Part shown: positions 1 through 64,000 of the stretch, one piece after another
How the letters are laid out: each line of letters begins with the position of its first letter
Position numbering within the stretch: the stretch's first letter is position 1
Source of the DNA: an uncultured Chloroflexia bacterium
Lineage (GTDB): Bacteria > Chloroflexota > Limnocylindria > QHBO01
Direction: 5' to 3'
NCBI GenBank assembly: GCA_963827475.1
Contig: CAWHAZ010000007.1
Location: 64,001 to 128,000 of the forward strand
DNA length: 64,000 bases
Position numbers and translations under genes: made by a program
Notes under the pieces: generated by a model
The model's database searches: none
What the model was told of the DNA's origin: nothing
Seen by the model: only the letters and a program-made list of their open reading frames with translations

Positions 1-2828
1 CACGCGCGACGCGCCAAGCGCCAACCTCCATGACGAGTCGCATCCTTCCGTAGCCGACCATGCCGATCGACGTCGGCTTTGGCCTCCAGCCGCGACGCTT
101 CTTCCTCGTCGCCGCCATGCACCACGCCAATCGCGGTCATCAGCAGGACCCCGACGTTGAACGGGCAGGGCGTGGCGAGGTTGGGCTCGACCCAGTCCTC
201 GGCTTGACGCCACCAAGGCCCGCGACCGCTTCCCAGGCCCCGGCGGCGTATTCCAACCGCAGCCGCATCCCGAGGCCGTGCACTCGATGGTGTGGAGTCA
301 GGCCAGCGACGGTTTCCTCCATGCGGACCGCCATGTCCCGCGCGTCGTCCAGCCGGCCGACGTTCACGTAGAAATCCGCGCGGCTCATCAGTGCGTCCGC
401 AATGTGATCCGGATCGCCGATCGTCGGGGAGCAGCGTGGTGCGCGCGGCCGCCACCTCCAGGGCGCTCACCGAACTGATCGTTCTCCGCCAGAGCGCTCA
501 TGCAATGGCCCGAGGCTCTCGAAACGCAGCTCGACGTCGCCCAGCTGGTCGGCTTCGGTCACCGCCGCGCGGGCAGCGTCCAGGTCATCGTGCCAGTAGG
601 CGTTCGCCGCGAGCGCCCTCACGCGTGCGGGCGTGCCGGACGGAGCCGCTGTCAACGCCCGCTCGATCCAGCCTTCGACCAGGCTGTCGTCCAGGCGTTG
701 CTTCCACATGCCGGCTCGCTGCGACGGTCTGGATAGGCGAGCTCCGGATAGACGAGCCCCTCCGGCGCACCCAGGTCGAGCGCTTTCTCCATGGCCGCCA
801 CGAACCCCTCGCCGTCGTACTTCAGCGCGCTGGCGTGCCCGATGTCGTACCACAGCTCGGCCTGCTGCGCCACGATCCGGCTCCAGCGCGACCGCGCGGC
901 GGAGGAGCGCCAACGCCTCGTCGATTTCGTAGCGACCTACAGCCAGCTCGGCCGCCCGGCGGGCCCAGCCACGGCAGCGGCCCGCAGCCGCTCCACCTCG
1001 GCGTCCTCGCCGGCCCACGCCAGGTCCTGGTTCTCGGGTCGGACCGCCTCGACGATAGTGGTGGGCGAGCAGCGGAGCCAGCTCGTCACGTCCCTCGGCG
1101 CTCCGCTCGAGCCAAGCCGCGAAGGCGGCATGCATCCGCGCCCGTCTGGCCTTGGGCAGGCTCCCGTACGCCACCTCCCGGGTCAGCGCGTGCTTGATGA
1201 CGTACTCGCGCTCGCCCGCCAGCGGTGGAGCCGGCGCGGCGTCGGACGAAGTCCCGCTCCTCCAGGAGACCGATGTTGGGGCTCTCCCCGGCAACCAGCT
1301 CGTACACCGGCCCGGTCCAGAACGTGCGCCCGATGACCGATGCCGCCTGCAGGGCCGCCTTCTCCGCCTCCGGAAGCAGGTCGATGCGCGCGGCGAGCAC
1401 GGCCTGGATCGAGTCGGGGACCTGAATCCCGGCCGGCAGCTCCCCGAACGCCCAAGCTGCCGTTGCTGCGCGTCAGCACGCCGCGGTCGATGAGGGTCCC
1501 CACCAGCTCCTCGACGAAGAACGGGTTGCCCTCGGCGCGCTCCACTACCAGGTCGCGGATCGGATCCGGAACCTCGGCCCCGAGTAGCTCGGCGCACCAG
1601 GCGATCGGTATCGGTGGCGGGCAGCGCCTCGAGGCGCATGGCCGAGGTGCGCTGCCACGCGCCGCCCCAGGCCGGGCGGCGGTCGAGCATCTCGGGGCGA
1701 GCAGTGACCAGGACGAGCAAGTGGGCCCTGGACCTGCGCAACCAGGGTGTCGAGGAGATCGCACAGGTCGTCCTCGGCCCAGTGCATGTCCTCGACCAGC
1801 AGGACCACCGGGCGCTCGCGGACCAGCTCGCCCAGGAACTCGACCCACGCGTCGTGGAGGCGTTCTCGCGCCACCAGCGGGTGGAGCTCCTCGTCGAGCG
1901 TCAGGCCGAGGGTCAGGCCAAGGTAGGGTCGGTCGGCCAGCGCTGCGGCGACGGCTTCGGGCGGGTCGCTCTCGGCGATCCCGAAGTGCTCCTTGAGCAC
2001 CTCGGCCAGGGGCCAGTAGGTCGTGCCCTGGCCGTATGACAGCGTGCGCCCGGTCCGTCGGATCGGCTCGGGAGCCTGCTGCTCAGCCAGCTCCAGATCT
2101 CGCGCGTGAGGCGGGTCTTGCCCACCCCGGCATCGCCCAGGATGGCCACCAGGTGGGGCTCGCGTTCGGCAACGACGCGCTGCGGTATCGGTTCTGGAGC
2201 TCCTGGAACTCGGCGTCGCGACCGACAAAGACCGATGGCATGGCCGCGGACGCCGCGTGGCCGCATGAGGGTGAGCGCGCGCACGACTCGCCGAGCGACG
2301 ATCCCGCCCGGCTTCCCCTTGGCCTCGATGGTCGCCGGGTCGCCGAACTCGAACGCGCCCTGCGGCGGCAGTGACCGTCCTCCCTCCGGCCAGGATCTCG
2401 CCCGGCGCAGCAGCCTGTTCCAGCCGGGCGGCGACGTTGACCGCGTCGCCGGTGACGAACGAGCTTCCCTCGCGCGGGCGCCCCACGACCACGTCGCCGG
2501 TGTTGACCCCGATCCGGAGGGCCAGCTGGTCCCCGAACAGCTCGGTCAGGCGGCGCTCCATGGCGAGGGCGGCGTGGAGCGCCCGCTCGGCGTGGTCCTC
2601 GAGCGCGGCCGGCGCGCCGAACGCGGCCATCACCGCGTCGCCGACGAATTTCTCGACCGTTCCTCCGCAGCGCTCGATCTCCTCGGTCATGGCGTCGTAG
2701 AAGCGGTTCAGGACGAGGCGGGTTCGCTCCGGGTCCTCCTCATCGGCGAGGGCCGTCGAGCCGACCAGGTCGGCGAACAGGACGGTCGCGAGCTTGCGTT
2801 CCTCGCTCGCGGGCTCGGCGTCGGGCAC
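1..2828 (-). CDS. Class III adenylate/guanylate cyclase fused to AAA/STAND ATPase and helical repeats; multiple frameshifts; runs off the window
   Basis: LFADLVGST, EKFVGDAVMA and GDAVNVAARLEQ cyclase motifs; Walker A GDAGVGKT (ORF 1913..2284); Walker B LLVEDMHWA; GNPFFVEE; HALTREVAY. The pieces lie in successive frames. Confidence 0.85.
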
Positions 2829-2870
2829 GTCGGCATCGTAGTCCCGCCGGGACCGGCGGGATGCACTGGC

Positions 2871-3417
2871 TCAGGCCGGCTGGTCGGTCTCCCTGGGCCC
2901 GAAGAAGCCGCGGGCCAGAACCAGCAGGCCGAGCCCGATGAGGACGGCGGGCATGGCCCACTCCGGCAGCGGGATCAGGCCCCCGGACAGGCCGATGACC
3001 TCCTCGAAGAACAGGTAGAAGCCAGCCAGCAGGGCCAGGCCGATGACGATCTGCCACAGGCCGGAGCTTCGCTCCTCGGCGCTCCCGGTCCGCACCCCGC
3101 CCAGGAACGAACCGATACCGGCGGCGGTCGGAATGAGCGCCCAGATCCACGCCCATGTCGCCCACAGCCCGGTCGCGTTCTGCCAGGCCAGGATGAGACC
3201 GATGGTGGCGACCACGCTGCCGCCGATCAGCATCCCGGTGTTGGGCAGGACCAGCCCGAGCACGAACAGCACCGCGCCGGGGGCGATGACGAACCACGGC
3301 CACAGGTCCATGCCCTCGAACGCGTCGAGGTAGCGCATCGCCAGGAAGGCGAGACCGATGACGATCAGCAGCGCGCCCGAGGACGACGCCCGGCGGTGCC
3401 TGGCGCTGGGCGGTCAT
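2871..3417 (-). CDS. Multi-pass membrane protein (LiaI/LiaF-like TM region); frameshift near the 5' end
   Basis: Hydrophobic helices with LWPWFVIAPG and WAWIWALIP; ATG at 3417 overlaps the upstream stop. Confidence 0.6.
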
Positions 3418-4412
3418 GGGCTGATGCTACCGCCCACCACCCCCTCGAAGGAAGCGTCGTCCACGTTGCCGCCGGTGACGACGACCGCTACCCGACGCCC
3501 GGTCAGGGTCCCGAGCTTCCCCTGCTGGAGGGCGGCGATGCCGAGCGCGGCACTGCCTTCCAGTCGCTGCCGCGGTCCGCTCCAGGCCCAGCGCATGGCC
3601 GCCGCGATCGGCTCCTCGCCGACGACGACCACCTCGTCGACCAGGCGCCGGACGAGGCGGAAGGTGATCGAGCCGCGCTCGATGTTGCCCGCGACCCCGT
3701 CGGCGAGGGTCGGCCCGATCGGGACCCATTTCGCGCGCCCGGTGCCCAGGTACGCGTGCATCGGGGGCGAGGCCTCCGGCTGGACGCCGACCAGCCGAAT
3801 CTTCGGGTTGACGGTCTTGACCCACAGGCCGATGCCGCTGATCAGCCCGCCGCCACCGACCGGCACGACCACGGTGTCGACGTCCGGCCACTCCTCGACG
3901 ATCTCCAGGCCCACCGTGCCCTGGCCGGCCACGACATCGGGGTGGTTGTACGGGGGGACGTACACGGCCGCTCCCAGGTCGTGGCGGCGGCGCGCCTCGG
4001 GCTCGGTGTCATCGGTGTCGCGGCCGAAGATCTCGACCGTGCATCGGTCTGTTTCCAGCTCGCGCAGGCGCTCGAGCTTGGCGGGGGAGACCGATCCACC
4101 GACGAGGATCGTGACCGGCAGGCCGTGGCGGCCGGCCGCGCGTGCCATGGCGATGCCGTGGTTGCCGCTGCTGGCGGTGACCAGGGGCAGACCCGTCCCG
4201 CCGGCCGCAATGGCGGCCACGGCCGATTCCGCGCCGCGGACCTTGAACGAGCCGGTCGGCTGGAGGTTCTCGAGCTTCAGACGGACCTCGTCCGCGCCCG
4301 CGTACTGCGCGAGGGGCGGCGAGGCGAGGAGCGGCGTCCGGCTGGCGGCGTCGCCGATGCGGCGTCGCGCGCGGAGGACGTCGAGAGCGATCGGCAACGG
4401 GGGTGGTGCCAC
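3414..4412 (-). CDS. PLP-dependent threonine/serine dehydratase family protein (no ACT domain)
   Basis: KLENLQPTGSFKVRGA, SSGNHG, VPVGGGGLISG, TGGNVD. Confidence 0.9.
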   Translation of the reverse strand: MAPPPLPIALDVLRARRRIGDAASRTPLLASPPLAQYAGADEVRLKLENLQPTGSFKVRGAESAVAAIAAGGTGLPLVTASSGNHGIAMARAAGRHGLPVTILVGGSVSPAKLERLRELETDRCTVEIFGRDTDDTEPEARRRHDLGAAVYVPPYNHPDVVAGQGTVGLEIVEEWPDVDTVVVPVGGGGLISGIGLWVKTVNPKIRLVGVQPEASPPMHAYLGTGRAKWVPIGPTLADGVAGNIERGSITFRLVRRLVDEVVVVGEEPIAAAMRWAWSGPRQRLEGSAALGIAALQQGKLGTLTGRRVAVVVTGGNVDDASFEGVVGGSISP

Positions 4413-4421
4413 CCCCGCAGT

Positions 4422-4766
4422 CTATGCGGGCTCTGGAACCTTCTCGGCGATGTCCCCGAGCCGGTGGGCAATGCGCATCAGCGATGAGATCCGGTCTTCG
4501 GCGCGTGCCCGCTCGGCGGGCGTGGCCCAGTAGCGCAGCGCGTAGTCGATCTCCTGCTTGTGCCGGGTCGCGAGCATGAACAGCTCCTCGACCTCGGGCG
4601 GCGGGAGATCGTCGGCGGCGAGCGCCAGGCGGCGGAATTCCAGGACGTCGACGTAATACGACGTTGCCAACCGATCCAGGTCCCGTTGGGCGTCACGCGG
4701 CCACGGCTCGGGCGGTCCGCCGAATCCATAGCGGCGCCAGGTCTGGGGCTCCACGGAGGTCGGCAT
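4422..4766 (-). CDS. Hypothetical helical protein (114 aa)
   Basis: Purine-rich RBS (GAGGAAAGGGGAG) upstream; protein-like composition; no motif recognised. Confidence 0.7.
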   Translation of the reverse strand: MPTSVEPQTWRRYGFGGPPEPWPRDAQRDLDRLATSYYVDVLEFRRLALAADDLPPPEVEELFMLATRHKQEIDYALRYWATPAERARAEDRISSLMRIAHRLGDIAEKVPEPA

Positions 4767-4951
4767 GGTTGCAGGACTCCCCTTTCCTCAATATTCGGCT
4801 GCTTCAGTTCAGCGCCCTGACGGTACCGATGTCTCTCCGGGGCGCGAAGTCGCCCTCTCGGGCTACGAGTGACGGGACGATCGGCGCCCGGGACCCGCAT
4901 GGCCCATTCGGGGTCCTCCGCGGGCCCTTTGTTAGAATCGGCCGGCCTCGT

Positions 4952-5026
4952 TGGGGTGTGGCCAAGTGGTAAGGCGCCTGACTCTGGATCAGGAGATCGA
5001 AGGTTCGAATCCTTCCGCCCCAGCCA
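4952..5026 (+). tRNA. tRNA-Gln(CTG)
   Basis: Acceptor TGGGGTG/CGCCCCA; anticodon arm CCTGA-CT-CTG-GA-TCAGG; T-loop GGTTCGAATCC; encoded CCA; TAGAAT -10 at 4933-4938. Confidence 0.97.
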
Positions 5027-5045
5027 ACTCTGCAGAGCGAAATGG

Positions 5046-5402
5046 ATGACTGAGCAGGCCGTTCGCGAACACGCGCAGGCATTCTGTGACGCGCTCATCG
5101 CCGGCGACATCGGCCAGGCGGCCGAACAGATGAGCCGTGAGCTGCGCGCGAACCTCGGCCCGATCGTGGCCATGCTGCCGCTCCCGCTGACCGAAGGCAC
5201 GATTGCATCGGTCGAAACGACCGGCTCCGGATACCGCGCTGTGCTGAGCCTGGTTGGGGAGAGTGAAACCGTTCAGCTCGAAACTCGATGGAAGGAGCGG
5301 GACGGTCGGCAGACCATGGTCGAGGCCAGCCGTGTTCACGAGGAGCCGGCTCCGGAGGCGGCTCTCGCCGAAGACGATGTCGGGACAGCCCCGTCCGGTT
5401 GA
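5046..5402 (+). CDS. Small hypothetical protein, possibly NTF2/SnoaL-like fold
   Basis: MTEQAVREHAQAFCDALIAGD N-terminus resembles SnoaL-type openings. Confidence 0.65.
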   Translation: MTEQAVREHAQAFCDALIAGDIGQAAEQMSRELRANLGPIVAMLPLPLTEGTIASVETTGSGYRAVLSLVGESETVQLETRWKERDGRQTMVEASRVHEEPAPEAALAEDDVGTAPSG

Positions 5403-5413
5403 CCCGGCTGTCC

Positions 5414-5836
5414 TTGAGCAAACCAGATAGCGATCCCGCCCGGATCACCGCGTCCGCGGTGTCACTCAACGTCGCCGACCCCGAGGCATCCGCCGCGTTC
5501 GCCCGGGACCACCTTGGCTTTCTCGGTCGAGATGTCCGCTGAAGGATTCACGTCGCTCTCGAGGCCCGACGCCGGGCTTCAACCTGGTCTTCCTGCGCAC
5601 TCGGGCTGGAGACGTTCAAGCCACCCGCACTGGCCGGGCGATCAGCCGATGGCCTGCTCGTCGTGTTCGTGGTCGACGACGTGGACGCGGAGTACGAGCG
5701 CCTTCAGGCCGAGACGTCCCGATCACGACCCCGATCGAGACCGAGCCGTGGGGCGAGCGCTACTTCCAGGTGACCGATCCGAACGGCGTGACCTACCAGC
5801 TCGTCCAGTGGGTCACGGAGCCAGCCAGATCCTTGA
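5414..5836 (+). CDS. VOC/glyoxalase family protein; frameshifted, end uncertain
   Basis: SLNVADPEASAAFARDHLGF ... FVVDDVDAEYERL ... TEPWGERYFQVTDPNG spread over several frames. Confidence 0.75.
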
Positions 5837-5887
5837 CCCGATTTCCCGAGGTCCATATGCTGGAACCATGTCCAGACATCCGGAACG
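5833..5887 (+). promoter_or_regulatory. Sigma70-type promoter with candidate IclR operator
   Basis: TTGACC(5833)-N17-TATGCT(5856), followed by TGTCCAGACATCCGGAACG (5869-5887). Confidence 0.7.
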
Positions 5888-5918
5888 CTGCGACGTGGAC
5901 GGGGGCGCCGGAAGGCCG

Positions 5919-7128
5919 ATGGCGCAACGAGGCCCGTTGGCTGACCTCCGGGTTCTGGAACTCGGCACCCTGATTGCCGGACCCCTCGCCGGCCGCATCT
6001 TCGCGGACTTCGGCGCGGAGGTCATCAAGATCGAGCACCCGGACCGGGGAGACCCGCTCCGGAAGTGGGGGATGACGTGGGACGGCACCGACTCGCTGTG
6101 GCACCTCGTCCAATCGCGCGGCAAGCTGTCGGTGGCCGCCGATCTCCATGACCCGGCCGACCAGGACTTCGTCCGCCAGCTCGCCGCGGAGAGCGACATC
6201 CTCATCGAGAACTTCCGGCCCGGTCGGCTCGAGTCGTGGAACCTGGACCCCGAGGACCTGATCGGGCTCAATCCCCGCCTCATCGTGATGCGGATTTCGG
6301 GGTACGGCCAGACGGGGCCTTTGCGGAATCAACCGGCGTTCGGGACGATTGCCGAGGCGGCCGGGGGACTGCGCTTCATCACCGGGGAGCCGGACCGCCC
6401 GCCGGCGAGGGTGGGGCTCAGCCTGGGCGATTCGATCGCGTCGCTGCAGGCGGTGGTCGGATGCCTGATCGCCCTCCACGAGCGAGGAATCTCCGGCCGA
6501 GGGCAGGTGGTGGACGTCGCGCTGACCGAGGCCCTCTTCTCTATTGCTCGAGGGGATCCTCCCGGAGTACGGCTACTTCGGGGTCGTGCGCGAGCGCACC
6601 GGAAACATCGCCCACAACTCGGCGCCGACCAACGTGTACGCATGCGCCGACGGGGAATCGGTATGCATCGCGGCCAACACCGCCCGGCTGTTCCGATCGC
6701 TCTTCACGATCATCGGTCGAGAAGACGCCGCTTCCGACCCGGTCCTGGCCACCAACGAAGGGCGCGTGGAGCGCGCTGCCGAGCTCGATGCCGCCATCGC
6801 GGCCTGGACAAGATCAAGGACTGCCGACGAGGTCGTTGAGACGCTGCGCGCCCACCAGGTGCCCGTGAGCCGGATCAACACCGTCGCCGACATCGCTGCG
6901 GACCCGCAGTTCCTGGCTCGGGACATGCTTGTCCAGGTGGAAGACGACCGCCTCGAGCGTCCGCTCCTCGTCCCCGGCGTGGTGCCCAAGCTGTCCCGGA
7001 CACCCGGGCGCGTCCCGCACCTGGCCCAGGAGCTGGGAGCCTCCACGGAGGCGATTCGCCGCCGGACTCGGACGGCGAGGCGACGCGGAGGCTCCGCGGA
7101 GCCGGCCGCCTCGGAAGCGACTCGCTAG
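5919..7128 (+). CDS. Family III CoA-transferase (CaiB/BaiF); frameshift ~6545
   Basis: PLADLRVLELGTLIAGP, FGAEVIKIEHP, ENFRPG, ISGYGQTGP, catalytic Asp in SLGDSIA. Confidence 0.92.
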
Positions 7129-7139
7129 CGTTCCCTCGA

Positions 7140-8112
7140 GTGGGAATCGTCCAGACATTCCGCGGGCCGATCGACTCGGCCGGTCTGGGGCCAACCTTGA
7201 TCCACGAGCACGTCTTCGTGCGCAATTTCGAGCTCGAGGTGAACCTTCCCGATCCGGAGTGGGATCGGCAGCAGGCGGTCGCGGCCGCCGTCGCCGGCCT
7301 CACCGATCTGTTCAGCCTCGGGGTTGGCACCGTGGTCGACCTCACGGTCCCGGGACTGGGCCGCGACGTTTCGCTCGTCGGCGAGGTCGCCGACCAGGTC
7401 CCCGTCCACCTGGTCGCGTCGACCGGGTGGTACACGCCGAACGTCCTGCCGACGTATTTCCAGTTCCACGGACCGGGGCGCGCGATCGAGGGACCCGACC
7501 GGCTCACCGAGCTGTTCGTGCGCGACATCACCGAGGGGATCGGTGGGACGCGCGTGCGAGCCGGCATGCTGAAGGTCATGACCGATGGCGACGGGATCAC
7601 ACCGGACGTCGCCCGGGTGATGGCGGCAGCCGCGCTGGCCCACCAGGAAACCGGCGTGGCCATCACCACGCATTCCCTCCCCGCGTCGCGGAACGGGATC
7701 GACCAGCAGTCGTTTCTCGTTGCGCGCGGCGTGCCGCCAGACCGCATCATCATCGGCCACTCCGGCGACAGCGAGGACCTCGACTACCTGAGGGCGCTCA
7801 TGGACAACGGCTCGACGATCGGGATGGACCGCTTCGGGATGGAGCAGGTCCTGCCCGATGATCGGCGCATCAGGACGGTGCTCACCCTCCTCGAATCGGG
7901 ATACGCCGACCGGATGGTTCTCTCCCACGACGCGGCCTTCTACAGCCACGTCACGCCGCCATCCTGGCGGGCGGCATCCGCGCCCCGGTGGCGGATGGAC
8001 ACCATCCACCGCGAGATCCTGCCGGGCCTTCGGGATGCCGGTGTTGCCGAGGACGCGATCGAGCAGATGCTCACGCGTCAATCCTCGGCGTCTGCTGGAG
8101 CCACAGGCATGA
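7140..8112 (+). CDS. Phosphotriesterase-like lactonase/hydrolase; frameshift near the 3' end
   Basis: HEH, MLKV, TTH, IGHSGD and SHD metal ligands; family C-terminus NPRRLL is in the frame ending at 8112. Confidence 0.88.
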
Positions 8113-9089
8113 AGGCTGCCCTGCTCGTCCGTCCCGGTGAACTCACGGTCGACGACATCCCGGACCCATCGGTCGGCCCCGATGACGTCGAGATCGCCGT
8201 CGGCGGCGTCGGTCTGTGTGGATCGGACCTGAGCGTCTTCAGTGGTCACTGGCAGGCCCCGGAGTACCCCTGGGTGATGGGGCACGAGATCTTCGGCACG
8301 GTGGTCGGCGTTGGACCCGGAGTTTCGCCGGAGCGGGTGGGAGAAACGGTCGTCGTCGAGCCCAACATCGCCTGCCTCACCTGCGCCCAGTGCCAGCGTG
8401 GGTGGACCTCGGCCTGCGTGTCTCGACAGTCAATCGGCATGAATCGCCAGGGTGGCCTTGCCGAACGGCTCGTCGTACCCGCTCGCTTCGCGTGGGCGAT
8501 CCGAGGGCTGGGGCCCACGGACCTCGTCTGCGTCGAGCCAGCGACGGTGGCCCTCGCCGCCCTGCGACGCCTGGGCTCGCCGTTGCCGTCCTCCGCCCTG
8601 GTCGTCGGCGCGGGCGCCCAGGGGCTGCTGATGTCGCTCGTTCTCCAGCACCGCGGGACCGGCGTCGACGTGTTCGACATCAACCCAGATCGCCTTGCCT
8701 TCGCGGCCGATCTCGGCGCCCGTCCGCTCGATCTGCAGCCGGATCGCCGGTTCGACCTGGTCGTCGACACGGTCGGCTCTCCCGGATCGATCGAGACCGC
8801 GCTGGGTTCCATCGCGGTGGGCGGGACGCTGCTGATCCTCGGCCTGGACGACCGCCCGTTGGGCCTCACCGCCCAGACCCTGGTCCGCCGCCAGCTCGTG
8901 GTCCGCGGCTCGCTGACGTACGACCACCCCGAGGACTTCGCTGCCTCGGTCGCGGCCATCTCGGAGCGCCGCCTGGTGCCAGGTCGAATCGTCCGCCACG
9001 CGTACGCGCTGGAGGAGGTCCAGGCGGCCTTCGAGCAGGGCGCTTCCGTTGCCGGGAAATCGTGGATTCGCATCGGCGGAGAGGGATGA
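8109..9089 (+). CDS. Zn-dependent medium-chain dehydrogenase
   Basis: MKAALL start overlapping the upstream stop (ATGA); GLCGSD, GHE, CxxCxxCx7C, GAGAQG. Confidence 0.9.
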   Translation: MKAALLVRPGELTVDDIPDPSVGPDDVEIAVGGVGLCGSDLSVFSGHWQAPEYPWVMGHEIFGTVVGVGPGVSPERVGETVVVEPNIACLTCAQCQRGWTSACVSRQSIGMNRQGGLAERLVVPARFAWAIRGLGPTDLVCVEPATVALAALRRLGSPLPSSALVVGAGAQGLLMSLVLQHRGTGVDVFDINPDRLAFAADLGARPLDLQPDRRFDLVVDTVGSPGSIETALGSIAVGGTLLILGLDDRPLGLTAQTLVRRQLVVRGSLTYDHPEDFAASVAAISERRLVPGRIVRHAYALEEVQAAFEQGASVAGKSWIRIGGEG

Positions 9090-9096
9090 CGAATCC

Positions 9097-9152
9097 TTGA
9101 CCCGGGCCTCGCCCGTCCCGTATCCTAGTCCGGTGTCCAACTATGCGGAACG
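9097..9152 (+). promoter_or_regulatory. Sigma70-type promoter with candidate IclR operator
   Basis: TTGACC(9097)-N18-TATCCT(9121), followed by TGTCCAACTATGCGGAACG (9134-9152). Confidence 0.7.
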
Positions 9153-9254
9153 ATCGTTCCGCGCGACACAGGCGCTCAGATGTCCCAGAGCCGTGTGCCC
9201 TCGCAAGCTTGTCCAGGCGGTTCCGTGACCAGTGCATCAAGGAAGGGAGATTCC

Positions 9255-10307
9255 ATGAGCAGGCGTAACCGATCCCTCATCTTCGTGGTGACCGCGCTCC
9301 TCGTGCTGACGGCCTGCCAGAGCAGCGCCAGCGGGGAGCCCTCGGCCGACGCCAGCAGCGCGGCCAGCGAGCCCGCGGCGTCGGAAGCGGCGCAGGAGCC
9401 CTTCGAGCTCAGCCTCGCGCACTCGTACCAGCCCGCCCAGCCCCAGGTCGTCTGTGGCGCCGACATCATCAAGGAAGAGGTCGAGGCCGCGGACGTTGGG
9501 ATCACGATCGAGATCTTCGGGGCCAGCGAGCTGGGCCCAGACGCCGACCGCATCCAGTCGGTCATCGCCGGTGACATCGACATGGACATCCAGGGCGCAT
9601 CGGCCCTGAGTGCCGTCTACGCGCCGATGAGTGCCGTCGACGGCGCGTTCGTCTTCGACGACAGCGCGCACATGTACACGTTCTTCTCGGGCGACGCCTC
9701 GGATCCACTGACGGAGGGCTTCGAGGAGGAGACCGGCGTCCACATCCTCGGTGCGTGGAATACAGGCGCCCGGCAGTTCACGGCGAACGTTCCGATTCGA
9801 TCTCCCGCCGACCTCGAGGGGCTCCGGATGCGGTTCCCGCCGTCGCCGCAGTTCCTCATGAATGCGGCCGCGATGGGCGCCGAGCCCGTCGAGGTTGCCT
9901 TCGAGGACCTATACCTCGCTCTCCAGCAGGGCACGGTGGATGGCCAGGAGAACCCGATCACGAACATCGACGCCATCAACCTCGATGAGGTTCAGAGCCA
10001 CATCAGTCTGTCGAGCCACCAGCTCAGCTCGAACCTCGTGATCATTGGCGAGGTGTGGAACGAGCTCAGCACGGTCCAGCAGGACGCTCTGGCCGCCGCC
10101 GTGGAGGAGGCGATGGTTGAGGAGCCGGTGTGCGCCGCGGAGACCGAGGACGAGATCAAGGCTACGTGGGAAGCAGACGGAACGATGGAGATCGTGGATG
10201 ACGTCGACCGCGACGCCTTCCGCGAAATGGCAGAGCCGTACCTGCGGGAGAACTTCACTCCTGAGCAGGTCGAGGTTCTGGACGCCATCCGCTCGACCGC
10301 GGAGTAG
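9255..10307 (+). CDS. dctP: TRAP transporter substrate-binding lipoprotein
   Basis: Lipobox LTAC; DLEGLRMR; LYLALQQGTVDGQENP. Confidence 0.92.
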   Translation: MSRRNRSLIFVVTALLVLTACQSSASGEPSADASSAASEPAASEAAQEPFELSLAHSYQPAQPQVVCGADIIKEEVEAADVGITIEIFGASELGPDADRIQSVIAGDIDMDIQGASALSAVYAPMSAVDGAFVFDDSAHMYTFFSGDASDPLTEGFEEETGVHILGAWNTGARQFTANVPIRSPADLEGLRMRFPPSPQFLMNAAAMGAEPVEVAFEDLYLALQQGTVDGQENPITNIDAINLDEVQSHISLSSHQLSSNLVIIGEVWNELSTVQQDALAAAVEEAMVEEPVCAAETEDEIKATWEADGTMEIVDDVDRDAFREMAEPYLRENFTPEQVEVLDAIRSTAE

Positions 10308-10314
10308 CATCGGC

Positions 10315-10350
10315 ACTCGGTGTCCGGGGACCCAACCCCGGGCACCGAGT
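10315..10350 (+). terminator. Intra-operon stem-loop after dctP
   Basis: ACTCGGTGTCCGGGG-ACCCAA-CCCCGGGCACCGAGT; 15-bp stem with one G-U pair. Confidence 0.65.
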
Positions 10351-10420
10351 CCACCTCCAGGCCCGGCATCTCACTATGGGGTGAAGCCGGTCACGGTCAC
10401 CGGAGGAAGGTGAGCTCCTG

Positions 10421-11050
10421 ATGGCCCCTGACGATCGCCGCCCTGATGACCCTGCCGACGTGTCGGTCGAGTCAGTTTTCGAGTCAGAGCCGCCGACCGA
10501 AACCGAGCTTTTCGAGGAGAACCTGCACCCGGAGATCCTGCCCGGGCGGGAGCCGTGGCGCTCGATCGTGCATGGGATCGGCATCGTCGAGCAGGCGGTC
10601 GGGGCGTTCCTCATCCTCGTCATCCTGGTCCTGGTCGTATCCCTCGTCGCCCAGCGGTATCTCCCCGGTGTCAGCCTGCCGTGGACCGGGGAGGTCGCGC
10701 GGCTCTCGATGGTGTGGGCCACGTTCGTCATGTCCGGCTACCTCGCCTCGCGCGACCGGCACATCGCCATCCACCTCGTCGACTACGTGCTGAAGGGACG
10801 AGCGTTGGCGGCGATCAAGCTCGCCGCCAACGTCGTCGTGTTCGTCACCTGCGTGGGCCTCGTCTACGCCACGATCCAGCTGCTGGCCGATGACGTGGGC
10901 CAGGTCACACCGGCGGCCGAGATCCCCCTGCTGATCGTGAATTCGGTACCGATCGTCGGGTTCAGCCTCACCGCGCTGCGAGCGGCGCTCGCCATGGCGG
11001 TCATCGACCTCCCGGCCCTGCGACGACCGTCAGAGAGCGCCCCCGCGTGA
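10421..11050 (+). CDS. dctQ: TRAP transporter small permease
   Basis: Four TM helices; PWTGEVARLSMVW; RHIAI. Confidence 0.9.
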   Translation: MAPDDRRPDDPADVSVESVFESEPPTETELFEENLHPEILPGREPWRSIVHGIGIVEQAVGAFLILVILVLVVSLVAQRYLPGVSLPWTGEVARLSMVWATFVMSGYLASRDRHIAIHLVDYVLKGRALAAIKLAANVVVFVTCVGLVYATIQLLADDVGQVTPAAEIPLLIVNSVPIVGFSLTALRAALAMAVIDLPALRRPSESAPA

Positions 11051-12322
11051 CCCTGCCCCTCCTGCTGATCGCGATCCTCCTTCTCTTCCTGCTGCGTGTC
11101 CCGATGGCCTTCGCCATCCTCGGGCCGTCGCTCGTTTACCTCCTGGTGGAGGACTACACCCTCCACCTGGGGGTTCGGACCGTCATGCAGGGCATCAACA
11201 GCTGGCCGCTGCTGGCAGTCCCGCTCTTCATCCTGGTCGGGACGGTGGCGACCCGGACGGAGATCGCCGACCGGCTCTACGAAGCTGCGGTCCTGCTGCT
11301 CGGACCGCTTCGAGCCGGTCTCGCCTACGTGAACATCGCGGTCAGCCTGGGCTTCTCCTGGATGAGCGGGGCCGCCCTGGCCGACGCGGCCGGCATCGGC
11401 TCCATCGAAGTGAACCACATGCGGAAAAAGGGATATCCGGCCGAGTTCTCGGTAGGCCTCAGCGCGAGCTCGGCCCTGATCAGCCCAATCATGCCGCCCA
11501 GCATCCCGGCCGTGGTGTATGCGTCGGTGGCTGCCGTCTCGACCGGTGCGTTATTCGCGGCGGCCGTGATCCCAGCCCTGCTCATGACTCTGTCGCTGGT
11601 GGTGGTGGTCTATCTCTGGGCCCGCCGCCGGCCCGACCTCGTCGGTGACCCCTACAGCTGGAGCGCGGTCCGACGGTCGCTCCTGCGCGCGCTCCCGGCG
11701 CTGGGTGCCCCAGTTCTCATCCTCGGCGGCATCCTCGAGCGGCATTTTCACGCCCACCGAGGCCGCCGGCATCGCCGCCCTGTATATGCTCCTGCTGGCG
11801 TTCTCCTACCGGTCGGTGACGGTCCGTGACACGGCGCTCATCTTCCGCGACACGGCGGTGATCACCGGTCAGATCATGCTCATCATCGGCGCGTCTGCCC
11901 TCCTAAGCTGGATCCTGGCCCGGGAGCAGGTGCCGCAGACTGTGGCCACCGGACTGCTGGAGCTGACCGACAACCCGGTCGTCTTCCTGCTCATCGTGAA
12001 CGTCCTGCTGCTCGTCTGCGGGATGATCCTCGAGCCGACGTCGGCGCTGCTGATCATCACACCCATCCTGTTGCCGATCGCGGTCCAGTACGGGATCGAC
12101 CCCGTGCACCTCGGGTCGATCATCATCTTCAACCTGATGATCGGACTGTTGACCCCGCCGATGGGCGGAGTGGCCTTCGTGCTGAGCTCGGTGACCGGCA
12201 TCCCGGTGGAGCGTGTCTTCCGGGGCGCCGCGATGTACCTCCCGGCGATGATCATCGTCCTGCTGCTGATCACGTACATCCCGGCCCTCACCCTGTGGCT
12301 GCCGGAAGCTCTGGGACTCTGA
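11047..12322 (+). CDS. dctM: TRAP transporter large permease; frameshift ~11740
   Basis: LLAVPLFIL, MSGAALAD, IMPPSIP, GIFTPTEA, GIDPVH, IGLLTPPMG. Confidence 0.92.
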
Positions 12323-12336
12323 GCGACGAAGACGAC

Positions 12337-13077
12337 ATGTCCGTCCTCGAGAAGACCAGCGAACTGATCGACTGCCTCGGCCGGGCCGGGGAGCCGGTGA
12401 CGCTGACGTACGTTCGCTCCGCACTCGGGATGCCGAAGTCGTCGACGCATCGACTGCTGGCCGATCTCGCCGGCCTCGGCATCGTCCGGCGAACCGACGA
12501 TGGTCGGTACTCGCTCGGGCCCCGGCTGCTGTACTGGGGCGAGGCCGCCGCCGACACCTTCGAGATGCGCGATGTGGCCGAGCAGCCCATGCGCCGACTG
12601 CGGGATGAGCTGGGCGAGAGCGTTCACCTCTACGTCCGGGAGCACGACACGCGCATCTGCATCGCCGCGGTCGAGGCACGGCACGAGCTCCGTCCGTTCA
12701 TCCAGCTGGGCCGGCCGCTGCCGCTCCGTGCCGGCGCCGCGGGGAAGCTCCTGCTCGCCTTTGCCGATCAGGAGGTCCAGGATCTCGAGCTGGCCAGGGC
12801 GCTCGAGGACGCCTCGACCATGCCCAACGCCCCCGGCAGCCAGTTGGGCGCTCAGCTGGAGGAGATCCGCATGAGCCGATGGGCCACGTCGGTTGGGGAG
12901 CGTGAGGAGGGCGTCTCCGCCGTGGCGACACCGATCGTCGACTCGCGCGACCATGTCGTGGCCGCCCTCTCCATTTCGGCGCCCACGACGCGGCTCGGGT
13001 CCGACCGGTTCGAGGACATGCGGCGCCCGCTGGTCGAGAGCGCGGCCGAGGTGAGCGCCCTCCTCAGGCGCGGCTGA
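12337..13077 (+). CDS. IclR family transcriptional regulator
   Basis: HTH LGMPKSSTHRLL; GESVHLYVR; GAAGKLLLAF. Confidence 0.93.
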   Translation: MSVLEKTSELIDCLGRAGEPVTLTYVRSALGMPKSSTHRLLADLAGLGIVRRTDDGRYSLGPRLLYWGEAAADTFEMRDVAEQPMRRLRDELGESVHLYVREHDTRICIAAVEARHELRPFIQLGRPLPLRAGAAGKLLLAFADQEVQDLELARALEDASTMPNAPGSQLGAQLEEIRMSRWATSVGEREEGVSAVATPIVDSRDHVVAALSISAPTTRLGSDRFEDMRRPLVESAAEVSALLRRG

Positions 13078-13867
13078 GCGAGCCCACCGCCGCGTCGTCG
13101 TCGGCTGGCGGAGCGCCTCTCGGCGTCGGTGTCCAGCCCTGCGCGGCGCTGATCTCGTCCGCCGCCGCCGACAGGAGCGGTCGGAGGTCCACCAGGCGCT
13201 CGGCGGTGAGCCGGCCGGTTGGCCCGGAGATCGCGAGCGCGGCGTGGACGGCGCCAGCGACGTTCCGAATGGGGACCGCGGCCGCGGCCAGTCCCTCCTC
13301 GCGTTCTCCGAATGACATCGACCACCCGGTGGCGCGGATCTCCTCGAGCTGGGCCGTCAGCTCGTCCAGCCCCGGTGCGCGCGGTGAAATCGGTGCCCGG
13401 GCGACGCGGCGAAGCTCGATGGCCTGGGTCCCCGGGTCGGCGAACGCGAGCAGCAGCTTGCCGGATGCCCCGGCCGACAGGGGGAGCGGCTTGCCCACCT
13501 CGGTGAAATGGCGGAGCTCGTAGTTGCCTTCGACGGCCGCCACGCACACCCGCCGATCGCGCTGGCGCACGTAGAGGTGGACGCTTTCCCCTTCCGCGTC
13601 ACGGAGACGAACCATGGATGCCTTCGAGATCCGGACGATGTCGTTGACGCCGCTCGCGACGTCGCCCCACCGCGTCAGCCGCGGTCCCGGCACGTAGTTC
13701 GCCGTCCCCACCCGGAAGAGCAGGCCGAGCCTGACCAGCTCCGAGAGCAGCCGATGCGTCGACGACCGCGGCTGGCCCAGGCGCTGGGCGATCGAGGTGA
13801 GCGTCGCTTCGTCGGGCGCGTCCGCGACCAGGTCCAGGATCTCCGTGGCCTTGGCAAGGACCGACAT
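13064..13867 (-). CDS. IclR family transcriptional regulator (paralog of the preceding gene)
   Basis: LGQPRSSTHRLL; GESVHLYVR; GASGKLLLAF. Confidence 0.93.
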   Translation of the reverse strand: MSVLAKATEILDLVADAPDEATLTSIAQRLGQPRSSTHRLLSELVRLGLLFRVGTANYVPGPRLTRWGDVASGVNDIVRISKASMVRLRDAEGESVHLYVRQRDRRVCVAAVEGNYELRHFTEVGKPLPLSAGASGKLLLAFADPGTQAIELRRVARAPISPRAPGLDELTAQLEEIRATGWSMSFGEREEGLAAAAVPIRNVAGAVHAALAISGPTGRLTAERLVDLRPLLSAAADEISAAQGWTPTPRGAPPADDDAAVGSLSRA

Positions 13868-15274
13868 CAGCTGACCGGCGTTCCGTAGAACTCGCCGAAC
13901 AGCTCCTGCTCCGACGGCCGGTCCTCGGCGATGGGCCGGCTCACCCAGGTCGTGTTCATGTAGTGCTTGAGATGGATGTTCTCCGAGGTGATGTTCCCGC
14001 CCCAGGTGCCGCAGCCCAGGCTGGACGTCATGGGCATGCCATTGGTGAATGCCCCCGCATTCGCCTTCGACTGCGGCTGGCGAACCATGATTCGGCTCAC
14101 CGGCGCCAGGCGGGCCAGGCGATCGATGTGATCGTCGTCGAACGAGTAGATGCCGCAGGAATGGCCCTTGCCGCCGACCTCGTAGATGGCCTCCACCATC
14201 TCGAGGGCCTGGTCGAACCCCGCATAGCGGTACATCGACAGGACCACGCTCAGCTTCTCGGAGCTGAACGGGTGCTCCCTGCCGATCTCCGTCTGCTCAA
14301 CCACGAGGAACCTGACCTCGCGTCCAATCTCGAATCCGGCCTTCTCGGCCAGCGCCTGGGGTGAGATGGCGATGGTGTCCGGCGTGCGCCGGCCGTCGTC
14401 GTGCCACAGCACCGCGCGCAGCTGGTTCGCCTCCTCGGGCGTGACGACACGGCCCCCCTCTGCCTCCAGGGCGGCGCGCAGCGCGTCGTAGACCGTCTCC
14501 TCGACGACGAGGTTGCCGTCCGCCGAGCATCCGGACCCGAAGTCGGAGGTCTTGCTGATTCGCGTGTTGCGGGCCGCATCGGCGACATCGGCCGTCTCGT
14601 CGATGACCATGGTCGAGTTGCCGGCGCCGACGCCGTAGGCCGGCGTGCCCGAGCTGTACGCGGCCTTCACCATGTCGCGCCCGCCGGTGGCCTGGACCAT
14701 GTCCGCCTGGCTCATGAGGTACTGGGCGGTGGGAATGCTCGGCCGCTCGATGCACCCGATGAGATCCACGGGGGCATCGACGCGCGCCAGCGCGCGACGC
14801 ATGATCTCGACGGTCTCGCGGGTCGTCCGCTGGCTGCGGGGGTGGGGCGAGAAGATGACCGCATCCCGACACTTGATGGCAAAGAGACCCGACGCCAGGC
14901 GGCGTCAGCTCCGGGTTCGTGGTCGGCACCAATGAGGCGACCAGCCCGACGGGCTTGGCGTACTTGACGATGCCCTTCTCGGGGAGCTCCTCGATCACCC
15001 CGACGCTCTTCTGGCGAAGGACGTCGCGGAGGATGCCCATGACCTTGAACCGCTTCGCCACGCGGCTCTCCGGGTCGCCGATGCCACTCTCCTCCACGCC
15101 CATGTGGGCGAGCCGGGTGAACGTGGTCTCGTTGGCGACCGCCCAGGCGACCGCCTGGCAAACGCGGTCCACGTCCTCCTGGGTCGCACCCTCGAACGAT
15201 CGGAGCGCGGCGCGCCCACGAGCGACGAGCTCGTCGACGTGGTCTGTTTCTTCAGGTGTGATCGTTCGCGGCAT
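13867..15274 (-). CDS. CoA-acylating aldehyde dehydrogenase (AdhE N-terminal/SauS-like); frameshift ~14885
   Basis: PTTNP, ATGG, GVGAGN, catalytic Cys in GSGCS, EKLS, SLGCGTWGGN. Confidence 0.88.
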
Positions 15275-15340
15275 GAGTTCTCCGGATGGGTTGTTGGACG
15301 GGCCGGGAGGCTACACTTGGCATCTGTTCGAACCCAATCA

Positions 15341-15379
15341 TGTCCGTCATGATGGACTCGACTATCCAGTATGTGGAAG
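15341..15379. promoter_or_regulatory. Two imperfect palindromes in the divergent ALDH/ThDP intergenic region (candidate IclR sites)
   Basis: TGTCCGTCATGATGGAC (15341-15357) and TATCCAGTATGTGGAAG (15363-15379) resemble the sites at 5869 and 9134. Confidence 0.5.
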
Positions 15380-15433
15380 TGTACCGACATCGGCTGCGGC
15401 GCGATGCGGGCTGACCGCCCAGGGAGGTAGGAG

Positions 15434-17137
15434 ATGAAGCCGACCGTGGCCGACCACATCGCGTCGTTCCTGGCGGACCGTGGCGTCGATCGCGTGTTCG
15501 GCCTCTGCGGTCACACGAACATCTCCCTCATCGCGGCTCTCGAGCGTCACGGATCCGTGCGCTTCGTCACCACAAGGCACGAGCAGGTGGCCGCCCATGC
15601 CGCGGACGGGTACGCCCGCGTGTCGGGACGACCCGGCGTCGTCCTGCTCCACGTGGGTCCGGGCATCACGAACGCGACGACCGGCGTCGCAACAGCCGCC
15701 TTCGACTCGGTGCCGCTCCTCGTCATCGCCGGAGATGTGCCGTCCTACTACGAAGGGCGCGGACCACACCAGGAGTTCAACCTCCGCCGGGACGCGGACC
15801 AGACCTCGGTGTACGAACCGTTCGTGAAACGGGCGTGGCGCGCTCGCCGCGCTGACCAGGTTCCCCGCATCCTCGCGCGCGCCTGGGACATCGCGATCGC
15901 GGGGCGCCCGGGCCCGGTCCTCGTCTCGGTCCCCATGGACGTCCTCGCCGAGGCCCTCGATGCCGAGGTCCTCCCTGCTACCCGCGTGCTCCCACCTGCG
16001 CTGACTCCGGCGACCGCCCACGCCGTGGCCCAGGAGCTGCGCCATGCCGAGCGGCCGCTGATTCTGGCCGGCGGCGGGACACGGCGTGCCGCCGTGGAGG
16101 TCCAGGAACTGGCCGAACGAACCGGGGCGCCAGTGGCCCACACCCTGATGGGAACCGGGGTCCTCCCGCCGGACCATCCACAGCTGGCCGGGATGATCGG
16201 TTTCTGGGGGTTGCCGACGGCCAACCGGCTGGCGCGGGAGGCCGACGTCATCTTGGCGGTCGGGACGCGCTTCCCCGAAACCGACAGCAGCAGCTGGGAG
16301 GCCGGGGTCACGTTCCAGATTCCCCCGACCCGTCTGCTGCATGTGGATCTCGACCCGCACGAGCCGGGGCGCAACTACCCCGCCTTCATCGCCGCCACCG
16401 CCGACGCCGCGCAGGCGCTGCGCGCAATCGCCGACGCCTACGGAGACCCGACGCCCGAGCGCGGATACGACTGGGCGGGCCTCCGCCGCGAGCGCGACGC
16501 CTTCCTCGCGCCCAGCCGCGAAAACGCCACCTCGGACGATTTCCCGCTCCTCCCCGAGCGAATCCTCGCCGACGTCCGGCGCGCCGTGCCCGACGCGATC
16601 CTGGTCACGGACGTGGGCTGGAATAAGAACGGTGTGGGTCAGCAGTACCCGGTGGATACACCGGACTCGTTCCTCACCCCCGGCGGCTTCTCCACGATGG
16701 GGTTCGGCCCTGCGGCTGTCCTGGGCGTGGCATCGGCCTCGACCAGGCCGCCCATCGCACTGGTCGGCGACGGCGCCTTCGGCTCGAATCCCAGTGTCGT
16801 GGCGACCGCCGTGGAAATGGGCGTGCGCCCGATATGGGTGGTCATGAACAACTCCGCCTTCGGCACCATCGCGGGCCTCCAGCGAAAGCACTATGGCACC
16901 GGCTACGGGTGCGAGTTCGAGGCCGATGGGGCCCCGTACACCGTGGACTTCGCCGCGATGGCCCGCGCCTTTGGAGCCGAGGGCATCGCCATCGGCAGCG
17001 CGGCCGAGCTCGAGCCGGCACTTCGCGGGGCCTTGCAATCCACACGGCCGGTCGTGGTGGACATCCCCATGCGGAATACGCCGGTGCTGACGCCAGGCGA
17101 ATGGGACATCGAACGGATCTACCAGGTGGCCCAATGA
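15434..17137 (+). CDS. Thiamine-diphosphate-dependent enzyme (acetolactate synthase/decarboxylase-like)
   Basis: RHEQ catalytic Glu; GPGITN; GDGAF...NN ThDP motif; GGAGG RBS. Confidence 0.9.
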   Translation: MKPTVADHIASFLADRGVDRVFGLCGHTNISLIAALERHGSVRFVTTRHEQVAAHAADGYARVSGRPGVVLLHVGPGITNATTGVATAAFDSVPLLVIAGDVPSYYEGRGPHQEFNLRRDADQTSVYEPFVKRAWRARRADQVPRILARAWDIAIAGRPGPVLVSVPMDVLAEALDAEVLPATRVLPPALTPATAHAVAQELRHAERPLILAGGGTRRAAVEVQELAERTGAPVAHTLMGTGVLPPDHPQLAGMIGFWGLPTANRLAREADVILAVGTRFPETDSSSWEAGVTFQIPPTRLLHVDLDPHEPGRNYPAFIAATADAAQALRAIADAYGDPTPERGYDWAGLRRERDAFLAPSRENATSDDFPLLPERILADVRRAVPDAILVTDVGWNKNGVGQQYPVDTPDSFLTPGGFSTMGFGPAAVLGVASASTRPPIALVGDGAFGSNPSVVATAVEMGVRPIWVVMNNSAFGTIAGLQRKHYGTGYGCEFEADGAPYTVDFAAMARAFGAEGIAIGSAAELEPALRGALQSTRPVVVDIPMRNTPVLTPGEWDIERIYQVAQ

Positions 17138-17964
17138 CCGAGCAGCCGACCAGGGCCCATCAGGGAACGGCCGCCGGCAAGGCGCACCGAGCGGAAGCCT
17201 GGTCCACGGCGATCACCGCCACCACGGACGAGCGGGTCTTCGTGCGCGGCGTCGCGCTGGACGAAGCCATCGGCCGCGAGCCCTTCCCGGCCGTGCTCCT
17301 CAGACTGTGGCGCGGTGACGCGCCCACCGAGATGGAAGCGGGCCTCCTCGGCGCCTGCCTGGTGGCATCGATCGATCACGGGCCGCTCGCCCCCTCGGCC
17401 CTGGTGACTCGGACGATTGCGTCCACCCAGGCGACGCCGATGGCCGGATTGGCGGGCGGGGTGCTGGCCTTCGGTGAGCTGCACGGAGCCGTCGTCAGTC
17501 GCGCGATGCGGATCCTGGCCAGCGCACCCGCCGAGGGAGCGCTGGACCAGTGGGCCGACGAGGTCTTCGAGGCCGAGCGGGCCGCGGGGCGACGGATCCC
17601 CGGCGTCGGTCACCGCTGGCACCGACACGATCTTCGGGTGGAGCGGCTCCTCGAGGTCGCCTCAGGCGTGTCCGACAGCAACCACGAGGCCGCCATTCGC
17701 GCCCTCGCCGCGCGGGTGAGTACGCACACCGGCAATCCAACCCCGGTGAACATCGACGGGGCGCTGGCGGTGGCACTGACCCGCCTCCGATTGGATCCGA
17801 TCTATGGCGACTTCCTGTTCGCCATCGCGAGGAGCTTCGGCCTCGCAGCCCATTTCGTGGAGGAGCAGGCCCGGCAGCGGCCAATGCGGACGATCGATCC
17901 CACGGCGGCGGAATACGACGGCGCGCCGCTTCCCGCGGTCGAGCCAGAGGAGGCAGGTGCATGA
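17134..17964 (+). CDS. Citryl-CoA lyase-like protein (short citrate synthase family)
   Basis: WSTAI, DHG, LHG, PGVGH, NIDG, ARSFGLAAH. Confidence 0.85.
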   Translation: MTEQPTRAHQGTAAGKAHRAEAWSTAITATTDERVFVRGVALDEAIGREPFPAVLLRLWRGDAPTEMEAGLLGACLVASIDHGPLAPSALVTRTIASTQATPMAGLAGGVLAFGELHGAVVSRAMRILASAPAEGALDQWADEVFEAERAAGRRIPGVGHRWHRHDLRVERLLEVASGVSDSNHEAAIRALAARVSTHTGNPTPVNIDGALAVALTRLRLDPIYGDFLFAIARSFGLAAHFVEEQARQRPMRTIDPTAAEYDGAPLPAVEPEEAGA

Positions 17965-18332
17965 AGGTCCGATTGATCTCGCCGTTCCTCGATGGCGAGC
18001 AGATCTGGATTGGTCTCGACGAGCCCGGCATGCGGCGCAAGGCGTTCAGGTTCGTCTCGCCCGATATCGGCTCGGAGGAGTTCATGGCCGGCATCACCCT
18101 GTTCGAGCCGGGGGAGGCGAGCTCGTATCACGTCCACCCTGACTCCGAGGAGATCAACCTCGTGCTCGAGGGATCCGGCATCCTCGTGTCGGAGGAAGAG
18201 GAGGTCGCGTTCGAGGCCGGCCAGGCAATGTGGGTTCCGAGGGGCGTCCACCATCAGCACCGGAATACCGGCTCGAGCTCGCTGAAGCTGTTCTGGGTGT
18301 ATTCGCCTCAAGCGCCCCTCCCCAGCACCTAG
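17961..18332 (+). CDS. Cupin domain protein
   Basis: HVHPDSEE and PRGVHH metal motifs. Confidence 0.88.
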   Translation: MKVRLISPFLDGEQIWIGLDEPGMRRKAFRFVSPDIGSEEFMAGITLFEPGEASSYHVHPDSEEINLVLEGSGILVSEEEEVAFEAGQAMWVPRGVHHQHRNTGSSSLKLFWVYSPQAPLPST

Positions 18333-18349
18333 GGCCGCCTGGCGCTCGG

Positions 18350-18850
18350 TCAGCCGAACGTGACGCCGTGCTCCTCGATCAGCGCAGGGATGCTGCTCGG
18401 ATCGGTCTCGAGCCCATAGCGTTCTCGAATCTCGGCCAGCGCTTCCTGGGGCGGCCGTCCGCCGCCGAAGAGGGCAACCAGCTCCTCGAAGTACCGCTCG
18501 AAGCCGGCCGGGGAAATGATCTCGAGCACCCTGGCTTCCGCGTCGCCCGCGTTCCAGAACGTGTGCCATTCGTTCCGCGGCTTGACGATCAGGTCGCCTG
18601 GCTCGCCGACCACCACCCGGTCACCGAGTTTGGCCCCGACTCGTCCCTCCAGGATGAAGCTGTACTCGTCCTCGCGGGTGTGCCGATGCAAAGGTGCAGC
18701 CAACGCGCGCGGGGCGAGGGGATGCTCGACAACGGCGAACCCTCCGCCTGACGCGTCACCGCCGATCAGGAAGCGGACCCCGAGACCACCGATGCTCCCA
18801 CCCGGACCCTCGCCTGATCCAACGACCCGGCCCTGGCCGGCCTCCATCAC
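18350..18850 (-). CDS. Cupin domain protein
   Basis: PLHRHTREDE, PRNEWHTF, SPAGFERYF. Confidence 0.88.
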   Translation of the reverse strand: MMEAGQGRVVGSGEGPGGSIGGLGVRFLIGGDASGGGFAVVEHPLAPRALAAPLHRHTREDEYSFILEGRVGAKLGDRVVVGEPGDLIVKPRNEWHTFWNAGDAEARVLEIISPAGFERYFEELVALFGGGRPPQEALAEIRERYGLETDPSSIPALIEEHGVTFG

Positions 18851-18856
18851 CTGCCC

Positions 18857-21605
18857 TCAGGCTGGCTGCGGCGCCTGCTCGACGAGTGCCTCTTCCTCCT
18901 CGACGTCCCAGATCCGCTTGCGGACCTCGGAGACCGGGATGATGAGCAGTCCGACCACGATGCAGACGGCCCATTGCTCGAGCGTCAGGCCAGTCGTGTC
19001 GAGGACGCGGTTGAGGAAGTCCAGCTCGGCCATGAGGATGATCGTCACGATCGAGGCGAGGGAGCCCAGGAAGAACGGCCGGTCGCCCAGGAGATCGATG
19101 CTCAACGCCGACTTCCGCTCGTCCTTGGTGGCCAGCGAGAACGCGACGTTGGAAAGGCTGAACACGACCATGCCCATCGTGCGGGACACCTCGTCGTTGA
19201 ACTCATTGGCTGCCCAGGCATTGACCGCGAGCGTCCCGCCGCCCATCACCAGGCCCGCGATGGCGAGCCATGCCAGGAGCTTCCGCGAGAGAAGAGGCTC
19301 GTTGGACGGCCGTGGCTTGCGCTCCATGAGCCCCTCGGCCGGCTTGCCGTAGCCGAGGCCGATTGCCTGGAAGATCTGGATCGTGAAGTTCATGAACAGG
19401 GTCTGGAGCGGCACGAAGGGGACGCCGCCGAGGACGTTGAGGATGGACGACCCCAGGAACAGGGTGATGTAGCCGATCAGGACGCCGATCTGGAAGCGGA
19501 TGTACTTCTTCAGGTTGTCGTAGAGGCCACGGCCGAGCTCGACCGCGTTCACGATCGTGGCGAAGTTGTCATCGGTCAGGATCATGTTGGCGGCCTCTTT
19601 CGAGACCTCGGTGCCGGTGATGCCCATCGCCACGCCGATGTCGGCGCGCTTCAGGGCCGGGGCGTCGTTCACGCCATCGCCGGTCATGGCCACGATGTGG
19701 CCCTTCTTGCGCAGGAGGTCGACGAGGTGGACTTTGTCCTCCGGCGCGACGCGGGCGATGACCCCGATGCCGTCGAGCTCGCGCAGGGCCTCGTCCTCGG
19801 GCATGGCCCGGAACTCGGCGCCGGTGATCGCCCGGCCGCGGATGCCCAGCTCCTGGGCGATGGCCTCGGCGGTCACGGCGTGGTCGCCGGTGATCATTCG
19901 GACCTGCATGCCCGCGTCGTGCGCCTCGGCAATCGACTTCTTGGCCGATGGTCGCGGGGGATCGACGATGCCAATGAGGGCGAGCAGGGTCATGCCGTCG
20001 AGCAAGGGCAGCAGGTCTGCATTGGGATCGAAGGTGGCGGGGTCGAAGTCCTTGCGGCCGGTGGCAAGGACCCGCAGCCCTTTTCCGCCGAGCCGCAGGT
20101 TTTCCGCGTTGACCCGCTCGCGGATCTCGTCGTCCACCGCGGTGGTCGAGGCCAGGTCCGGGGTGATGACGTTGGCGCCGCGCTTCAGCAGCTGGTCGGG
20201 CGCCCCCTTCACGAAGCAGCGGACCACGTCTTTCCCGGACTCGTCGGGCATGCGGTGGAAGGTCGCCATCATCTTGTACTCGGAGTCGAACGGCAGGGTC
20301 GCGACCCGTGGGTACTGCTCGCGGGTCGCGCTGGGTGCTGAGGCCACCTTTCTCGGCCAGGACCACGAGGGCCGCCTCGGTCGGGTCTCCGATGATCTCG
20401 CCGTCCTTCACCACCGCGTCCGAGGCGAGCAGGCCGGGGAGCAGGAAGGCGTCCAGCGGGACGTCCGAGTCCCCGCCGACGCGCTCGATCTTGCCGTCGA
20501 AGCCGTATCCGGTGCCGCTGACCGTGTGCCGGCGACCGGGGATGCTCAGCTCGACGGCCGTCATCTCGTTCAGGGTCAGGGTGCCGGTCTTGTCCGAGTT
20601 GATGGCGGAGGTCGAGCCGAGGGTTTCGACCGAGCGCAGCTGCTTCACGATCGCATGCGCCTTGGCCAGGGTCTGGCTGCCGTAGGACAGGATGGTGGTG
20701 ATGACCGCCGGCAGACCGGTGGGGATGGCCGACACGGCGAAGGCGATGGCCGTCACGAACAAGACGTCGAACGTCTGGCCGTGCACGAAGTAGCCGATGG
20801 AAATGGAGGCGACCAGGGCCAGGCCGGCGATGACCAGCAGCTGCTGGGTGAGGACGTTGATCTGCCGGGTGAGCGGCGTCGCCTCTTCCTCAGATGCCTG
20901 GAGCATGCCGGAGATGTGTCCGACCTCGGTGCTCATGCCGGTGGCGACCACGATCATCTCTCCCGCGCCGCGGGTGACGTTGGTGTTCATGAACGCCATG
21001 TTGGTGCGGTCGCCGAGCGGGGCATCCTCCGCCACGGGGTCCAGCTGCTTGGGCACCGGCAGGCTCTCGCCGGTCAGCGCGGCCTCGTCGATCTCGACCG
21101 TGGCGGCCTTCAGGATCCGCCCGTCGGCGGTGACCACGTCACCCGCCTCGAAGGCCACGATGTCGCCGGGCACGAGCTCCTCGGCCGGGATCTGCTCGAG
21201 CTGGCCGTCACGCCGGACGCGGGCCTTGACGACCATCATCTGCTGCAGCGCGGCGACGGCCGCTGCCGCCTTGCCCTCCTGGCTGAGGCCGAGGTAGGCG
21301 TTGAAGACCGTCAGCAGGATCAGCATCACGCCGGTTGGCACCTGGCGCACGACGACGATGCTCGCGATTCCGGCCACCAGCAGGACGATCTGCATGATGT
21401 CGGCGTACTGGCGGAGGAATGCGTGCCAGCGCGACTCCGTCTCCTGCTCGGTGAACTTGTTCGGCCCGACCTTCGCCCGCCGAGCGGTGACCTCGGAGGC
21501 GCTCAGGCCGGATTCGGCCGTCACGCCCTGGGCGGCGAGCGCATCGGCGGCTGAGAGGGTGTGCCAGGCCTGGGCCGAGCCTGAGGTCGGGGCGGGATCG
21601 GACAA
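18857..21605 (-). CDS. P-type ATPase of type II architecture with a non-canonical transport site; frameshift ~20335
   Basis: TGES, DKTGT, KGAP, DPPR, TGD and TGDGVNDAPAL intact; TM4 reads IPTGLP; TTG start after GAGGAG RBS inferred. Confidence 0.9.
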
Positions 21606-21720
21606 CAGAGGTCTCCTCGGCGACGGGGCTATCGGGCTTCGCAGCATAGGCTTCCTGCCCGGTGGGAGCAATAATGATCCGCCCGCTGGGGCATCCCGGA
21701 TCCGCCCAGGAGGAGAGCCC

Positions 21721-23216
21721 GTGGCCACGATCATCCCGCGCTGGGAATGGCGCACGTTCGGCACCCGCTTCGGGGCAGCTGACGTGGTCTTCCGCGCGCT
21801 GACTCCGACCGGCATCCAGGAGAGCGACGAGCTGTACCTGCTGTCCGGGGTTGGGGACAACGTCAAGGTGCGCGACGACCTCATGGACATCAAGGTCCTG
21901 AAGGAGGTCAACGCCGACGGGCTCGAGCAGTGGACTCCGGTCATGAAGGCCGGATTCCCGCTCCCCGCAGCCGAGGTCACGAAGGTGTTCGAGGCGCTCC
22001 GGCGAGAGGTCCCGCACCTCGCCCGCGAGGCCTACACCCTCGACCAGTTCGTCGACGAATTGGTTCCCACGGCCGACGGTCTTCGCACCGTGACCGTCCA
22101 CAAGCGACGCGTCCGGTACATGATCGGCGGCTGCATCTCGGAGCTCTCGGACGTCTCCGCGGCCGGGAAGGAGACAGCGACGGTGGCGATCGAATCCGAG
22201 GATGCGGCTGCAGTCATCGCCGCGGTCCGCTCGATCGGCCTGGGCGACTACGTGAACACCAGCTACCCACGGGGTCTGGCGGATCTCATCGACGGGACGC
22301 CACAGCGATTCGCGGTCATCGACGTCGGGACCAACTCGATCAAGTTCCACCTCGCGGAGCGCCATGCCGACGGCACCTGGAAGACGCTGGCCGATCGGTC
22401 CGAGGTGACGCGCATCGGCGAGGGGCTCGAGGATACCGGGCGAGATCGGTCCGGAACCGCTCGAGCGGGCTGCGACGGCGATCGCGGGGATGGTGGAAGA
22501 GGCGCGGTCGCACGACGCGCGGGCGATCGCCGCGGTGGGGACCGCCGGCCTGCGCATGGCGGGCAACCAACAGGCGGTGGTCGACGCCATCCGGGATCGG
22601 GCGGGGGTCACGGTCGAGGTCATCCCCGGCGACGAGGAGAGCCGGCTGGCCTACCTCGCCGTCAAGAACGGGATCGGGCTTGCTGCCGGCTCACTGGTCG
22701 TGTTCGACACGGGCGGCGGCAGCTCCCAGTTCACCTTCGGCCAGGGCGACCGGGTGGACGAGCGGTTCAGCGTCGACGTCGGAGCCGTCCGGTTCACGGA
22801 GCGGTTCGGGCTCGACGGCGTCGTCTCCGAACGAGGTGCTGCGGGAGGCGCTCGATGCCATAGCCGCGGACCTGTCGAGCCTCGAGGGCCGACCGACCCC
22901 CGATGCCCTGGTCGGGATGGGCGGCGCGATCACGAACATCACTGCCGTGAAGCACGAGCTGGCCACCTACGACCCGGACGTCGTGCAGGGAACGGTCCTC
23001 GACCGGGCCGAGATCGACCGGCAGATCGAGCTGTACCGATCGCGGGACGCGGAGGCGCGTCGCCAGATCGTCGGTCTTCAGCCCAAGCGGGCCGAGGTGA
23101 TCCTGGCCGGGGCCTGCATCGTCAGGACCGTGATGGACAAGCTGGGCCGCGACGACCTCACGGTCAGCGACCGCGGTCTCCGCCACGGCCTGCTGGTGGA
23201 GCGCTTCGGCGCATAG
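21721..23216 (+). CDS. Ppx/GppA-family phosphatase with an extra N-terminal CYTH-like domain; frameshifts ~22440 and ~22830
   Basis: AVIDVGTNS, TAGLR, GDEESRL, DTGGGSSQ, RAEVILAG, VSDRGLRHG; N-terminal ~195 aa begins RWEWRTF. Confidence 0.82.
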
Positions 23217-23234
23217 GTCGCCGCCCGCGACTCT

Positions 23235-24279
23235 CTAGCCGGGGACGAGCACGGCGGTACCTGCGCCGATGTTTCCACCCGCCAGATCGGCGAGGGCTAG
23301 GTTGGCATCGGCCAGGGGATACGGCCTGACTGAGGTGCGGATGGGGATGGCGGCCGCGAGCTCGAGGAACTCGGCCGCGTCGGCACGGGTGACGTTCGCC
23401 ACGCTGCGCAGGACGCGCTCCTCCCACAGCAGGCGGTACGGGAAGGCAGGCACCTGGTCGAGGTGGATGGCGTTGATGACGACCGTGCCGCCGGGGGCCA
23501 CGTCGCCCAGCGCGAACACGGCCACCGTCCCGACCGGGGCGAACGAGATGGCCGCGTCCAGCGGGCGGGCCGGCGGCTCGGCGTAGCCGCCCGCGGATAC
23601 AGCACCCAGCTCGAGCGCCCGCTCCCGTTCCTCCGCGGAACGGGAGGCGACGTGGACCTCACAGCCGAGGTGGACGGCCTCCTGGATGGCCAGCGCAGCT
23701 GAGGCCCCGAAGCCGTACAGGCCCAGGCGGAAGGGCCCGGACCGATGCCCGGCCGCGTCCGGGCCCCCGGCCGCGAGCGCAGGCACGCCCGCCAGCCGCA
23801 GGGCCCGGTGGCCGATCACTCCACCGCACAGCAGCGGGGCCGCCTCGGCATCCGTGAACGCCTCAGGCAGGCGGACGGAGAACGGCTGCGGCCACGGTGA
23901 CCTCGTCCGCGAACCCGCCGTCGCGGTCCCAGCCGGTGAAGGTGGCGCTGGGGCACAGGTTCTCCCGACCGCCCAGGCAGTAGTCGCAGGTGCCGTCGGC
24001 ACCTGCCAGCCAGATGACGCCGGCGCGGTCGCCAACGGACCAGTCCGTCACGCCCTCGCCGACGGCGGTGACCTTCCCCACGACCTGGTGCCCCGGCACG
24101 ATCGGCAGGCGCCTGGCCGGGAGGTCACCCTCGACGATCTGCAGATCGGTCCGGCACACCGCGGTCGCGGCCACCCGCAGGGTGAGCTCGCCCGCACCCG
24201 GCGCGACGGGGTCGCGATCGGCGAGTGTCAGCCGGCCGGCGGAGGGGCGCCCCGGCTGGCGCAGCTCCATCGCCTGCAT
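23235..24279 (-). CDS. Zn-binding alcohol dehydrogenase family protein; frameshift ~23880
   Basis: VCRTD, PGHQ, CDYC...ENLC, PLLCGG, YGFGAS. Confidence 0.88.
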
Positions 24280-24282
24280 CGG

Positions 24283-25641
24283 TCAGTCGCCGAGCTCCTG
24301 TGCGGCCTGCATGAACACCCCGCCCATGACCCGGGACAGGGTCGGGAAGGCGTGGATGGTGTCGGCCAGGACCGCCAGCGGGGTCCGCAGCTTCACGGCC
24401 AGCACCGCCTCGTGGATGGCCTCCGACGCGCCCGGCCCGGCGAGGAACACGCCCACCACCGTGCGCCTTGCCCGGTCCACGATCACGATCACGTGTCCCT
24501 CCGCCTCGGCCGTGTAGCCCTTGGCGCTGGTGGCGATGTCCTCCGCGAACTCGATCGCGTCGATGTCGGCCTTCAGGGCTTCCTCGAGCTGGAGACCGAC
24601 CGATGCCGTCTCCGGATCGGTGTAGGTCGCTCGCGGGATGGCCCGGAAGTCGGGCCGGACGTCGTCGCCCAGCGCCATGCGGACCACCATCTCGCCCTCG
24701 TAGTGGGCGACGTGGGTATGGAGCTCGGGACCTGCCGGGTCGCCGGCCACCCACACGCCCTCGGCGATCCGCAGCTGCGGGTCGGGGCGGAGGCGGCCGT
24801 CGGACACGTCCACGCCGACGGTCTCCAGTCCCAGGCCGTCGAGCGGGACCACCCGGCCGATGGCGAGCAGCACCGCCGATCCTTCCACGCTGCTCCCGTC
24901 GTTCAGCTCGACCCGGTGGCGGCCGTTCTGTCCGTCGCCGGGATGGACACGGATGGCCCGCGCCCCGGTGTGGATGGTCGCCCCCGCCTGCTCCAGGGCG
25001 CGCTGGAGGATGGCCGAGTTCCGGGGGTGGTCGCGGGCCAGGATTCGCGGGTTGGAGTCGACGATGGTGACCGGTACCCCGTAGCGCGCATAGACCTGGG
25101 CCAGTTCGATGCCGGTCGGCCCGCCGCCGAGGACGAGCAGGCTCTCCGGCAGCTCGCTGGCCGACGTCGCCTCGCGGTTGGTCCAGTACGGGATCTGGTC
25201 CAGCCCGGGCAGGTTCGGAATGCGCGACTGCGAGCCGACAGCCACGACCACGTGGGTGCCCTCCAGCTCGTGGGTGACGTCCTCGTGGGTCACCACCACC
25301 CGTCCCGGTCCATCCAGGCGCGCCGTGCCGCGGACGATCACCGCCCCCACGTCCTGCAGCCGCTGGACGTGGAACGCGTCGTCGGGGTAGGGGATGCCGA
25401 TCCGGTTGATGTTGTAGTCGCGGCGATCCGCGGCCTTCGGCCACGGGTAGTCGCCACCGCCGGCGTGGACCGCCGCCGAGTGGAGCAGGGACTTCGACGG
25501 GATGCAGGCCCAGAACGAGCAGGAGCCGCCGACGAGGTCGCGGTCGACGATCGCGACCGTGGCGCCGCGCTGACGGGCCTTGTTGGCCGCCGCCTCACCG
25601 GCTGCTCCGGCGCCGATCACGACGAAGTCAAACCGATCCAT
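24283..25641 (-). CDS. Class I pyridine nucleotide-disulfide oxidoreductase
   Basis: GAGAAG, GGSCSFWACIPSK redox disulfide, GGGPTG, HAFPT. Confidence 0.9.
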   Translation of the reverse strand: MDRFDFVVIGAGAAGEAAANKARQRGATVAIVDRDLVGGSCSFWACIPSKSLLHSAAVHAGGGDYPWPKAADRRDYNINRIGIPYPDDAFHVQRLQDVGAVIVRGTARLDGPGRVVVTHEDVTHELEGTHVVVAVGSQSRIPNLPGLDQIPYWTNREATSASELPESLLVLGGGPTGIELAQVYARYGVPVTIVDSNPRILARDHPRNSAILQRALEQAGATIHTGARAIRVHPGDGQNGRHRVELNDGSSVEGSAVLLAIGRVVPLDGLGLETVGVDVSDGRLRPDPQLRIAEGVWVAGDPAGPELHTHVAHYEGEMVVRMALGDDVRPDFRAIPRATYTDPETASVGLQLEEALKADIDAIEFAEDIATSAKGYTAEAEGHVIVIVDRARRTVVGVFLAGPGASEAIHEAVLAVKLRTPLAVLADTIHAFPTLSRVMGGVFMQAAQELGD

Positions 25642-26831
25642 GTCCCCGCTCCTCGCCCCCGATCCAGATCCGCAGCGGGGCGACCGCGCCCATGTGCAGG
25701 GCGAACGCCCCCTCGTGCTCAGCGTCCCAGGCCACGAGGTCGGCCGCCAGCCCCTCGCGGATGACTCCGGTCTCGGTGGACAGACCGATGGCGGCGGCCC
25801 CGCCCGCGGTGGCCGCCGCGACCGCCTCGTCGACGGTCATGTCCAGGTCGGTCGCCCCGAGGCCGACGACCAGCGGCATGGACGGGTTGGCGTAGGTGCC
25901 CGCGTTCGCGTCGCTGGCCAGGGCCACGGTGGCGCCCCCGTCGAGCAGGGCGCGGGCAGGCGGGCGACGGTCGCCCAGCAGCAGGGCCGGCCCGGGGAGG
26001 AGGGTCGCCACCGTGCGCGACGCGGCCAGGATCGCGACCCCGTCGTGGTCGAGCCGTTCGAGGTGGTCGACCGAGACGGCGCCGATCCGTCACCCCGAGC
26101 TCGGTGGCCCCGGTCCGCGCCAGCTGCTCGGCATGGAGCTTGGCTCCCATCCCGTGGGCTCCGGCGGCGGAGAGCACCCGCTCCGCCTGGGCCACCGTGA
26201 AGAAGCCCTCGTCACAAAAGACGTCGGCGAACTCGGCGTCACCGGCGACGGCCGGGATCATGTTGTGGACGACCTCGTCGACGTACTCCTCGGTCGAGGC
26301 CGCCTCGGGCGGCACGGCGTGGGCGCCGAGGAACGTGCGGACGACCCGAATGCCGACCCGCTCGCCGGCGGCCCGGATGATGCGCAGGCTGCGCAGCTCA
26401 TCGGCGAGCTCGAGCCCGTAGCCCGACTTCGCTTCCAGAGTGGTAGTGCCGCCGTCGAGCGCGGCCTGGAACCGCTCCTCGACCAGGGCCTCCAGCAGGT
26501 CGTCCGATGCCGCGCGGGTGGCCGCCACCGTGCGCAGGATGCCGCCCGCGGCATACGGCTGACCCGCCAGCCGCGCCGCGGCCTCGTCCGAGCGGTCACC
26601 GACGAAGACCGGATGGGTGTGGGCGTCCACCAGGCCGGGGCTGACCAGTGCGCTGCCGAGGTCCTCGAACCGGTCGGTGGCCGGGGCCTCGTCCGGTGTC
26701 CCGACCCACGCCACCCGCCCGTCGCGGACGAGGACGGCCCACGGCGAGAGGGTGCCGGGGGCATCGACCGCGTGGACCTGCGCCATCAGCAGCCGCCCGG
26801 TCCCGGTCAGGAGCAGCGGCTCGTCGGTCAT
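25628..26831 (-). CDS. hutI: Imidazolonepropionase; frameshift ~26090
   Basis: DAHTH, GGILRTV, GTTTLEAKSGYGL, FLGAHAVP, DVFCD, HAEQ, ALASD. Confidence 0.85.
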
Positions 26832-26853
26832 GGCGCGAACCATAGCCGACCCT

Positions 26854-27795
26854 CTACGGCCCCTCCGCCGCCTCGGCTCCGGCCGCCTGCCGCATCCGCG
26901 GAGCACGCGCCGTGGCGAGGACAACCCCGCCGACCACCATCGCCACGCCGAGCAGCTGGGTGGGGGACGGCGACTCGCCGAGGATGAGCATGGCCAGCCC
27001 GACCGCCGCCACCGGCTGGATGAGGAGGACGATGGACGTGACGGCCGACGGGAGTCGCGGCAGGGCAACGCTGATCAACAGGTAGCCCACCACCTGGGCG
27101 CTGAGGGCGAGGATGAGCAGCCAGGCGGCGGACGGCCAGGTGGGCAGGAACGAGATCTCGCCGAGGACCAGGCCGGCCGCCGCCGAGGCCACGGCCGCCG
27201 ACGCAGTGGCGTCGAGCAGCGGGCCTGCCGGTCGCCGGGGGTCGCGGTTGCCGCGCCGCTGGACGAGGAGGAACCCGGCGTAGGCGGCGCCGGTGAACAG
27301 GCCCAGGAGCACCCCGCCGACCGGGTTCTCGCCGTACGCCCCCTCACCGACCACCCCCGAGATCAGGACGACGCCGCTGAGCGCGATCAGGAGGGCTACC
27401 ACGAGGCGGGCGGTCAGGCGCTCCCCGAAGAACAGCCAGGCGGCGACGGCCACGAACACGACCTGGGTATTGCCCAGGACGGTGGCCAGCCCGGCCCCGA
27501 CCATCGCGATCGCGTAGTGCCAGGCCACCAGGTCGGCGGCGAAGAACAGGCCGGCGATGATCGCCAGCCGACGCTGGCCCGGCGCCCGCGGACCGAAGCG
27601 GCGCTCCTCCGCCCGAGCCAGGAACCAGAGCACCGGCAGCGCATAGACGCAGCGGAAGACGGCTGCCGTCGCCGGTTCCACGTTGGCCAGGCGGACGAGG
27701 ACCCCGGTGAACGAGATGACCAGCGCCGCGAGAACGGCCGCGGTGACGGGCCGCGAGCCGAGCCGGTCGAGGGGCGCGGCCAGCTCGCTGCTCAT
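26854..27795 (-). CDS. DMT/EamA family transporter
   Basis: About ten TM helices in two repeats; LLIQPV...ILGE. Confidence 0.88.
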   Translation of the reverse strand: MSSELAAPLDRLGSRPVTAAVLAALVISFTGVLVRLANVEPATAAVFRCVYALPVLWFLARAEERRFGPRAPGQRRLAIIAGLFFAADLVAWHYAIAMVGAGLATVLGNTQVVFVAVAAWLFFGERLTARLVVALLIALSGVVLISGVVGEGAYGENPVGGVLLGLFTGAAYAGFLLVQRRGNRDPRRPAGPLLDATASAAVASAAAGLVLGEISFLPTWPSAAWLLILALSAQVVGYLLISVALPRLPSAVTSIVLLIQPVAAVGLAMLILGESPSPTQLLGVAMVVGGVVLATARAPRMRQAAGAEAAEGP

Positions 27796-27858
27796 CGGTC
27801 GTACGGTATCCGTTCTGCCTTGCCGCAGCCCAAGCGAAGCCCGAAACTAGGCAGCCCG

Positions 27859-30507
27859 ATGACAACCCTGCCCACCGGCACCGTCACGTTCCTCTTCACC
27901 GACATCGAGGGCAGCACCCGCCTCGTCCAGTCGCTCGGGGCCGGATGGACCGCTGTCCTCGAGCGGCATCACGCCCTGCTCCGCGAGGCGATCGCCATCG
28001 GCGAAGGCACCGAGGTCAGCACCGAGGGCGATGCCTTCTTCGCGGTCTTTCCATCGGCCCAGCGGGCCGTCGCAGCGGCGTGCAGCGCTCAGCGAGCGCT
28101 TGCCGCGGAGCCCTGGCCGGAGGACGCGACCATCCGCGTGCGAATGGGGCTCCACACCGGGGAGGGGAGACTGGGCGGTGACAGCTACGTTGGATTGGAC
28201 GTGCACCGAGCGGCTCGGGTGGCCGCTGCCGGCCACGGGGGCCAGGTCCTGATCTCGGAGGCGACGCAGGCCCTGGCCGCCGGAGACCTTCCAGCGGGGG
28301 TCGGACTCTCCGATCTCGGCCAGCATCGGCTCAAGGATCTTTCGCGGCCCGAGCACCTGTGGCAGCTGACCATCGAGGGCCTGCCAGCCGACTTTCCGCC
28401 GCCGCGATCGCTGGACGCCACCCCGAACAACCTCCCACTCCAGCTGACCTCGTTCCTCGGCCGACGACGGGAGGTGCAGCAGGTCCTCGGCCTGCTCGCC
28501 GACCACCGGCTGGTGACCCTCACCGGGCCGGGCGGCACGGGCAAGACCCGGCTGGCGTTGCAGGTCGCCGCCGAGGCTGCTGAGCTCTTCGCGGACGGCG
28601 TCTACTTCGTGGCCCTCGAGCCCATCTCCAACCCCGATCTGTTCGTGCCGACCATGGCGCAGGCGCTGGCCATGCCCGATCCGGGTTCGGCGTCGCTCCA
28701 GCGCCTGGCCGAGCACCTGGGGAACCGGGCGTACCTGCTGGTGCTCGACAACTTCGAGCAGGTGGACGCCGCGGCGCCGCAGGTCGGTGACCTGCTGGCC
28801 CTCGCTCCCCGGACGGCGGTGCTGGCCACCAGCCGCAGCCCGCTTCGCGTCTACGGCGAGCGGGAGTACCCGGTCCCGCCCCTGGAAGTGCCCGATCCCC
28901 GGCACCTGCCCGACCTGGAGCGGTTCACCCAGTTCGAATCGGTCGCCCTCTTCACCGAGCGGGCGGTGGCGGTCCGACCTGACTTCGCGGTCGACAACGA
29001 CAACGCCCCGGCCGTGGCCGAGATCTGCGTCCGCCTCGACGGGCTGCCGCTCGCCATCGAGCTCGCCGCGGCCCGCGTGCGGGTGCTCAGCCCGCAGGCC
29101 ATCCTCGACCGCCTCAACGACCGGTTTGCGCTGCTGTCCAGCGGTGCCCGCGACCTGCCGGAGCGGCAGCAGACGCTGCGCGGCGCGATCGCGTGGAGCC
29201 ACGATCTGCTCGAGGAGTCGGACCGCCGGGCGTTTGCCCGCCTGTCGGTCTTCGCCGGAGGCGCGAGCCTGGAGCAGATCGAGGAGGTCTGCTTCGAGCC
29301 GGACGAGCGGGCACAGGCCCTGGACGTGGTTGCCTCGCTCGTGGACAAGAGCCTCCTGCGCGAGGAGTCGATGAGCGACGAGCCGCGGTTCCGGATGCTG
29401 GAGTCCATTCGCCAGTTCGCCGCTGAACAGCTGGCGGCCGGCGGCGAGGCGGAGACCCTGCGCGAACGGCACGCGGCGGCCATCGTGGCCTTCACGGAAC
29501 GCGCCGCGGCAGAAGTCCTCGGCGCCGACAGCCGGGACTGGCTGGACCGATACGAGCTGGAGCGGGACAACATCCGCGCCGCGATGCGCTGGGCTCTGGA
29601 CGGGCCGCACACCGAGACCGCGCTTCGCCTGCTCACGGCCTGTTGGCGGTACTGGCAGATCCGCGGCTATCTGACCGAGGCGCGCAGCCTCGCGGAGCAG
29701 GCGCTCGCGCTCCAGGACGCCACCGCGTTTCCCGGGCCCCGGGAGCAGGCCCTGGAGGCCGCGGGAGGTATCGCCTACTGGCAGGGGGACGCCGACGCCG
29801 CGCGGGTCTGGTACCAGGAGACCCTGGACCTGGCACGTGCGCGGCACGACGACCGAGCCGAGGCCAACGCCCTGTACAACATGACCTTCACCTACGTCTG
29901 GCAGCCGGAGGCCCAGGCCGAGGCGCGTCAGGTGGCGCAGGAGTCGCTGGCGGTCAACCAGCGGCTGAACGACCGACAGGGCATCGGTCGGGCGCTGTGG
30001 GCGATCGCCAGCACCTACTACTTCGAGAGCGACCTGAACGAGGCGCAGAGGATCAACGGCGAGGCGCTCGACGTCTTCCGCGAGGTCGGTGACCAATTCA
30101 TGATCGGGTGGACGCTGTACATGCGCGGCCTGATCAGCCTGCGCGACGACCTCCAGGCAGCGCGCACGGATCTCACGGAGGCATACGGGATCTTTCGATC
30201 GACCGATGACGTCACTGGCTACGCGCTGGTGTTCGACGCGTTCGCGGCGATCGCCCATCTCGGCGGCGATGACGTGGCGGCGGCTCGGCTGGCCGGTTAC
30301 GCGACCGCCACCGAGCGCCTCGCCGGCTCGGGCCTCGGCGCCGCCAACCGCGACCTGGCTCGCTTCGATCCCGATCGGTTGCGCGCGGAGAGCCCGGAGT
30401 TTGCCGCTGACTTCGCGATCGGTCAGCGCATGGAGCTCGCGGAGGTCGAGCGGCTCGCGCTGGGTGCCGACGCGCCGGGCGCCGACGCGCCGGCGCCGCC
30501 GGCCTAG
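27859..30507 (+). CDS. Class III adenylate/guanylate cyclase-NB-ARC/STAND ATPase-TPR protein
   Basis: FLFTDIEGST, EGDAFF, DVHRAAR; GPGGTGKT; LVLDNFEQ; LDGLPLAIELAAAR; helical C-terminus. Confidence 0.92.
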   Translation: MTTLPTGTVTFLFTDIEGSTRLVQSLGAGWTAVLERHHALLREAIAIGEGTEVSTEGDAFFAVFPSAQRAVAAACSAQRALAAEPWPEDATIRVRMGLHTGEGRLGGDSYVGLDVHRAARVAAAGHGGQVLISEATQALAAGDLPAGVGLSDLGQHRLKDLSRPEHLWQLTIEGLPADFPPPRSLDATPNNLPLQLTSFLGRRREVQQVLGLLADHRLVTLTGPGGTGKTRLALQVAAEAAELFADGVYFVALEPISNPDLFVPTMAQALAMPDPGSASLQRLAEHLGNRAYLLVLDNFEQVDAAAPQVGDLLALAPRTAVLATSRSPLRVYGEREYPVPPLEVPDPRHLPDLERFTQFESVALFTERAVAVRPDFAVDNDNAPAVAEICVRLDGLPLAIELAAARVRVLSPQAILDRLNDRFALLSSGARDLPERQQTLRGAIAWSHDLLEESDRRAFARLSVFAGGASLEQIEEVCFEPDERAQALDVVASLVDKSLLREESMSDEPRFRMLESIRQFAAEQLAAGGEAETLRERHAAAIVAFTERAAAEVLGADSRDWLDRYELERDNIRAAMRWALDGPHTETALRLLTACWRYWQIRGYLTEARSLAEQALALQDATAFPGPREQALEAAGGIAYWQGDADAARVWYQETLDLARARHDDRAEANALYNMTFTYVWQPEAQAEARQVAQESLAVNQRLNDRQGIGRALWAIASTYYFESDLNEAQRINGEALDVFREVGDQFMIGWTLYMRGLISLRDDLQAARTDLTEAYGIFRSTDDVTGYALVFDAFAAIAHLGGDDVAAARLAGYATATERLAGSGLGAANRDLARFDPDRLRAESPEFAADFAIGQRMELAEVERLALGADAPGADAPAPPA

Positions 30508-31304
30508 GCCGGGGCCGCCAGGTCGCGGCGGGGGAAGACGACCAGCGCCCAGATGACGGGCAGCACGATGGCAACGCCGAAGATCACGAGATCGATCGGA
30601 TCGAGGTTGCCGGTCACGATCTCGCCGGGGTTGAAGTGGTGGAACAGCGAGTACTCCTGGGTCCACTCCAGGTCCGGCAGGAACGAGCCCAGGATCTCGA
30701 AGAAGTAGTTGATGCCGAGGTACGCGAGCGCGAGACCGATGGCCGGGCCGCGGCGGTCGAAGGACACGCTGGCGGCCAATGAGAAGGCAGCGAACGCCGC
30801 CCACAGCATGAGGCCGACCACCCACACCACCGGCATCATCACCATGTCGATCTCGTCGTCGACGCCAAGCAGGTAGATGCTGAGCACCTGGCCGACCAGC
30901 AGCAGGGCCAGGACCACCGCGATCGCGATCTTCACCGCGGCTCCCACCGAGACGTAGAACCGGCGGCGCGACAGCGGTCGGGCGAGCACGACCTCGAGGG
31001 TCCCGGACTCCCGCTCGCCGGCGACCGCGCTGGCGGCCGCTCCAACCGCGAAGACCGCCACCAGACCGATACCGAGCGGGTGCTGGAAGCCGATCGTCAT
31101 CGCCCCGCCGAGGGTGAACAGGCTGCCCGAGCCGAAGTTCAGCAGGTCCTCCGGGAAGCCCGCACCGATCAACCCTTCGAACAGGTCCTGGAAGGTCACG
31201 TAGAAGGTCGGAATCAGGGCCCCCCAGGCGAGCGCGGCCAGGCCGACGGCGATCAGGCGACCGCGCTGCCAGTACAGGGACTGGCGCAGGACCCTCAGGC
31301 TCAC
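30504..31304 (-). CDS. ABC-2 type permease
   Basis: AGERESGTLEVVLARPLSR; FPRRDL. Confidence 0.88.
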   Translation of the reverse strand: MSLRVLRQSLYWQRGRLIAVGLAALAWGALIPTFYVTFQDLFEGLIGAGFPEDLLNFGSGSLFTLGGAMTIGFQHPLGIGLVAVFAVGAAASAVAGERESGTLEVVLARPLSRRRFYVSVGAAVKIAIAVVLALLLVGQVLSIYLLGVDDEIDMVMMPVVWVVGLMLWAAFAAFSLAASVSFDRRGPAIGLALAYLGINYFFEILGSFLPDLEWTQEYSLFHHFNPGEIVTGNLDPIDLVIFGVAIVLPVIWALVVFPRRDLAAPA

Positions 31305-32266
31305 GCCGCCCCTCGCGGCTCATCACGATCCTCGCCGGCGTAGAACTCGTAGAAGACCTCCTCCAGCCGGGCCGGCTCGATGAGCAGGTCGACGAGTGAC
31401 GGGGAGGCGACCGCGCGCACGAACGGAGCTACGTCGCCCGAAAGAGTGGCCGTGATCCGATCGCGGGTGGTCACGATGTCGGCGATGCCGGGAACCTCCG
31501 ACAGGTCGGGAGCCGCGCCTCGCCAGCGGAGGCTCACCCGCCGCTTCCGACGCGCCAGCAGCTCGTCCACGTGCTGGACGGCCATCAGGTGACCGGCACG
31601 GATGATCGCGACGCGGCTGCAGATGCGTTCTACCTCGCCGAGGTAGTGGGAGCTCATGAAGATCGTTCGGCCCGCTTCGCGGAGGTCCTCGAGGACCTCG
31701 TAGAACGCCAGCTGCATGAGCGGGTCGAGCCCCTCGGTCGGTTCGTCGAGGATGGCCAGCTCCGGGTCGTGCTGGAGCGCCTGGATGACGCCGATCTTCT
31801 GCCGCATCCCGCGGCTGTAGTCGCGCACCCTGCGGCCCAGGTCGCTGCGCGACAGCTGCAGCCGCTCGGCGAGCTCGTCCCGGCGCACCGGCTCTCGCTG
31901 CTGGATGTCGGCGTAGTACTCGAGTGACGCGGCCCCGGTGAGGGATCCATACACCGCCATGCCGCCGGGGAGGTATCCAACCTTGCGACGCAGGGCGACC
32001 GAATCGGTCGCGATGTCGTGGCCGAGGACGGTGGCGCTCCCGCTGCTGGCGTGGAGGAAGCCGAGCAGGGTGCGGATCATCGTCGTCTTGCCGGCGCCAT
32101 TCGGGCCAAGGAAGCCGAAGATCTCGCCCGGCTCGACGTCCAGGCTGACGTCATTCAGGGCCCGGATCGGCCCGCTGCCGCGACCGGGACGGTGGAGCCC
32201 AGCGCCGTAGTGCTTGGTGAGGTGCTCGGCGCGGATGACCGGCTCGGCGGGGGGCGTGGTCAACAC
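31301..32266 (-). CDS. ABC transporter ATP-binding protein
   Basis: GPNGAGKTT, YSRGMRQK, ILDEPT. Confidence 0.93.
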   Translation of the reverse strand: MLTTPPAEPVIRAEHLTKHYGAGLHRPGRGSGPIRALNDVSLDVEPGEIFGFLGPNGAGKTTMIRTLLGFLHASSGSATVLGHDIATDSVALRRKVGYLPGGMAVYGSLTGAASLEYYADIQQREPVRRDELAERLQLSRSDLGRRVRDYSRGMRQKIGVIQALQHDPELAILDEPTEGLDPLMQLAFYEVLEDLREAGRTIFMSSHYLGEVERICSRVAIIRAGHLMAVQHVDELLARRKRRVSLRWRGAAPDLSEVPGIADIVTTRDRITATLSGDVAPFVRAVASPSLVDLLIEPARLEEVFYEFYAGEDRDEPRGAA

Positions 32267-32275
32267 ACCCCGAGC

Positions 32276-32728
32276 CTACTGCATCAGGATCGGCTCGGGG
32301 CTCACGCCGAGGTCGGCGAATCGCTGGAGGGCTGTCAGGTCGCTGGCGCTGGTGAGGACGGTCCGGGCGCGATCCATGGACACCCAGCGCAGCTCATCGA
32401 CCTCGTCACTGGCGGCGAAGGCACCCGAGGTGGCCTGCATCGCCCACCAGCGCACGACCTTCGGCCGGTCCACGCCGTTCACGGGTTTTCGGTAGCGCGT
32501 CGTCCCGAGCGGCTCACCGACACGGACGTGGAACCCGGTTTCCTCGAGCACCTCGCGGATGGCGGCGTCCAGGTCCGACTCGCCCTGCGCCAGCTTCCCC
32601 TTGGGGAGGCACCAGTCGTCGTAGCGCGGCCGGTGCACGACCGCCAGCTCAATGTCCCAGGCGTCACCTTCGGCAGGGGCGGGACGCCACAGGACGCCGC
32701 CCGCCGCCCGGATGAGCGATCCGTTCAC
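32276..32728 (-). CDS. NUDIX hydrolase (MutT1 N-domain-like)
   Basis: HRPRYDDWCLPKGK; Nudix box G...E...REVLEETG. Confidence 0.9.
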   Translation of the reverse strand: MNGSLIRAAGGVLWRPAPAEGDAWDIELAVVHRPRYDDWCLPKGKLAQGESDLDAAIREVLEETGFHVRVGEPLGTTRYRKPVNGVDRPKVVRWWAMQATSGAFAASDEVDELRWVSMDRARTVLTSASDLTALQRFADLGVSPEPILMQ

Positions 32729-34261
32729 GGCTCCATCCAGCGCCGGTTACGTGGCCGGCTGACGGACCGCCACGTGTCGGCGAATCGGCTGCGCCCGTCA
32801 TGCGCGGCCTGCATCTCCCGCTCGATGACCCGGCCCGCGGCGACGATGAGCTCGAGGTCACCGTCGTGAGCGGCCGCCGCGGCGTGGGTCTCGGCAACGG
32901 CCACCACCGCGTCCTGGTGAGCGCCGAGCAGATCCTGCAGGCCCGCGAGCTCGCCGGCGAAGCCCTGCGCTCCCTCGGCCCGGTCCGGCGGGAGGCCGCG
33001 TGCCGCCAGCTCGGCGCCATACCGCGCGCGCTTGGCGGCGATGCGCACCGCGTGCAGCTCGGCATCGGTCGGATGCGGGCGAGCGGCGATCTTGTCCGCC
33101 CGGCGCTCGAGGCGGCGCCACGACTTTTCGGCGAGCGCCGGCAGGACGTCGCCCGCAGGCTCCATGCCGGCCGCGCTCAGCTCGGGGTCGCGGGCCAGGA
33201 CGACGAGGCGCTCGAGGAGCTGGGCATATCGGTCGGAGCGCATTTCTTCAAGAAGCACCGTGCGGGCGGTGGCGTGCCGCCGGCGCAGGTCGGTGAGCAT
33301 CGGACCCAGCGGAGTCATCAGGTCGCCGTGAGTAGACACCAGGTGGGTCAAAAGCACGTCAAGGTCGCGCACCGTGCCCAGCAGCCCGGCCAGCCGCTTC
33401 AGGTCTCCGTTCAAGCCGGGCGCCCAGTCCGGGCCGAGGAGGCGGCGCACGGTCCGCAGGTCGCTGCGCAGGCGGCGCACGCCGACCCGCAACTGGTGGA
33501 GTGCCTCCTCGTCGCCGAGCCGGGTGCCGGGGTCGTGCTTCACGATCCGCAGCAGTGCGTCGGCCAGGGCGGCCCGGACCGCCCATCCGGCGGCGTCCTC
33601 GGGGAGGAACTCGCGGAGGACCACGTCCGGGAGCCCGCTGGCGCCCGGGCCGAGCGCCCGAATGGCCTTGGGGACGGGCGCCGCTCCGACCGCGCCGGCT
33701 GCGATCAGCCTGGCGCTCACTGCGGCCGAGGTCGTCGGGCGACGCGCGTCGAGCCTCCAGCTCCAACTCGGTGAATTGGGACGTCACCTCCTCACCGTCC
33801 ATGACCAGCACGTCGTCGGTCGTGAGCTCGGCCAGGACCTGGCCGTCGAAGGCCACCAGCCGCCATCCGGTGCGCTGGGTGGCCAGGAACGCGGCAGCCG
33901 TGAGCGGGTGCGAACGGGCGTGGGCCGTGACGAGGTCCGCGAGCATGCCGGGCACGACATCGGGCGGCCCCTCGACCTCGATCTCGGACCGCGACCCTGG
34001 CCGGACACCGTCGCCCGCGGCCGCAGCCGCGGTGGTGCTCAGCGGCAGTCGCAGCGTCCACGGCAGCCGATCCCCGTCGCCGGTGCGGTGCCGGATGGTG
34101 ATGCCCCAGCGCGCGAGGCGGCGGTCCACGGTGTCGTAGTACGTCGAGCGCAGCTCGCGGCTGGGCACGGCCTGCATCCGCGCAACCGATCCGGCTCCCG
34201 TGAGGTCCGGCAGGACGAATGCCGGACCGACCGCGAATTTCAGCTCGAGGTCGTGGCTCAC
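32725..34261 (-). CDS. CYTH and CHAD domain protein; frameshift ~33725
   Basis: ELKF, YYDT and ELELE (CYTH); LHQLRVGVRRLRS, RDLDV, LHAVRIAAKRARY and QDLLGAHQD (CHAD). Confidence 0.87.
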
Positions 34262-36378
34262 GCCTGGAGGGTTTGGCGCATCAGCTCCTCCTGGAGGCTG
34301 ATCGGTTCACGCCCGCGGGCGACTCGGGCCCACTTGCCGCCCGGCCGCAGCGACCAGGCCTGCAACGTGTCCGCCCAGGCCAGGTCCAGGATGCCGTCCA
34401 GCCGCTCCTGGAGCGCGGGGTCGTCGACGCGGACCAGCGCCTCGAACCGGCGGTCGAGGTTGCGATCCATCATGTCGGCGCTGCCAATCCAGAACTCGGA
34501 CGCGTCGCCGCTCCCGAAGCGGTAGATCCTGGAGTGCTCCAGGAATCGGCCGACGATCGAGCGGACGCGGATCGTCTCGGACAGTCCCACCACGCCGGGC
34601 CGAAGAATGCACGGCCCCCGCACCAGGAGGTCCACCTCGACACCGCGCTGGGACGCGGCGTACAGCGCATCCACGATCCCCACGTCGACCAGCGCGTTCA
34701 TCTTCATCGAGATCCGTCCTGGTCGCTTCGCGGTCGAGCGCTCGCCCTCGCGCTCGATCATCTCCACCATCCGCCGCCGCAGGTTGAGCGGCGCAACGAT
34801 CAGGGCGTCGTATTCCGAGCGGCGCGAGTAGCCGGTCAGCATGTTGAAGAGGTGGGTGACGTCCTCGGTCAACTGCTCGTCCGCGGTCAGCAGGCCGAGG
34901 TCCTCGTAGATCCGGGCCGTGGCAGGGTGGTAGTTGCCGGTGCCGATGTGGACATAGCGACGGACGAGGCTGCCCTCCTGGCGCACGACCAGGCTGACCT
35001 TGCAGTGGGTCTTCAGACCGATGAGTCCGTACACGACATGGCAGCCGGCCTGCTCCAGCTTCCGGGCCCAGGCGATGTTCGCCTCCTCGTCCAGGCGGGC
35101 CTTGAGCTCGACCAGGACCACGACCTGCTTGCCGGCCGCGGCCGCCCGGATCAGGGCGTCCACGATCGGGCTTTCGCCCGACGTTCGGTACAGCGTCTGC
35201 TTGATGGCCAAGACCGATGGGTCCGTCGCTGCCTGGGCGATGAACGCCTGAACGGTGCCGGCGAAGGAGTCGTACGGGTGGTGGACGAGGATGTCGCCGG
35301 CGCGCAGGGCGCCGAAAACATCGGCCGGGCCTTCGGTGGTCGGGGCCAGCTCTCGGGGAATGACCGGATGGAACGGCGCGGGCTTGAGATCCGGCCGCTC
35401 GAGATTGACCAGGCTCCACAGGTCGGCCAGACCCAACGGCGCGGGAAGCTCGTGGACGTCCGCCGTCCCCATCTGCATCTCCCGCGTCAGCAGCGCGATG
35501 ACGTGGTCGGGCATCCCCTGCTCGACCTCGAGCCGGACGGCTCGCGAGAACCGGAGCCGGCGCAGCTCCTCCTCGATCGTCTCCAGCAGGTCCTCCGCCT
35601 CGTCGTCGTCGATCTCGAGGTCGGAGTGGCGGGTCACACGGAAGCTCCACGACTCGGCGATGACCATGCCGGGGAACAGGCTGTCGAGGTTGGCGGCGAT
35701 CACGTCCTCGAGAGGCACCCAGGCCGGCCCGTGCCCGTTGCCCTCAGCGAACATGAAGCGCGGCAGGAGCGGCGGCACCTTGATCCGGGCGAACAGCCGG
35801 CGGCGACTCGCCTGGTCGCGCACGAGCACGGCCAGGTTGAGCGACAGGTTCGAGATGTACGGGAACGGGTGCGCGGGGTCGACCGCCAGCGGGGTGAGGA
35901 CCGGGAAGATCTGGACCTCGAACGTCTCGCGCAGCGCGGCCTGCGCGTCGTCGTCGAGATCGGACCAGTGGACGATCGGGATCCCGGCTTCCGCGAGCGC
36001 CGGCCGGAGCTCATCGGTGAACAGTGCCGCATGACGGGCGGCGAGCTTTCGCACGCGCCGGTCGATGCGGGCCAGCTGCTGGGCAGCAGTGAGGCCGTCG
36101 GGCGAGGCGGTGAGCGTTCCGGCGGCGACCTGCCGTTTCAGGCCGGCAACCCGGACCTGGTAGAACTCGTCGAGGCTGCCGGCCACGATGGCGGCGAACT
36201 TCGCCCGCTCCAGCACGGGCGAGTCGGGATTCTCGGCCTGCGCCAGCACGCGCTCCAGGAACTGGAGGGTGGACAGCTCACGGTTGAGGTACCGATCCGG
36301 GGCAGCCGGCTCCGATCGGGTCGCGGCAGCTGGGCGTGCCCCGACCGCCGGGCTCCGCGGTCGTGTGAGGGTGGCCAT
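34258..36378 (-). CDS. ppk1: Polyphosphate kinase 1
   Basis: YLNRELS, LDEFYQVRV, HPFPYIS, HHPYDSF, KTHCK, TGNY, SIVGRFLEHSR. Confidence 0.96.
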   Translation of the reverse strand: MATLTRPRSPAVGARPAAATRSEPAAPDRYLNRELSTLQFLERVLAQAENPDSPVLERAKFAAIVAGSLDEFYQVRVAGLKRQVAAGTLTASPDGLTAAQQLARIDRRVRKLAARHAALFTDELRPALAEAGIPIVHWSDLDDDAQAALRETFEVQIFPVLTPLAVDPAHPFPYISNLSLNLAVLVRDQASRRRLFARIKVPPLLPRFMFAEGNGHGPAWVPLEDVIAANLDSLFPGMVIAESWSFRVTRHSDLEIDDDEAEDLLETIEEELRRLRFSRAVRLEVEQGMPDHVIALLTREMQMGTADVHELPAPLGLADLWSLVNLERPDLKPAPFHPVIPRELAPTTEGPADVFGALRAGDILVHHPYDSFAGTVQAFIAQAATDPSVLAIKQTLYRTSGESPIVDALIRAAAAGKQVVVLVELKARLDEEANIAWARKLEQAGCHVVYGLIGLKTHCKVSLVVRQEGSLVRRYVHIGTGNYHPATARIYEDLGLLTADEQLTEDVTHLFNMLTGYSRRSEYDALIVAPLNLRRRMVEMIEREGERSTAKRPGRISMKMNALVDVGIVDALYAASQRGVEVDLLVRGPCILRPGVVGLSETIRVRSIVGRFLEHSRIYRFGSGDASEFWIGSADMMDRNLDRRFEALVRVDDPALQERLDGILDLAWADTLQAWSLRPGGKWARVARGREPISLQEELMRQTLQA

Positions 36379-36425
36379 TGGGCTCCGTAGCGTACGCAGC
36401 CGGTGGGAAGGGGTCAATGAACGGC

Positions 36426-36453
36426 GGTCCGGGGGACAACCGTCCCCCGGACC
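36426..36453. terminator. Perfect 12-bp hairpin
   Basis: GGTCCGGGGGAC-AACC-GTCCCCCGGACC between the 36487 gene end and the ppk1 start. Confidence 0.65.
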
Positions 36454-36486
36454 AGCGGGGTTTGCGGCGGGTCCGGCCCGCGGCGG

Positions 36487-37071
36487 CTATCCCTGGGCGG
36501 AAGCTTCCCGCCGTCGGTTCCTGGCCACGATCCCCCCACCGAGCGCGGCGGCCAGCGTGGCGATTGCGGCCAGCGCCACCCACGGCAGGACGGGGAGCCC
36601 CGGGATCGCCGACGGGGCCCCAGCGGGTGGTGCCGCCCGAGGCCCGACCAGGATCGGGTCGAGGGTCAAGCTGCCGGCGAAGTCCGGACCGGCAATGTCG
36701 GCGGCGAGCGCCCAGGTTCCTCCGGCCGGCAGCTCGACGGTCGCCTCCCAGCGGCCGACGAGCGACGTCGGCGTGGCGTCGACCCGCAGCACGGTGCCGT
36801 CGCCCACACTGCTGAACACGATCGCGACGTGGTCCGCCGCGTACGGCACCTCGCCGTCGTGGATCCAGACCCCCACCGTCTCGGTCGAGCCGGCGGTCAC
36901 GGATCCGCCGGGATCGAAGGTCGCAACCACGCCAGCCGGGCAGACCTCTTCCGGATTGTGCTGGCACTTGCCCAGCACGCCCCCGGCCGTGGCCAGGACC
37001 AGGCCGGTGGCGGCGACCAGCGGCACGAGCGCTCGCCGGACGAGCGCGAGCTGGCGAATGGAATGTGACAC
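36487..37071 (-). CDS. Exported, C-terminally membrane-anchored protein with a predicted beta-rich domain
   Basis: Signal-like N-terminus; C-QHNPEEV-C; RWEATVELPAGGTW; Pro/Ala linker; TM helix plus RNRRR tail; GAGGAG RBS. Confidence 0.72.
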   Translation of the reverse strand: MSHSIRQLALVRRALVPLVAATGLVLATAGGVLGKCQHNPEEVCPAGVVATFDPGGSVTAGSTETVGVWIHDGEVPYAADHVAIVFSSVGDGTVLRVDATPTSLVGRWEATVELPAGGTWALAADIAGPDFAGSLTLDPILVGPRAAPPAGAPSAIPGLPVLPWVALAAIATLAAALGGGIVARNRRREASAQG

Positions 37072-37110
37072 GGCAGGCTCCTCATCGGTGCAGAGGTGGT
37101 GATGCGACCC

Positions 37111-37137
37111 ATACACCGGGGCCTCGCCCCCGGTTCC
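37111..37137 (-). promoter_or_regulatory. ECF-type promoter for the exported-protein gene
   Basis: GGAACCGG-N11-CGGTGTAT on the minus strand. Confidence 0.78.
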
Positions 37138-37177
37138 CCGGAGGGCGAACTCCATACTGCCCCGATGCGCGGTGTCG

Positions 37178-37204
37178 GGAACCGGTCGGGACCCAGCGGT
37201 GTAT
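37178..37204 (+). promoter_or_regulatory. ECF-type autoregulatory promoter
   Basis: GGAACCGG-N11-CGGTGTAT directly upstream of the sigma gene. Confidence 0.78.
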
Positions 37205-37216
37205 CGGTCCTGCCGG

Positions 37217-37774
37217 GTGGAGGGCTGTCCACTGTCCGACAGTGAGTTGATGGAACGGGCGCGGCGCGGAGACGTCGCGGCCTACGAGGAGCTCGTGCGC
37301 CGATACGAGGAAGTCGCCTTTCGGACCGCCTTCCTGGTGTGCGGCGATGCCGACGAGGCTCGCGACGCCGCCCAGGAAGGGTTCGTCCGTGCCTGGCGGG
37401 CGCTGCCGCGCTTTCGGAGCGGGGCGGAGCCGCGTCCGTGGCTGCTGCGCATCGTGGCCAACGCCGCTCGCAACCGTCGGCGTGGCTCGTCGCGGCAGGC
37501 CGCGCTGGGCCTCCGCCTGGCGGAGGACCCCCTCTCGGGCGGTGCAGCCCCATCGCCCGAGGGGTCGGTCCTGGCCGGGGAGCGGCGCGAGGCGCTGCTG
37601 GCCGCCATCGAGCGGCTGCGTCCCGAGGACCGGCTGGTGATCAGCCTTCGCTGGTTCGTGGAGCTCGACGAGGCGGAAATGGCGGCCGCGCTCGACGTCC
37701 CGCGGGGGACGGTGAAGTCCCGGCTGTCACGGGCCATGGGCCGGCTGCGGAACGAGGTCGGGACCGATGTCTGA
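37217..37774 (+). CDS. ECF RNA polymerase sigma factor
   Basis: DAAQEGFVRAW, WLLRIVAN (region 2); GTVKSRLSRA (region 4). Start uncertain. Confidence 0.92.
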   Translation: MEGCPLSDSELMERARRGDVAAYEELVRRYEEVAFRTAFLVCGDADEARDAAQEGFVRAWRALPRFRSGAEPRPWLLRIVANAARNRRRGSSRQAALGLRLAEDPLSGGAAPSPEGSVLAGERREALLAAIERLRPEDRLVISLRWFVELDEAEMAAALDVPRGTVKSRLSRAMGRLRNEVGTDV

Positions 37775-38559
37775 CCGATTCGCGCGCTCGCCGGAGGCCG
37801 CCCGTGAGGCCGCCCTGGCGTCCGCCCTGACCGACCTCGCCGCCACGGTGCTCTTCCCGCCGACGCCGCGGCTGTCCGACGTCCGTGGTCGCGGAGCTGC
37901 TGCAGCCCGCCCGCGGCGGATGGTGGCCGCGACCCGCGTCCATCGGCCGTGCCCTCGTCCTCGGCTCGGCGGCGGCCGTCCTGGCCGTCGGCGTGGTCGG
38001 TGCGATCGGCATCGGTCTCGGTGCGATCCGGATCAACTTCGCGGACGGGACACCGCTGCCCACCCCGGTTGGATCGGTCCCCAACCGGGGTTTCGGGCAG
38101 CCCGTCACCCTGGACGAGGCGCAGGCCGCGGTCCCGTTCGACATCCGGCTGCCCGACGATCCGGAGCTCGGCGACCCGGACGGCGTGTATCTCGCCCCGG
38201 TCCCGGCCGGCGGAACGGTGACCCTGGCCTGGGGCGATCGGCCCTCCTTCCCGGCGGACGAGGACGGCATCGGGCTGGTCATCACCCAGTTCCGCGCCGA
38301 CATCGGTCCGGAGACCTTCGAGAAGCTGATCCTGGAGGGAACGAGCGTCGAGAAGGTGACGGTCAACGGCCAGCCGGGCTGGTGGGTGGAAGGCGGCGTC
38401 CACGCGTTCTTCTACCGCGACGCCACCGGCGAGATCGTGGACACCACCCTGCGACTGGTCGGCTCGACGCTGCTGTGGGAGGAGGCCGGCGTCGCCTACC
38501 GGGTCGAGGGGGCGCCGAGCCTGCAGGCCGCGCAGAAGGTCGCCGCGTCCCTCCGCTGA
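37767..38559 (+). CDS. Putative single-TM anti-sigma factor; frameshift ~37880
   Basis: Overlaps the sigma stop; short cytoplasmic part, one TM helix, extracellular domain with VTVNGQPGWW. Confidence 0.72.
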
Positions 38560-38681
38560 CGCCGTCCTCGCCGATGCCCGGAGGCGGCAGAGGCCCATGC
38601 TAGACTCCGAACCACCGGCCGCCATCCCGCTTCGGAGGCGGTCGTCCGTCTGCCTTCCACCTTCCAGGGATCCTGTCCTTC

Positions 38682-39845
38682 ATGAAGATCGCCGTCCCGC
38701 GCGAAACCGCCGAAGGCGAGGCACGCGCGGCCCTCACTCCGCAGATCGCCGGCCAGCTCGTCGCGGCCGGCAACGAGGTGCTGGTCCAGGCCCGCGCCGG
38801 TGAGGCGGCACACTTCTCGGACGCGGCATATGCCGAGGCGGGCGCCACCATCGTTCCCGACGTCGCCGCCCTGTACGGCCAGGCGGAGCTCGTGCTGCGC
38901 GTCGGCCGGCCGACCGACGAGGAGATCGACATGCTGCGGCCGGATGCGGTGCTGATCGGCACGCTGGGAACCCTCTCCAACCCGAAGCTGGCCGAGCGGC
39001 TGGCGGAGCGGGGGATCACCGCCATCAGCATGGATGCCATTCCCCGCATCACCCGCGCCCAGTCCATGGACTCGCTCTCGTCGCAGAGCACGGTCGGCGG
39101 GTACAAGGCGGTTCTCCTGGCCGCGACCCGGCTGCCGAAGTTCTTCCCGCTGCTCACCACCGCGGCGGGCACCGTCCGTCCGGCTCGGGGACTGATCATG
39201 GGGGCGGGGGTGGCAGGGCTGATGGCCATCGGTACCGCCCGGCGGCTGGGTGCGGTGGTGGAGGCGTTCGACGTGCGGCCGGTGGTCAAGGAGCAGGTCG
39301 AAAGCCTGGGGGCCACCTTCGTCGAGGTGCCGATGACCGACGAGGAGAAGGCGTCGGCCCAGACCGCGGGTGGCTACGCCCGCGAGATGAGCGAGGACTA
39401 CCAGCGGCGGCAGCGGGAGCTGATCGCCGAGCGGGTGCAGGCTGCCGACTTCGTCATCACCACCGCCCTCATCCCCGGCCGCCCCGCGCCCAAGCTCATC
39501 ACCGCCGACATGGTGCGGACCATGCAGGCGGGGAGCGTGATCGTGGACATGGCCGCCGAGGCAGGAGGCAACACCGAGCTGACCGAGCCCGGCAAGGAGG
39601 TCGTGGTCGACGGGGTGACGATCATCGGCCTCACCAACCTGCCGGCCACGGTCCCGACCCACGCCACCCAGATGTACGCCAAGAACGTCCAGACCCTGGT
39701 CGACCACCTCGTGCACGAGGGCAAGCTGACCCTGGACCTGGAAGACGAGATCACGAAGGGCGCGACGATCACCCACGGCGGCAAGGTCGTCCACGAGGCG
39801 ACCGCGGCCGCCCTGGCCGCGCAGTCGGGGGAGGCCAGGCCATGA
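38682..39845 (+). CDS. pntAA: NAD(P) transhydrogenase subunit alpha part 1
   Basis: PRITRAQSMD, GAGVAG, TTALIPG, GGN. Confidence 0.95.
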   Translation: MKIAVPRETAEGEARAALTPQIAGQLVAAGNEVLVQARAGEAAHFSDAAYAEAGATIVPDVAALYGQAELVLRVGRPTDEEIDMLRPDAVLIGTLGTLSNPKLAERLAERGITAISMDAIPRITRAQSMDSLSSQSTVGGYKAVLLAATRLPKFFPLLTTAAGTVRPARGLIMGAGVAGLMAIGTARRLGAVVEAFDVRPVVKEQVESLGATFVEVPMTDEEKASAQTAGGYAREMSEDYQRRQRELIAERVQAADFVITTALIPGRPAPKLITADMVRTMQAGSVIVDMAAEAGGNTELTEPGKEVVVDGVTIIGLTNLPATVPTHATQMYAKNVQTLVDHLVHEGKLTLDLEDEITKGATITHGGKVVHEATAAALAAQSGEARP

Positions 39846-40159
39846 CCGAGACCCTCGAGCCCCAGGCCCTGGTCGACGCCCTGTTCATCCTCGTCCTGGC
39901 CGCCTTCGTCGGCTACGAGATCGTGAGCAAGGTCCCGACCATGCTCCACACCCCGCTGATGTCGGGGGCGAACGCGGTCCACGGCGTGATCGTGGTCGGG
40001 GCGATCATCGTGACCGCCACCGCGGAGTCGCCGCTCCAGCTGGGCCTCGGCCTGGCCGGCGTCATCCTGGGCACGATCAACGTGGTCGGCGGATTCGTCG
40101 TCACCGATCGGATGCTCGAGATGTTCCGCGGCCGACGGGACGGCGAGAAGAAGCCATGA
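39842..40159 (+). CDS. pntAB: NAD(P) transhydrogenase subunit alpha part 2
   Basis: LHTPLMSGANA; GGFVVTDRMLEMF. Confidence 0.95.
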   Translation: MTETLEPQALVDALFILVLAAFVGYEIVSKVPTMLHTPLMSGANAVHGVIVVGAIIVTATAESPLQLGLGLAGVILGTINVVGGFVVTDRMLEMFRGRRDGEKKP

Positions 40160-41580
40160 CCGAGGACATGACCATCCTCGACCTGGCGACCTACGCGGTC
40201 TACCTCGTCGCATCGGTCAGCTTCATCCTGGCCCTGAAGTTCCTCGCCTCGCCGAAGACCGCCCGGACCGGGAACCTGCTCGGCGCGGCCGGCATGGCGC
40301 TGGTCGTGGGCTGGACGATCGCGACCACCGAGGGGCTGCTCGACAACTGGTGGGTGATCGCCGTCGGCGGCCTGATCGGGACCGTGATCGGCGTGATCGG
40401 TGCTCGCCGGGTCCCGATGACGGCCATGCCCCAGATGGTCGCCATCTTCAACGGCGCCGGGGGTGGGGCTGCGGCGGTGGTGGCGGTCTCCGAGTTCCTG
40501 ACGGCTACCGGCGAAGGCGGCCCTGGCGCGGGCCTGTTGCCGACCATTCCCATGATCGCCACCCTGCTCGGCGCAGTCATCGGTTCGGTGTCCCTCACCG
40601 GATCGGTCATTGCCTTCGGCAAGCTCCAGGGCTTCATCGCCGCCCGGCCGGTGACCTATCCCGGCTCGCGACTGGTGGCCGGGATCCTGCTGGCGGCGCT
40701 GCTGGTGATGGCCGTCGCGCTCGCCTTCGTCACCAACGACGTGACCCTGTTCCTCGTCTTCGTCGCCCTGGCCCTCGTGGCCGGGGTGCTGATCGTGATG
40801 CCCATCGGCGGGGCGGACATGCCGGTCGTGATCAGCCTCCTGAACTCGTACACCGGCATCGCGGTGGCGGCCACCGGGTTCGTGCTCGGCAACTACGCCC
40901 TGCTCATCGCCGGAACCCTGGTCGGAGCTTCGGGCGCGATCCTCACCCAGCTCATGTGCCGGGCCATGAACCGCTCGCTGCTCAACGTCCTGTTCGGGGC
41001 GTTCGGGACCGGGGGCGGGGCACAGGTCGCCGGCGCGGCGGGAGAGCAGAACGTCCGCACCATCAACGCGGAGGACGCCGCGGTGCTGATGGCGTATGGC
41101 AAGAGCGTGATCATCGTTCCCGGCTACGGGATGGCGGTGGCCCAGGCCCAGACCCCGGTCCGCGAGCTGATGGACCTGCTGCTGGCGAAGGGCGTAGACG
41201 TCCAGTTCGCCATCCACCCGGTCGCCGGGCGGATGCCGGGCCACATGAACGTGCTGCTGGCCGAGGCCAACGTCCCGTACGAGCGGCTCAAGGAGATGGA
41301 CGAGATCAACGACGACTTTACGAACGCCGATGTCGCACTCGTGATCGGCGCCAACGACGTCACCAACCCGGCGGCCCGGACCGATACGACCTCACCGATC
41401 TACGGCATGCCGATCCTCAACGTGGACCATGCCCAGAACGTGATCGTCCTGAAGCGGTCGATGGCGGCCGGTTTCGCGGGCATCGACAACCCGCTGTACG
41501 GCGATCCGAAGACGGCGATGCTGTTCGGGGACGCCAAGTCGACGGTCCAGGCCCTGGTCGCCGGGGTCAAGTCCGCCTGA
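40156..41580 (+). CDS. pntB: NAD(P) transhydrogenase subunit beta
   Basis: IGGADMPVVISLLNS, PGYGMA, HPVAGRMPGHMN, GANDV. Confidence 0.96.
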   Translation: MTEDMTILDLATYAVYLVASVSFILALKFLASPKTARTGNLLGAAGMALVVGWTIATTEGLLDNWWVIAVGGLIGTVIGVIGARRVPMTAMPQMVAIFNGAGGGAAAVVAVSEFLTATGEGGPGAGLLPTIPMIATLLGAVIGSVSLTGSVIAFGKLQGFIAARPVTYPGSRLVAGILLAALLVMAVALAFVTNDVTLFLVFVALALVAGVLIVMPIGGADMPVVISLLNSYTGIAVAATGFVLGNYALLIAGTLVGASGAILTQLMCRAMNRSLLNVLFGAFGTGGGAQVAGAAGEQNVRTINAEDAAVLMAYGKSVIIVPGYGMAVAQAQTPVRELMDLLLAKGVDVQFAIHPVAGRMPGHMNVLLAEANVPYERLKEMDEINDDFTNADVALVIGANDVTNPAARTDTTSPIYGMPILNVDHAQNVIVLKRSMAAGFAGIDNPLYGDPKTAMLFGDAKSTVQALVAGVKSA

Positions 41581-41584
41581 CCAA

Positions 41585-42866
41585 TCAGCGGTTGACGCGG
41601 ACCGCCTTCCACACGCTCCGCAACCCGGCCTTCTGGCCGTAGAGCAGGACGCCAGCCGAGTAGATGCGGGCCGCGACCCACAGCGCGATGAACGCACCCA
41701 GCATGAGGAACGCGAACGACAGGGCGATCTCCCATGGCTCGATGAGGCCGAACACCAGGCGAGTGGGGATGAGGTACGGCGAGAAGAACGGGACGAACGA
41801 CAGGACCTGGACCCAGTCCGCGTCCGGCGCGTTCAGCGCGGCGAACGCGATGAGGTACCCCGCCACCCCGACGATGATCATCGGTCCGGTGATGGTCTGG
41901 ACGTCATCCACCCGATTGGCCGTCGAGCCGAGGGCGGCGTAGAGGGTCGCGTACAGCCCGAACCCGCCGACGAAGAACAGGCCGACCACGAACAGCACGC
42001 CGATGGTCAGGCCCTGCAGCTCGAGGGGCTCACCGCTGGACTCGCCGAGGATGAGCCGGCTGATGGTGCCCTGCAGCACGAGACCGCCGAGCGCCGCCGC
42101 GACGATGACGACGTACTGGAGCAGGCCGGCGCCACCGGCGCCCACGACCTTGCCCAGGAGCAGCTGGCGGGGGGTGGCGGCGGTGATCAGCAGCTCCATG
42201 ACCCGGCTCGACTTCTCCTCCGCCACCGAGGTGGCCACCCACTGGCCGTAGGTGATGATCGCCATGAACATCAGCACCAGCAGGGCGGTGGCCAGCAGGT
42301 AGCGCGGGCCGAAGTTCTCCTCCGGGTTGACGGCATCGGGGTCGACCGGCGTGACCACGAACGCGGTGGGGCCGAGCATCTCGCCCACGTCGTCCGGGAT
42401 CGATCCCCGCCCGGATCAGCCGGTCGGCGGCCACGACCTGCTGCGCGGCGGCCTGGACGCCAAAGACCAGGCTGCTGACCTGACCCTCGGCGGTGAACAG
42501 GTCGAAGGTCAGGTCATCGTCCTCGCCGCGATCCACCGTCACCAGCCCGTCGCGCTCTCCCGCCTCGACCGCGTCCCGCTCGGCGTCCGGATCGGTGACC
42601 AGCTCCGCGGTCACGCCGGACTGCTCCATCGCGTTGAGGGTCGCGACCAGGGCGGCGGCCCCCTCCTCGGCCTCGGGGACGGCGGCGTAGACCGACACCG
42701 ATGAGGGCTCGTCCAGGCCGAGCGCGCTGACCCCGATCGGCAGCAGGGCCAGCCCGAGGCCGACCAGGGCCAGGATCAGGGTCACGACCTGGAAGGCGCG
42801 GCTTCGGACCCGCAGCTGGAACTCCCGAACGGTCACGGTCCAGGCATTCGGGAACAGGCCGAGCAT
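41585..42866 (-). CDS. ABC-2 permease (NatB/YhaP-like); frameshift ~42400
   Basis: SVAEEKSSRVMELL, LLLGKV; large extracellular loop. Confidence 0.87.
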
Positions 42867-43824
42867 CACGTCCGCTCCTGCGCCGGGGCCAGGTGTCGCT
42901 CCTCGGATTCCTCCGCGGGGCGCCCGACATGCTCGATGAACACCTCTTCCAGCGAGGGATCGGTGATCTCGAATCGGGTCACCCGCTCGCCGCGCTCGAG
43001 GGCGGCCGTCAGCAGGGAGGCTGGATCGGTTTCGCGGCTGACATGCAGCTCGAGATAGTCCTCGCCGCGACGGGTCAGCGACACGCCCGGCATCGACTCG
43101 ACCCACGCCAGGCCGTCGGTTCCATCGGCTCCGTCGGTCGACAGGCGGACGACCTGCCGGTTCATGGCCCGCTTCACGTCGCGAACGTGGCCGCCGACCA
43201 CCACCTTGCCGCGGTCGACGATCACGATCGACTCGCACAGCTCCTCGACCGTCTCCATCTGGTGGGTCGAGAAGATCAGCGCCTTGCCCCGACGCCGCAT
43301 CTCGAGGAATGCCTCCTTGAGCAGCTGGACGTTGACCGGGTCGAGGCCGTTGAACGGCTCGTCCATGATCAGCACGTCGGGGTCGTGGAGGATGGCGGCG
43401 ATGAACTGGATCTTCTGCTGGTTGCCCTTGGACAGCTCCTGGACCCTGCGGTCGCGGTAGTCCGGGATCCGGAACCGCTCCAGCCAGTCCTCGACGTCAC
43501 GCGTCGCCTCCTGGCTGGGCACGCCGTACAGCCGCGCGAAGAAGCGCAGGACGTCCATCACCGCATGTTCAGGTAGAGGCCGCGCTCCTCGGGAAGGTAG
43601 CCCCAGGTCCGGCGCGGGACCTCGGTGTTCGGCCTGCCCTGCCAGGTCACGGAGCCGGAGTCCGCACGCAGGATGTCGAGCACGATCCGCATCGACGTCG
43701 TCTTGCCGGCGCCGTTCGCCCCCAGCAGGCCGAAGACCCGGCCCGGCTCCGCGGTGAAGCTCACCCCGTCCAGGGCCACGATCTCGCCGAACCGCTTGCT
43801 GATGGTATCGACGACCAGGCTCAT
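42866..43824 (-). CDS. ABC transporter ATP-binding protein; frameshift ~43560
   Basis: GANGAGKTT, GYLPEERGLY, LSKGNQQK, DEPF. Confidence 0.9.
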
Positions 43825-43894
43825 GGACGACCGATGCTACCCGCTGTCGGTTCAGCCCGTGTCAACCGCAACAGCCAACCGGTAGAGTCCGCGG

Positions 43895-44572
43895 ATGGAC
43901 CGATGGAACGGCCGATGGGTGGTCTTCGACGTCGGCGAGACCCTCGTCGACGAGACCCGGGTGTGGTCCACGTGGGCCGATGTCGTCGGCATTCCGCGCC
44001 TGACCTTCATGGCCGTCCTCGGCGCGGTGATCGCCCGCGGCGGCGGTCACCAGGAGGTCTTCCGGGAGCTCGGCCTGCCCCACTGGGAGCACTACCGCGA
44101 CGAGCTCGAGGCCTCGTACGGACCGATCCGCGACGACGACCTGTACCCCGACGTCCGGCCTGCATTGACCGCGATCAGCGTCCTCGGGTACCGCATCGCC
44201 GTCTTCGGCAACCAACCAGCCCGCCGCACGGCCGATCTGCGGGCCCTGGACCTGCCGGTCGAGGTCATCGCCATGTCCGACGAGATGGGCGTGGCCAAGC
44301 CCGCGCCGGAGTACTTCGCGCGGGTCCTCGAGCTGCTCGATGACCCTGACGCAGCGGCTGTCGTCCACGTCGGCGATCGGGTGGACAACGACGTCCTGCC
44401 TGCCGCCGCCGCCGGGCTCGGATCGGTGTGGATCAGGCGCGGGCCGTGGGGCAAGATCCAGCGCCTCCCCGACGGGTTCGACCCGCCGCTGGTCATCGAT
44501 GCGCTCGTCGAGCTCCCCGAAGGGCTGGAACGGGTCTTCGGGACCTTGCCCCGCTCGACGACATCGGTCTAG
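43895..44572 (+). CDS. HAD family hydrolase
   Basis: FDVGETL, AKP, HVGDRVDND. Confidence 0.9.
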   Translation: MDRWNGRWVVFDVGETLVDETRVWSTWADVVGIPRLTFMAVLGAVIARGGGHQEVFRELGLPHWEHYRDELEASYGPIRDDDLYPDVRPALTAISVLGYRIAVFGNQPARRTADLRALDLPVEVIAMSDEMGVAKPAPEYFARVLELLDDPDAAAVVHVGDRVDNDVLPAAAAGLGSVWIRRGPWGKIQRLPDGFDPPLVIDALVELPEGLERVFGTLPRSTTSV

Positions 44573-44650
44573 ACTCGGCCTCGGGCCGGACCGGGCCCGT
44601 ATCGCCGGTCGAGGTGGAGACTGCGCAGCCGGTGCGCAGTTTTTCTGCAT

Positions 44651-45861
44651 GTGGACGAGGTTCAGCCCGTGGATGACCTGGCCCAGGTCCTGTTCCAGCT
44701 GTTCGTCCTGCTCGCGGCCACCAAGATCGGGGACGAGCTGTTCAAGCGGCTCGGCCAGCCGACGCTGGTGGGCGAGATCCTGGCCGGCGTCATCGTCGGA
44801 CCCGCCCTGCTGGGCTTGTACCAGGTCACGCCCGAGACCGAGCTGTTCGCCCAGATCGGTGCCGTGCTGCTGCTGTTCGAGGTCGGGGTCCGCACCCGTG
44901 TGGGCGATCTCGTGCGCGTCGGCGGCACGGCCGCCCTGGTCGCGGTCCTCGGGGTCGCGCTGCCTTTCGCCGGCGGATTCGCGATCGCGACCGCCTTTGG
45001 CTTCTCCCTCGAGGGCAGCGTCTTCCTCGCCGCCGCCTTGACCGCGACCTCGGTCGGCATCACCTCGCGCGCACTCGACCAGCTCGGGGCGCTGCGGACG
45101 GATTCGGGTCGAATCGTGCTGGGCGCCGCGGTCATCGACGACGTGCTGGCCATGTTGATCGTGGCGGTCGCGGTTGGCATGTCCAGCGGCGGCGTGGACG
45201 CGGGCGACATCCTGCTGACCCTGGCTCTGGCCGCCGCGTTCATCGTCATCGTGCTGGTGGCCGGCACCGGCATCCTCTCGCGGCGCCCCTCGCTGCTCAC
45301 CGAGCCGCGGTTCGCGGAGACCCCGCTTCTGCCGGGGATGATCGTCATGCTCGGCCTGGCCGCGCTCAGCGCGGCCATCGGCCTGGCGGCCATCATCGGC
45401 GCATTCCTGGCCGGGATGGTGGTCGGCGAGTCGTCCGAGAAGGACGCCCTCGAGAAGGAGACCGCGCCGATCGCCGCGCTCTTCACCCCGTTCTTCTTCG
45501 GGTTCGTCGGCGCTCAGATCGACCCGCTGGTGTTCGCCACCCCGCTGACCGTGGCCCTGCTGGTGCTCGTCACCGCCGTGGCCATCGCCACCAAGTTCGC
45601 CGGCGCCTTCCTCGGGGCGCTGCGCGTCGGTCGCGACCGGGCCCTGCTGATCGGCTGGGCCATGGTCCCGCGCGGGGAGGTGGAGATCATCGTGGCCGGG
45701 CTCGCCCTGGCCGCCGGGGCGTTTGGACCGGACCTCTACGCGGTCGTGGTTGGGATGGTGGTGATCACGAGCATGCTGGTCCCGCCCCTCCTTCCACCGC
45801 TCGTCCGCCGGGCGGAGCCGGGGATCGCCCGCGACTCGCCGCGGAGGAAGCGGCCGGATAG
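44651..45861 (+). CDS. Cation:proton antiporter (CPA2); true stop probably 45861 via a late frameshift
   Basis: GEILAG, TATSVGI, AAVIDD, IGAFLAG, MVPRGEV. Confidence 0.87.
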
Positions 45862-45863
45862 CC

Positions 45864-45891
45864 GGAGGCCCCTCGCGGACGAGGGGCCTCC
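45864..45891. terminator. Bidirectional hairpin between convergent genes
   Basis: GGAGGCCCCTCG-CGGA-CGAGGGGCCTCC; perfect 12-bp stem. Confidence 0.7.
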
Positions 45892-45925
45892 ATCGGTCAG
45901 GTTGGCGGGTGATCCCGCCGGTGGC

Positions 45926-47111
45926 TCAGTCGCCGCCGGGCGTGATCTCCACCGTCGGAGGCTCCCAGTCCTCGCCGGTCGTGTCGCCGTCGATCCCCGC
46001 CAACGCGGCAAGGCGCTCGTCGGAGTTGATCGCGGCCTCGTCCGGCGCCGCGGTGAGGATCCCCGCCGCAGTGGCGGTGTCAATGGTCTGGCCCAGGACG
46101 TCCTGGTCCAGGGCACCGATCCCGTCGGGCGCCGGCCAGACCAGCTTGTTGATCTCGTTCATCATCCAGGCCAGGTGGCCCCGACCCCAGATGCTGCCGC
46201 GGTCGATGGAGTACTGCACGCAGTCATCGGGGTTGTCCCGGCAGTACATCCAGCCCCGGAACGAGGCCTGGAGGAATCGCGTGGCGACTTCCCTGTTGTT
46301 GCCCTCGTCCAGCCACGACTGCCGGGCGAAGATCGCGTCCTGCAGCATGGCCGTGCCGAGCTCGTTGTAGTCGAACACGAAGAACTGGTCCGGCTGGAAC
46401 AGCTCGCCCGTGTTCGGGATCCTCTAGCTCCAGGAGCTGCGCCCACTCGTTGTAGATCATCGCCTCGGCGACGTCGACGCAGTCCTGGTCGCTCGCCGCG
46501 CACCCGTCCTGGGCGGCGATGAGCTCGTTCATGTCGAAGTCCTGCTCGACGCGGGTGAAGTCCACCCCGTCCTGGAGGTCGGCCAGGATCTGGGCCGAGG
46601 CCAGGACCTCGAGCTCGTTGCCGAACGGCCACGCGCCGATGCGCTTGCCTTCCCAGTCGGACACCTCGGTGATGCCGGCGTCGGCCCACGCCACCGAGAG
46701 GGTGGCGGACCGCTGGAAGACCTGCGCCAGGTGGACGAGGTCGGACCCGGCCTCGCGCGCCTGGAGCACCTTCGGCACCCAGGCGATGGTGAACTCCGGA
46801 CCGTCGGGCTGTGAGCCCACCTCCTGCGGAACGATGGTGCCGCCGCCGGGGAGGATCTCCACGGTCAGGGCAACGTCGTCGTAGTACCCCTGCTCGACGG
46901 CCGCGAAGTACCCGCCGAACTGTGCTTGGTCCAGCCACTGCAGCTGGAGCTGGACGGTGGCCGGCTCGTAGCTGACCTGGCTCTCGGCCGCGCTCGGCGC
47001 AGCGCTCTCGCCTCCGCTCGGGCTCTCACTGGCGCTCGACTGGCAGGCGGCCAAGGTGAGCATGCCGGCTATTGCCAGCACGCCAAAGACACGCGTAACC
47101 CTCATCTCCAC
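45926..47111 (-). CDS. ABC substrate-binding lipoprotein, NMT1/THI5-like; frameshift ~46415
   Basis: Lipobox LAAC; QLQWLDQAQFGGYF; QVFQRS; AMIYNE; ASFRGW. Confidence 0.87.
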
Positions 47112-47220
47112 TCCTCGATTTGCTGGCCCAGGGCCGGACCATCCGTGACTGCTGATTCTACGGAGGGACCGATGTTCGCGGGCGCGGGCCCTGCGCGGGT
47201 CCTGCGCGGAGGCTGCCCGA

Positions 47221-48006
47221 TCAGGCGGGCTGGTCTCCGCGCAACGAGGCGTGCCACGGGATCAGGAGTCGCTCGAGCAGAACGACCCCGAGATACAGCG
47301 CGATGCCCATCAGCGACACGACGAGGATGGCGGCCCAGGTCACGTCGAATCGGAGCGAGCTGGCCGCGGCCACCACCACCCGCCCGAGGGTCGCGGTGAG
47401 GCCCCCGAAGTACTCGCCCACGACCGCTCCGATCAGGCTCAGCGTGGTCGCGATCTTCAGGCCGGTGAGGAAGTAGGGCAGGGCATTCGGGATCCGCACC
47501 TCGCGGGTGACCGTCAACGGTGCGGCCGCGTAGGAGCGCATGAGCTCGAGGGCCGATGGCTCGACCTGGGTGAGGCCACGCAGGGTGTTGATCATGATCG
47601 GGAAGTAGACGAGCGTGGCGGCGATCGCCATCTTCGACAGCGGGCTGAGGATGCCGAACCAGTTGTTGGCGACCGGGGCAAACGCGATGATCGGAATCGC
47701 GTTGACGGCGATCGCCAGCGGCAGGACCGTGTCCTGCGAAGCGGGGAAACGGGACACGATGAAGGCGGTGGCCACCCCCAGGACGGTGCCGATCACCAGC
47801 CCGCCGATGGCCTCGAAGAAGGTCACGCGCGCCGCGGCGAAGATCGCGTGGCCCTCGGTCCAGTTCTCGCCGAGGGCCGCCCAGATCGCGGACGGGGCCG
47901 GCAGGGTGAACACCTGGGCTCCGGAAGCTTTGACGAGGACCTCCCAGGCGACGAGGACCCCGACGAGGATCAGCGCGGCGGGCAGGTAGCGGCGAATCGC
48001 GTTCAT
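47221..48006 (-). CDS. ABC permease (NitT/TauT family)
   Basis: LPAPS, IPIIAFAP, ELMRSY, PNALP, GAVVGE. Confidence 0.9.
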   Translation of the reverse strand: MNAIRRYLPAALILVGVLVAWEVLVKASGAQVFTLPAPSAIWAALGENWTEGHAIFAAARVTFFEAIGGLVIGTVLGVATAFIVSRFPASQDTVLPLAIAVNAIPIIAFAPVANNWFGILSPLSKMAIAATLVYFPIMINTLRGLTQVEPSALELMRSYAAAPLTVTREVRIPNALPYFLTGLKIATTLSLIGAVVGEYFGGLTATLGRVVVAAASSLRFDVTWAAILVVSLMGIALYLGVVLLERLLIPWHASLRGDQPA

Positions 48007-48010
48007 GTGG

Positions 48011-48865
48011 CTAGCCGACCACGCCCTCGGCCGCGGTCCGCTCGGCGGACGCGACATCGGCCTCCGGGCCTTCGCCGGCGCGGAGTGCCTCGCGGACCTC
48101 GGTGATGAACGAGAAGTAGGCCGGGCTCTCCCGCGTGTCGAGCCCGCGCGGGCGGGGGAGATCCACCTCGACCAGCCGCGTGATGCGGCCGGGCCGAGCG
48201 CTCATGACCGCCACCCGGCTCGAGAGGAAGACCGCCTCGGGGATCGAGTGGGTGACGAACACGACCGTGATCCCGGTCCGCGCCCAGATGCTCAGGACCT
48301 CCGAGTTCATCCGCTCGCGGGTCATCTCGTCGAGGGCCCCGAACGGCTCGTCCATGAGCAACAGCGACGGGGAGAAGGCCAGGGCCCGGGCGATGGCCAC
48401 CCGCTGCTGCATGCCGCCCGAGAGCTGGTACGGCCGGTGGCGGGCGAAATCGGTCAGGCCGACCAGCGCGAGCATCTCGTGTGTCCGCTCCGCCTGCGCC
48501 TTCTTGTCGTATCCGAACAGCTCGAGCGGCAGCCGGACGTTGTCCTCGATCGTCCGCCAGTCGAAGAGCACGGGGGCCTGGAAGACCATCCCGTACTCGC
48601 GATCAAGGCGCGCGCGTTCGGCCGACTTGCCGTTGACCTCCGCGGTCCCGGTGGTCGGCTTGGTGAGGTCACCGATCACCCGCAGGAGCGTCGACTTGCC
48701 GCACCCGGAGGGCCCGATCAGCGAGACGAACTCGCCCCGACCGATGTCGAGCGAGATGTCGGTGAGGGCGACCGTCTCGCCGTCGCCCTTCTTGCCGCCG
48801 GTCCGGAACGTCTTTCCGATGCCGGCGAGCCGGACGACCGGGGCGCTGGCGTCGGCGACGCTCAT
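48011..48865 (-). CDS. ABC ATP-binding protein (NitT/TauT family)
   Basis: GPSGCGKS, LSGGMQQR, DEPFGALD. Confidence 0.93.
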   Translation of the reverse strand: MSVADASAPVVRLAGIGKTFRTGGKKGDGETVALTDISLDIGRGEFVSLIGPSGCGKSTLLRVIGDLTKPTTGTAEVNGKSAERARLDREYGMVFQAPVLFDWRTIEDNVRLPLELFGYDKKAQAERTHEMLALVGLTDFARHRPYQLSGGMQQRVAIARALAFSPSLLLMDEPFGALDEMTRERMNSEVLSIWARTGITVVFVTHSIPEAVFLSSRVAVMSARPGRITRLVEVDLPRPRGLDTRESPAYFSFITEVREALRAGEGPEADVASAERTAAEGVVG

Positions 48866-49758
48866 ACGACGTCTCCGGTGGGGCTCCCGCGGACGACGCC
48901 CATCTCGACCAGCCGGACCAGCCCGAAGCACAGGATGCCCACCACCGATGCGACCAGGATCGCGCCCCACAGCTTCTCCGGCGCGACGGTATAGCTGCTG
49001 GAGAAGAAGACCAGGGCCCGTCCGAGGCCGGCCTGCAGGCTGCCGGCTCCCTCCCCCACGATGGCGCCCACGATGGCGGCGGTGGCCGTGATCTTCATGG
49101 CGGTGAACAGGTACGGGAGGGAGGCGGGGAAGCGCACCTTCCACAGGACGGCCCGCCGTGACGCCGCGTACGAGCGCATGAGCTCCAGCGCCCGCGGGTC
49201 GGGCGAGCGGAGGCCGCGCAGCATGGCGATGGTGACCGGGAAGAAGCTCAGGTAGGTGGCGACGATCACGACGCTCCCCACGTCCCGCCCCGCGAGGAAC
49301 ACGATGAGCGGTGCGAGGGCGATGATCGGGATCGTCTGGCTGGCCACCACGTACGGCAGGAACGCCCGCTCGATGAGCCCGGAGTGGACGAACAGGACGG
49401 CCAGGCCGATCCCCAGCAGGCCGCCGATGGTGAAGCCGATGAACGCCGAGCGCAGGGTGTACAGCGTCTGGTCGAGCAGGTAGCCGAGCAGCGTCTGCTC
49501 CGCGCCCGAGGTCAGCGGCTCGAACAGGCGCGTGAAGATGACCCAGAAGTGGGGCATGTTGATGTCGCTGGCCAGGCCGATGTCGAGCGGGGGCGTCCAC
49601 ACCACGACCCCGTCCATCCGGAACGGGTCACCACCCAGCACCTTGACGCCCTCCCACAGGGCCGCGATCCCGACGATGAACAGGGCGAAGAACGCGATGC
49701 GCACCCGCCGGCTGGCGCCGGCGGACCGGGCCCGTGATGGCGGGGCGCCGGCCGTCAT
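48862..49758 (-). CDS. ABC permease (NitT/TauT family)
   Basis: SQTIPIIALAP, ELMRSY, GAIVGE. Confidence 0.9.
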   Translation of the reverse strand: MTAGAPPSRARSAGASRRVRIAFFALFIVGIAALWEGVKVLGGDPFRMDGVVVWTPPLDIGLASDINMPHFWVIFTRLFEPLTSGAEQTLLGYLLDQTLYTLRSAFIGFTIGGLLGIGLAVLFVHSGLIERAFLPYVVASQTIPIIALAPLIVFLAGRDVGSVVIVATYLSFFPVTIAMLRGLRSPDPRALELMRSYAASRRAVLWKVRFPASLPYLFTAMKITATAAIVGAIVGEGAGSLQAGLGRALVFFSSSYTVAPEKLWGAILVASVVGILCFGLVRLVEMGVVRGSPTGDVV

Positions 49759-49785
49759 CGGTACGGGAGGTTGCTGGGCGGTCGG

Positions 49786-51132
49786 TCAGGCGACCGCGGC
49801 ATCGGTCTCGTCCAGGGCGCGGTCGATGATCCCGAATGCCTCGCGGAGCTGCTCCTCGGTGATGCACAGCGGCGGGTTGGTGAAGACCTGGTGCCAGTGC
49901 TGCATGGTGTACAGGCCGTCCGCCCGCAACCGCGCGTCGAGTGCCGCCATCTCCGGGGAGCTGGCGTTGAACGCGGTCATCGGCTCCTTCGTCTCCGGGT
50001 TGCGGACGAGCTCGATCACGCCGAACAGACCGATGTTGCGGGTCGTGCCCACGCTTGGATGGCGTGACTCCAGGTCGGTCAGCAGTTCGCGCATGATCGG
50101 GCCCAGGCGGGCGGCGTTGCCCACCAGGTCGTCGTCGCGGAGGACGCCGACGGCGGCGATGGCCGCCGCGCAGCTGACCGGGTGGGCCGAGTAGGTCAGC
50201 CCCCCGTAGTAGACGCGGTCGTTGAAGTAGTCCGCGATCTCCGGCTTCATGGCCACCGCCCCGAGCGGGAGGTACGAGCTGGTCAGGCCCTTGGCCATGG
50301 TCAGCAGGTCGGGCACGACGTCCCAGTGGTCGACCGCGAACCAGCGGCCCGTCCGGCCGAAGCCGGCCATCACCTCGTCGGTGATCATCAGGATCCCGTG
50401 CCGGTCGCAGATGTCGCGGATGCCCTGCAGGTAGCCGTCGGGCGGGATGAGGATGCCGTTGGTGCCGGTCACCGTCTCGAGGATGAAGGCGGCGATGGTG
50501 TGCGGGCCCTCGTACTGGATGACCTCCTCCAGGTACTCGAGCTGGCGGTCGACCGGCTCAGGCTCGGTCTGGCCCCAGCGCCATGGGTCGAGGACGCGAA
50601 TGACCCCCGGGATGCCCGGCTCGTTCGCCCAACGGCGCGGGTCGCCGGTGACGCTGATGCTGCCCGCGGTGGCGCCGTGGTACGACCGATGGTGGGCCAC
50701 GACCTTCTGCCGCCCGGTCACGATCCGGGCCAGGCGCAGCGCGTTCTCGTTGGCCTCCGCCCCGCCCAGGGTGAAGAAGAACTTGTCGAGGTTCCCCGGG
50801 GTGAGCGTGGCCAGCAGCTCCCCGAGGCGGCCGCGGACCTCGGTCGCGAACTGGGGGGCGGCGAACGCGAGCTGGTGGGCCTGCTCGGCGATGGCGTCGG
50901 CCACTCGTCGGTCGCCGTGACCGATGTTCACGCTCATCAGCTGCGAGTTGAAGTCGATGTACCGCTTGCCGTCGGGGTCCCAGAAGTAGATTCCCTCGCC
51001 CCGCTCGATGGCGATCGGATTGATCTTGGCCTGGGCCGACCAGCTGAAGAAGGTGTACTGCCGGTTGAGGGCGACGACCTCCTCGGCGGTGAGGCGGCGG
51101 GTGGGCGTGACGGTCATGAGTACCTCGGGCAT
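49786..51132 (-). CDS. Class III aminotransferase (beta-alanine/taurine type)
   Basis: GGAEANE, SYHG, DEVMAGFGRTG, MAKG PLP lysine. Confidence 0.92.
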   Translation of the reverse strand: MPEVLMTVTPTRRLTAEEVVALNRQYTFFSWSAQAKINPIAIERGEGIYFWDPDGKRYIDFNSQLMSVNIGHGDRRVADAIAEQAHQLAFAAPQFATEVRGRLGELLATLTPGNLDKFFFTLGGAEANENALRLARIVTGRQKVVAHHRSYHGATAGSISVTGDPRRWANEPGIPGVIRVLDPWRWGQTEPEPVDRQLEYLEEVIQYEGPHTIAAFILETVTGTNGILIPPDGYLQGIRDICDRHGILMITDEVMAGFGRTGRWFAVDHWDVVPDLLTMAKGLTSSYLPLGAVAMKPEIADYFNDRVYYGGLTYSAHPVSCAAAIAAVGVLRDDDLVGNAARLGPIMRELLTDLESRHPSVGTTRNIGLFGVIELVRNPETKEPMTAFNASSPEMAALDARLRADGLYTMQHWHQVFTNPPLCITEEQLREAFGIIDRALDETDAAVA

Positions 51133-51231
51133 CGGGCCTGACTCGGGAGCCGATTACACCACAACCCGCCCGCCGCGGGCACCCCCGCCAACTCGCTGTT
51201 CGTCCCGCGCCCGAAGTCGGATGATGGGGCG

Positions 51232-52472
51232 ATGGAGGACCCAGCGCTGAGCGAACCGCCGGTCGAGGCCGAGCCGTCGAGGCCGAGCCGTCCGAGCTCG
51301 AGCACCGGGTGACGGCGCTCGAGCTGTTCTTCGACCTCGTCTTCGTCTTCGCCATCACCCAGGTCACCGGCTACCTGGCCGACCACACGACCTGGGAGGG
51401 ACTGCTCCAGGGGCTGTTGATCCTGGCCGCGCTGTGGTGGGCATGGGCCGCGTACGCATGGCTGACCAACGCGCTCGACCCGGAGGAGGGAGCCGTCCGG
51501 CTGGCGGTCTTCGGCTCGATGGCCGCCATGCTCGTCGTCGCGCTGGCCGTGCCGAACGCGTTCGGCGCCGACGGGGTGATCTTCGCCGCCGCCTATTTCG
51601 TCGTCCGAGCCCTGCACCTCGTCCTGTTCGGGATCGGGGCCCGTTCCGATCCGGAGCTGCTCGGCGCGGTGATCCGGATCGGTCCGACCGCGATCCTCGG
51701 TCCCACCCTGCTGCTGGTCGCCGGCTTCCTGGACGGCACCGTCCAGCTGGCGATCTGGGTCGTGGCCATCCTGGTCGACTACCTCGGCGGGCTGGTCGGC
51801 CGGGCACGGGGCTGGCGCGTGGCGCCGGAACACTTCGTCGAGCGCCACGGGCTGATCGTCATCATCGCCCTGGGTGAGTCCATCGTCGCCATCGGCCTGG
51901 GCGCCGCCGGCATCCCGCTGGATGCCGGCCTGATCGCGGCTGCCCTGCTCGGCGTCCTCGTCGCCTGCATGCTGTGGTGGTCGTACTTCGACTGGGTCAC
52001 CTACATCGCCCAGGCTCGGCTGGCCGAGACGTCCGGCCCGGAGCGGGCGGCCCTCGCGCGCGATCTGTACTCGTACCTCCACCTGCCCATGGTCGCGGGG
52101 ATCGTCCTGTTCGCCCTCGGGCTGAAGACGACCATGGCCCACCTCGACGAGCCGCTTCCGGCCATTCCCGCGCTCGGGCTGTGCGGAGGGCTGGCGCTGT
52201 ACCTGGCCGCCCATGTCGCGTTCCGCCTGCGGCTGGGTGGCGGGCTGGGCCGCGGGCGGCCGGTCGCCACCATCGTGCTCGTCGCCCTCATCCCGGTGGC
52301 GACGGTCGTGCCCGCCCTGCCGGCGCTGGCGATGGTCGCGGCGGTGCTCGTGGCCCTCATTGCCTACGAGGCCGTCCGCTACCGATCCTCGCGCGCCTGG
52401 ATCCGAAACCATCGCGGCGCCTTCACCCTCGAAGAAGCTCGGCGCAACCTCAACGCACCTCCTGAGCCCTGA
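51232..52472 (+). CDS. ltrA: Low temperature requirement protein A family membrane protein; 5' frameshift
   Basis: LELFFDLVFVFA, HFVERHGLIVIIALGES, WWSYF, YLHLPM. Confidence 0.88.
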
Positions 52473-52556
52473 GGATCTGTCGCAGAAACGGGACCCTTGG
52501 GCCTCCCCAGCTTGCGCCGCCACGCCGCTTGACGCGTCCGGATACTGGTCGGACCG

Positions 52557-53537
52557 ATGTCCACGCGGTCGCCCGACGGGTCCTGGTCCTGCTGCTCGCC
52601 ACGAGCCTGATCCCCCTTGCCCTGGCGCAGGCCACCCACAGCCCGACGGTCGAGCAGGTCGTGGCCGTGGCGGTGGAACTGGGCATGAGATGCACTTCGG
52701 GCGCCACCCAGGTGGACTGCGACGGCCCCGATCAGTTTTATTTCCGCGAGCCACATTCGGTCATCCGGCCCGCGACCGGTCCGCTGCTGGTCGTGGCATC
52801 GCAGGTCAATGCCCACAGCAACGGGATCCACGACTTCCTCGTCGAGGATCGGGGCTGGATCAGGATGCTCCATGCGGCCGGGTGCGCGGACGACGAGGTC
52901 GAGGTCACGGCGATCGCCGCCTTCCTCGACAGCGTGGCAACCCAGCTCGAGGAGTCGGACGGCGGGACGGTCGGACCGGCCCTGGTCGGGGAGTGCAGCA
53001 TGACCGGGACGCTGTTCCGGGCCGCTCCCACGGCACCGTGGCGCTGGCAGATCACCAGCCAGGTGACGGCGGGAGCGTTCCCGACCCCGACCCCGGCGCC
53101 AACGCCGCCACCCGCGCCTTCGCCCAGGGTGGCGCCGACCCCCCGCCGACCCCAACGCCCAGCCCGACCCGACGCCGACCCCGACGCCGTCGCCCAGCCC
53201 GACGGAGAGCGCGACGGACTCGGTCGAACCGAGCCCCGAGGGGAACGTGGGAGGGATCGTCTTTTCGCCGCCGCCTTCCGTCCCGCCGCCGGACAACGCG
53301 CCCGACGCCGGCGAGGGCTGGGTCGCATCGGTCCCGGGCCCGGCTGACGTGAGCACCGAGCCGGCGGCACTCGTCTCCAGCGCGCTCCTCGCCTTCCTCC
53401 TCCTGTTGTTCATGGGCTTCGTCGGGGAGCTGTTCAACAACACCGCCAAGGCGAACTACGACGTCCTGGTCGGCTGGTGGTCGGGCAGCTGGCTCGGTCG
53501 ACACGTCCGCCGCTTCACCGACTTCTGGAAGGTCTGA
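52557..53537 (+). CDS. Exported Cys-containing domain, Pro/Thr linker and TM helix; frameshifted
   Basis: Signal peptide (LLLATSLIPLALA), four Cys, PTP repeats, FVGELFNNT. Confidence 0.6.
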
Positions 53538-54304
53538 TGAAACGCGTGCTGCTGGCCGTCGTGGTGGTGGCGTTGATCAGCGCCTTCCTGAACCCTGACC
53601 TGGCCCTGAATGCCGAGGGTCTGGCGATCTTCCTCGGGTTCCTGGCCGCTATCGGGGTCGTGCTCGTCGCCTTCGAGCTGCCCGCCCTCCTCGTCCACCA
53701 CCGCGGGACCGGCGAGACAGGGCGCATGCGCGTCCTGCCCTGGGCCATCTCCTGGCCGCGGTCTTCGTCGTCATCTCCCGCCTGTTCAACCTGCAGCCGG
53801 GCTACCTGTACGGCGTCATCCTCGCGGTCGTTTTCCTGCAAGCGGTCGCGCCCCAGCAGGAGGGACGCGAGGCCGCCGTCGGCGCGGCCATCACCCTGGT
53901 CCTGGCGGTGATCGCATGGGTGCTGCTGACCGTGGTGCGCGGCGCCGGCCTGCCGCCGGGCGACCTCGTCGCGCTGGCGGTGGAGACCGCCCTGGCTGCC
54001 ATCGTGGTGGCCGCCCTCGAGGCGGTGGCCTTTGGGCTCATGCCGCTCAGGTTCATGCCCGGCTACCTGATCTACCGATGGCACCGCCCGGTGTGGGCCG
54101 TCCTGTGGGGCCTCTCCCTGTTCGGGTTCATCCACATCCTCATTGGCCCCAACGCCGGGTACCTGTCGGACCTGTCGATCCCGGCGCTCGTGGCGGCACT
54201 CGGCGTGTTCGCCCTGTTCGGCGCCATCTCGGTCCTGTTCTGGGCCTACTTCCGGTTCGTCTACCGCGCCTCCGGCCGAGGAGGCGTCAGCCGCCGAGGG
54301 CTGA
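53537..54304 (+). CDS. FGLLP-motif-like multi-pass membrane protein; frameshifted
   Basis: LQPGYLYG; FGLMPLRFMPG; several TM helices; probable stop at 54304. Confidence 0.65.
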
Positions 54305-54308
54305 CCGA

Positions 54309-55715
54309 TCAGGCCGGGCTCGCTCCGCCACCGGCCGCGCGGAGGATGGCGTCCACGGTTCGGTCGGCGTCCGCCTCGGTCGTCGACCAGTTGCTGACGC
54401 TGATCCGCATGGCGTCCATCCCGTGCCACGTGGTCCCGCCCATCCACGTCTCGCCTTCGTCCTGGACGCGGCGAATGACCTCGCGGGTGAAGGCACCCGG
54501 ATCGCCGGCGCCAGTCGGGTGGAAGCGGACGAGGACCTGGTTCAGCACCACCTCATTGAGGACCTCCACGCCTTCGGCCGCGGCGAGGCGGTCCGCCATG
54601 TGGCGCGCGAGGTCGCAGCACCGCTCGATGAGCGCTCGGACGCCGGAGCGCCCGAGCGAGCGGAGCGCGGCATACAGCGTGAAGCCCCGCGCCCGACGGG
54701 AGCTGTCCAGCACGTACTCCCATGACTCGCGCTGGGCCTGGTTCTGCATGAGGTACGGGGCGAAGGCCGACATCGCCGCGCGGTGCGCCTCGCTGTCCCG
54801 AACGGCGACGAAGCCGCAGTCGTAGCCCAGGTTGAGCCACTTGTGGGCGTCGGTCGCCCAGGAATCCGCGCGGTCGACACCGGCCACCAGCGGCCGCAGC
54901 CGCGGGGAGACCGCGGCCCACAGGCCGAATGCGCCGTCGACGTGGATCCAGGCATTCGGGTGTGCCGCCACCGCGTCCGCGATGGCCGGCATCGGGTCGA
55001 AGCCCCCGGTGTTCACGTTGCCTGCCTGGGCGACCACCATGAGCGGTCCGGCGACGTCCGCAATTCGGTCGGCGAGCGCGTCGGCCCGCATCCGGCCCTG
55101 CTCATCGGCGGGGACCTTGACCACCCGGTCCCGGCCCAGGCCCAGGTACTGGAGCGCGGTCAGGACCGTGGCGTGGGCCTCCTCGCCGATGACGACCGTG
55201 ATCTCCGGTGCCCCATACAGGCCGCGCGCCTCGACGTCCCACCCCTCGCGCGCCAGCACCGCGTGGCGACCGGCCGCCAGGCCCACCGTGTTGGCGAGGC
55301 CCGCTCCCGTCGGCAGGCCGACGCTGGCCGAGGGCGGCAGCCCGAGCAGGTCGAGCATCCAGCCGGCGGCCACCTGCTCCGCCCCGGCCGCCGCCGGCGA
55401 CAGCGCGTGCAGGTTGGCATTCTGGTCCCAGGCCGCCGTCAGCCAGTCGGCGCCCACCGCGGCCGGGATCGCGCCACCGATCACGAATCCGAAGTACCGC
55501 GGTCCGGCCGTCGCGACGAGACCCGGGTCCAGCCGCTCGGCCATGTCTTCGAGGACGGCGATCGGATCCTCACCGTCCTCGGGCATCGGCCCGCCGAGTG
55601 CGGCGGCGATCGCGTTCCCATCGGTCCGCGCCCCGACGTGACGCTCGGCGAGCCCGGCGAGGAACGCGATGCTCAGCTCGGTCGCCCGACGGAGGGTCCG
55701 CTCCATGTCGTCCAT
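54309..55715 (-). CDS. Group II PLP-dependent amino acid decarboxylase
   Basis: PRYFGFVIGG, WDQN, HVDGAFG, DAHKWL, SRRARG. Confidence 0.9.
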   Translation of the reverse strand: MDDMERTLRRATELSIAFLAGLAERHVGARTDGNAIAAALGGPMPEDGEDPIAVLEDMAERLDPGLVATAGPRYFGFVIGGAIPAAVGADWLTAAWDQNANLHALSPAAAGAEQVAAGWMLDLLGLPPSASVGLPTGAGLANTVGLAAGRHAVLAREGWDVEARGLYGAPEITVVIGEEAHATVLTALQYLGLGRDRVVKVPADEQGRMRADALADRIADVAGPLMVVAQAGNVNTGGFDPMPAIADAVAAHPNAWIHVDGAFGLWAAVSPRLRPLVAGVDRADSWATDAHKWLNLGYDCGFVAVRDSEAHRAAMSAFAPYLMQNQAQRESWEYVLDSSRRARGFTLYAALRSLGRSGVRALIERCCDLARHMADRLAAAEGVEVLNEVVLNQVLVRFHPTGAGDPGAFTREVIRRVQDEGETWMGGTTWHGMDAMRISVSNWSTTEADADRTVDAILRAAGGGASPA

Positions 55716-55734
55716 CGGTCGTCCCAGCCTGTGC

Positions 55735-56328
55735 CTACGCCTGGACCGGGTCGCGCAGCGGCTGGCCGACGAGCTTGGCCAGGCGATCGGCCAGCGCCAT
55801 CCAGTCGTAGTCCTCGGTGACCTGGCTGGCGGGAAGCCGCAGGCATCGGTCCTCCGCCAGGTAGATCGGGACGATGCGGTCGAGGATGGCCTCGATCTCG
55901 TCGCGGAACGCGTCGCTGGTGGAGCGGATGCCGTCGGGGAGGAGCGCCACGTCGGGGAGCAGCCGCACGACCAGGTCGTAGGACTGCGACCAGCGCCGGA
56001 CGAGCGGCTCGACCCCGAACGGGTCCGCGCCGTCGGTCACGCGCAGGAAGTAGGCGAAGTTGTCGACCACCGACCGGTCGGTGACGAGGATGTCGGCTTG
56101 GCCGGCCAGCTCCAGCTCCTGCTGGATCTGGGCCATGAGGGCCCACAGCTGCGCCTCGGCCGAGGCGCCCTCGTTGCGGCCCAGCGGGTTGAACCGGATG
56201 ACTTCGCGCCCGACCTCCACACTCCGTCCGGCCCGACCCACGGCGGAGGCAAAGGCGTGCACCGCGTTCGTCTTGCGGACCGAGTGCGAGCCGATGAACG
56301 CGATCTTCGCCGGCCGGCTCCACGTCAC
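55735..56328 (-). CDS. AAA_28/NadR-like P-loop protein
   Basis: KIAFIGSHSVRKT, TDRSVVDNFAY, YD, DGIRS. Confidence 0.75.
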   Translation of the reverse strand: MTWSRPAKIAFIGSHSVRKTNAVHAFASAVGRAGRSVEVGREVIRFNPLGRNEGASAEAQLWALMAQIQQELELAGQADILVTDRSVVDNFAYFLRVTDGADPFGVEPLVRRWSQSYDLVVRLLPDVALLPDGIRSTSDAFRDEIEAILDRIVPIYLAEDRCLRLPASQVTEDYDWMALADRLAKLVGQPLRDPVQA

Positions 56329-56377
56329 CCTCACAGCGTAAACATTTCCTTCATCGGTTTGGCTGTAGCCTCTGCGC

Positions 56378-57016
56378 ATGACCGATGAAGCCCCGACCGA
56401 GACACCGCCTGAGGCCCCCGCGCTCCCGCCCGACCCGACGCCTCCCGCCCGACCGGTCGGGGAGCGCCCGCCTCTCCCGGGCCGGGTGACCGCCGCGGCC
56501 ATCATCCTGCTCGTGTTCGGGACCCTCTCGGCCCTGGGCAGCGCCTTCGGCGTGCTGTGGTCCCTGCTGGTCATCGGTCGGATGGGCGGAGGCTTTGGTC
56601 GCTTCGGCGGCCCGTTCGAGGGCGGGTTCGGCGCCAACTTCAACGGTGGTGGGACCGGGTGGGCCGGTTTCATGTTCTTCGTCCTCGCCCTGGCCATCGC
56701 CGCCGCGGTGGTCGGCGGTCATCTCGCCGCCGGCTGGGGCATCCTCCAGCGGCTGGCCTGGGGCCGAATCCTCGGCCTGGTGGTCAGCGGCGCCGCGCTG
56801 GTGGTGATCGTCCTCGGCGTCCTCGGAACGGTGGTCTGGGTCGCGACCCTGCCCGACCTGCGCGAGTTCGACCGCGTCCCGGAATGGTTCGCCGACTGGT
56901 TCCGCTCGGTGATGACCGCCGGCGTCGGGTTGGGCGTCCTCGTCAGCCTGGTGGTGGGCGGCGCGTACGCCTACGTCCTGTGGGTCCTGGCCCGCGCGGA
57001 CGAGGTCTTCGACTGA
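56378..57016 (+). CDS. Membrane protein with a Gly/Phe-rich loop
   Basis: Four TM helices; Pro-rich N-terminus. Confidence 0.7.
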   Translation: MTDEAPTETPPEAPALPPDPTPPARPVGERPPLPGRVTAAAIILLVFGTLSALGSAFGVLWSLLVIGRMGGGFGRFGGPFEGGFGANFNGGGTGWAGFMFFVLALAIAAAVVGGHLAAGWGILQRLAWGRILGLVVSGAALVVIVLGVLGTVVWVATLPDLREFDRVPEWFADWFRSVMTAGVGLGVLVSLVVGGAYAYVLWVLARADEVFD

Positions 57017-57119
57017 CCGATCGCCGCGCCCTGGGCGGTGCCGGCTGGGCGGGGAACGGGGTGTAGAGTATCGGCTCTCTTCCCGATCAAACTGCCCGCA
57101 CGGAGGGTTGATCAGACCA

Positions 57120-57969
57120 ATGGCGCGCATCGTCAAGGCCGCCCTGCTGCAGGCCGAGTGGACCGGCGACAAGGACACCATGATCGAGAAGCACGAGCGC
57201 TACGCGCGCGAGGCCGCCAAGCAGGGCGCCCAGGTCATGTGCTTCCAGGAGCTGTTCTACGGGCCCTACTTCTGCCAGGTCCAGGATCCGCAGTACTACA
57301 GCTACACCGAGAAGATCCCGGGCGGGCCGACCACCGAGCGGATGCAGGCCCTGGCCAAGGAGACCGGCATGGTCCTCGTCGTACCGATGTACGAGGAGGA
57401 CGAGGAGACCGCCGGGATCTACTACAACACCGCCGCTGTCATCGACGCCGACGGGTCGTACCTCGGCAAGTACCGGAAGACCCACATCCCCCACGTCAAG
57501 GGCTTCTGGGAGAAGTTCTACTTCCGGCCCGGCAACCTGGGATATCCGGTGTTCGACACCGCCGTCGGCAAGGTCGGCGTCTACATCTGCTACGACCGCC
57601 ACTTCCCGGAGGGCGCGCGCGCCCTCGGCCTGAACGGGGCGGAGCTGGTGTTCATCCCCTCGGCCACGTCCCGCGGGCTTGAGCGAGTACCTGTGGCGCG
57701 TCGAGCAGGTCAGCCATGCGGTGGCCAACGGCTACTTCGTGGGCACCATCAACCGGGTCGGGATCGAGCACCTGGGTGACGACGACTTCTACGGGCAGTC
57801 GTACTTCGTCGACCCGCGCGGCCAGTTCATCGGCGACGTCGGAGACGCCCACGAGGAGGAGCTCCTCGTCCGCGAGCTCGACCTGGACCAGATCAACGAG
57901 GTGCGCCAGACGTGGCAGTTCTTCCGCGACCGGCGCCCCGACGCCTACGAGGACCTCGTCCGACCGTAG
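57120..57969 (+). CDS. Nitrilase-family carbon-nitrogen hydrolase, probable beta-ureidopropionase; frameshift ~57678
   Basis: Catalytic E-K-C triad: FQELF, YRKTHIP, ICYDRHFPE; FWEKFYF; FRDRRPD. Confidence 0.88.
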
Positions 57970-58000
57970 GTCGGCGCCGGGACGGTTGACTGCCTGACCG

Positions 58001-59023
58001 ATGGACTTCGGGTTCACCCTCAAGCTCGAGAACACCACCGACCGCACGCTCGACCTGACCCGCCGGGCGGAGGCAGCCGGGTTCACCCACGGCTGGGTGT
58101 TCGACAGCCACGTCCTGTGGCGTGACCCCTATCCCGCCCTGACCCTGATGGCGCAGGCCACGACGGCGATGCGGCTGGGGACCTGCGTCACGAACCCGGC
58201 CACCCGCGAGCCGTCGGTCACCGCGTCGACATTGGCGGAGCTGAACGAGATGAGCGGCGGCCGAATGGACCTCGGGATCGGGCGCGGGGACAGCGCCCGG
58301 CGCGTGCTCGGCAAGCCACCGACCACGATGAAGACCCTCGAAGAGGCGATCACCGTCATCCGCGACCTGGTCGAGGGACGGGCCGTCACCTACGAGGGGA
58401 CGGAGATCCAGCTCACCTGGGCCGGCTCATGGACGCTGCCCGTGTGGGTCGCCGGCTACGGGCCGATGGCCCTGGCCATGACCGGACGGGTCGCCGACGG
58501 CCTGATCCTCCAGCTCGCCGATCCCGACCTCATCCGCTGGTTCGTCGGCCAGCTCCGCGAGGCGGAGGCGGCGGCCGGACGGCCGCCAGGCACGATCAAG
58601 GTCCAGGCCGCGGCGCCCGCCCACGTCGGTCCGCGCGACATCGGCCAGGATCGGACCCGCTGGTTCCCGGCGCTCGTGTCAAACCACGTCGTGGACCTCG
58701 TCAACAAGTACCCGCGCGAACAGCTGCCGGACGCGCTGACCGGCTACATCACCGACCGCGAGGGATACGACTACCACCACCACGCGGAGGTGGGCTCGAC
58801 GAACGCCGCGTTCGTCGGCGACGAGGTGACCGACCGCTTCTGCATCCTCGGTGAGCCGGCCGAGCACGTCGCCAAGCTCCACGAGCTGGCCGATGCCGGC
58901 GTCGACCAGTTCAACTTCTACCTCATGAACGGCGACGAGGAGGAGCAGCTGGACCGATACGGCCGCGAGGTCGTGCCCGCTCTCCGTAACGTGGCCGCCA
59001 ACCGACACGGAGCAACGACATGA
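58001..59023 (+). CDS. LLM-class, probably F420-dependent oxidoreductase (TIGR03842-like)
   Basis: MDFG, FDSHVLW, VTNPATR, GIGRGDSA, VAGYGP, YDY..HA. Confidence 0.82.
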   Translation: MDFGFTLKLENTTDRTLDLTRRAEAAGFTHGWVFDSHVLWRDPYPALTLMAQATTAMRLGTCVTNPATREPSVTASTLAELNEMSGGRMDLGIGRGDSARRVLGKPPTTMKTLEEAITVIRDLVEGRAVTYEGTEIQLTWAGSWTLPVWVAGYGPMALAMTGRVADGLILQLADPDLIRWFVGQLREAEAAAGRPPGTIKVQAAAPAHVGPRDIGQDRTRWFPALVSNHVVDLVNKYPREQLPDALTGYITDREGYDYHHHAEVGSTNAAFVGDEVTDRFCILGEPAEHVAKLHELADAGVDQFNFYLMNGDEEEQLDRYGREVVPALRNVAANRHGATT

Positions 59024-59511
59024 AGGTCTCGTTCATCGCCGGGTATGGACCGATTACGCCCGATTCGGTGGCCAGCCTGAAGTTCTGGCGGGACGACGTC
59101 GGGCTGCCCATGACCGAGATCGCGCCCGACTACTGGGGGACCGATGACGTCCCCGGCGTGAACGCCTTCGCCGCGTGGCCGCTCGGCCAGGCCGCGGAGT
59201 CGTGTTTCGGGTCGAAGACCTGGCCGGAGCACATCACGGCACCCCAGGCCTGGTTGGAGCTCGACGTGGAGTCGCCGGAAGCGGTGAGCAGTGCCGCCGC
59301 CGAGCTCGAGGCAGCCGGCAATGAGATCCTCAAGCCACCGACCACCGAGCCGTGGGGCCAGACTGTTGCCCGCCTCTTGAGCCCGGAAGGGCTGCTCGTC
59401 GGCATCACCTACACCCAGTGGATGCATCGCGACGAGCATCGCGACCACGAGCATGACCACGACGAGCACGGCCACGACGATCACGAGGGCCACGAGCACG
59501 GCGACCACTGA
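59020..59511 (+). CDS. VOC family protein with a His/Asp/Glu-rich tail
   Basis: EPWGQTVARLLSPEG; tail HRDEHRDHEHDHDEHGHDDHEGHEHGDH. Confidence 0.82.
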   Translation: MKVSFIAGYGPITPDSVASLKFWRDDVGLPMTEIAPDYWGTDDVPGVNAFAAWPLGQAAESCFGSKTWPEHITAPQAWLELDVESPEAVSSAAAELEAAGNEILKPPTTEPWGQTVARLLSPEGLLVGITYTQWMHRDEHRDHEHDHDEHGHDDHEGHEHGDH

Positions 59512-59549
59512 GGACCGGCTGCTCTTCCTTGGCCCCGACGAGGGCACCG

Positions 59550-59589
59550 TTGACATGTAGCGCTCCGCGATATATCGTGTGACGATATA
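59550..59589 (+). promoter_or_regulatory. Promoter with palindromic PadR operator
   Basis: TTGACA (59550) followed by TATATCGT-GTG-ACGATATA (59571-59589) covering the -10 region. Confidence 0.8.
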
Positions 59590-59612
59590 GAACCGACAAG
59601 GAGCGCAATCGC

Positions 59613-59942
59613 ATGCCCAAGCAGTCGCCAGCCGAGGACCTCAGCCCGTTTGCCGCACCCGCTCTCCTGGTGCTTGCCACCCTGGCCGATGGCCCAAAGC
59701 ACGGGTACGCGATCATGCAGGACGCCGAGACGATCAGCGGACAGCCGCTGGGCCCCGGCACGTTGTACGCGGCGCTGGCGCGGCTCGAACGGCGCGGCCT
59801 GATCGAGGCGCTCCCGGCTGAAGAGCGTCGCCGGCCGTACCGCCTCTCCGCCCTCGGCGCATCCACCCTCGAGGCGCACCTGACCCAGCTGCAGCGGTTC
59901 GCCGGTCGTGCCCTGAGTCGTCTCGAGGAGGGTGCGGCGTGA
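59613..59942 (+). CDS. PadR family transcriptional regulator
   Basis: GPKHGYAI, GPGTLYAALARLE, RRPYRLS. Confidence 0.92.
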   Translation: MPKQSPAEDLSPFAAPALLVLATLADGPKHGYAIMQDAETISGQPLGPGTLYAALARLERRGLIEALPAEERRRPYRLSALGASTLEAHLTQLQRFAGRALSRLEEGAA

Positions 59943-60654
59943 GCCCGAAGCGCCTGGTCGGCTTCTACCCCGCGCCCTGGCGTATCGCTATGGCGACGAG
60001 TTCCTCGCGCTGCTCGAGGAGCGGCCCCCGACAGCGGTCCAGGTCCTGGACGTCCTCTGGGGTGCGATCGACGCGCACCTGTTTCCCCAAGCGCCCGAAG
60101 GGAGGTTCCGCATGTTCACCCGAGTGGCTGGCCTTGCCGCGATTGGTGCCGGAGCCGCGTTGCTGGTTGGCTTCGCGGGACTGAACGAGATCACCGGCCC
60201 GGTCTTCTACGTTCTCGCCATCGTCGGGCTGGTGGGGATCCACCTGCGGCAGGTCTCCGTTCGCCCCGGCCTCGCCTGGTTCGGGTTCGTCGTGCCGCTC
60301 CTCGCTCTGGCGTGGGGCATCGGCTTCGTCCTGCTCACCCGCATCGGCGTGCTGCCCACCAGTGGGGGCGAGTTCGGGTACTTCGCCAACATTGCCCTGT
60401 GGATCGGTTCGGCCACCCTGGGCGCCGTGATCCTTACCATCCGGGTCTTTCCGGTGGTGGTGGGGCTCGCGTTCACGATCACCGCGCCGGTGGCGATGAT
60501 CGGTTTGCTGGCAGGCGGCGCCATTGCACCCGGGGGCGCGCTGGCCATCCTCTCCCAGTTGGGGCTGGTGGCCTACGCGCTGGGCTGGCTCGTGGTCGGG
60601 TGGAGCCTGCTCGCCGCCCAGCCGCAGGAGGGCGTGCTCGGCGCGACCGGCTGA
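59939..60654 (+). CDS. PadR-associated membrane protein; frameshift ~59982
   Basis: FYPAPWR.RYGDEFLALL N-terminus followed by about six TM helices. Confidence 0.78.
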
Positions 60655-60691
60655 GCCCTTTCGCGGCGCCGATCGGCGGTACCCTTCGGTC

Positions 60692-61363
60692 GTGACGAGC
60701 GAGGTCATCGACCCGATCGAAGAGCTCCAGCAGAGCGCCGAGGCCCGTTGGGTCGAGGGATGGCTGGCCGGCCCCACCTGGACGCGCTACGACGAGCTTC
60801 CCGCGCAACCTGGCGACGAAGCCCCGGACCTCGAGCTGCCGGATACCTCCGGCGGGAACCGGCGGCTGAGCGAGTTCTGGGCCTACGGACCGGCCCTCGT
60901 CATCTTCATGCGCCACTTCGGCTGCTCGTGCCTGATGGAGCGCTGGGAGGCCCTTCGCGACGAGCTGGACAGCTACACCGAGGCGGGGGCGACGGTGGTC
61001 GCGGTGTGCCAGGCCGAGCCGGAGCGGGCGGCGGCGGTCGCGACCAGGCGTGGCTATCGGTTTCCGTTGCTCTGTGACCCGGAACGGAAGGCATACCGCG
61101 CCTACGGGTTGCTGGAGGGAACGCCGGCCCAGATCCTGCACGACTTCCCGTGGCGGCCGAACGACATGGACACTGCCCAGACGATGTTCTGCGAGCCCAG
61201 GCGCGGCACGGAGCGGGCGGTCGTCGACTCCCCGTGGCAGCTCCCCGGGGAGTTCGTGGTGGCCGTCGATAGCCGCATCCAGCTCGCCCATCGCTATCAG
61301 TACTGCGAGGACTTCCCGCCCAAGACGGTCCTGCTCGGTGCCATCGCGGCCGCCCAGCGCTAA
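60692..61363 (+). CDS. Peroxiredoxin-like (AhpC/TSA) thioredoxin-fold protein
   Basis: PGDEAPDLEL, FMRHFGCSC, DPERKAYRAYGL, QLPGEFVV. Confidence 0.82.
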   Translation: MTSEVIDPIEELQQSAEARWVEGWLAGPTWTRYDELPAQPGDEAPDLELPDTSGGNRRLSEFWAYGPALVIFMRHFGCSCLMERWEALRDELDSYTEAGATVVAVCQAEPERAAAVATRRGYRFPLLCDPERKAYRAYGLLEGTPAQILHDFPWRPNDMDTAQTMFCEPRRGTERAVVDSPWQLPGEFVVAVDSRIQLAHRYQYCEDFPPKTVLLGAIAAAQR

Positions 61364-61372
61364 GGTCCCCAC

Positions 61373-62557
61373 ATGACCACGACCTCGGCCCGCCAGATCG
61401 ACGCGCTCCGCGACAGCATCCAAGGCTTCCTGGACTTCTTCAACGGTCCGTTCTCCAAGTTGAACGAGAACCCCGAGGTCGCGAACTTCGCGGTCGGCAA
61501 CCCGCTCGAGAAGCCGATGCCGGCATACGTGGATACCCTCCGCCGCCACCTCGAGCCTCGTCGGCGGAACTGGTTTGCCTACCAGGTCAGCGATCCGAAG
61601 GCCCGGATCGCGGTGGCGAAGAGCCTGAGTGCATCCACCGGGATGCCATGGGACCCCGAGGATGTGGCGATGACCAACGGCGGTTTTGCCGCCCTGGCCG
61701 TCTCGATGCGGGCGCTGATCGAGCCGGGTGACGAGGTCATTTTCTTCTCGCCGCCGTGGTTCTTCTACGAGTTCATGATCCTGGCCGCCGCCGCGACCCC
61801 GGTTCGCGTCCATCTCCCCCCGCCGGCCTTTGAACCCGACCTGGACGAGCTGGCCGCCGCGATCACGCCTCGAACCCGGGCGCTGATCTTCAACTCCCCG
61901 CAGAACCCCAGCGGACGCGTCTACCCGCTCGAGACGTTGAAGGCGCTGGCACGGACTCTGACGGATGCATCCGAGCGGATCGGCCACCCCATCTTCCTCA
62001 TCAGCGACGAGCCGTACCGCCGCATCCTGTTCGACGGGATCACGTTCCACTCGCCGGCCGAGGTGTATCCCGACACGGTCGTCACCTACTCGTATGGAAA
62101 GCAGCTCCTGGCCCCAGGGCAGCGGGTCGGCTACCTGGCCGTCCCGCCGACGATGCCGGACCGGGAAGCGTTCCGGGAGACGGTGCTGGTCGCGCAGCTG
62201 GCGACCGGGTATGCGTTCCCGAATGCCCTGCTCCAACACGCGCTGCCGGATCTCGAGCCGCTGATCATCGACATGCCCGCGATGGAGCGGCGCCGGGATC
62301 GGCTGGTGGGCGCGCTCCGAGAGATGGGCTACGAGGCGACCATGCCGGAAGGCACCTTCTACCTCATGGCCCGCTCGCCGATCGCCGACGACGTGGCCTT
62401 CACCGACATCCTGGCCAAGCACCGGGTGCTCGTCCTGCCCGGCTCGATCGTCGAGGTGCCCGGGTGGTTCCGGATCAGCCTGACCGCCACCGACGACATG
62501 GTCGAGCCCGGAATTGCCGGCTTCGCCGCCGCCTACGCGGAGGCCGTCGCCGGGTAG
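61373..62557 (+). CDS. Class I/II aminotransferase
   Basis: NSPQNPSG, SDEPY, SYGK, GQRVG, FRIS. Confidence 0.9.
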   Translation: MTTTSARQIDALRDSIQGFLDFFNGPFSKLNENPEVANFAVGNPLEKPMPAYVDTLRRHLEPRRRNWFAYQVSDPKARIAVAKSLSASTGMPWDPEDVAMTNGGFAALAVSMRALIEPGDEVIFFSPPWFFYEFMILAAAATPVRVHLPPPAFEPDLDELAAAITPRTRALIFNSPQNPSGRVYPLETLKALARTLTDASERIGHPIFLISDEPYRRILFDGITFHSPAEVYPDTVVTYSYGKQLLAPGQRVGYLAVPPTMPDREAFRETVLVAQLATGYAFPNALLQHALPDLEPLIIDMPAMERRRDRLVGALREMGYEATMPEGTFYLMARSPIADDVAFTDILAKHRVLVLPGSIVEVPGWFRISLTATDDMVEPGIAGFAAAYAEAVAG

Positions 62558-62616
62558 ACCCTGGGCCGTCTGGCAGCGGCCGAACCCGGTGATCGATGGC
62601 ACCACAAAACGCGATG

Positions 62617-62644
62617 CCCGAGTTGCGCGGCAGCGCAATTCGGG
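62617..62644. terminator. Hairpin with GNRA loop
   Basis: CCCGAGTTGCGC-GGCA-GCGCAATTCGGG. Confidence 0.55.
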
Positions 62645-62807
62645 GCTATGGTCCGCGCGTTGGGGTCGCTTCGCTTGGGGGTTGACAAGGCGATTCGTCC
62701 GGGGGACGCCGTACCCCACCGCACGCGTGACACTGGTCACTCTTCTTCCCGTCCGCCACTCGCCCGTCGCGTGGCAGGAGTCACAGCTTTGACAGGAGGA
62801 CGCAATC

Positions 62808-64000
62808 GTGCATTCCGGGTCACAGACCGTGAGTTGGCGCCTGCTCGCTCCGATCGTGGTGTTCTCGCTGGTCGCGAGCGCCATGCTCGTGGCGGCCCGA
62901 GCGCCGCAACCTGAGCCAGGCGGGCGCGTCAGCGACGCCGTCGAGACATCCGCCCGCGACTACTACTACACGCTCGCCGCGCCACGGGTCCAATCCGATG
63001 TCTCGGTCGACCGGTCCGTCGACCAGAACGCAACAACGCAGGGGTCGACGCCTACGGGCCGCTGACCGACCTCCAGGCGTGGTGGCAGCAGCAGCAGCGA
63101 AAGCACTCGCAGGGCTTCCCCCGCGCCGCGGAGGGCCTGGCCCAGGCCGAGGCGCAGGCGGTGGCGACCGGGCAGAACCCGCGCGCCATCAAGGAGGCCA
63201 AGCAGACCCAGCAGGCCCGCCTGCTGACCGTGCTGGTCGAGTTCAACCCCGAGGCCAATGACGACTTCAGCGGCTTTGAGCGGCTGACCGACATCAACGG
63301 CGTGGCCGGCGCGGACTGCGTCGTCGAGCCCGCGGGCACGCTCATCAACGGGCCGCTCCATGACGGCCTGCCGAACCCTGCGACGAACGGGAACGGGACC
63401 GATAACAACACGTTCTGGGTCGAGGACTTCGAGCGCGCAGCACTACGAAGACCTGATGTTCTCCACGACCGGCATCACCGAACGGGTCCGTCCGGACCTC
63501 GTCGGTCCTGACGGCGGCGCGGGGATCGACATCAGCGGATTCACCCTCCGCAACATGTACCTCGAGATGTCGAAGGGCGCCTATGACCTGACCGGCGATG
63601 TCGTCGGCTGGGTCGAGCTTCCGCACTCCGAGGGCTGGTACGCCGCCGACACCTGCGCCGCAGGACGGGCGAGCGACGTCGGCCACCCGGACAACCCGCG
63701 TGACGTCAGCCAGATGGTCGTGGACGCGGTCGATGCGATCGCGGCCGACGACCCGAACTTCCCGTGGGGCGACTACGACATCGAGGACCAGGGCGACCTG
63801 GACGAGGATGGCAACTTCTTCGAGCCCGATGGCGTGATCGACCACTTCGTGATCGTCCATGCCGGCGCGGGTGAAGAGGGCGGCGGTGGCGAGCAGGGCG
63901 TATACGCCGTCTGGTCGCACTCGTCGGTCGTCGACCCGGCTGCCGGCGGGTACACCATCCCCGGCACCGACATCAAGGTTTTCAACTACATCGCCCAGCC
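62808..64000 (+). CDS. Secreted M6 family metalloprotease (immune inhibitor A-like); frameshifted and truncated by the window
   Basis: Signal peptide; LLTVLVEF; NMYLEMSKG; DYDIEDQGD; IDHFVIVHAGAGEEGGGG; VWSH. Confidence 0.85.

Follow-up and report, generated by a model that had tools for sequence, protein, structure and literature searches.

Which compound do the 12 genes at positions 5919 to 18332 of the window (the 64,000-nucleotide stretch of soil Chloroflexi DNA analyzed here) serve to degrade? A first-pass annotation had proposed a branched hydroxy-(poly)carboxylate or a lactone. We favor, with a probability of about 50% and on the basis of sequence comparisons, a different reading: the cluster may be this lineage's own version of a widespread pathway, apparently not described before, for the catabolism of hydroaromatic acids of the quinate or 3-dehydroquinate type, one that would bypass protocatechuate. 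Such a route would open the ring of a plant acid without an aromatic intermediate and, while seemingly undescribed, would be common in environmental DNA. The earlier view that this combination of genes is not a described pathway held up: a full-text literature search gave no described pathway matching the gene set, and the NCBIfam comparison reached no equivalog cutoff.

Gene content and integrity of the cluster

Pfam searches bore out the gene inventory and the gene positions of the first-pass annotation, and all the families that it listed were found in the cluster. The forward strand begins with a gene for a family III (CaiB/BaiF) CoA-transferase (5919 to 7128); translation could plausibly begin with the ATG at 5919 or, alternatively, at 5868. 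Its Pfam CoA_transf_3 match (5514 to 7128) is split over two frames, and the copy in the congeneric genome G002 is intact (381.7 bits). Then follow, on the same strand, genes for a PTE-like lactonase of the amidohydrolase superfamily (7140 to 8112; Pfam PTE, 243.7 bits), a Zn-dependent medium-chain dehydrogenase (Zn-ADH; 8109 to 9089; ADH_N and ADH_zinc_N), the TRAP solute-binding protein DctP (9180 to 10307; DctP, 199.9 bits), the small membrane subunit DctQ (10421 to 11050; DctQ, 65.6 bits), the large permease DctM (11047 to 12322; DctM match split over two ORFs), and IclR-family regulator 1 (12337 to 13077; start taken from tblastn). The reverse strand carries IclR-family regulator 2 (13064 to 13867; both regulators match HTH_IclR and IclR_C) and a CoA-acylating aldehyde dehydrogenase (ALDH) of the EutE/SucD/SauS type (13867 to 15274; Aldedh). 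Across a divergent promoter region (15275 to 15433), the forward strand resumes with a ThDP enzyme of the acetolactate synthase (ALS)-like superfamily (15434 to 17137; TPP_enzyme_N/M/C), a short citrate-synthase-fold protein resembling citryl-CoA lyase (CCL; 17134 to 17964; C-terminal domain of Citrate_synt), and a 123-amino-acid (aa) metal-binding monocupin (17961 to 18332; Cupin_2).

The overlapping start and stop codons reported before were confirmed. The overlap is GTGA between DctQ and DctM and ATGA between the ThDP enzyme and CCL, between CCL and the cupin, and, once the frame is corrected, between the lactonase and Zn-ADH (8109 to 8112). The ALDH stop and the IclR2 start overlap by 1 nt, and IclR2 is probably cotranscribed with the ALDH gene. 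When nine Limnocylindria intergenic regions were aligned, the divergent promoter region proved to hold a conserved ACACTTG[GA]CA element (15313 to 15324) and a dyad, GGAC..TCC (15354 to 15367); these elements are a candidate IclR operator.

The genes form a conserved unit and have not come together by chance. Genomes G002, G013, and G010 are colinear with the cluster, and because the colinearity with G010 spans only 5829 to 18374, that comparison sets the cluster boundaries. The genes do co-occur in other genomes; 11 of 13 genome-contig loci, from 11 other Limnocylindria species genomes, have the colinear cluster, at 60 to 90% protein identity.

Described as complete-looking, the cluster has four frame breaks in this assembly that had been overlooked. 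The genes for the CoA-transferase, the lactonase, DctM, and the ALDH each carry a single extra base (at about 6544, at about 8078 in the region of the lactonase C terminus, at 11737, and at 14888, respectively), and the one at about 8078 fuses the lactonase and Zn-ADH into one 649-aa ORF. Contigs from four short-read runs (X1 to X4) have one base fewer at 6542 (the three runs with coverage), at 8076 (three of the four runs), and at 11737 and 14888 (all four runs); every cluster gene is intact in the short-read-like congener G002. Because neither source has the extra bases, they are most likely assembly errors, and we treat all four genes as intact. If the frameshifts were instead real, the pathway would be a decaying relic, nonfunctional here, a reading that fits four +1 insertions within 12.4 kb and a small genome (1.92 Mb). 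We consider this highly improbable: beyond the short-read contigs, frame breaks also strike unrelated genes of the window (a P-type ATPase, a second Zn-ADH, an amidohydrolase, and an ABC ATPase) and are frequent in other few-contig assemblies (G013, G010, L022 to L024, and L026), and protein identity to relatives stays at 82 to 98% on either side of each break.

The enzymes and their occurrence elsewhere

The ALDH, read from its intact 468-aa orthologue in G002, has SauS as its top NCBIfam match (485.2 bits versus a cutoff of 600), and its solved relatives are acetylating acetaldehyde dehydrogenase (5j78) and the acylating succinate-semialdehyde dehydrogenase SucD (8cei). The invariant Cys is kept. 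In distant loci, the ALDHs encoded beside the ThDP gene are 63 to 69% identical to it, GSGCS being invariant, and the orthologous acylating ALDHs of 41 related loci are 64 to 75% identical to it. The ThDP enzyme, with FGLCGHTN at residue 22, reaches no NCBIfam cutoff (ALS, 349 versus 538 bits; IolD [TIGR04377], 238 versus 715 bits). Orthologues that are 51 to 55% identical occur in Azoarcus sp. KH32C, four actinomycetes (Nonomuraea and Streptomyces among the hosts), and genomes G427 and G147; counterparts in the same identity range occur in two more genomes from the phylum to which G427 belongs. The paralogues are at most 40% identical. FGxCGHTN, RHEQ, and GDG..NN are invariant, as is DVGWNKN across the orthologues. 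We propose that this enzyme is a ring-opening C-C hydrolase. Its scores favor ALS models over IolD, and a decarboxylase or carboligase role is an alternative.

The nearest solved relative of the CCL-like protein is the citryl-CoA lyase 6hxp (120.5 bits), and methylcitrate synthase 3hwk also aligns. It falls under every NCBIfam citryl-CoA lyase cutoff (best, 152.3 versus 212 bits), and the motifs DHG, GxGHR..D.R, and N.D are invariant in eight homologues. Its proposed role is that of an acyl-CoA lyase releasing acetyl-CoA and a 2-oxo acid. The cupin matches generic cupin models only, and its residues H57, H59, E63/64, and H98 do not vary among 11 homologues; our guess is that it might be a dehydratase or isomerase standing in for a small TIM barrel.

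For the CoA-transferase, the top NCBIfam match is succinate--glutarate CoA-transferase (245.8 bits versus a cutoff of 750); CoA:oxalate and formyl-CoA transferase models score 178 to 210 bits. The lactonase is closest among solved structures to 4if2, a "phosphotriesterase homology protein" (290.8 bits), and then to aryldialkylphosphatases. Zn-ADH, a candidate for the first dehydrogenase of the pathway, has only sub-cutoff matches (Zn-dependent oxidoreductase, 147.9 bits; L-threonine 3-dehydrogenase, 144.5 bits; scyllo-inosose 3-dehydrogenase IolM, 139.7 bits). Zn-ADH genes lie directly 5' of the ThDP gene in three metagenome loci, and the Zn-ADHs of other clusters are only 31 to 38% identical to that of the window. 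DctP has a lipoprotein-type signal (LTAC) and matches solved relatives at only about 100 to 117 bits; its G002 counterpart scores 176.2 bits against TIGR00787 (cutoff, 175.05), and the intact DctM of G002 scores 363.6 bits against TIGR00786 (cutoff, 268).

The core, consisting of the ThDP enzyme with FGxCGHTN, the CoA-acylating ALDH, CCL, and the cupin, recurs in Azoarcus, in actinomycetes, in other Chloroflexota, and in 80 metagenome loci. These 80 loci are interrelated and were picked through one gene; 45 are at least 10 kb long, and 35 have at least 3 kb on both sides. A shikimate dehydrogenase and/or a dehydroquinase is present in 35 of the 45 loci of at least 10 kb, and a dehydroquinase in 29 of them. 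Two unrelated dehydroquinase families recur across the 80 loci (type I in 18 and type II in 19), and a QuiC-type gene is nearby in 13. Immediately 5' of the ThDP gene, 25 loci have CCL and 24 have the acylating ALDH; immediately 3' of it, 23 have a TIM barrel, 9 have an HMG-CoA lyase-like protein (HMGL), and 4 have a cupin. In locus L106, for example, the order is dehydroquinase I, HMGL, acylating ALDH, ThDP, cupin, TctC, TctA, and shikimate dehydrogenase. The Azoarcus run comprises HPPD-like, QuiC-like TIM barrel, CoA-transferase, CCL, ThDP, shikimate dehydrogenase, and type I dehydroquinase genes, and all four actinomycete loci have a gene of the shikimate/quinate dehydrogenase family (PRK12549, 353 to 399 bits versus a cutoff of 235). 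In G147, an IclR-CCL-acylating ALDH-dehydroquinase II operon faces a ThDP-ABC-cupin-Zn-ADH operon. Two observations speak against the quinate reading: the clustered dehydroquinase of G147 is the only one in that genome, and the aro genes adjoining the module in G270 and G427 could be biosynthetic.

We consider it quite probable that, as a general matter, the ThDP-ALDH-lyase module serves quinate/shikimate catabolism. For the window itself, the chances are about even that quinate or a near analogue is the substrate. No shikimate dehydrogenase or dehydroquinase was found in the cluster or in the 11 colinear Limnocylindria loci, including their 10-kb flanks, or genome-wide in the window's genome (G000) or G002, which are 90 to 91% complete. 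Because these genes were not found there, the link of the window to quinate rests on the orthology of four or five genes.

Some genes of the module replace each other. Among the 80 loci, 29 have CCL only, 22 have a protein of the HMG-CoA lyase family only, and none has both; among the 35 well-flanked loci the split is 13, 17, and 0, with neither lyase in 5. The HMGL-like proteins pass NF004283 (282 to 313 bits versus a cutoff of 246). A small TIM barrel only, a cupin only, and both are found in 44, 5, and 0 of the 80 loci. Hypergeometric probabilities for exclusivity were 6e-6 and 0.016, values that overstate independence because the loci are related and were selected through one gene. The mutual exclusion of CCL and HMGL indicates that a retro-Claisen cleavage giving acetyl-CoA and an oxo-acid is very probably among the steps, as the first-pass annotation had it. 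The acylating ALDH only, a classical ALDH only, and both are found in 40, 12, and 1 loci. A CoA-transferase is present in 11 of the 13 loci with a classical ALDH but in only 6 of the 41 with an acylating ALDH. Since the acylating ALDH mostly occurs without a CoA-transferase, the thioester used by the lyase would be made from an aldehyde, and the order of steps would then be ThDP enzyme, ALDH, and lyase, contrary to the order in the first-pass annotation.

A proposed pathway and its alternatives

In quinate, C1 carries a hydroxyl and a carboxyl group and is flanked by two CH2 groups, like the central carbon of citrate and homocitrate. Given this resemblance, six core enzymes would suffice for a parsimonious route to acetyl-CoA and 2-oxoglutarate, and the mass balance closes. 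The TRAP transporter DctPQM would import the carboxylate, and Zn-ADH would oxidize quinate to 3-dehydroquinate. The cupin (in most other versions a small AP_endonuc_2 TIM barrel) would strip the C5 hydroxyl via an enediolate to give a cyclic 3,4-dione, a step modeled on IolE and dehydroshikimate dehydratase. The ThDP enzyme would then hydrolyze the C3-C4 bond, as modeled on IolD and cyclohexane-1,2-dione hydrolase, to give 2-hydroxy-2-(2-oxoethyl)glutarate ("homocitrate semialdehyde"). The CoA-acylating ALDH would convert this aldehyde to a homocitryl-CoA-type thioester, from which the citrate-synthase-fold lyase would release acetyl-CoA and 2-oxoglutarate. The balance would be quinate + 2 NAD+ + CoA → acetyl-CoA + 2-oxoglutarate + 2 NADH, with no O2; the route was earlier taken to be O2 independent, and no oxygenase family is evident. 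The two IclR proteins would regulate the divergent operons. That the chemistry is correct exactly as drawn is doubtful.

The lactonase and the family III CoA-transferase are lineage-specific add-ons. They probably feed in or salvage a lactone or free acid, either quinic lactone or homocitrate lactone via homocitrate to the CoA ester. The core model leaves both without a role, and a CoA-transferase beside an acylating ALDH looks redundant.

The first-pass annotation made lactone opening and CoA activation steps of the pathway. If its order held for this lineage, a branched hydroxy-tricarboxylate or its lactone (e.g., homocitrate lactone) would be imported, opened by the lactonase, activated by the CoA-transferase, and cleaved by the lyase to acetyl-CoA and a 2-oxo acid, with ThDP decarboxylation of that acid and capture of the aldehyde by the ALDH to follow; the acyl-CoA product (e.g., succinyl-CoA) would serve again as the CoA donor. 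For this lineage, such an order draws on the presence of both enzymes in the first operon of the window, on the succinyl-CoA-dependent dicarboxylate transferases that best match the CoA-transferase, on the resemblance of the ALDH to 8cei, on the ALS and decarboxylase models against which the ThDP enzyme scores best, and on CoA-transferase-CCL pairs without a ThDP gene that recur in Agrobacterium vitis and Azospirillum. Activation by a CoA-transferase is dispensable in the related loci, however; its absence from 35 of the 41 loci with an orthologous ALDH means that there the ALDH must supply what the lyase cleaves. None of the 80 metagenome loci has a PTE homologue, which argues against lactone opening as a general step. 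Moreover, the same ThDP, ALDH, lyase, and cupin genes share operons with dehydroquinase and shikimate dehydrogenase, where the ThDP enzyme is the only ring opener. The entry compound looks hydroaromatic, with a branched hydroxy-tricarboxylate as an intermediate only, and we regard the earlier order as unlikely.

A shade less likely is that two unrelated modules with their own substrates lie side by side, an operon that takes up and activates a lactone or hydroxy acid (CoA-transferase, lactonase, Zn-ADH, TRAP, and IclR1) and a ring-opening module (ALDH-IclR2 and ThDP-CCL-cupin). There is one IclR regulator per unit, the units are on separate contigs in G427 (L039 and L021), and nothing closely resembling the genes of the first operon occurs in the 80 metagenome loci, where DctP identity is only 26 to 32%. 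With contigs of just 5.1 and 10 kb, however, G427 could still have the two units next to each other; in the window and the 11 species-level genomes they are adjacent and colinear, and the colinearity with G010 ends exactly at the edges of the combined set. A ring-opening module alone would also have neither a transporter nor a dehydrogenase. We give very little credence to a C2-sulfonate pathway (SauS-like ALDH and Xsc-like ThDP enzyme, via sulfoacetaldehyde) or an oxalate-type pathway (Frc/YfdE-like CoA-transferase and Oxc/HACL-like ThDP enzyme). The SauS match of the ALDH, the CoA:oxalate and formyl-CoA transferase matches, and the oxalyl-CoA decarboxylase and 2-hydroxyacyl-CoA lyase structures among the ThDP matches (about 169 bits) point that way, but all scores are far under the curated cutoffs, Xsc is absent from the best 25 NCBIfam families of the ThDP enzyme, and Oxc/HACL rank below ALS. 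Either pathway could do without the conserved partners found here, a Claisen-type lyase, a cupin, and a dehydroquinase.

Comparison with known systems

The lactonase resembles the PTE-like lactonases (4if2, the SsoPox-type aryldialkylphosphatases, and DR0930) in its full-length Pfam PTE match, with the SsoPox-type enzymes at about 214 bits, but it reaches no NCBIfam equivalog cutoff. To our knowledge, the substrates of the known members are acyl-homoserine or aliphatic lactones, and none of these enzymes belongs to a TRAP/CoA-transferase operon.

The classical quinate/shikimate route runs through QuiA or QsuD/YdiB, dehydroquinase, and dehydroshikimate dehydratase (QuiC/QsuB) to protocatechuate and the beta-ketoadipate pathway. 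Related clusters share its entry enzymes, a member of the shikimate/quinate dehydrogenase family together with a dehydroquinase of type I or II, whereas the window lacks these genes and none turned up in its genome. The conserved module also has no ring-cleaving dioxygenase, and the route proposed here would open the alicyclic ring before aromatization, with no need for O2.

The same succession of reaction types occurs in the myo-inositol pathway (IolG, IolE, IolD, IolB, IolC, IolJ, and IolA) known from Bacillus subtilis, whose logic the proposed route would follow. In both, a dehydrogenase would yield a cyclic ketone, an AP_endonuc_2 TIM barrel a 1,2-dione, ThDP-dependent ring hydrolysis an aldehyde-acid, and an acylating ALDH a CoA thioester, and the TIM barrels and the ThDP enzymes of the two fall into the same Pfam families. 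However, the score against TIGR04377 sets the ThDP enzyme apart from IolD, the ALDH is of the EutE/SucD/SauS type and not of the IolA/MmsA type, and the clustered partners are dehydroquinase and shikimate dehydrogenase, not iol genes. There is also no kinase or aldolase here; the last step would fall to a Claisen-type acyl-CoA lyase of the citrate-synthase fold or the HMG-CoA lyase family.

Cyclohexane-1,2-dione hydrolase of Azoarcus sp. 22Lin, an ALS-like ThDP enzyme, hydrolyzes a cyclic 1,2-dione in an oxygen-independent reaction that yields an oxo-acid and is a precedent for the ring hydrolysis proposed here. Its substrate is not a carboxylate, and the 60 best solved relatives of the window's ThDP enzyme do not include it, which points to distant relatedness at most. 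Finally, the lyase shares the short citrate-synthase fold and the DHG, GxGHR, and N.D motifs with citryl-CoA lyases (the Hydrogenobacter-type CCL, the CCL module of ATP-citrate lyase, and 6hxp). It differs from them in having no citryl-CoA synthetase partner, in its catabolic context, and in being interchangeable with a protein of the HMG-CoA lyase family; its substrate is likely a homocitryl-type thioester and not citryl-CoA.

Gene order and reading frames of the cluster

The cluster spans positions 5919 to 18332 of the window. As the whole window has a G+C content of about 70%, genes were picked by codon-position G+C and Pfam. First in order is a family III CoA-transferase (plausible start, ATG at 5919), followed by a PTE-family protein, a Zn-dependent dehydrogenase (Zn-ADH), and the TRAP proteins DctP, DctQ, and DctM, all assigned with Pfam; DctP has a lipoprotein-type signal. 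An IclR gene follows DctM on the forward strand, and a second IclR gene and an acylating-type aldehyde dehydrogenase (ALDH) are on the reverse strand. The last three genes, on the forward strand, encode a ThDP enzyme of 567 amino acids (aa) with the motif FGLCGHTN at residue 22, a short citrate-synthase-fold protein resembling citryl-CoA lyase (CCL), and a cupin of 123 aa. The first-pass annotation had listed these same gene families, and Pfam bears its inventory out. ATGA or GTGA overlaps couple DctQ to DctM, the ThDP enzyme to CCL, and CCL to the cupin, and also PTE to ADH after frame correction. No RNA run contained this region.

As assembled, four genes are broken: the CoA-transferase (CoA_transf_3) and DctM each lie in two frames and the ALDH is split, and PTE and ADH form a single 649-aa ORF. 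Compared with G002, a congener in which all the cluster genes are intact, the window carries one additional base at each of four positions (6544, 8078, 11737, and 14888). We checked the frames by aligning to the window the contigs of four public short-read runs, 92 to 99% alike, which represent relatives and not provably the window's own strain. The run contigs were one base short at 6542 (three runs with coverage), 11737 (four of four), and 14888 (four of four); at 8076 one base was absent in three of the four runs, and the fourth, with a contig of depth 2.2, showed no change. A P-type ATPase, a second Zn-ADH, an amidohydrolase, and an ABC ATPase in the window are also frame broken, and such breaks are common in other few-contig assemblies of the Limnocylindria group. 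Because the run contigs lack the extra bases, G002 is intact, and unrelated genes are hit too, we consider the four cluster genes intact and attribute the breaks most probably to errors of assembly.

The P-type ATPase (18857 to 21980, reverse strand) is split near 20330, and frame-broken or truncated-looking genes also occur at 23235 to 24279, 25628 to 26011, and 42866 to 43561 (all reverse strand) and at 57108 to 57779 (forward strand). The second Zn-ADH appears as separate ADH_N and ADH_zinc_N ORFs, the amidohydrolase as a C-terminal fragment, and the ABC ATPase as a fragment, and there is a short CN_hydrolase. These further broken genes fit assembly-wide single-base errors. At 13087 to 13132, where the minus-strand IclR gene has its 3′ end, a 44-nt stretch is replaced by two bases in all four runs; this difference, located at convergent gene ends, is either strain variation or a further assembly artifact. 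Between the cupin and the ATPase, a region of about 0.5 kb (18345 to 18865) has no counterpart in G002 or in another congener, G013, and a second Cupin_2 ORF, of 166 aa, lies at 18350 to 18850 on the reverse strand, opposite to the cluster cupin. Two elements of the divergent ALDH/ThDP intergenic region are kept across nine Limnocylindria loci: ACACTTG[GA]CA (15313 to 15324), a −35-like element, and the dyad GGAC-N6/8-(G)TCC (15354 to 15367). These are a candidate promoter and a candidate IclR operator.

Proteins encoded by the cluster

No cluster enzyme reached a curated equivalog cutoff in NCBIfam. The alignments with homologues showed intact catalytic motifs in the lyase, the ThDP enzyme, the ALDH, and the cupin. 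The CCL-like protein matched PF00285 (102.6 bits, profile positions 147 to 355) and aligned over residues 22 to 272 with a solved relative, the citryl-CoA lyase 6hxp. Its residues D81-H82-G83, G159-H160-R161, and N206-x-D208 are invariant in eight homologues and align with IDHG, GYGHRYY, and NVDGA of 6hxp; by mapping to citrate synthase, we take them to include the two His residues and the Asp that carry out Claisen catalysis. The protein fell below the NCBIfam citryl-CoA-lyase cutoffs (best, NF004869, 152.3 versus 212) and those of five further CCL models. A tblastn search of plasmids and chromids with CCL returned 59 homologues, all of less than 60% identity and often adjoined by a CoA-transferase. 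On an Agrobacterium vitis plasmid (L027) and an Azospirillum plasmid (L028), the CoA-transferase-CCL pair occurs with no ThDP gene; its neighbors are, in A. vitis, a TTT transporter and a protein of the isocitrate-lyase/PEP-mutase family and, in Azospirillum, an ABC transporter, an ALDH, and an FAD oxidoreductase. It is possible that the pair serves generally as a module for citrate-like acids.

All three Pfam domains (N, M, and C) were found in the ThDP enzyme, and E49, G456-D457-G458, and N483-N484 are invariant in seven orthologues, E49 presumably being the activating Glu and GDG..NN the ThDP-binding motif. The solved relatives were, in order, acetolactate synthases, then glyoxylate carboligase and oxalyl-CoA decarboxylase/2-hydroxyacyl-CoA lyase. 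NCBIfam scores were 349 for acetolactate synthase (ALS; cutoff, 538) and 336 for 5-guanidino-2-oxopentanoate decarboxylase (cutoff, 500). The IolD model TIGR04377 gave 238.3 bits (cutoff, 715), and membership in IolD was rejected, that cutoff being missed and the ALS-type models scoring higher. Only three plasmid or chromid records matched the enzyme at 51 to 53% identity by tblastn (next best, <40%), and in all three CoA-transferase and CCL genes adjoin the ThDP gene.

The ALDH was similar over its full length to the solved acylating enzymes 5j78, an acetylating acetaldehyde dehydrogenase (290.5 bits), and 8cei, a succinate-semialdehyde dehydrogenase (278.7 bits); G246-S247-G248-C249-S250, including the conserved catalytic Cys, is invariant. 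The TRAP system is complete, with DctP, DctQ, and DctM encoded together (Pfam), and DctM is frame broken only in the window's assembly. Its G002 counterparts scored 176.2 with TIGR00787 (cutoff, 175.05) and 363.6 with TIGR00786 (cutoff, 268.45). The solved relatives of DctP, at about 100 to 117 bits, were sialic-acid and assorted "DctP subunit" entries, which indicated no ligand. In G002 the PTE-family protein matched PF02126 at full length (251.2 bits, profile positions 1 to 298); its NCBIfam score was 139 (cutoff, 500), and its solved relatives were 4if2 (290.8 bits), presumably a Mycobacterium tuberculosis protein, and SsoPox-type lactonases. For the CoA-transferase, the NCBIfam match was succinate–glutarate CoA-transferase (246; cutoff, 750), and the solved relatives were 4ed9, YfdE, and formyl-CoA transferase. 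Several NCBIfam models matched the Zn-ADH near 140 to 148 bits. The AlphaFold model of the cupin, built from 11 homologues, had a pLDDT of 90.3, and its Foldseek matches in the PDB were all small metal cupins of a generic kind (TM1459, 1v70, TM1287, RemF, and DddK), which gave no functional lead.

Conservation of the cluster and its relatives

The window's genome (1.92 Mb in seven contigs, 90% complete) shares the cluster colinearly with G013, G002, and a third congener, G010. Colinearity with G010 is confined to 5829 to 18374, which sets the boundaries of the cluster. These were the only three with an orthologue of the ThDP enzyme among 17 congeners searched, which were 57 to 97% complete and included G021, a genome on which no conclusion rests. 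Scanning one genome per species gave 13 loci, in 11 of which the genes are arranged as in the window over the part covered by the 10-kb flank, and the CCL-like protein has relatives in more than 120 metagenome clusters at ≥72% identity. From this colinearity and recurrence we conclude that the cluster is a conserved accessory unit, and the unity that the first-pass annotation gave it stands. The module is rare in two samples of 400 other genomes each: there were three CCL matches among Chloroflexota and two ThDP orthologues in the phylum of G427, a metagenome-assembled genome (MAG) titled Acidimicrobiia.

Distant genomes have the same core in other arrangements. On a plasmid of Azoarcus sp. 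KH32C the order is IclR and, across a divider, HPPD-like, QuiC-like TIM barrel, CoA-transferase, CCL, ThDP, shikimate dehydrogenase (DH), and type I dehydroquinase. Four actinomycetes (Nonomuraea, Streptomyces, G696, and G821) have PQQ dehydrogenase-CCL-CoA-transferase-IclR and, across a divider, classical ALDH-ThDP-ABC transporter; each also has a shikimate/quinate-DH-family gene above its NCBIfam cutoff. The PQQ-dependent dehydrogenase (about 715 to 730 aa) and a ThuA-family gene often flank clusters of this type (L030, L031, L040, L041, and several metagenome loci), and the dehydrogenase of Nonomuraea has a cupredoxin-like C terminus. In G147, from another Chloroflexota family, ThDP-ABC-cupin (53%)-ZnADH faces IclR-CCL-acylating ALDH (69%)-type II dehydroquinase. 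G427 has CCL-MocA dehydrogenase-ThDP-acylating ALDH-TIM barrel-dehydroquinase II and, on a separate short contig, CoA-transferase-PTE-ADH-DctP at 60 to 71% identity to the window-type genes. In this MAG the window-type genes (60 to 74% protein identity) are on two short contigs (L021 and L039), and the ThDP enzyme is 67% identical to that of Azoarcus and about 51% identical to the window's; this mix of identities suggests module transfer or a binning problem.

Scanning metagenomes with an alignment of seven ThDP orthologues and the patterns DVGWNKN and FG[TL]CGHTN gave 576 relatives among 602 stretches examined (about 2,900 estimated in the whole collection), of which the best 80 loci were kept for neighborhood analysis. 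Genes were assigned by local tblastn with reference proteins from distant loci and by Pfam on clusters of unassigned ORFs. Among the 45 loci of at least 10 kb, shikimate DH and/or dehydroquinase was present in 35 and dehydroquinase in 29; acylating ALDH (64 to 75% identical to the window type) in 30 and classical ALDH in 11; a small AP_endonuc_2 TIM barrel in 30; and CCL, CoA-transferase, and DctP in 18, 18, and 17. Of the 80 loci, 18 have type I dehydroquinase and 19 have type II, which is unrelated to it. No family of unassigned ORFs was larger than the HMG-CoA-lyase-like (HMGL) one, which passes the NCBIfam HMG-CoA-lyase subfamily cutoff.

The lyases exclude each other: 29 of the 80 loci have CCL only, 22 have HMGL only, none has both, and 29 have neither; among the 35 loci with at least 3 kb on both sides of the ThDP gene, the numbers are 13, 17, 0, and 5. 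Likewise, 44 loci have only the TIM barrel, 5 only the cupin, and none both. Because all 80 loci were found via one gene and are mutually related, the hypergeometric values for these patterns (6 × 10^−6 for CCL/HMGL and 0.016 for TIM/cupin) are illustrations, not probabilities. Acylating ALDH alone was found in 40 loci, classical ALDH alone in 12, and both in 1; CoA-transferase accompanies 11 of 13 classical-ALDH loci versus 6 of 41 acylating-ALDH loci, and 20 of the 22 HMGL loci have acylating ALDH. Upstream of the ThDP gene is CCL (25 loci) or acylating ALDH (24); downstream, the TIM barrel is the commonest neighbor (23), followed by HMGL (9), cupin (4), and dehydroquinase II (4), the cupin being the neighbor in the window. 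Transporters were TRAP (22), MFS (14), TTT (7), and ABC (5), and regulators were IclR (21), LysR (11), and TetR (8). No PTE homologue was found in any of the 80 loci.

A proposed route for quinate-type acids

These neighborhoods suggest which compounds the core acts on. The recurrence of two unrelated dehydroquinase families in the same operons is an argument for 3-dehydroquinate and 3-dehydroshikimate as genuine intermediates. CCL and HMGL belong to unrelated acetyl-CoA Claisen families whose one common chemistry is acetyl-CoA + ketone or 2-oxo acid ↔ 3-hydroxy-3-substituted acyl-CoA; their replacement of each other makes a case for a lyase reaction of this kind among the steps, and the retro-Claisen step of the first-pass annotation stands. 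That loci have either acylating ALDH or a classical ALDH together with a CoA-transferase points to an aldehyde as the source of the thioester used by the lyase. The ThDP enzyme appears to be the sole conserved partner able to break a ring C-C bond, and ThDP ring hydrolysis has precedents in its superfamily (IolD and cyclohexane-1,2-dione hydrolase). C1 of quinate carries OH and COOH between two CH2 groups, as does the central carbon of citrate and homocitrate; C3-C4 cleavage of the quinate skeleton would give the homocitrate skeleton.

In the proposed scheme, quinate, or shikimate via dehydroshikimate and dehydroquinase, would be converted to 3-dehydroquinate. The C5 hydroxyl would be lost by an enediolate-type elimination catalyzed by the TIM barrel or the cupin, giving a 3,4-dione, which ThDP-dependent hydrolysis would open with the regiochemistry of IolD, leaving C3 as an aldehyde and C4 as a carboxylate. 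Acylating ALDH would form the CoA thioester, and the lyase would release acetyl-CoA and 2-oxoglutarate. The atom balance closes (C7H12O6 − 2H − H2O + H2O − 2H, as CoA ester), and this is probably the simplest complete scheme; no further enzyme would be required, and the functional assignments are drawn throughout from sequence, context, and family chemistry. In one variant the dehydration would be replaced by a second oxidation (MocA-type dehydrogenases are present in eight loci), yielding 4-hydroxy-2-oxoglutarate; in another, dehydroquinate would undergo acyloin cleavage directly, with a dialdehyde as the product. We put the probability at about one in three that the core is an unrecognized O2-independent, protocatechuate-free pathway from quinate and shikimate via 3-dehydroquinate to acetyl-CoA and 2-oxoglutarate, present in several phyla and common in soil and water metagenomes, with a "homocitryl-CoA lyase" that evolved twice, on the citrate-synthase and HMG-CoA-lyase folds.

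The window, with its ThDP enzyme, acylating ALDH, CCL, cupin, Zn-ADH, and TRAP system, has every core function but dehydroquinase, and under this model its organism could use quinate directly but not shikimate. Neither type I nor type II dehydroquinase was found in the window's genome or in G002. In the former, the only shikimate-DH-like match was partial (contig C2), and tblastn detected neither dehydroquinate synthase/shikimate kinase nor EPSP synthase nor prephenate dehydratase; that genome is 90% complete, and some of its genes may be masked by frame errors. The whole shikimate pathway is apparently missing from the organism, and this 1.9-Mb lineage may depend on external aromatic amino acids. 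The PTE-like putative lactonase and the CoA-transferase, peculiar to the window's lineage and G427, might open and activate a lactone or free acid (quinic lactone, or homocitrate lactone and homocitrate); this suggested role is the weakest part of the reading.

Other readings were weighed. The first-pass annotation had a branched hydroxy-polycarboxylate pass through CoA activation, lyase, 2-oxo-acid decarboxylase, and acylating ALDH. The ALDH/CoA-transferase pattern of the related loci indicates that the order is most likely reversed (ThDP enzyme, then ALDH, then lyase), with the branched acid an intermediate, not the entry substrate; for this lineage alone, a cycle of CoA-transferase, lyase, decarboxylase, and an acylating ALDH that regenerates the CoA donor is conceivable, but we consider it improbable. 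Readings as sulfoacetaldehyde (SauS/Xsc) or oxalate (Frc/Oxc) metabolism were rejected. With the SauS equivalog the ALDH scored 485.2 bits, under its cutoff of 600. The small TIM barrel could be taken for a dehydroshikimate dehydratase that makes protocatechuate; we rejected this because no conserved partner would dearomatize or cleave the aromatic ring and because the small TIM barrels have no NCBIfam match and differ from the QuiC type. None of the classical qui/qsu set (quinate/shikimate DH, dehydroquinase, and dehydroshikimate dehydratase) is in the window's cluster. The proximity of aro genes might suggest a biosynthetic (reverse) direction. The presence of transporters and of regulators of catabolic type, the location on a plasmid in Azoarcus, and the presumably irreversible hydrolase step make this unlikely.

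Among the alicyclic acids of plant origin, quinate and shikimate rank with the most abundant. If the protocatechuate-free route is correct, a defined six-enzyme set would account for O2-independent conversion to two central metabolites, ALS-like ThDP enzymes would gain a new reaction, and a physiological role would be found for the numerous homologues of "citryl-CoA lyase" and "HMG-CoA lyase" that stand as orphans beside CoA-transferases and ALDHs. Limnocylindria, with 2-Mb genomes apparently devoid of their own shikimate pathway, would feed on plant-derived quinate-type carbon. Cultured carriers are Azoarcus sp. KH32C, Nonomuraea gerenzanensis, and Streptomyces sp. NBC_01450.

The first-pass annotation had found the combination of genes unfamiliar, and our searches agree: those of full-text literature outside subscription journals gave no relevant paper, and no NCBIfam equivalog names the cluster proteins. 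Textbook bacterial catabolism of quinate and shikimate proceeds via protocatechuate and oxygen-dependent ring cleavage. Fermenting bacteria reportedly degrade both by routes that involve no aromatic compound (Brune and Schink, early 1990s); to our knowledge, the enzymes of that degradation have never been identified. The TIM barrel of the related loci is in the same Pfam family as IolE and dehydroshikimate dehydratase and is proposed to catalyze the same type of reaction. If the chemistry is confirmed, the pathway would be a new one, in which iol-like catabolic logic is applied to hydroaromatic acids and closed by a Claisen lyase.
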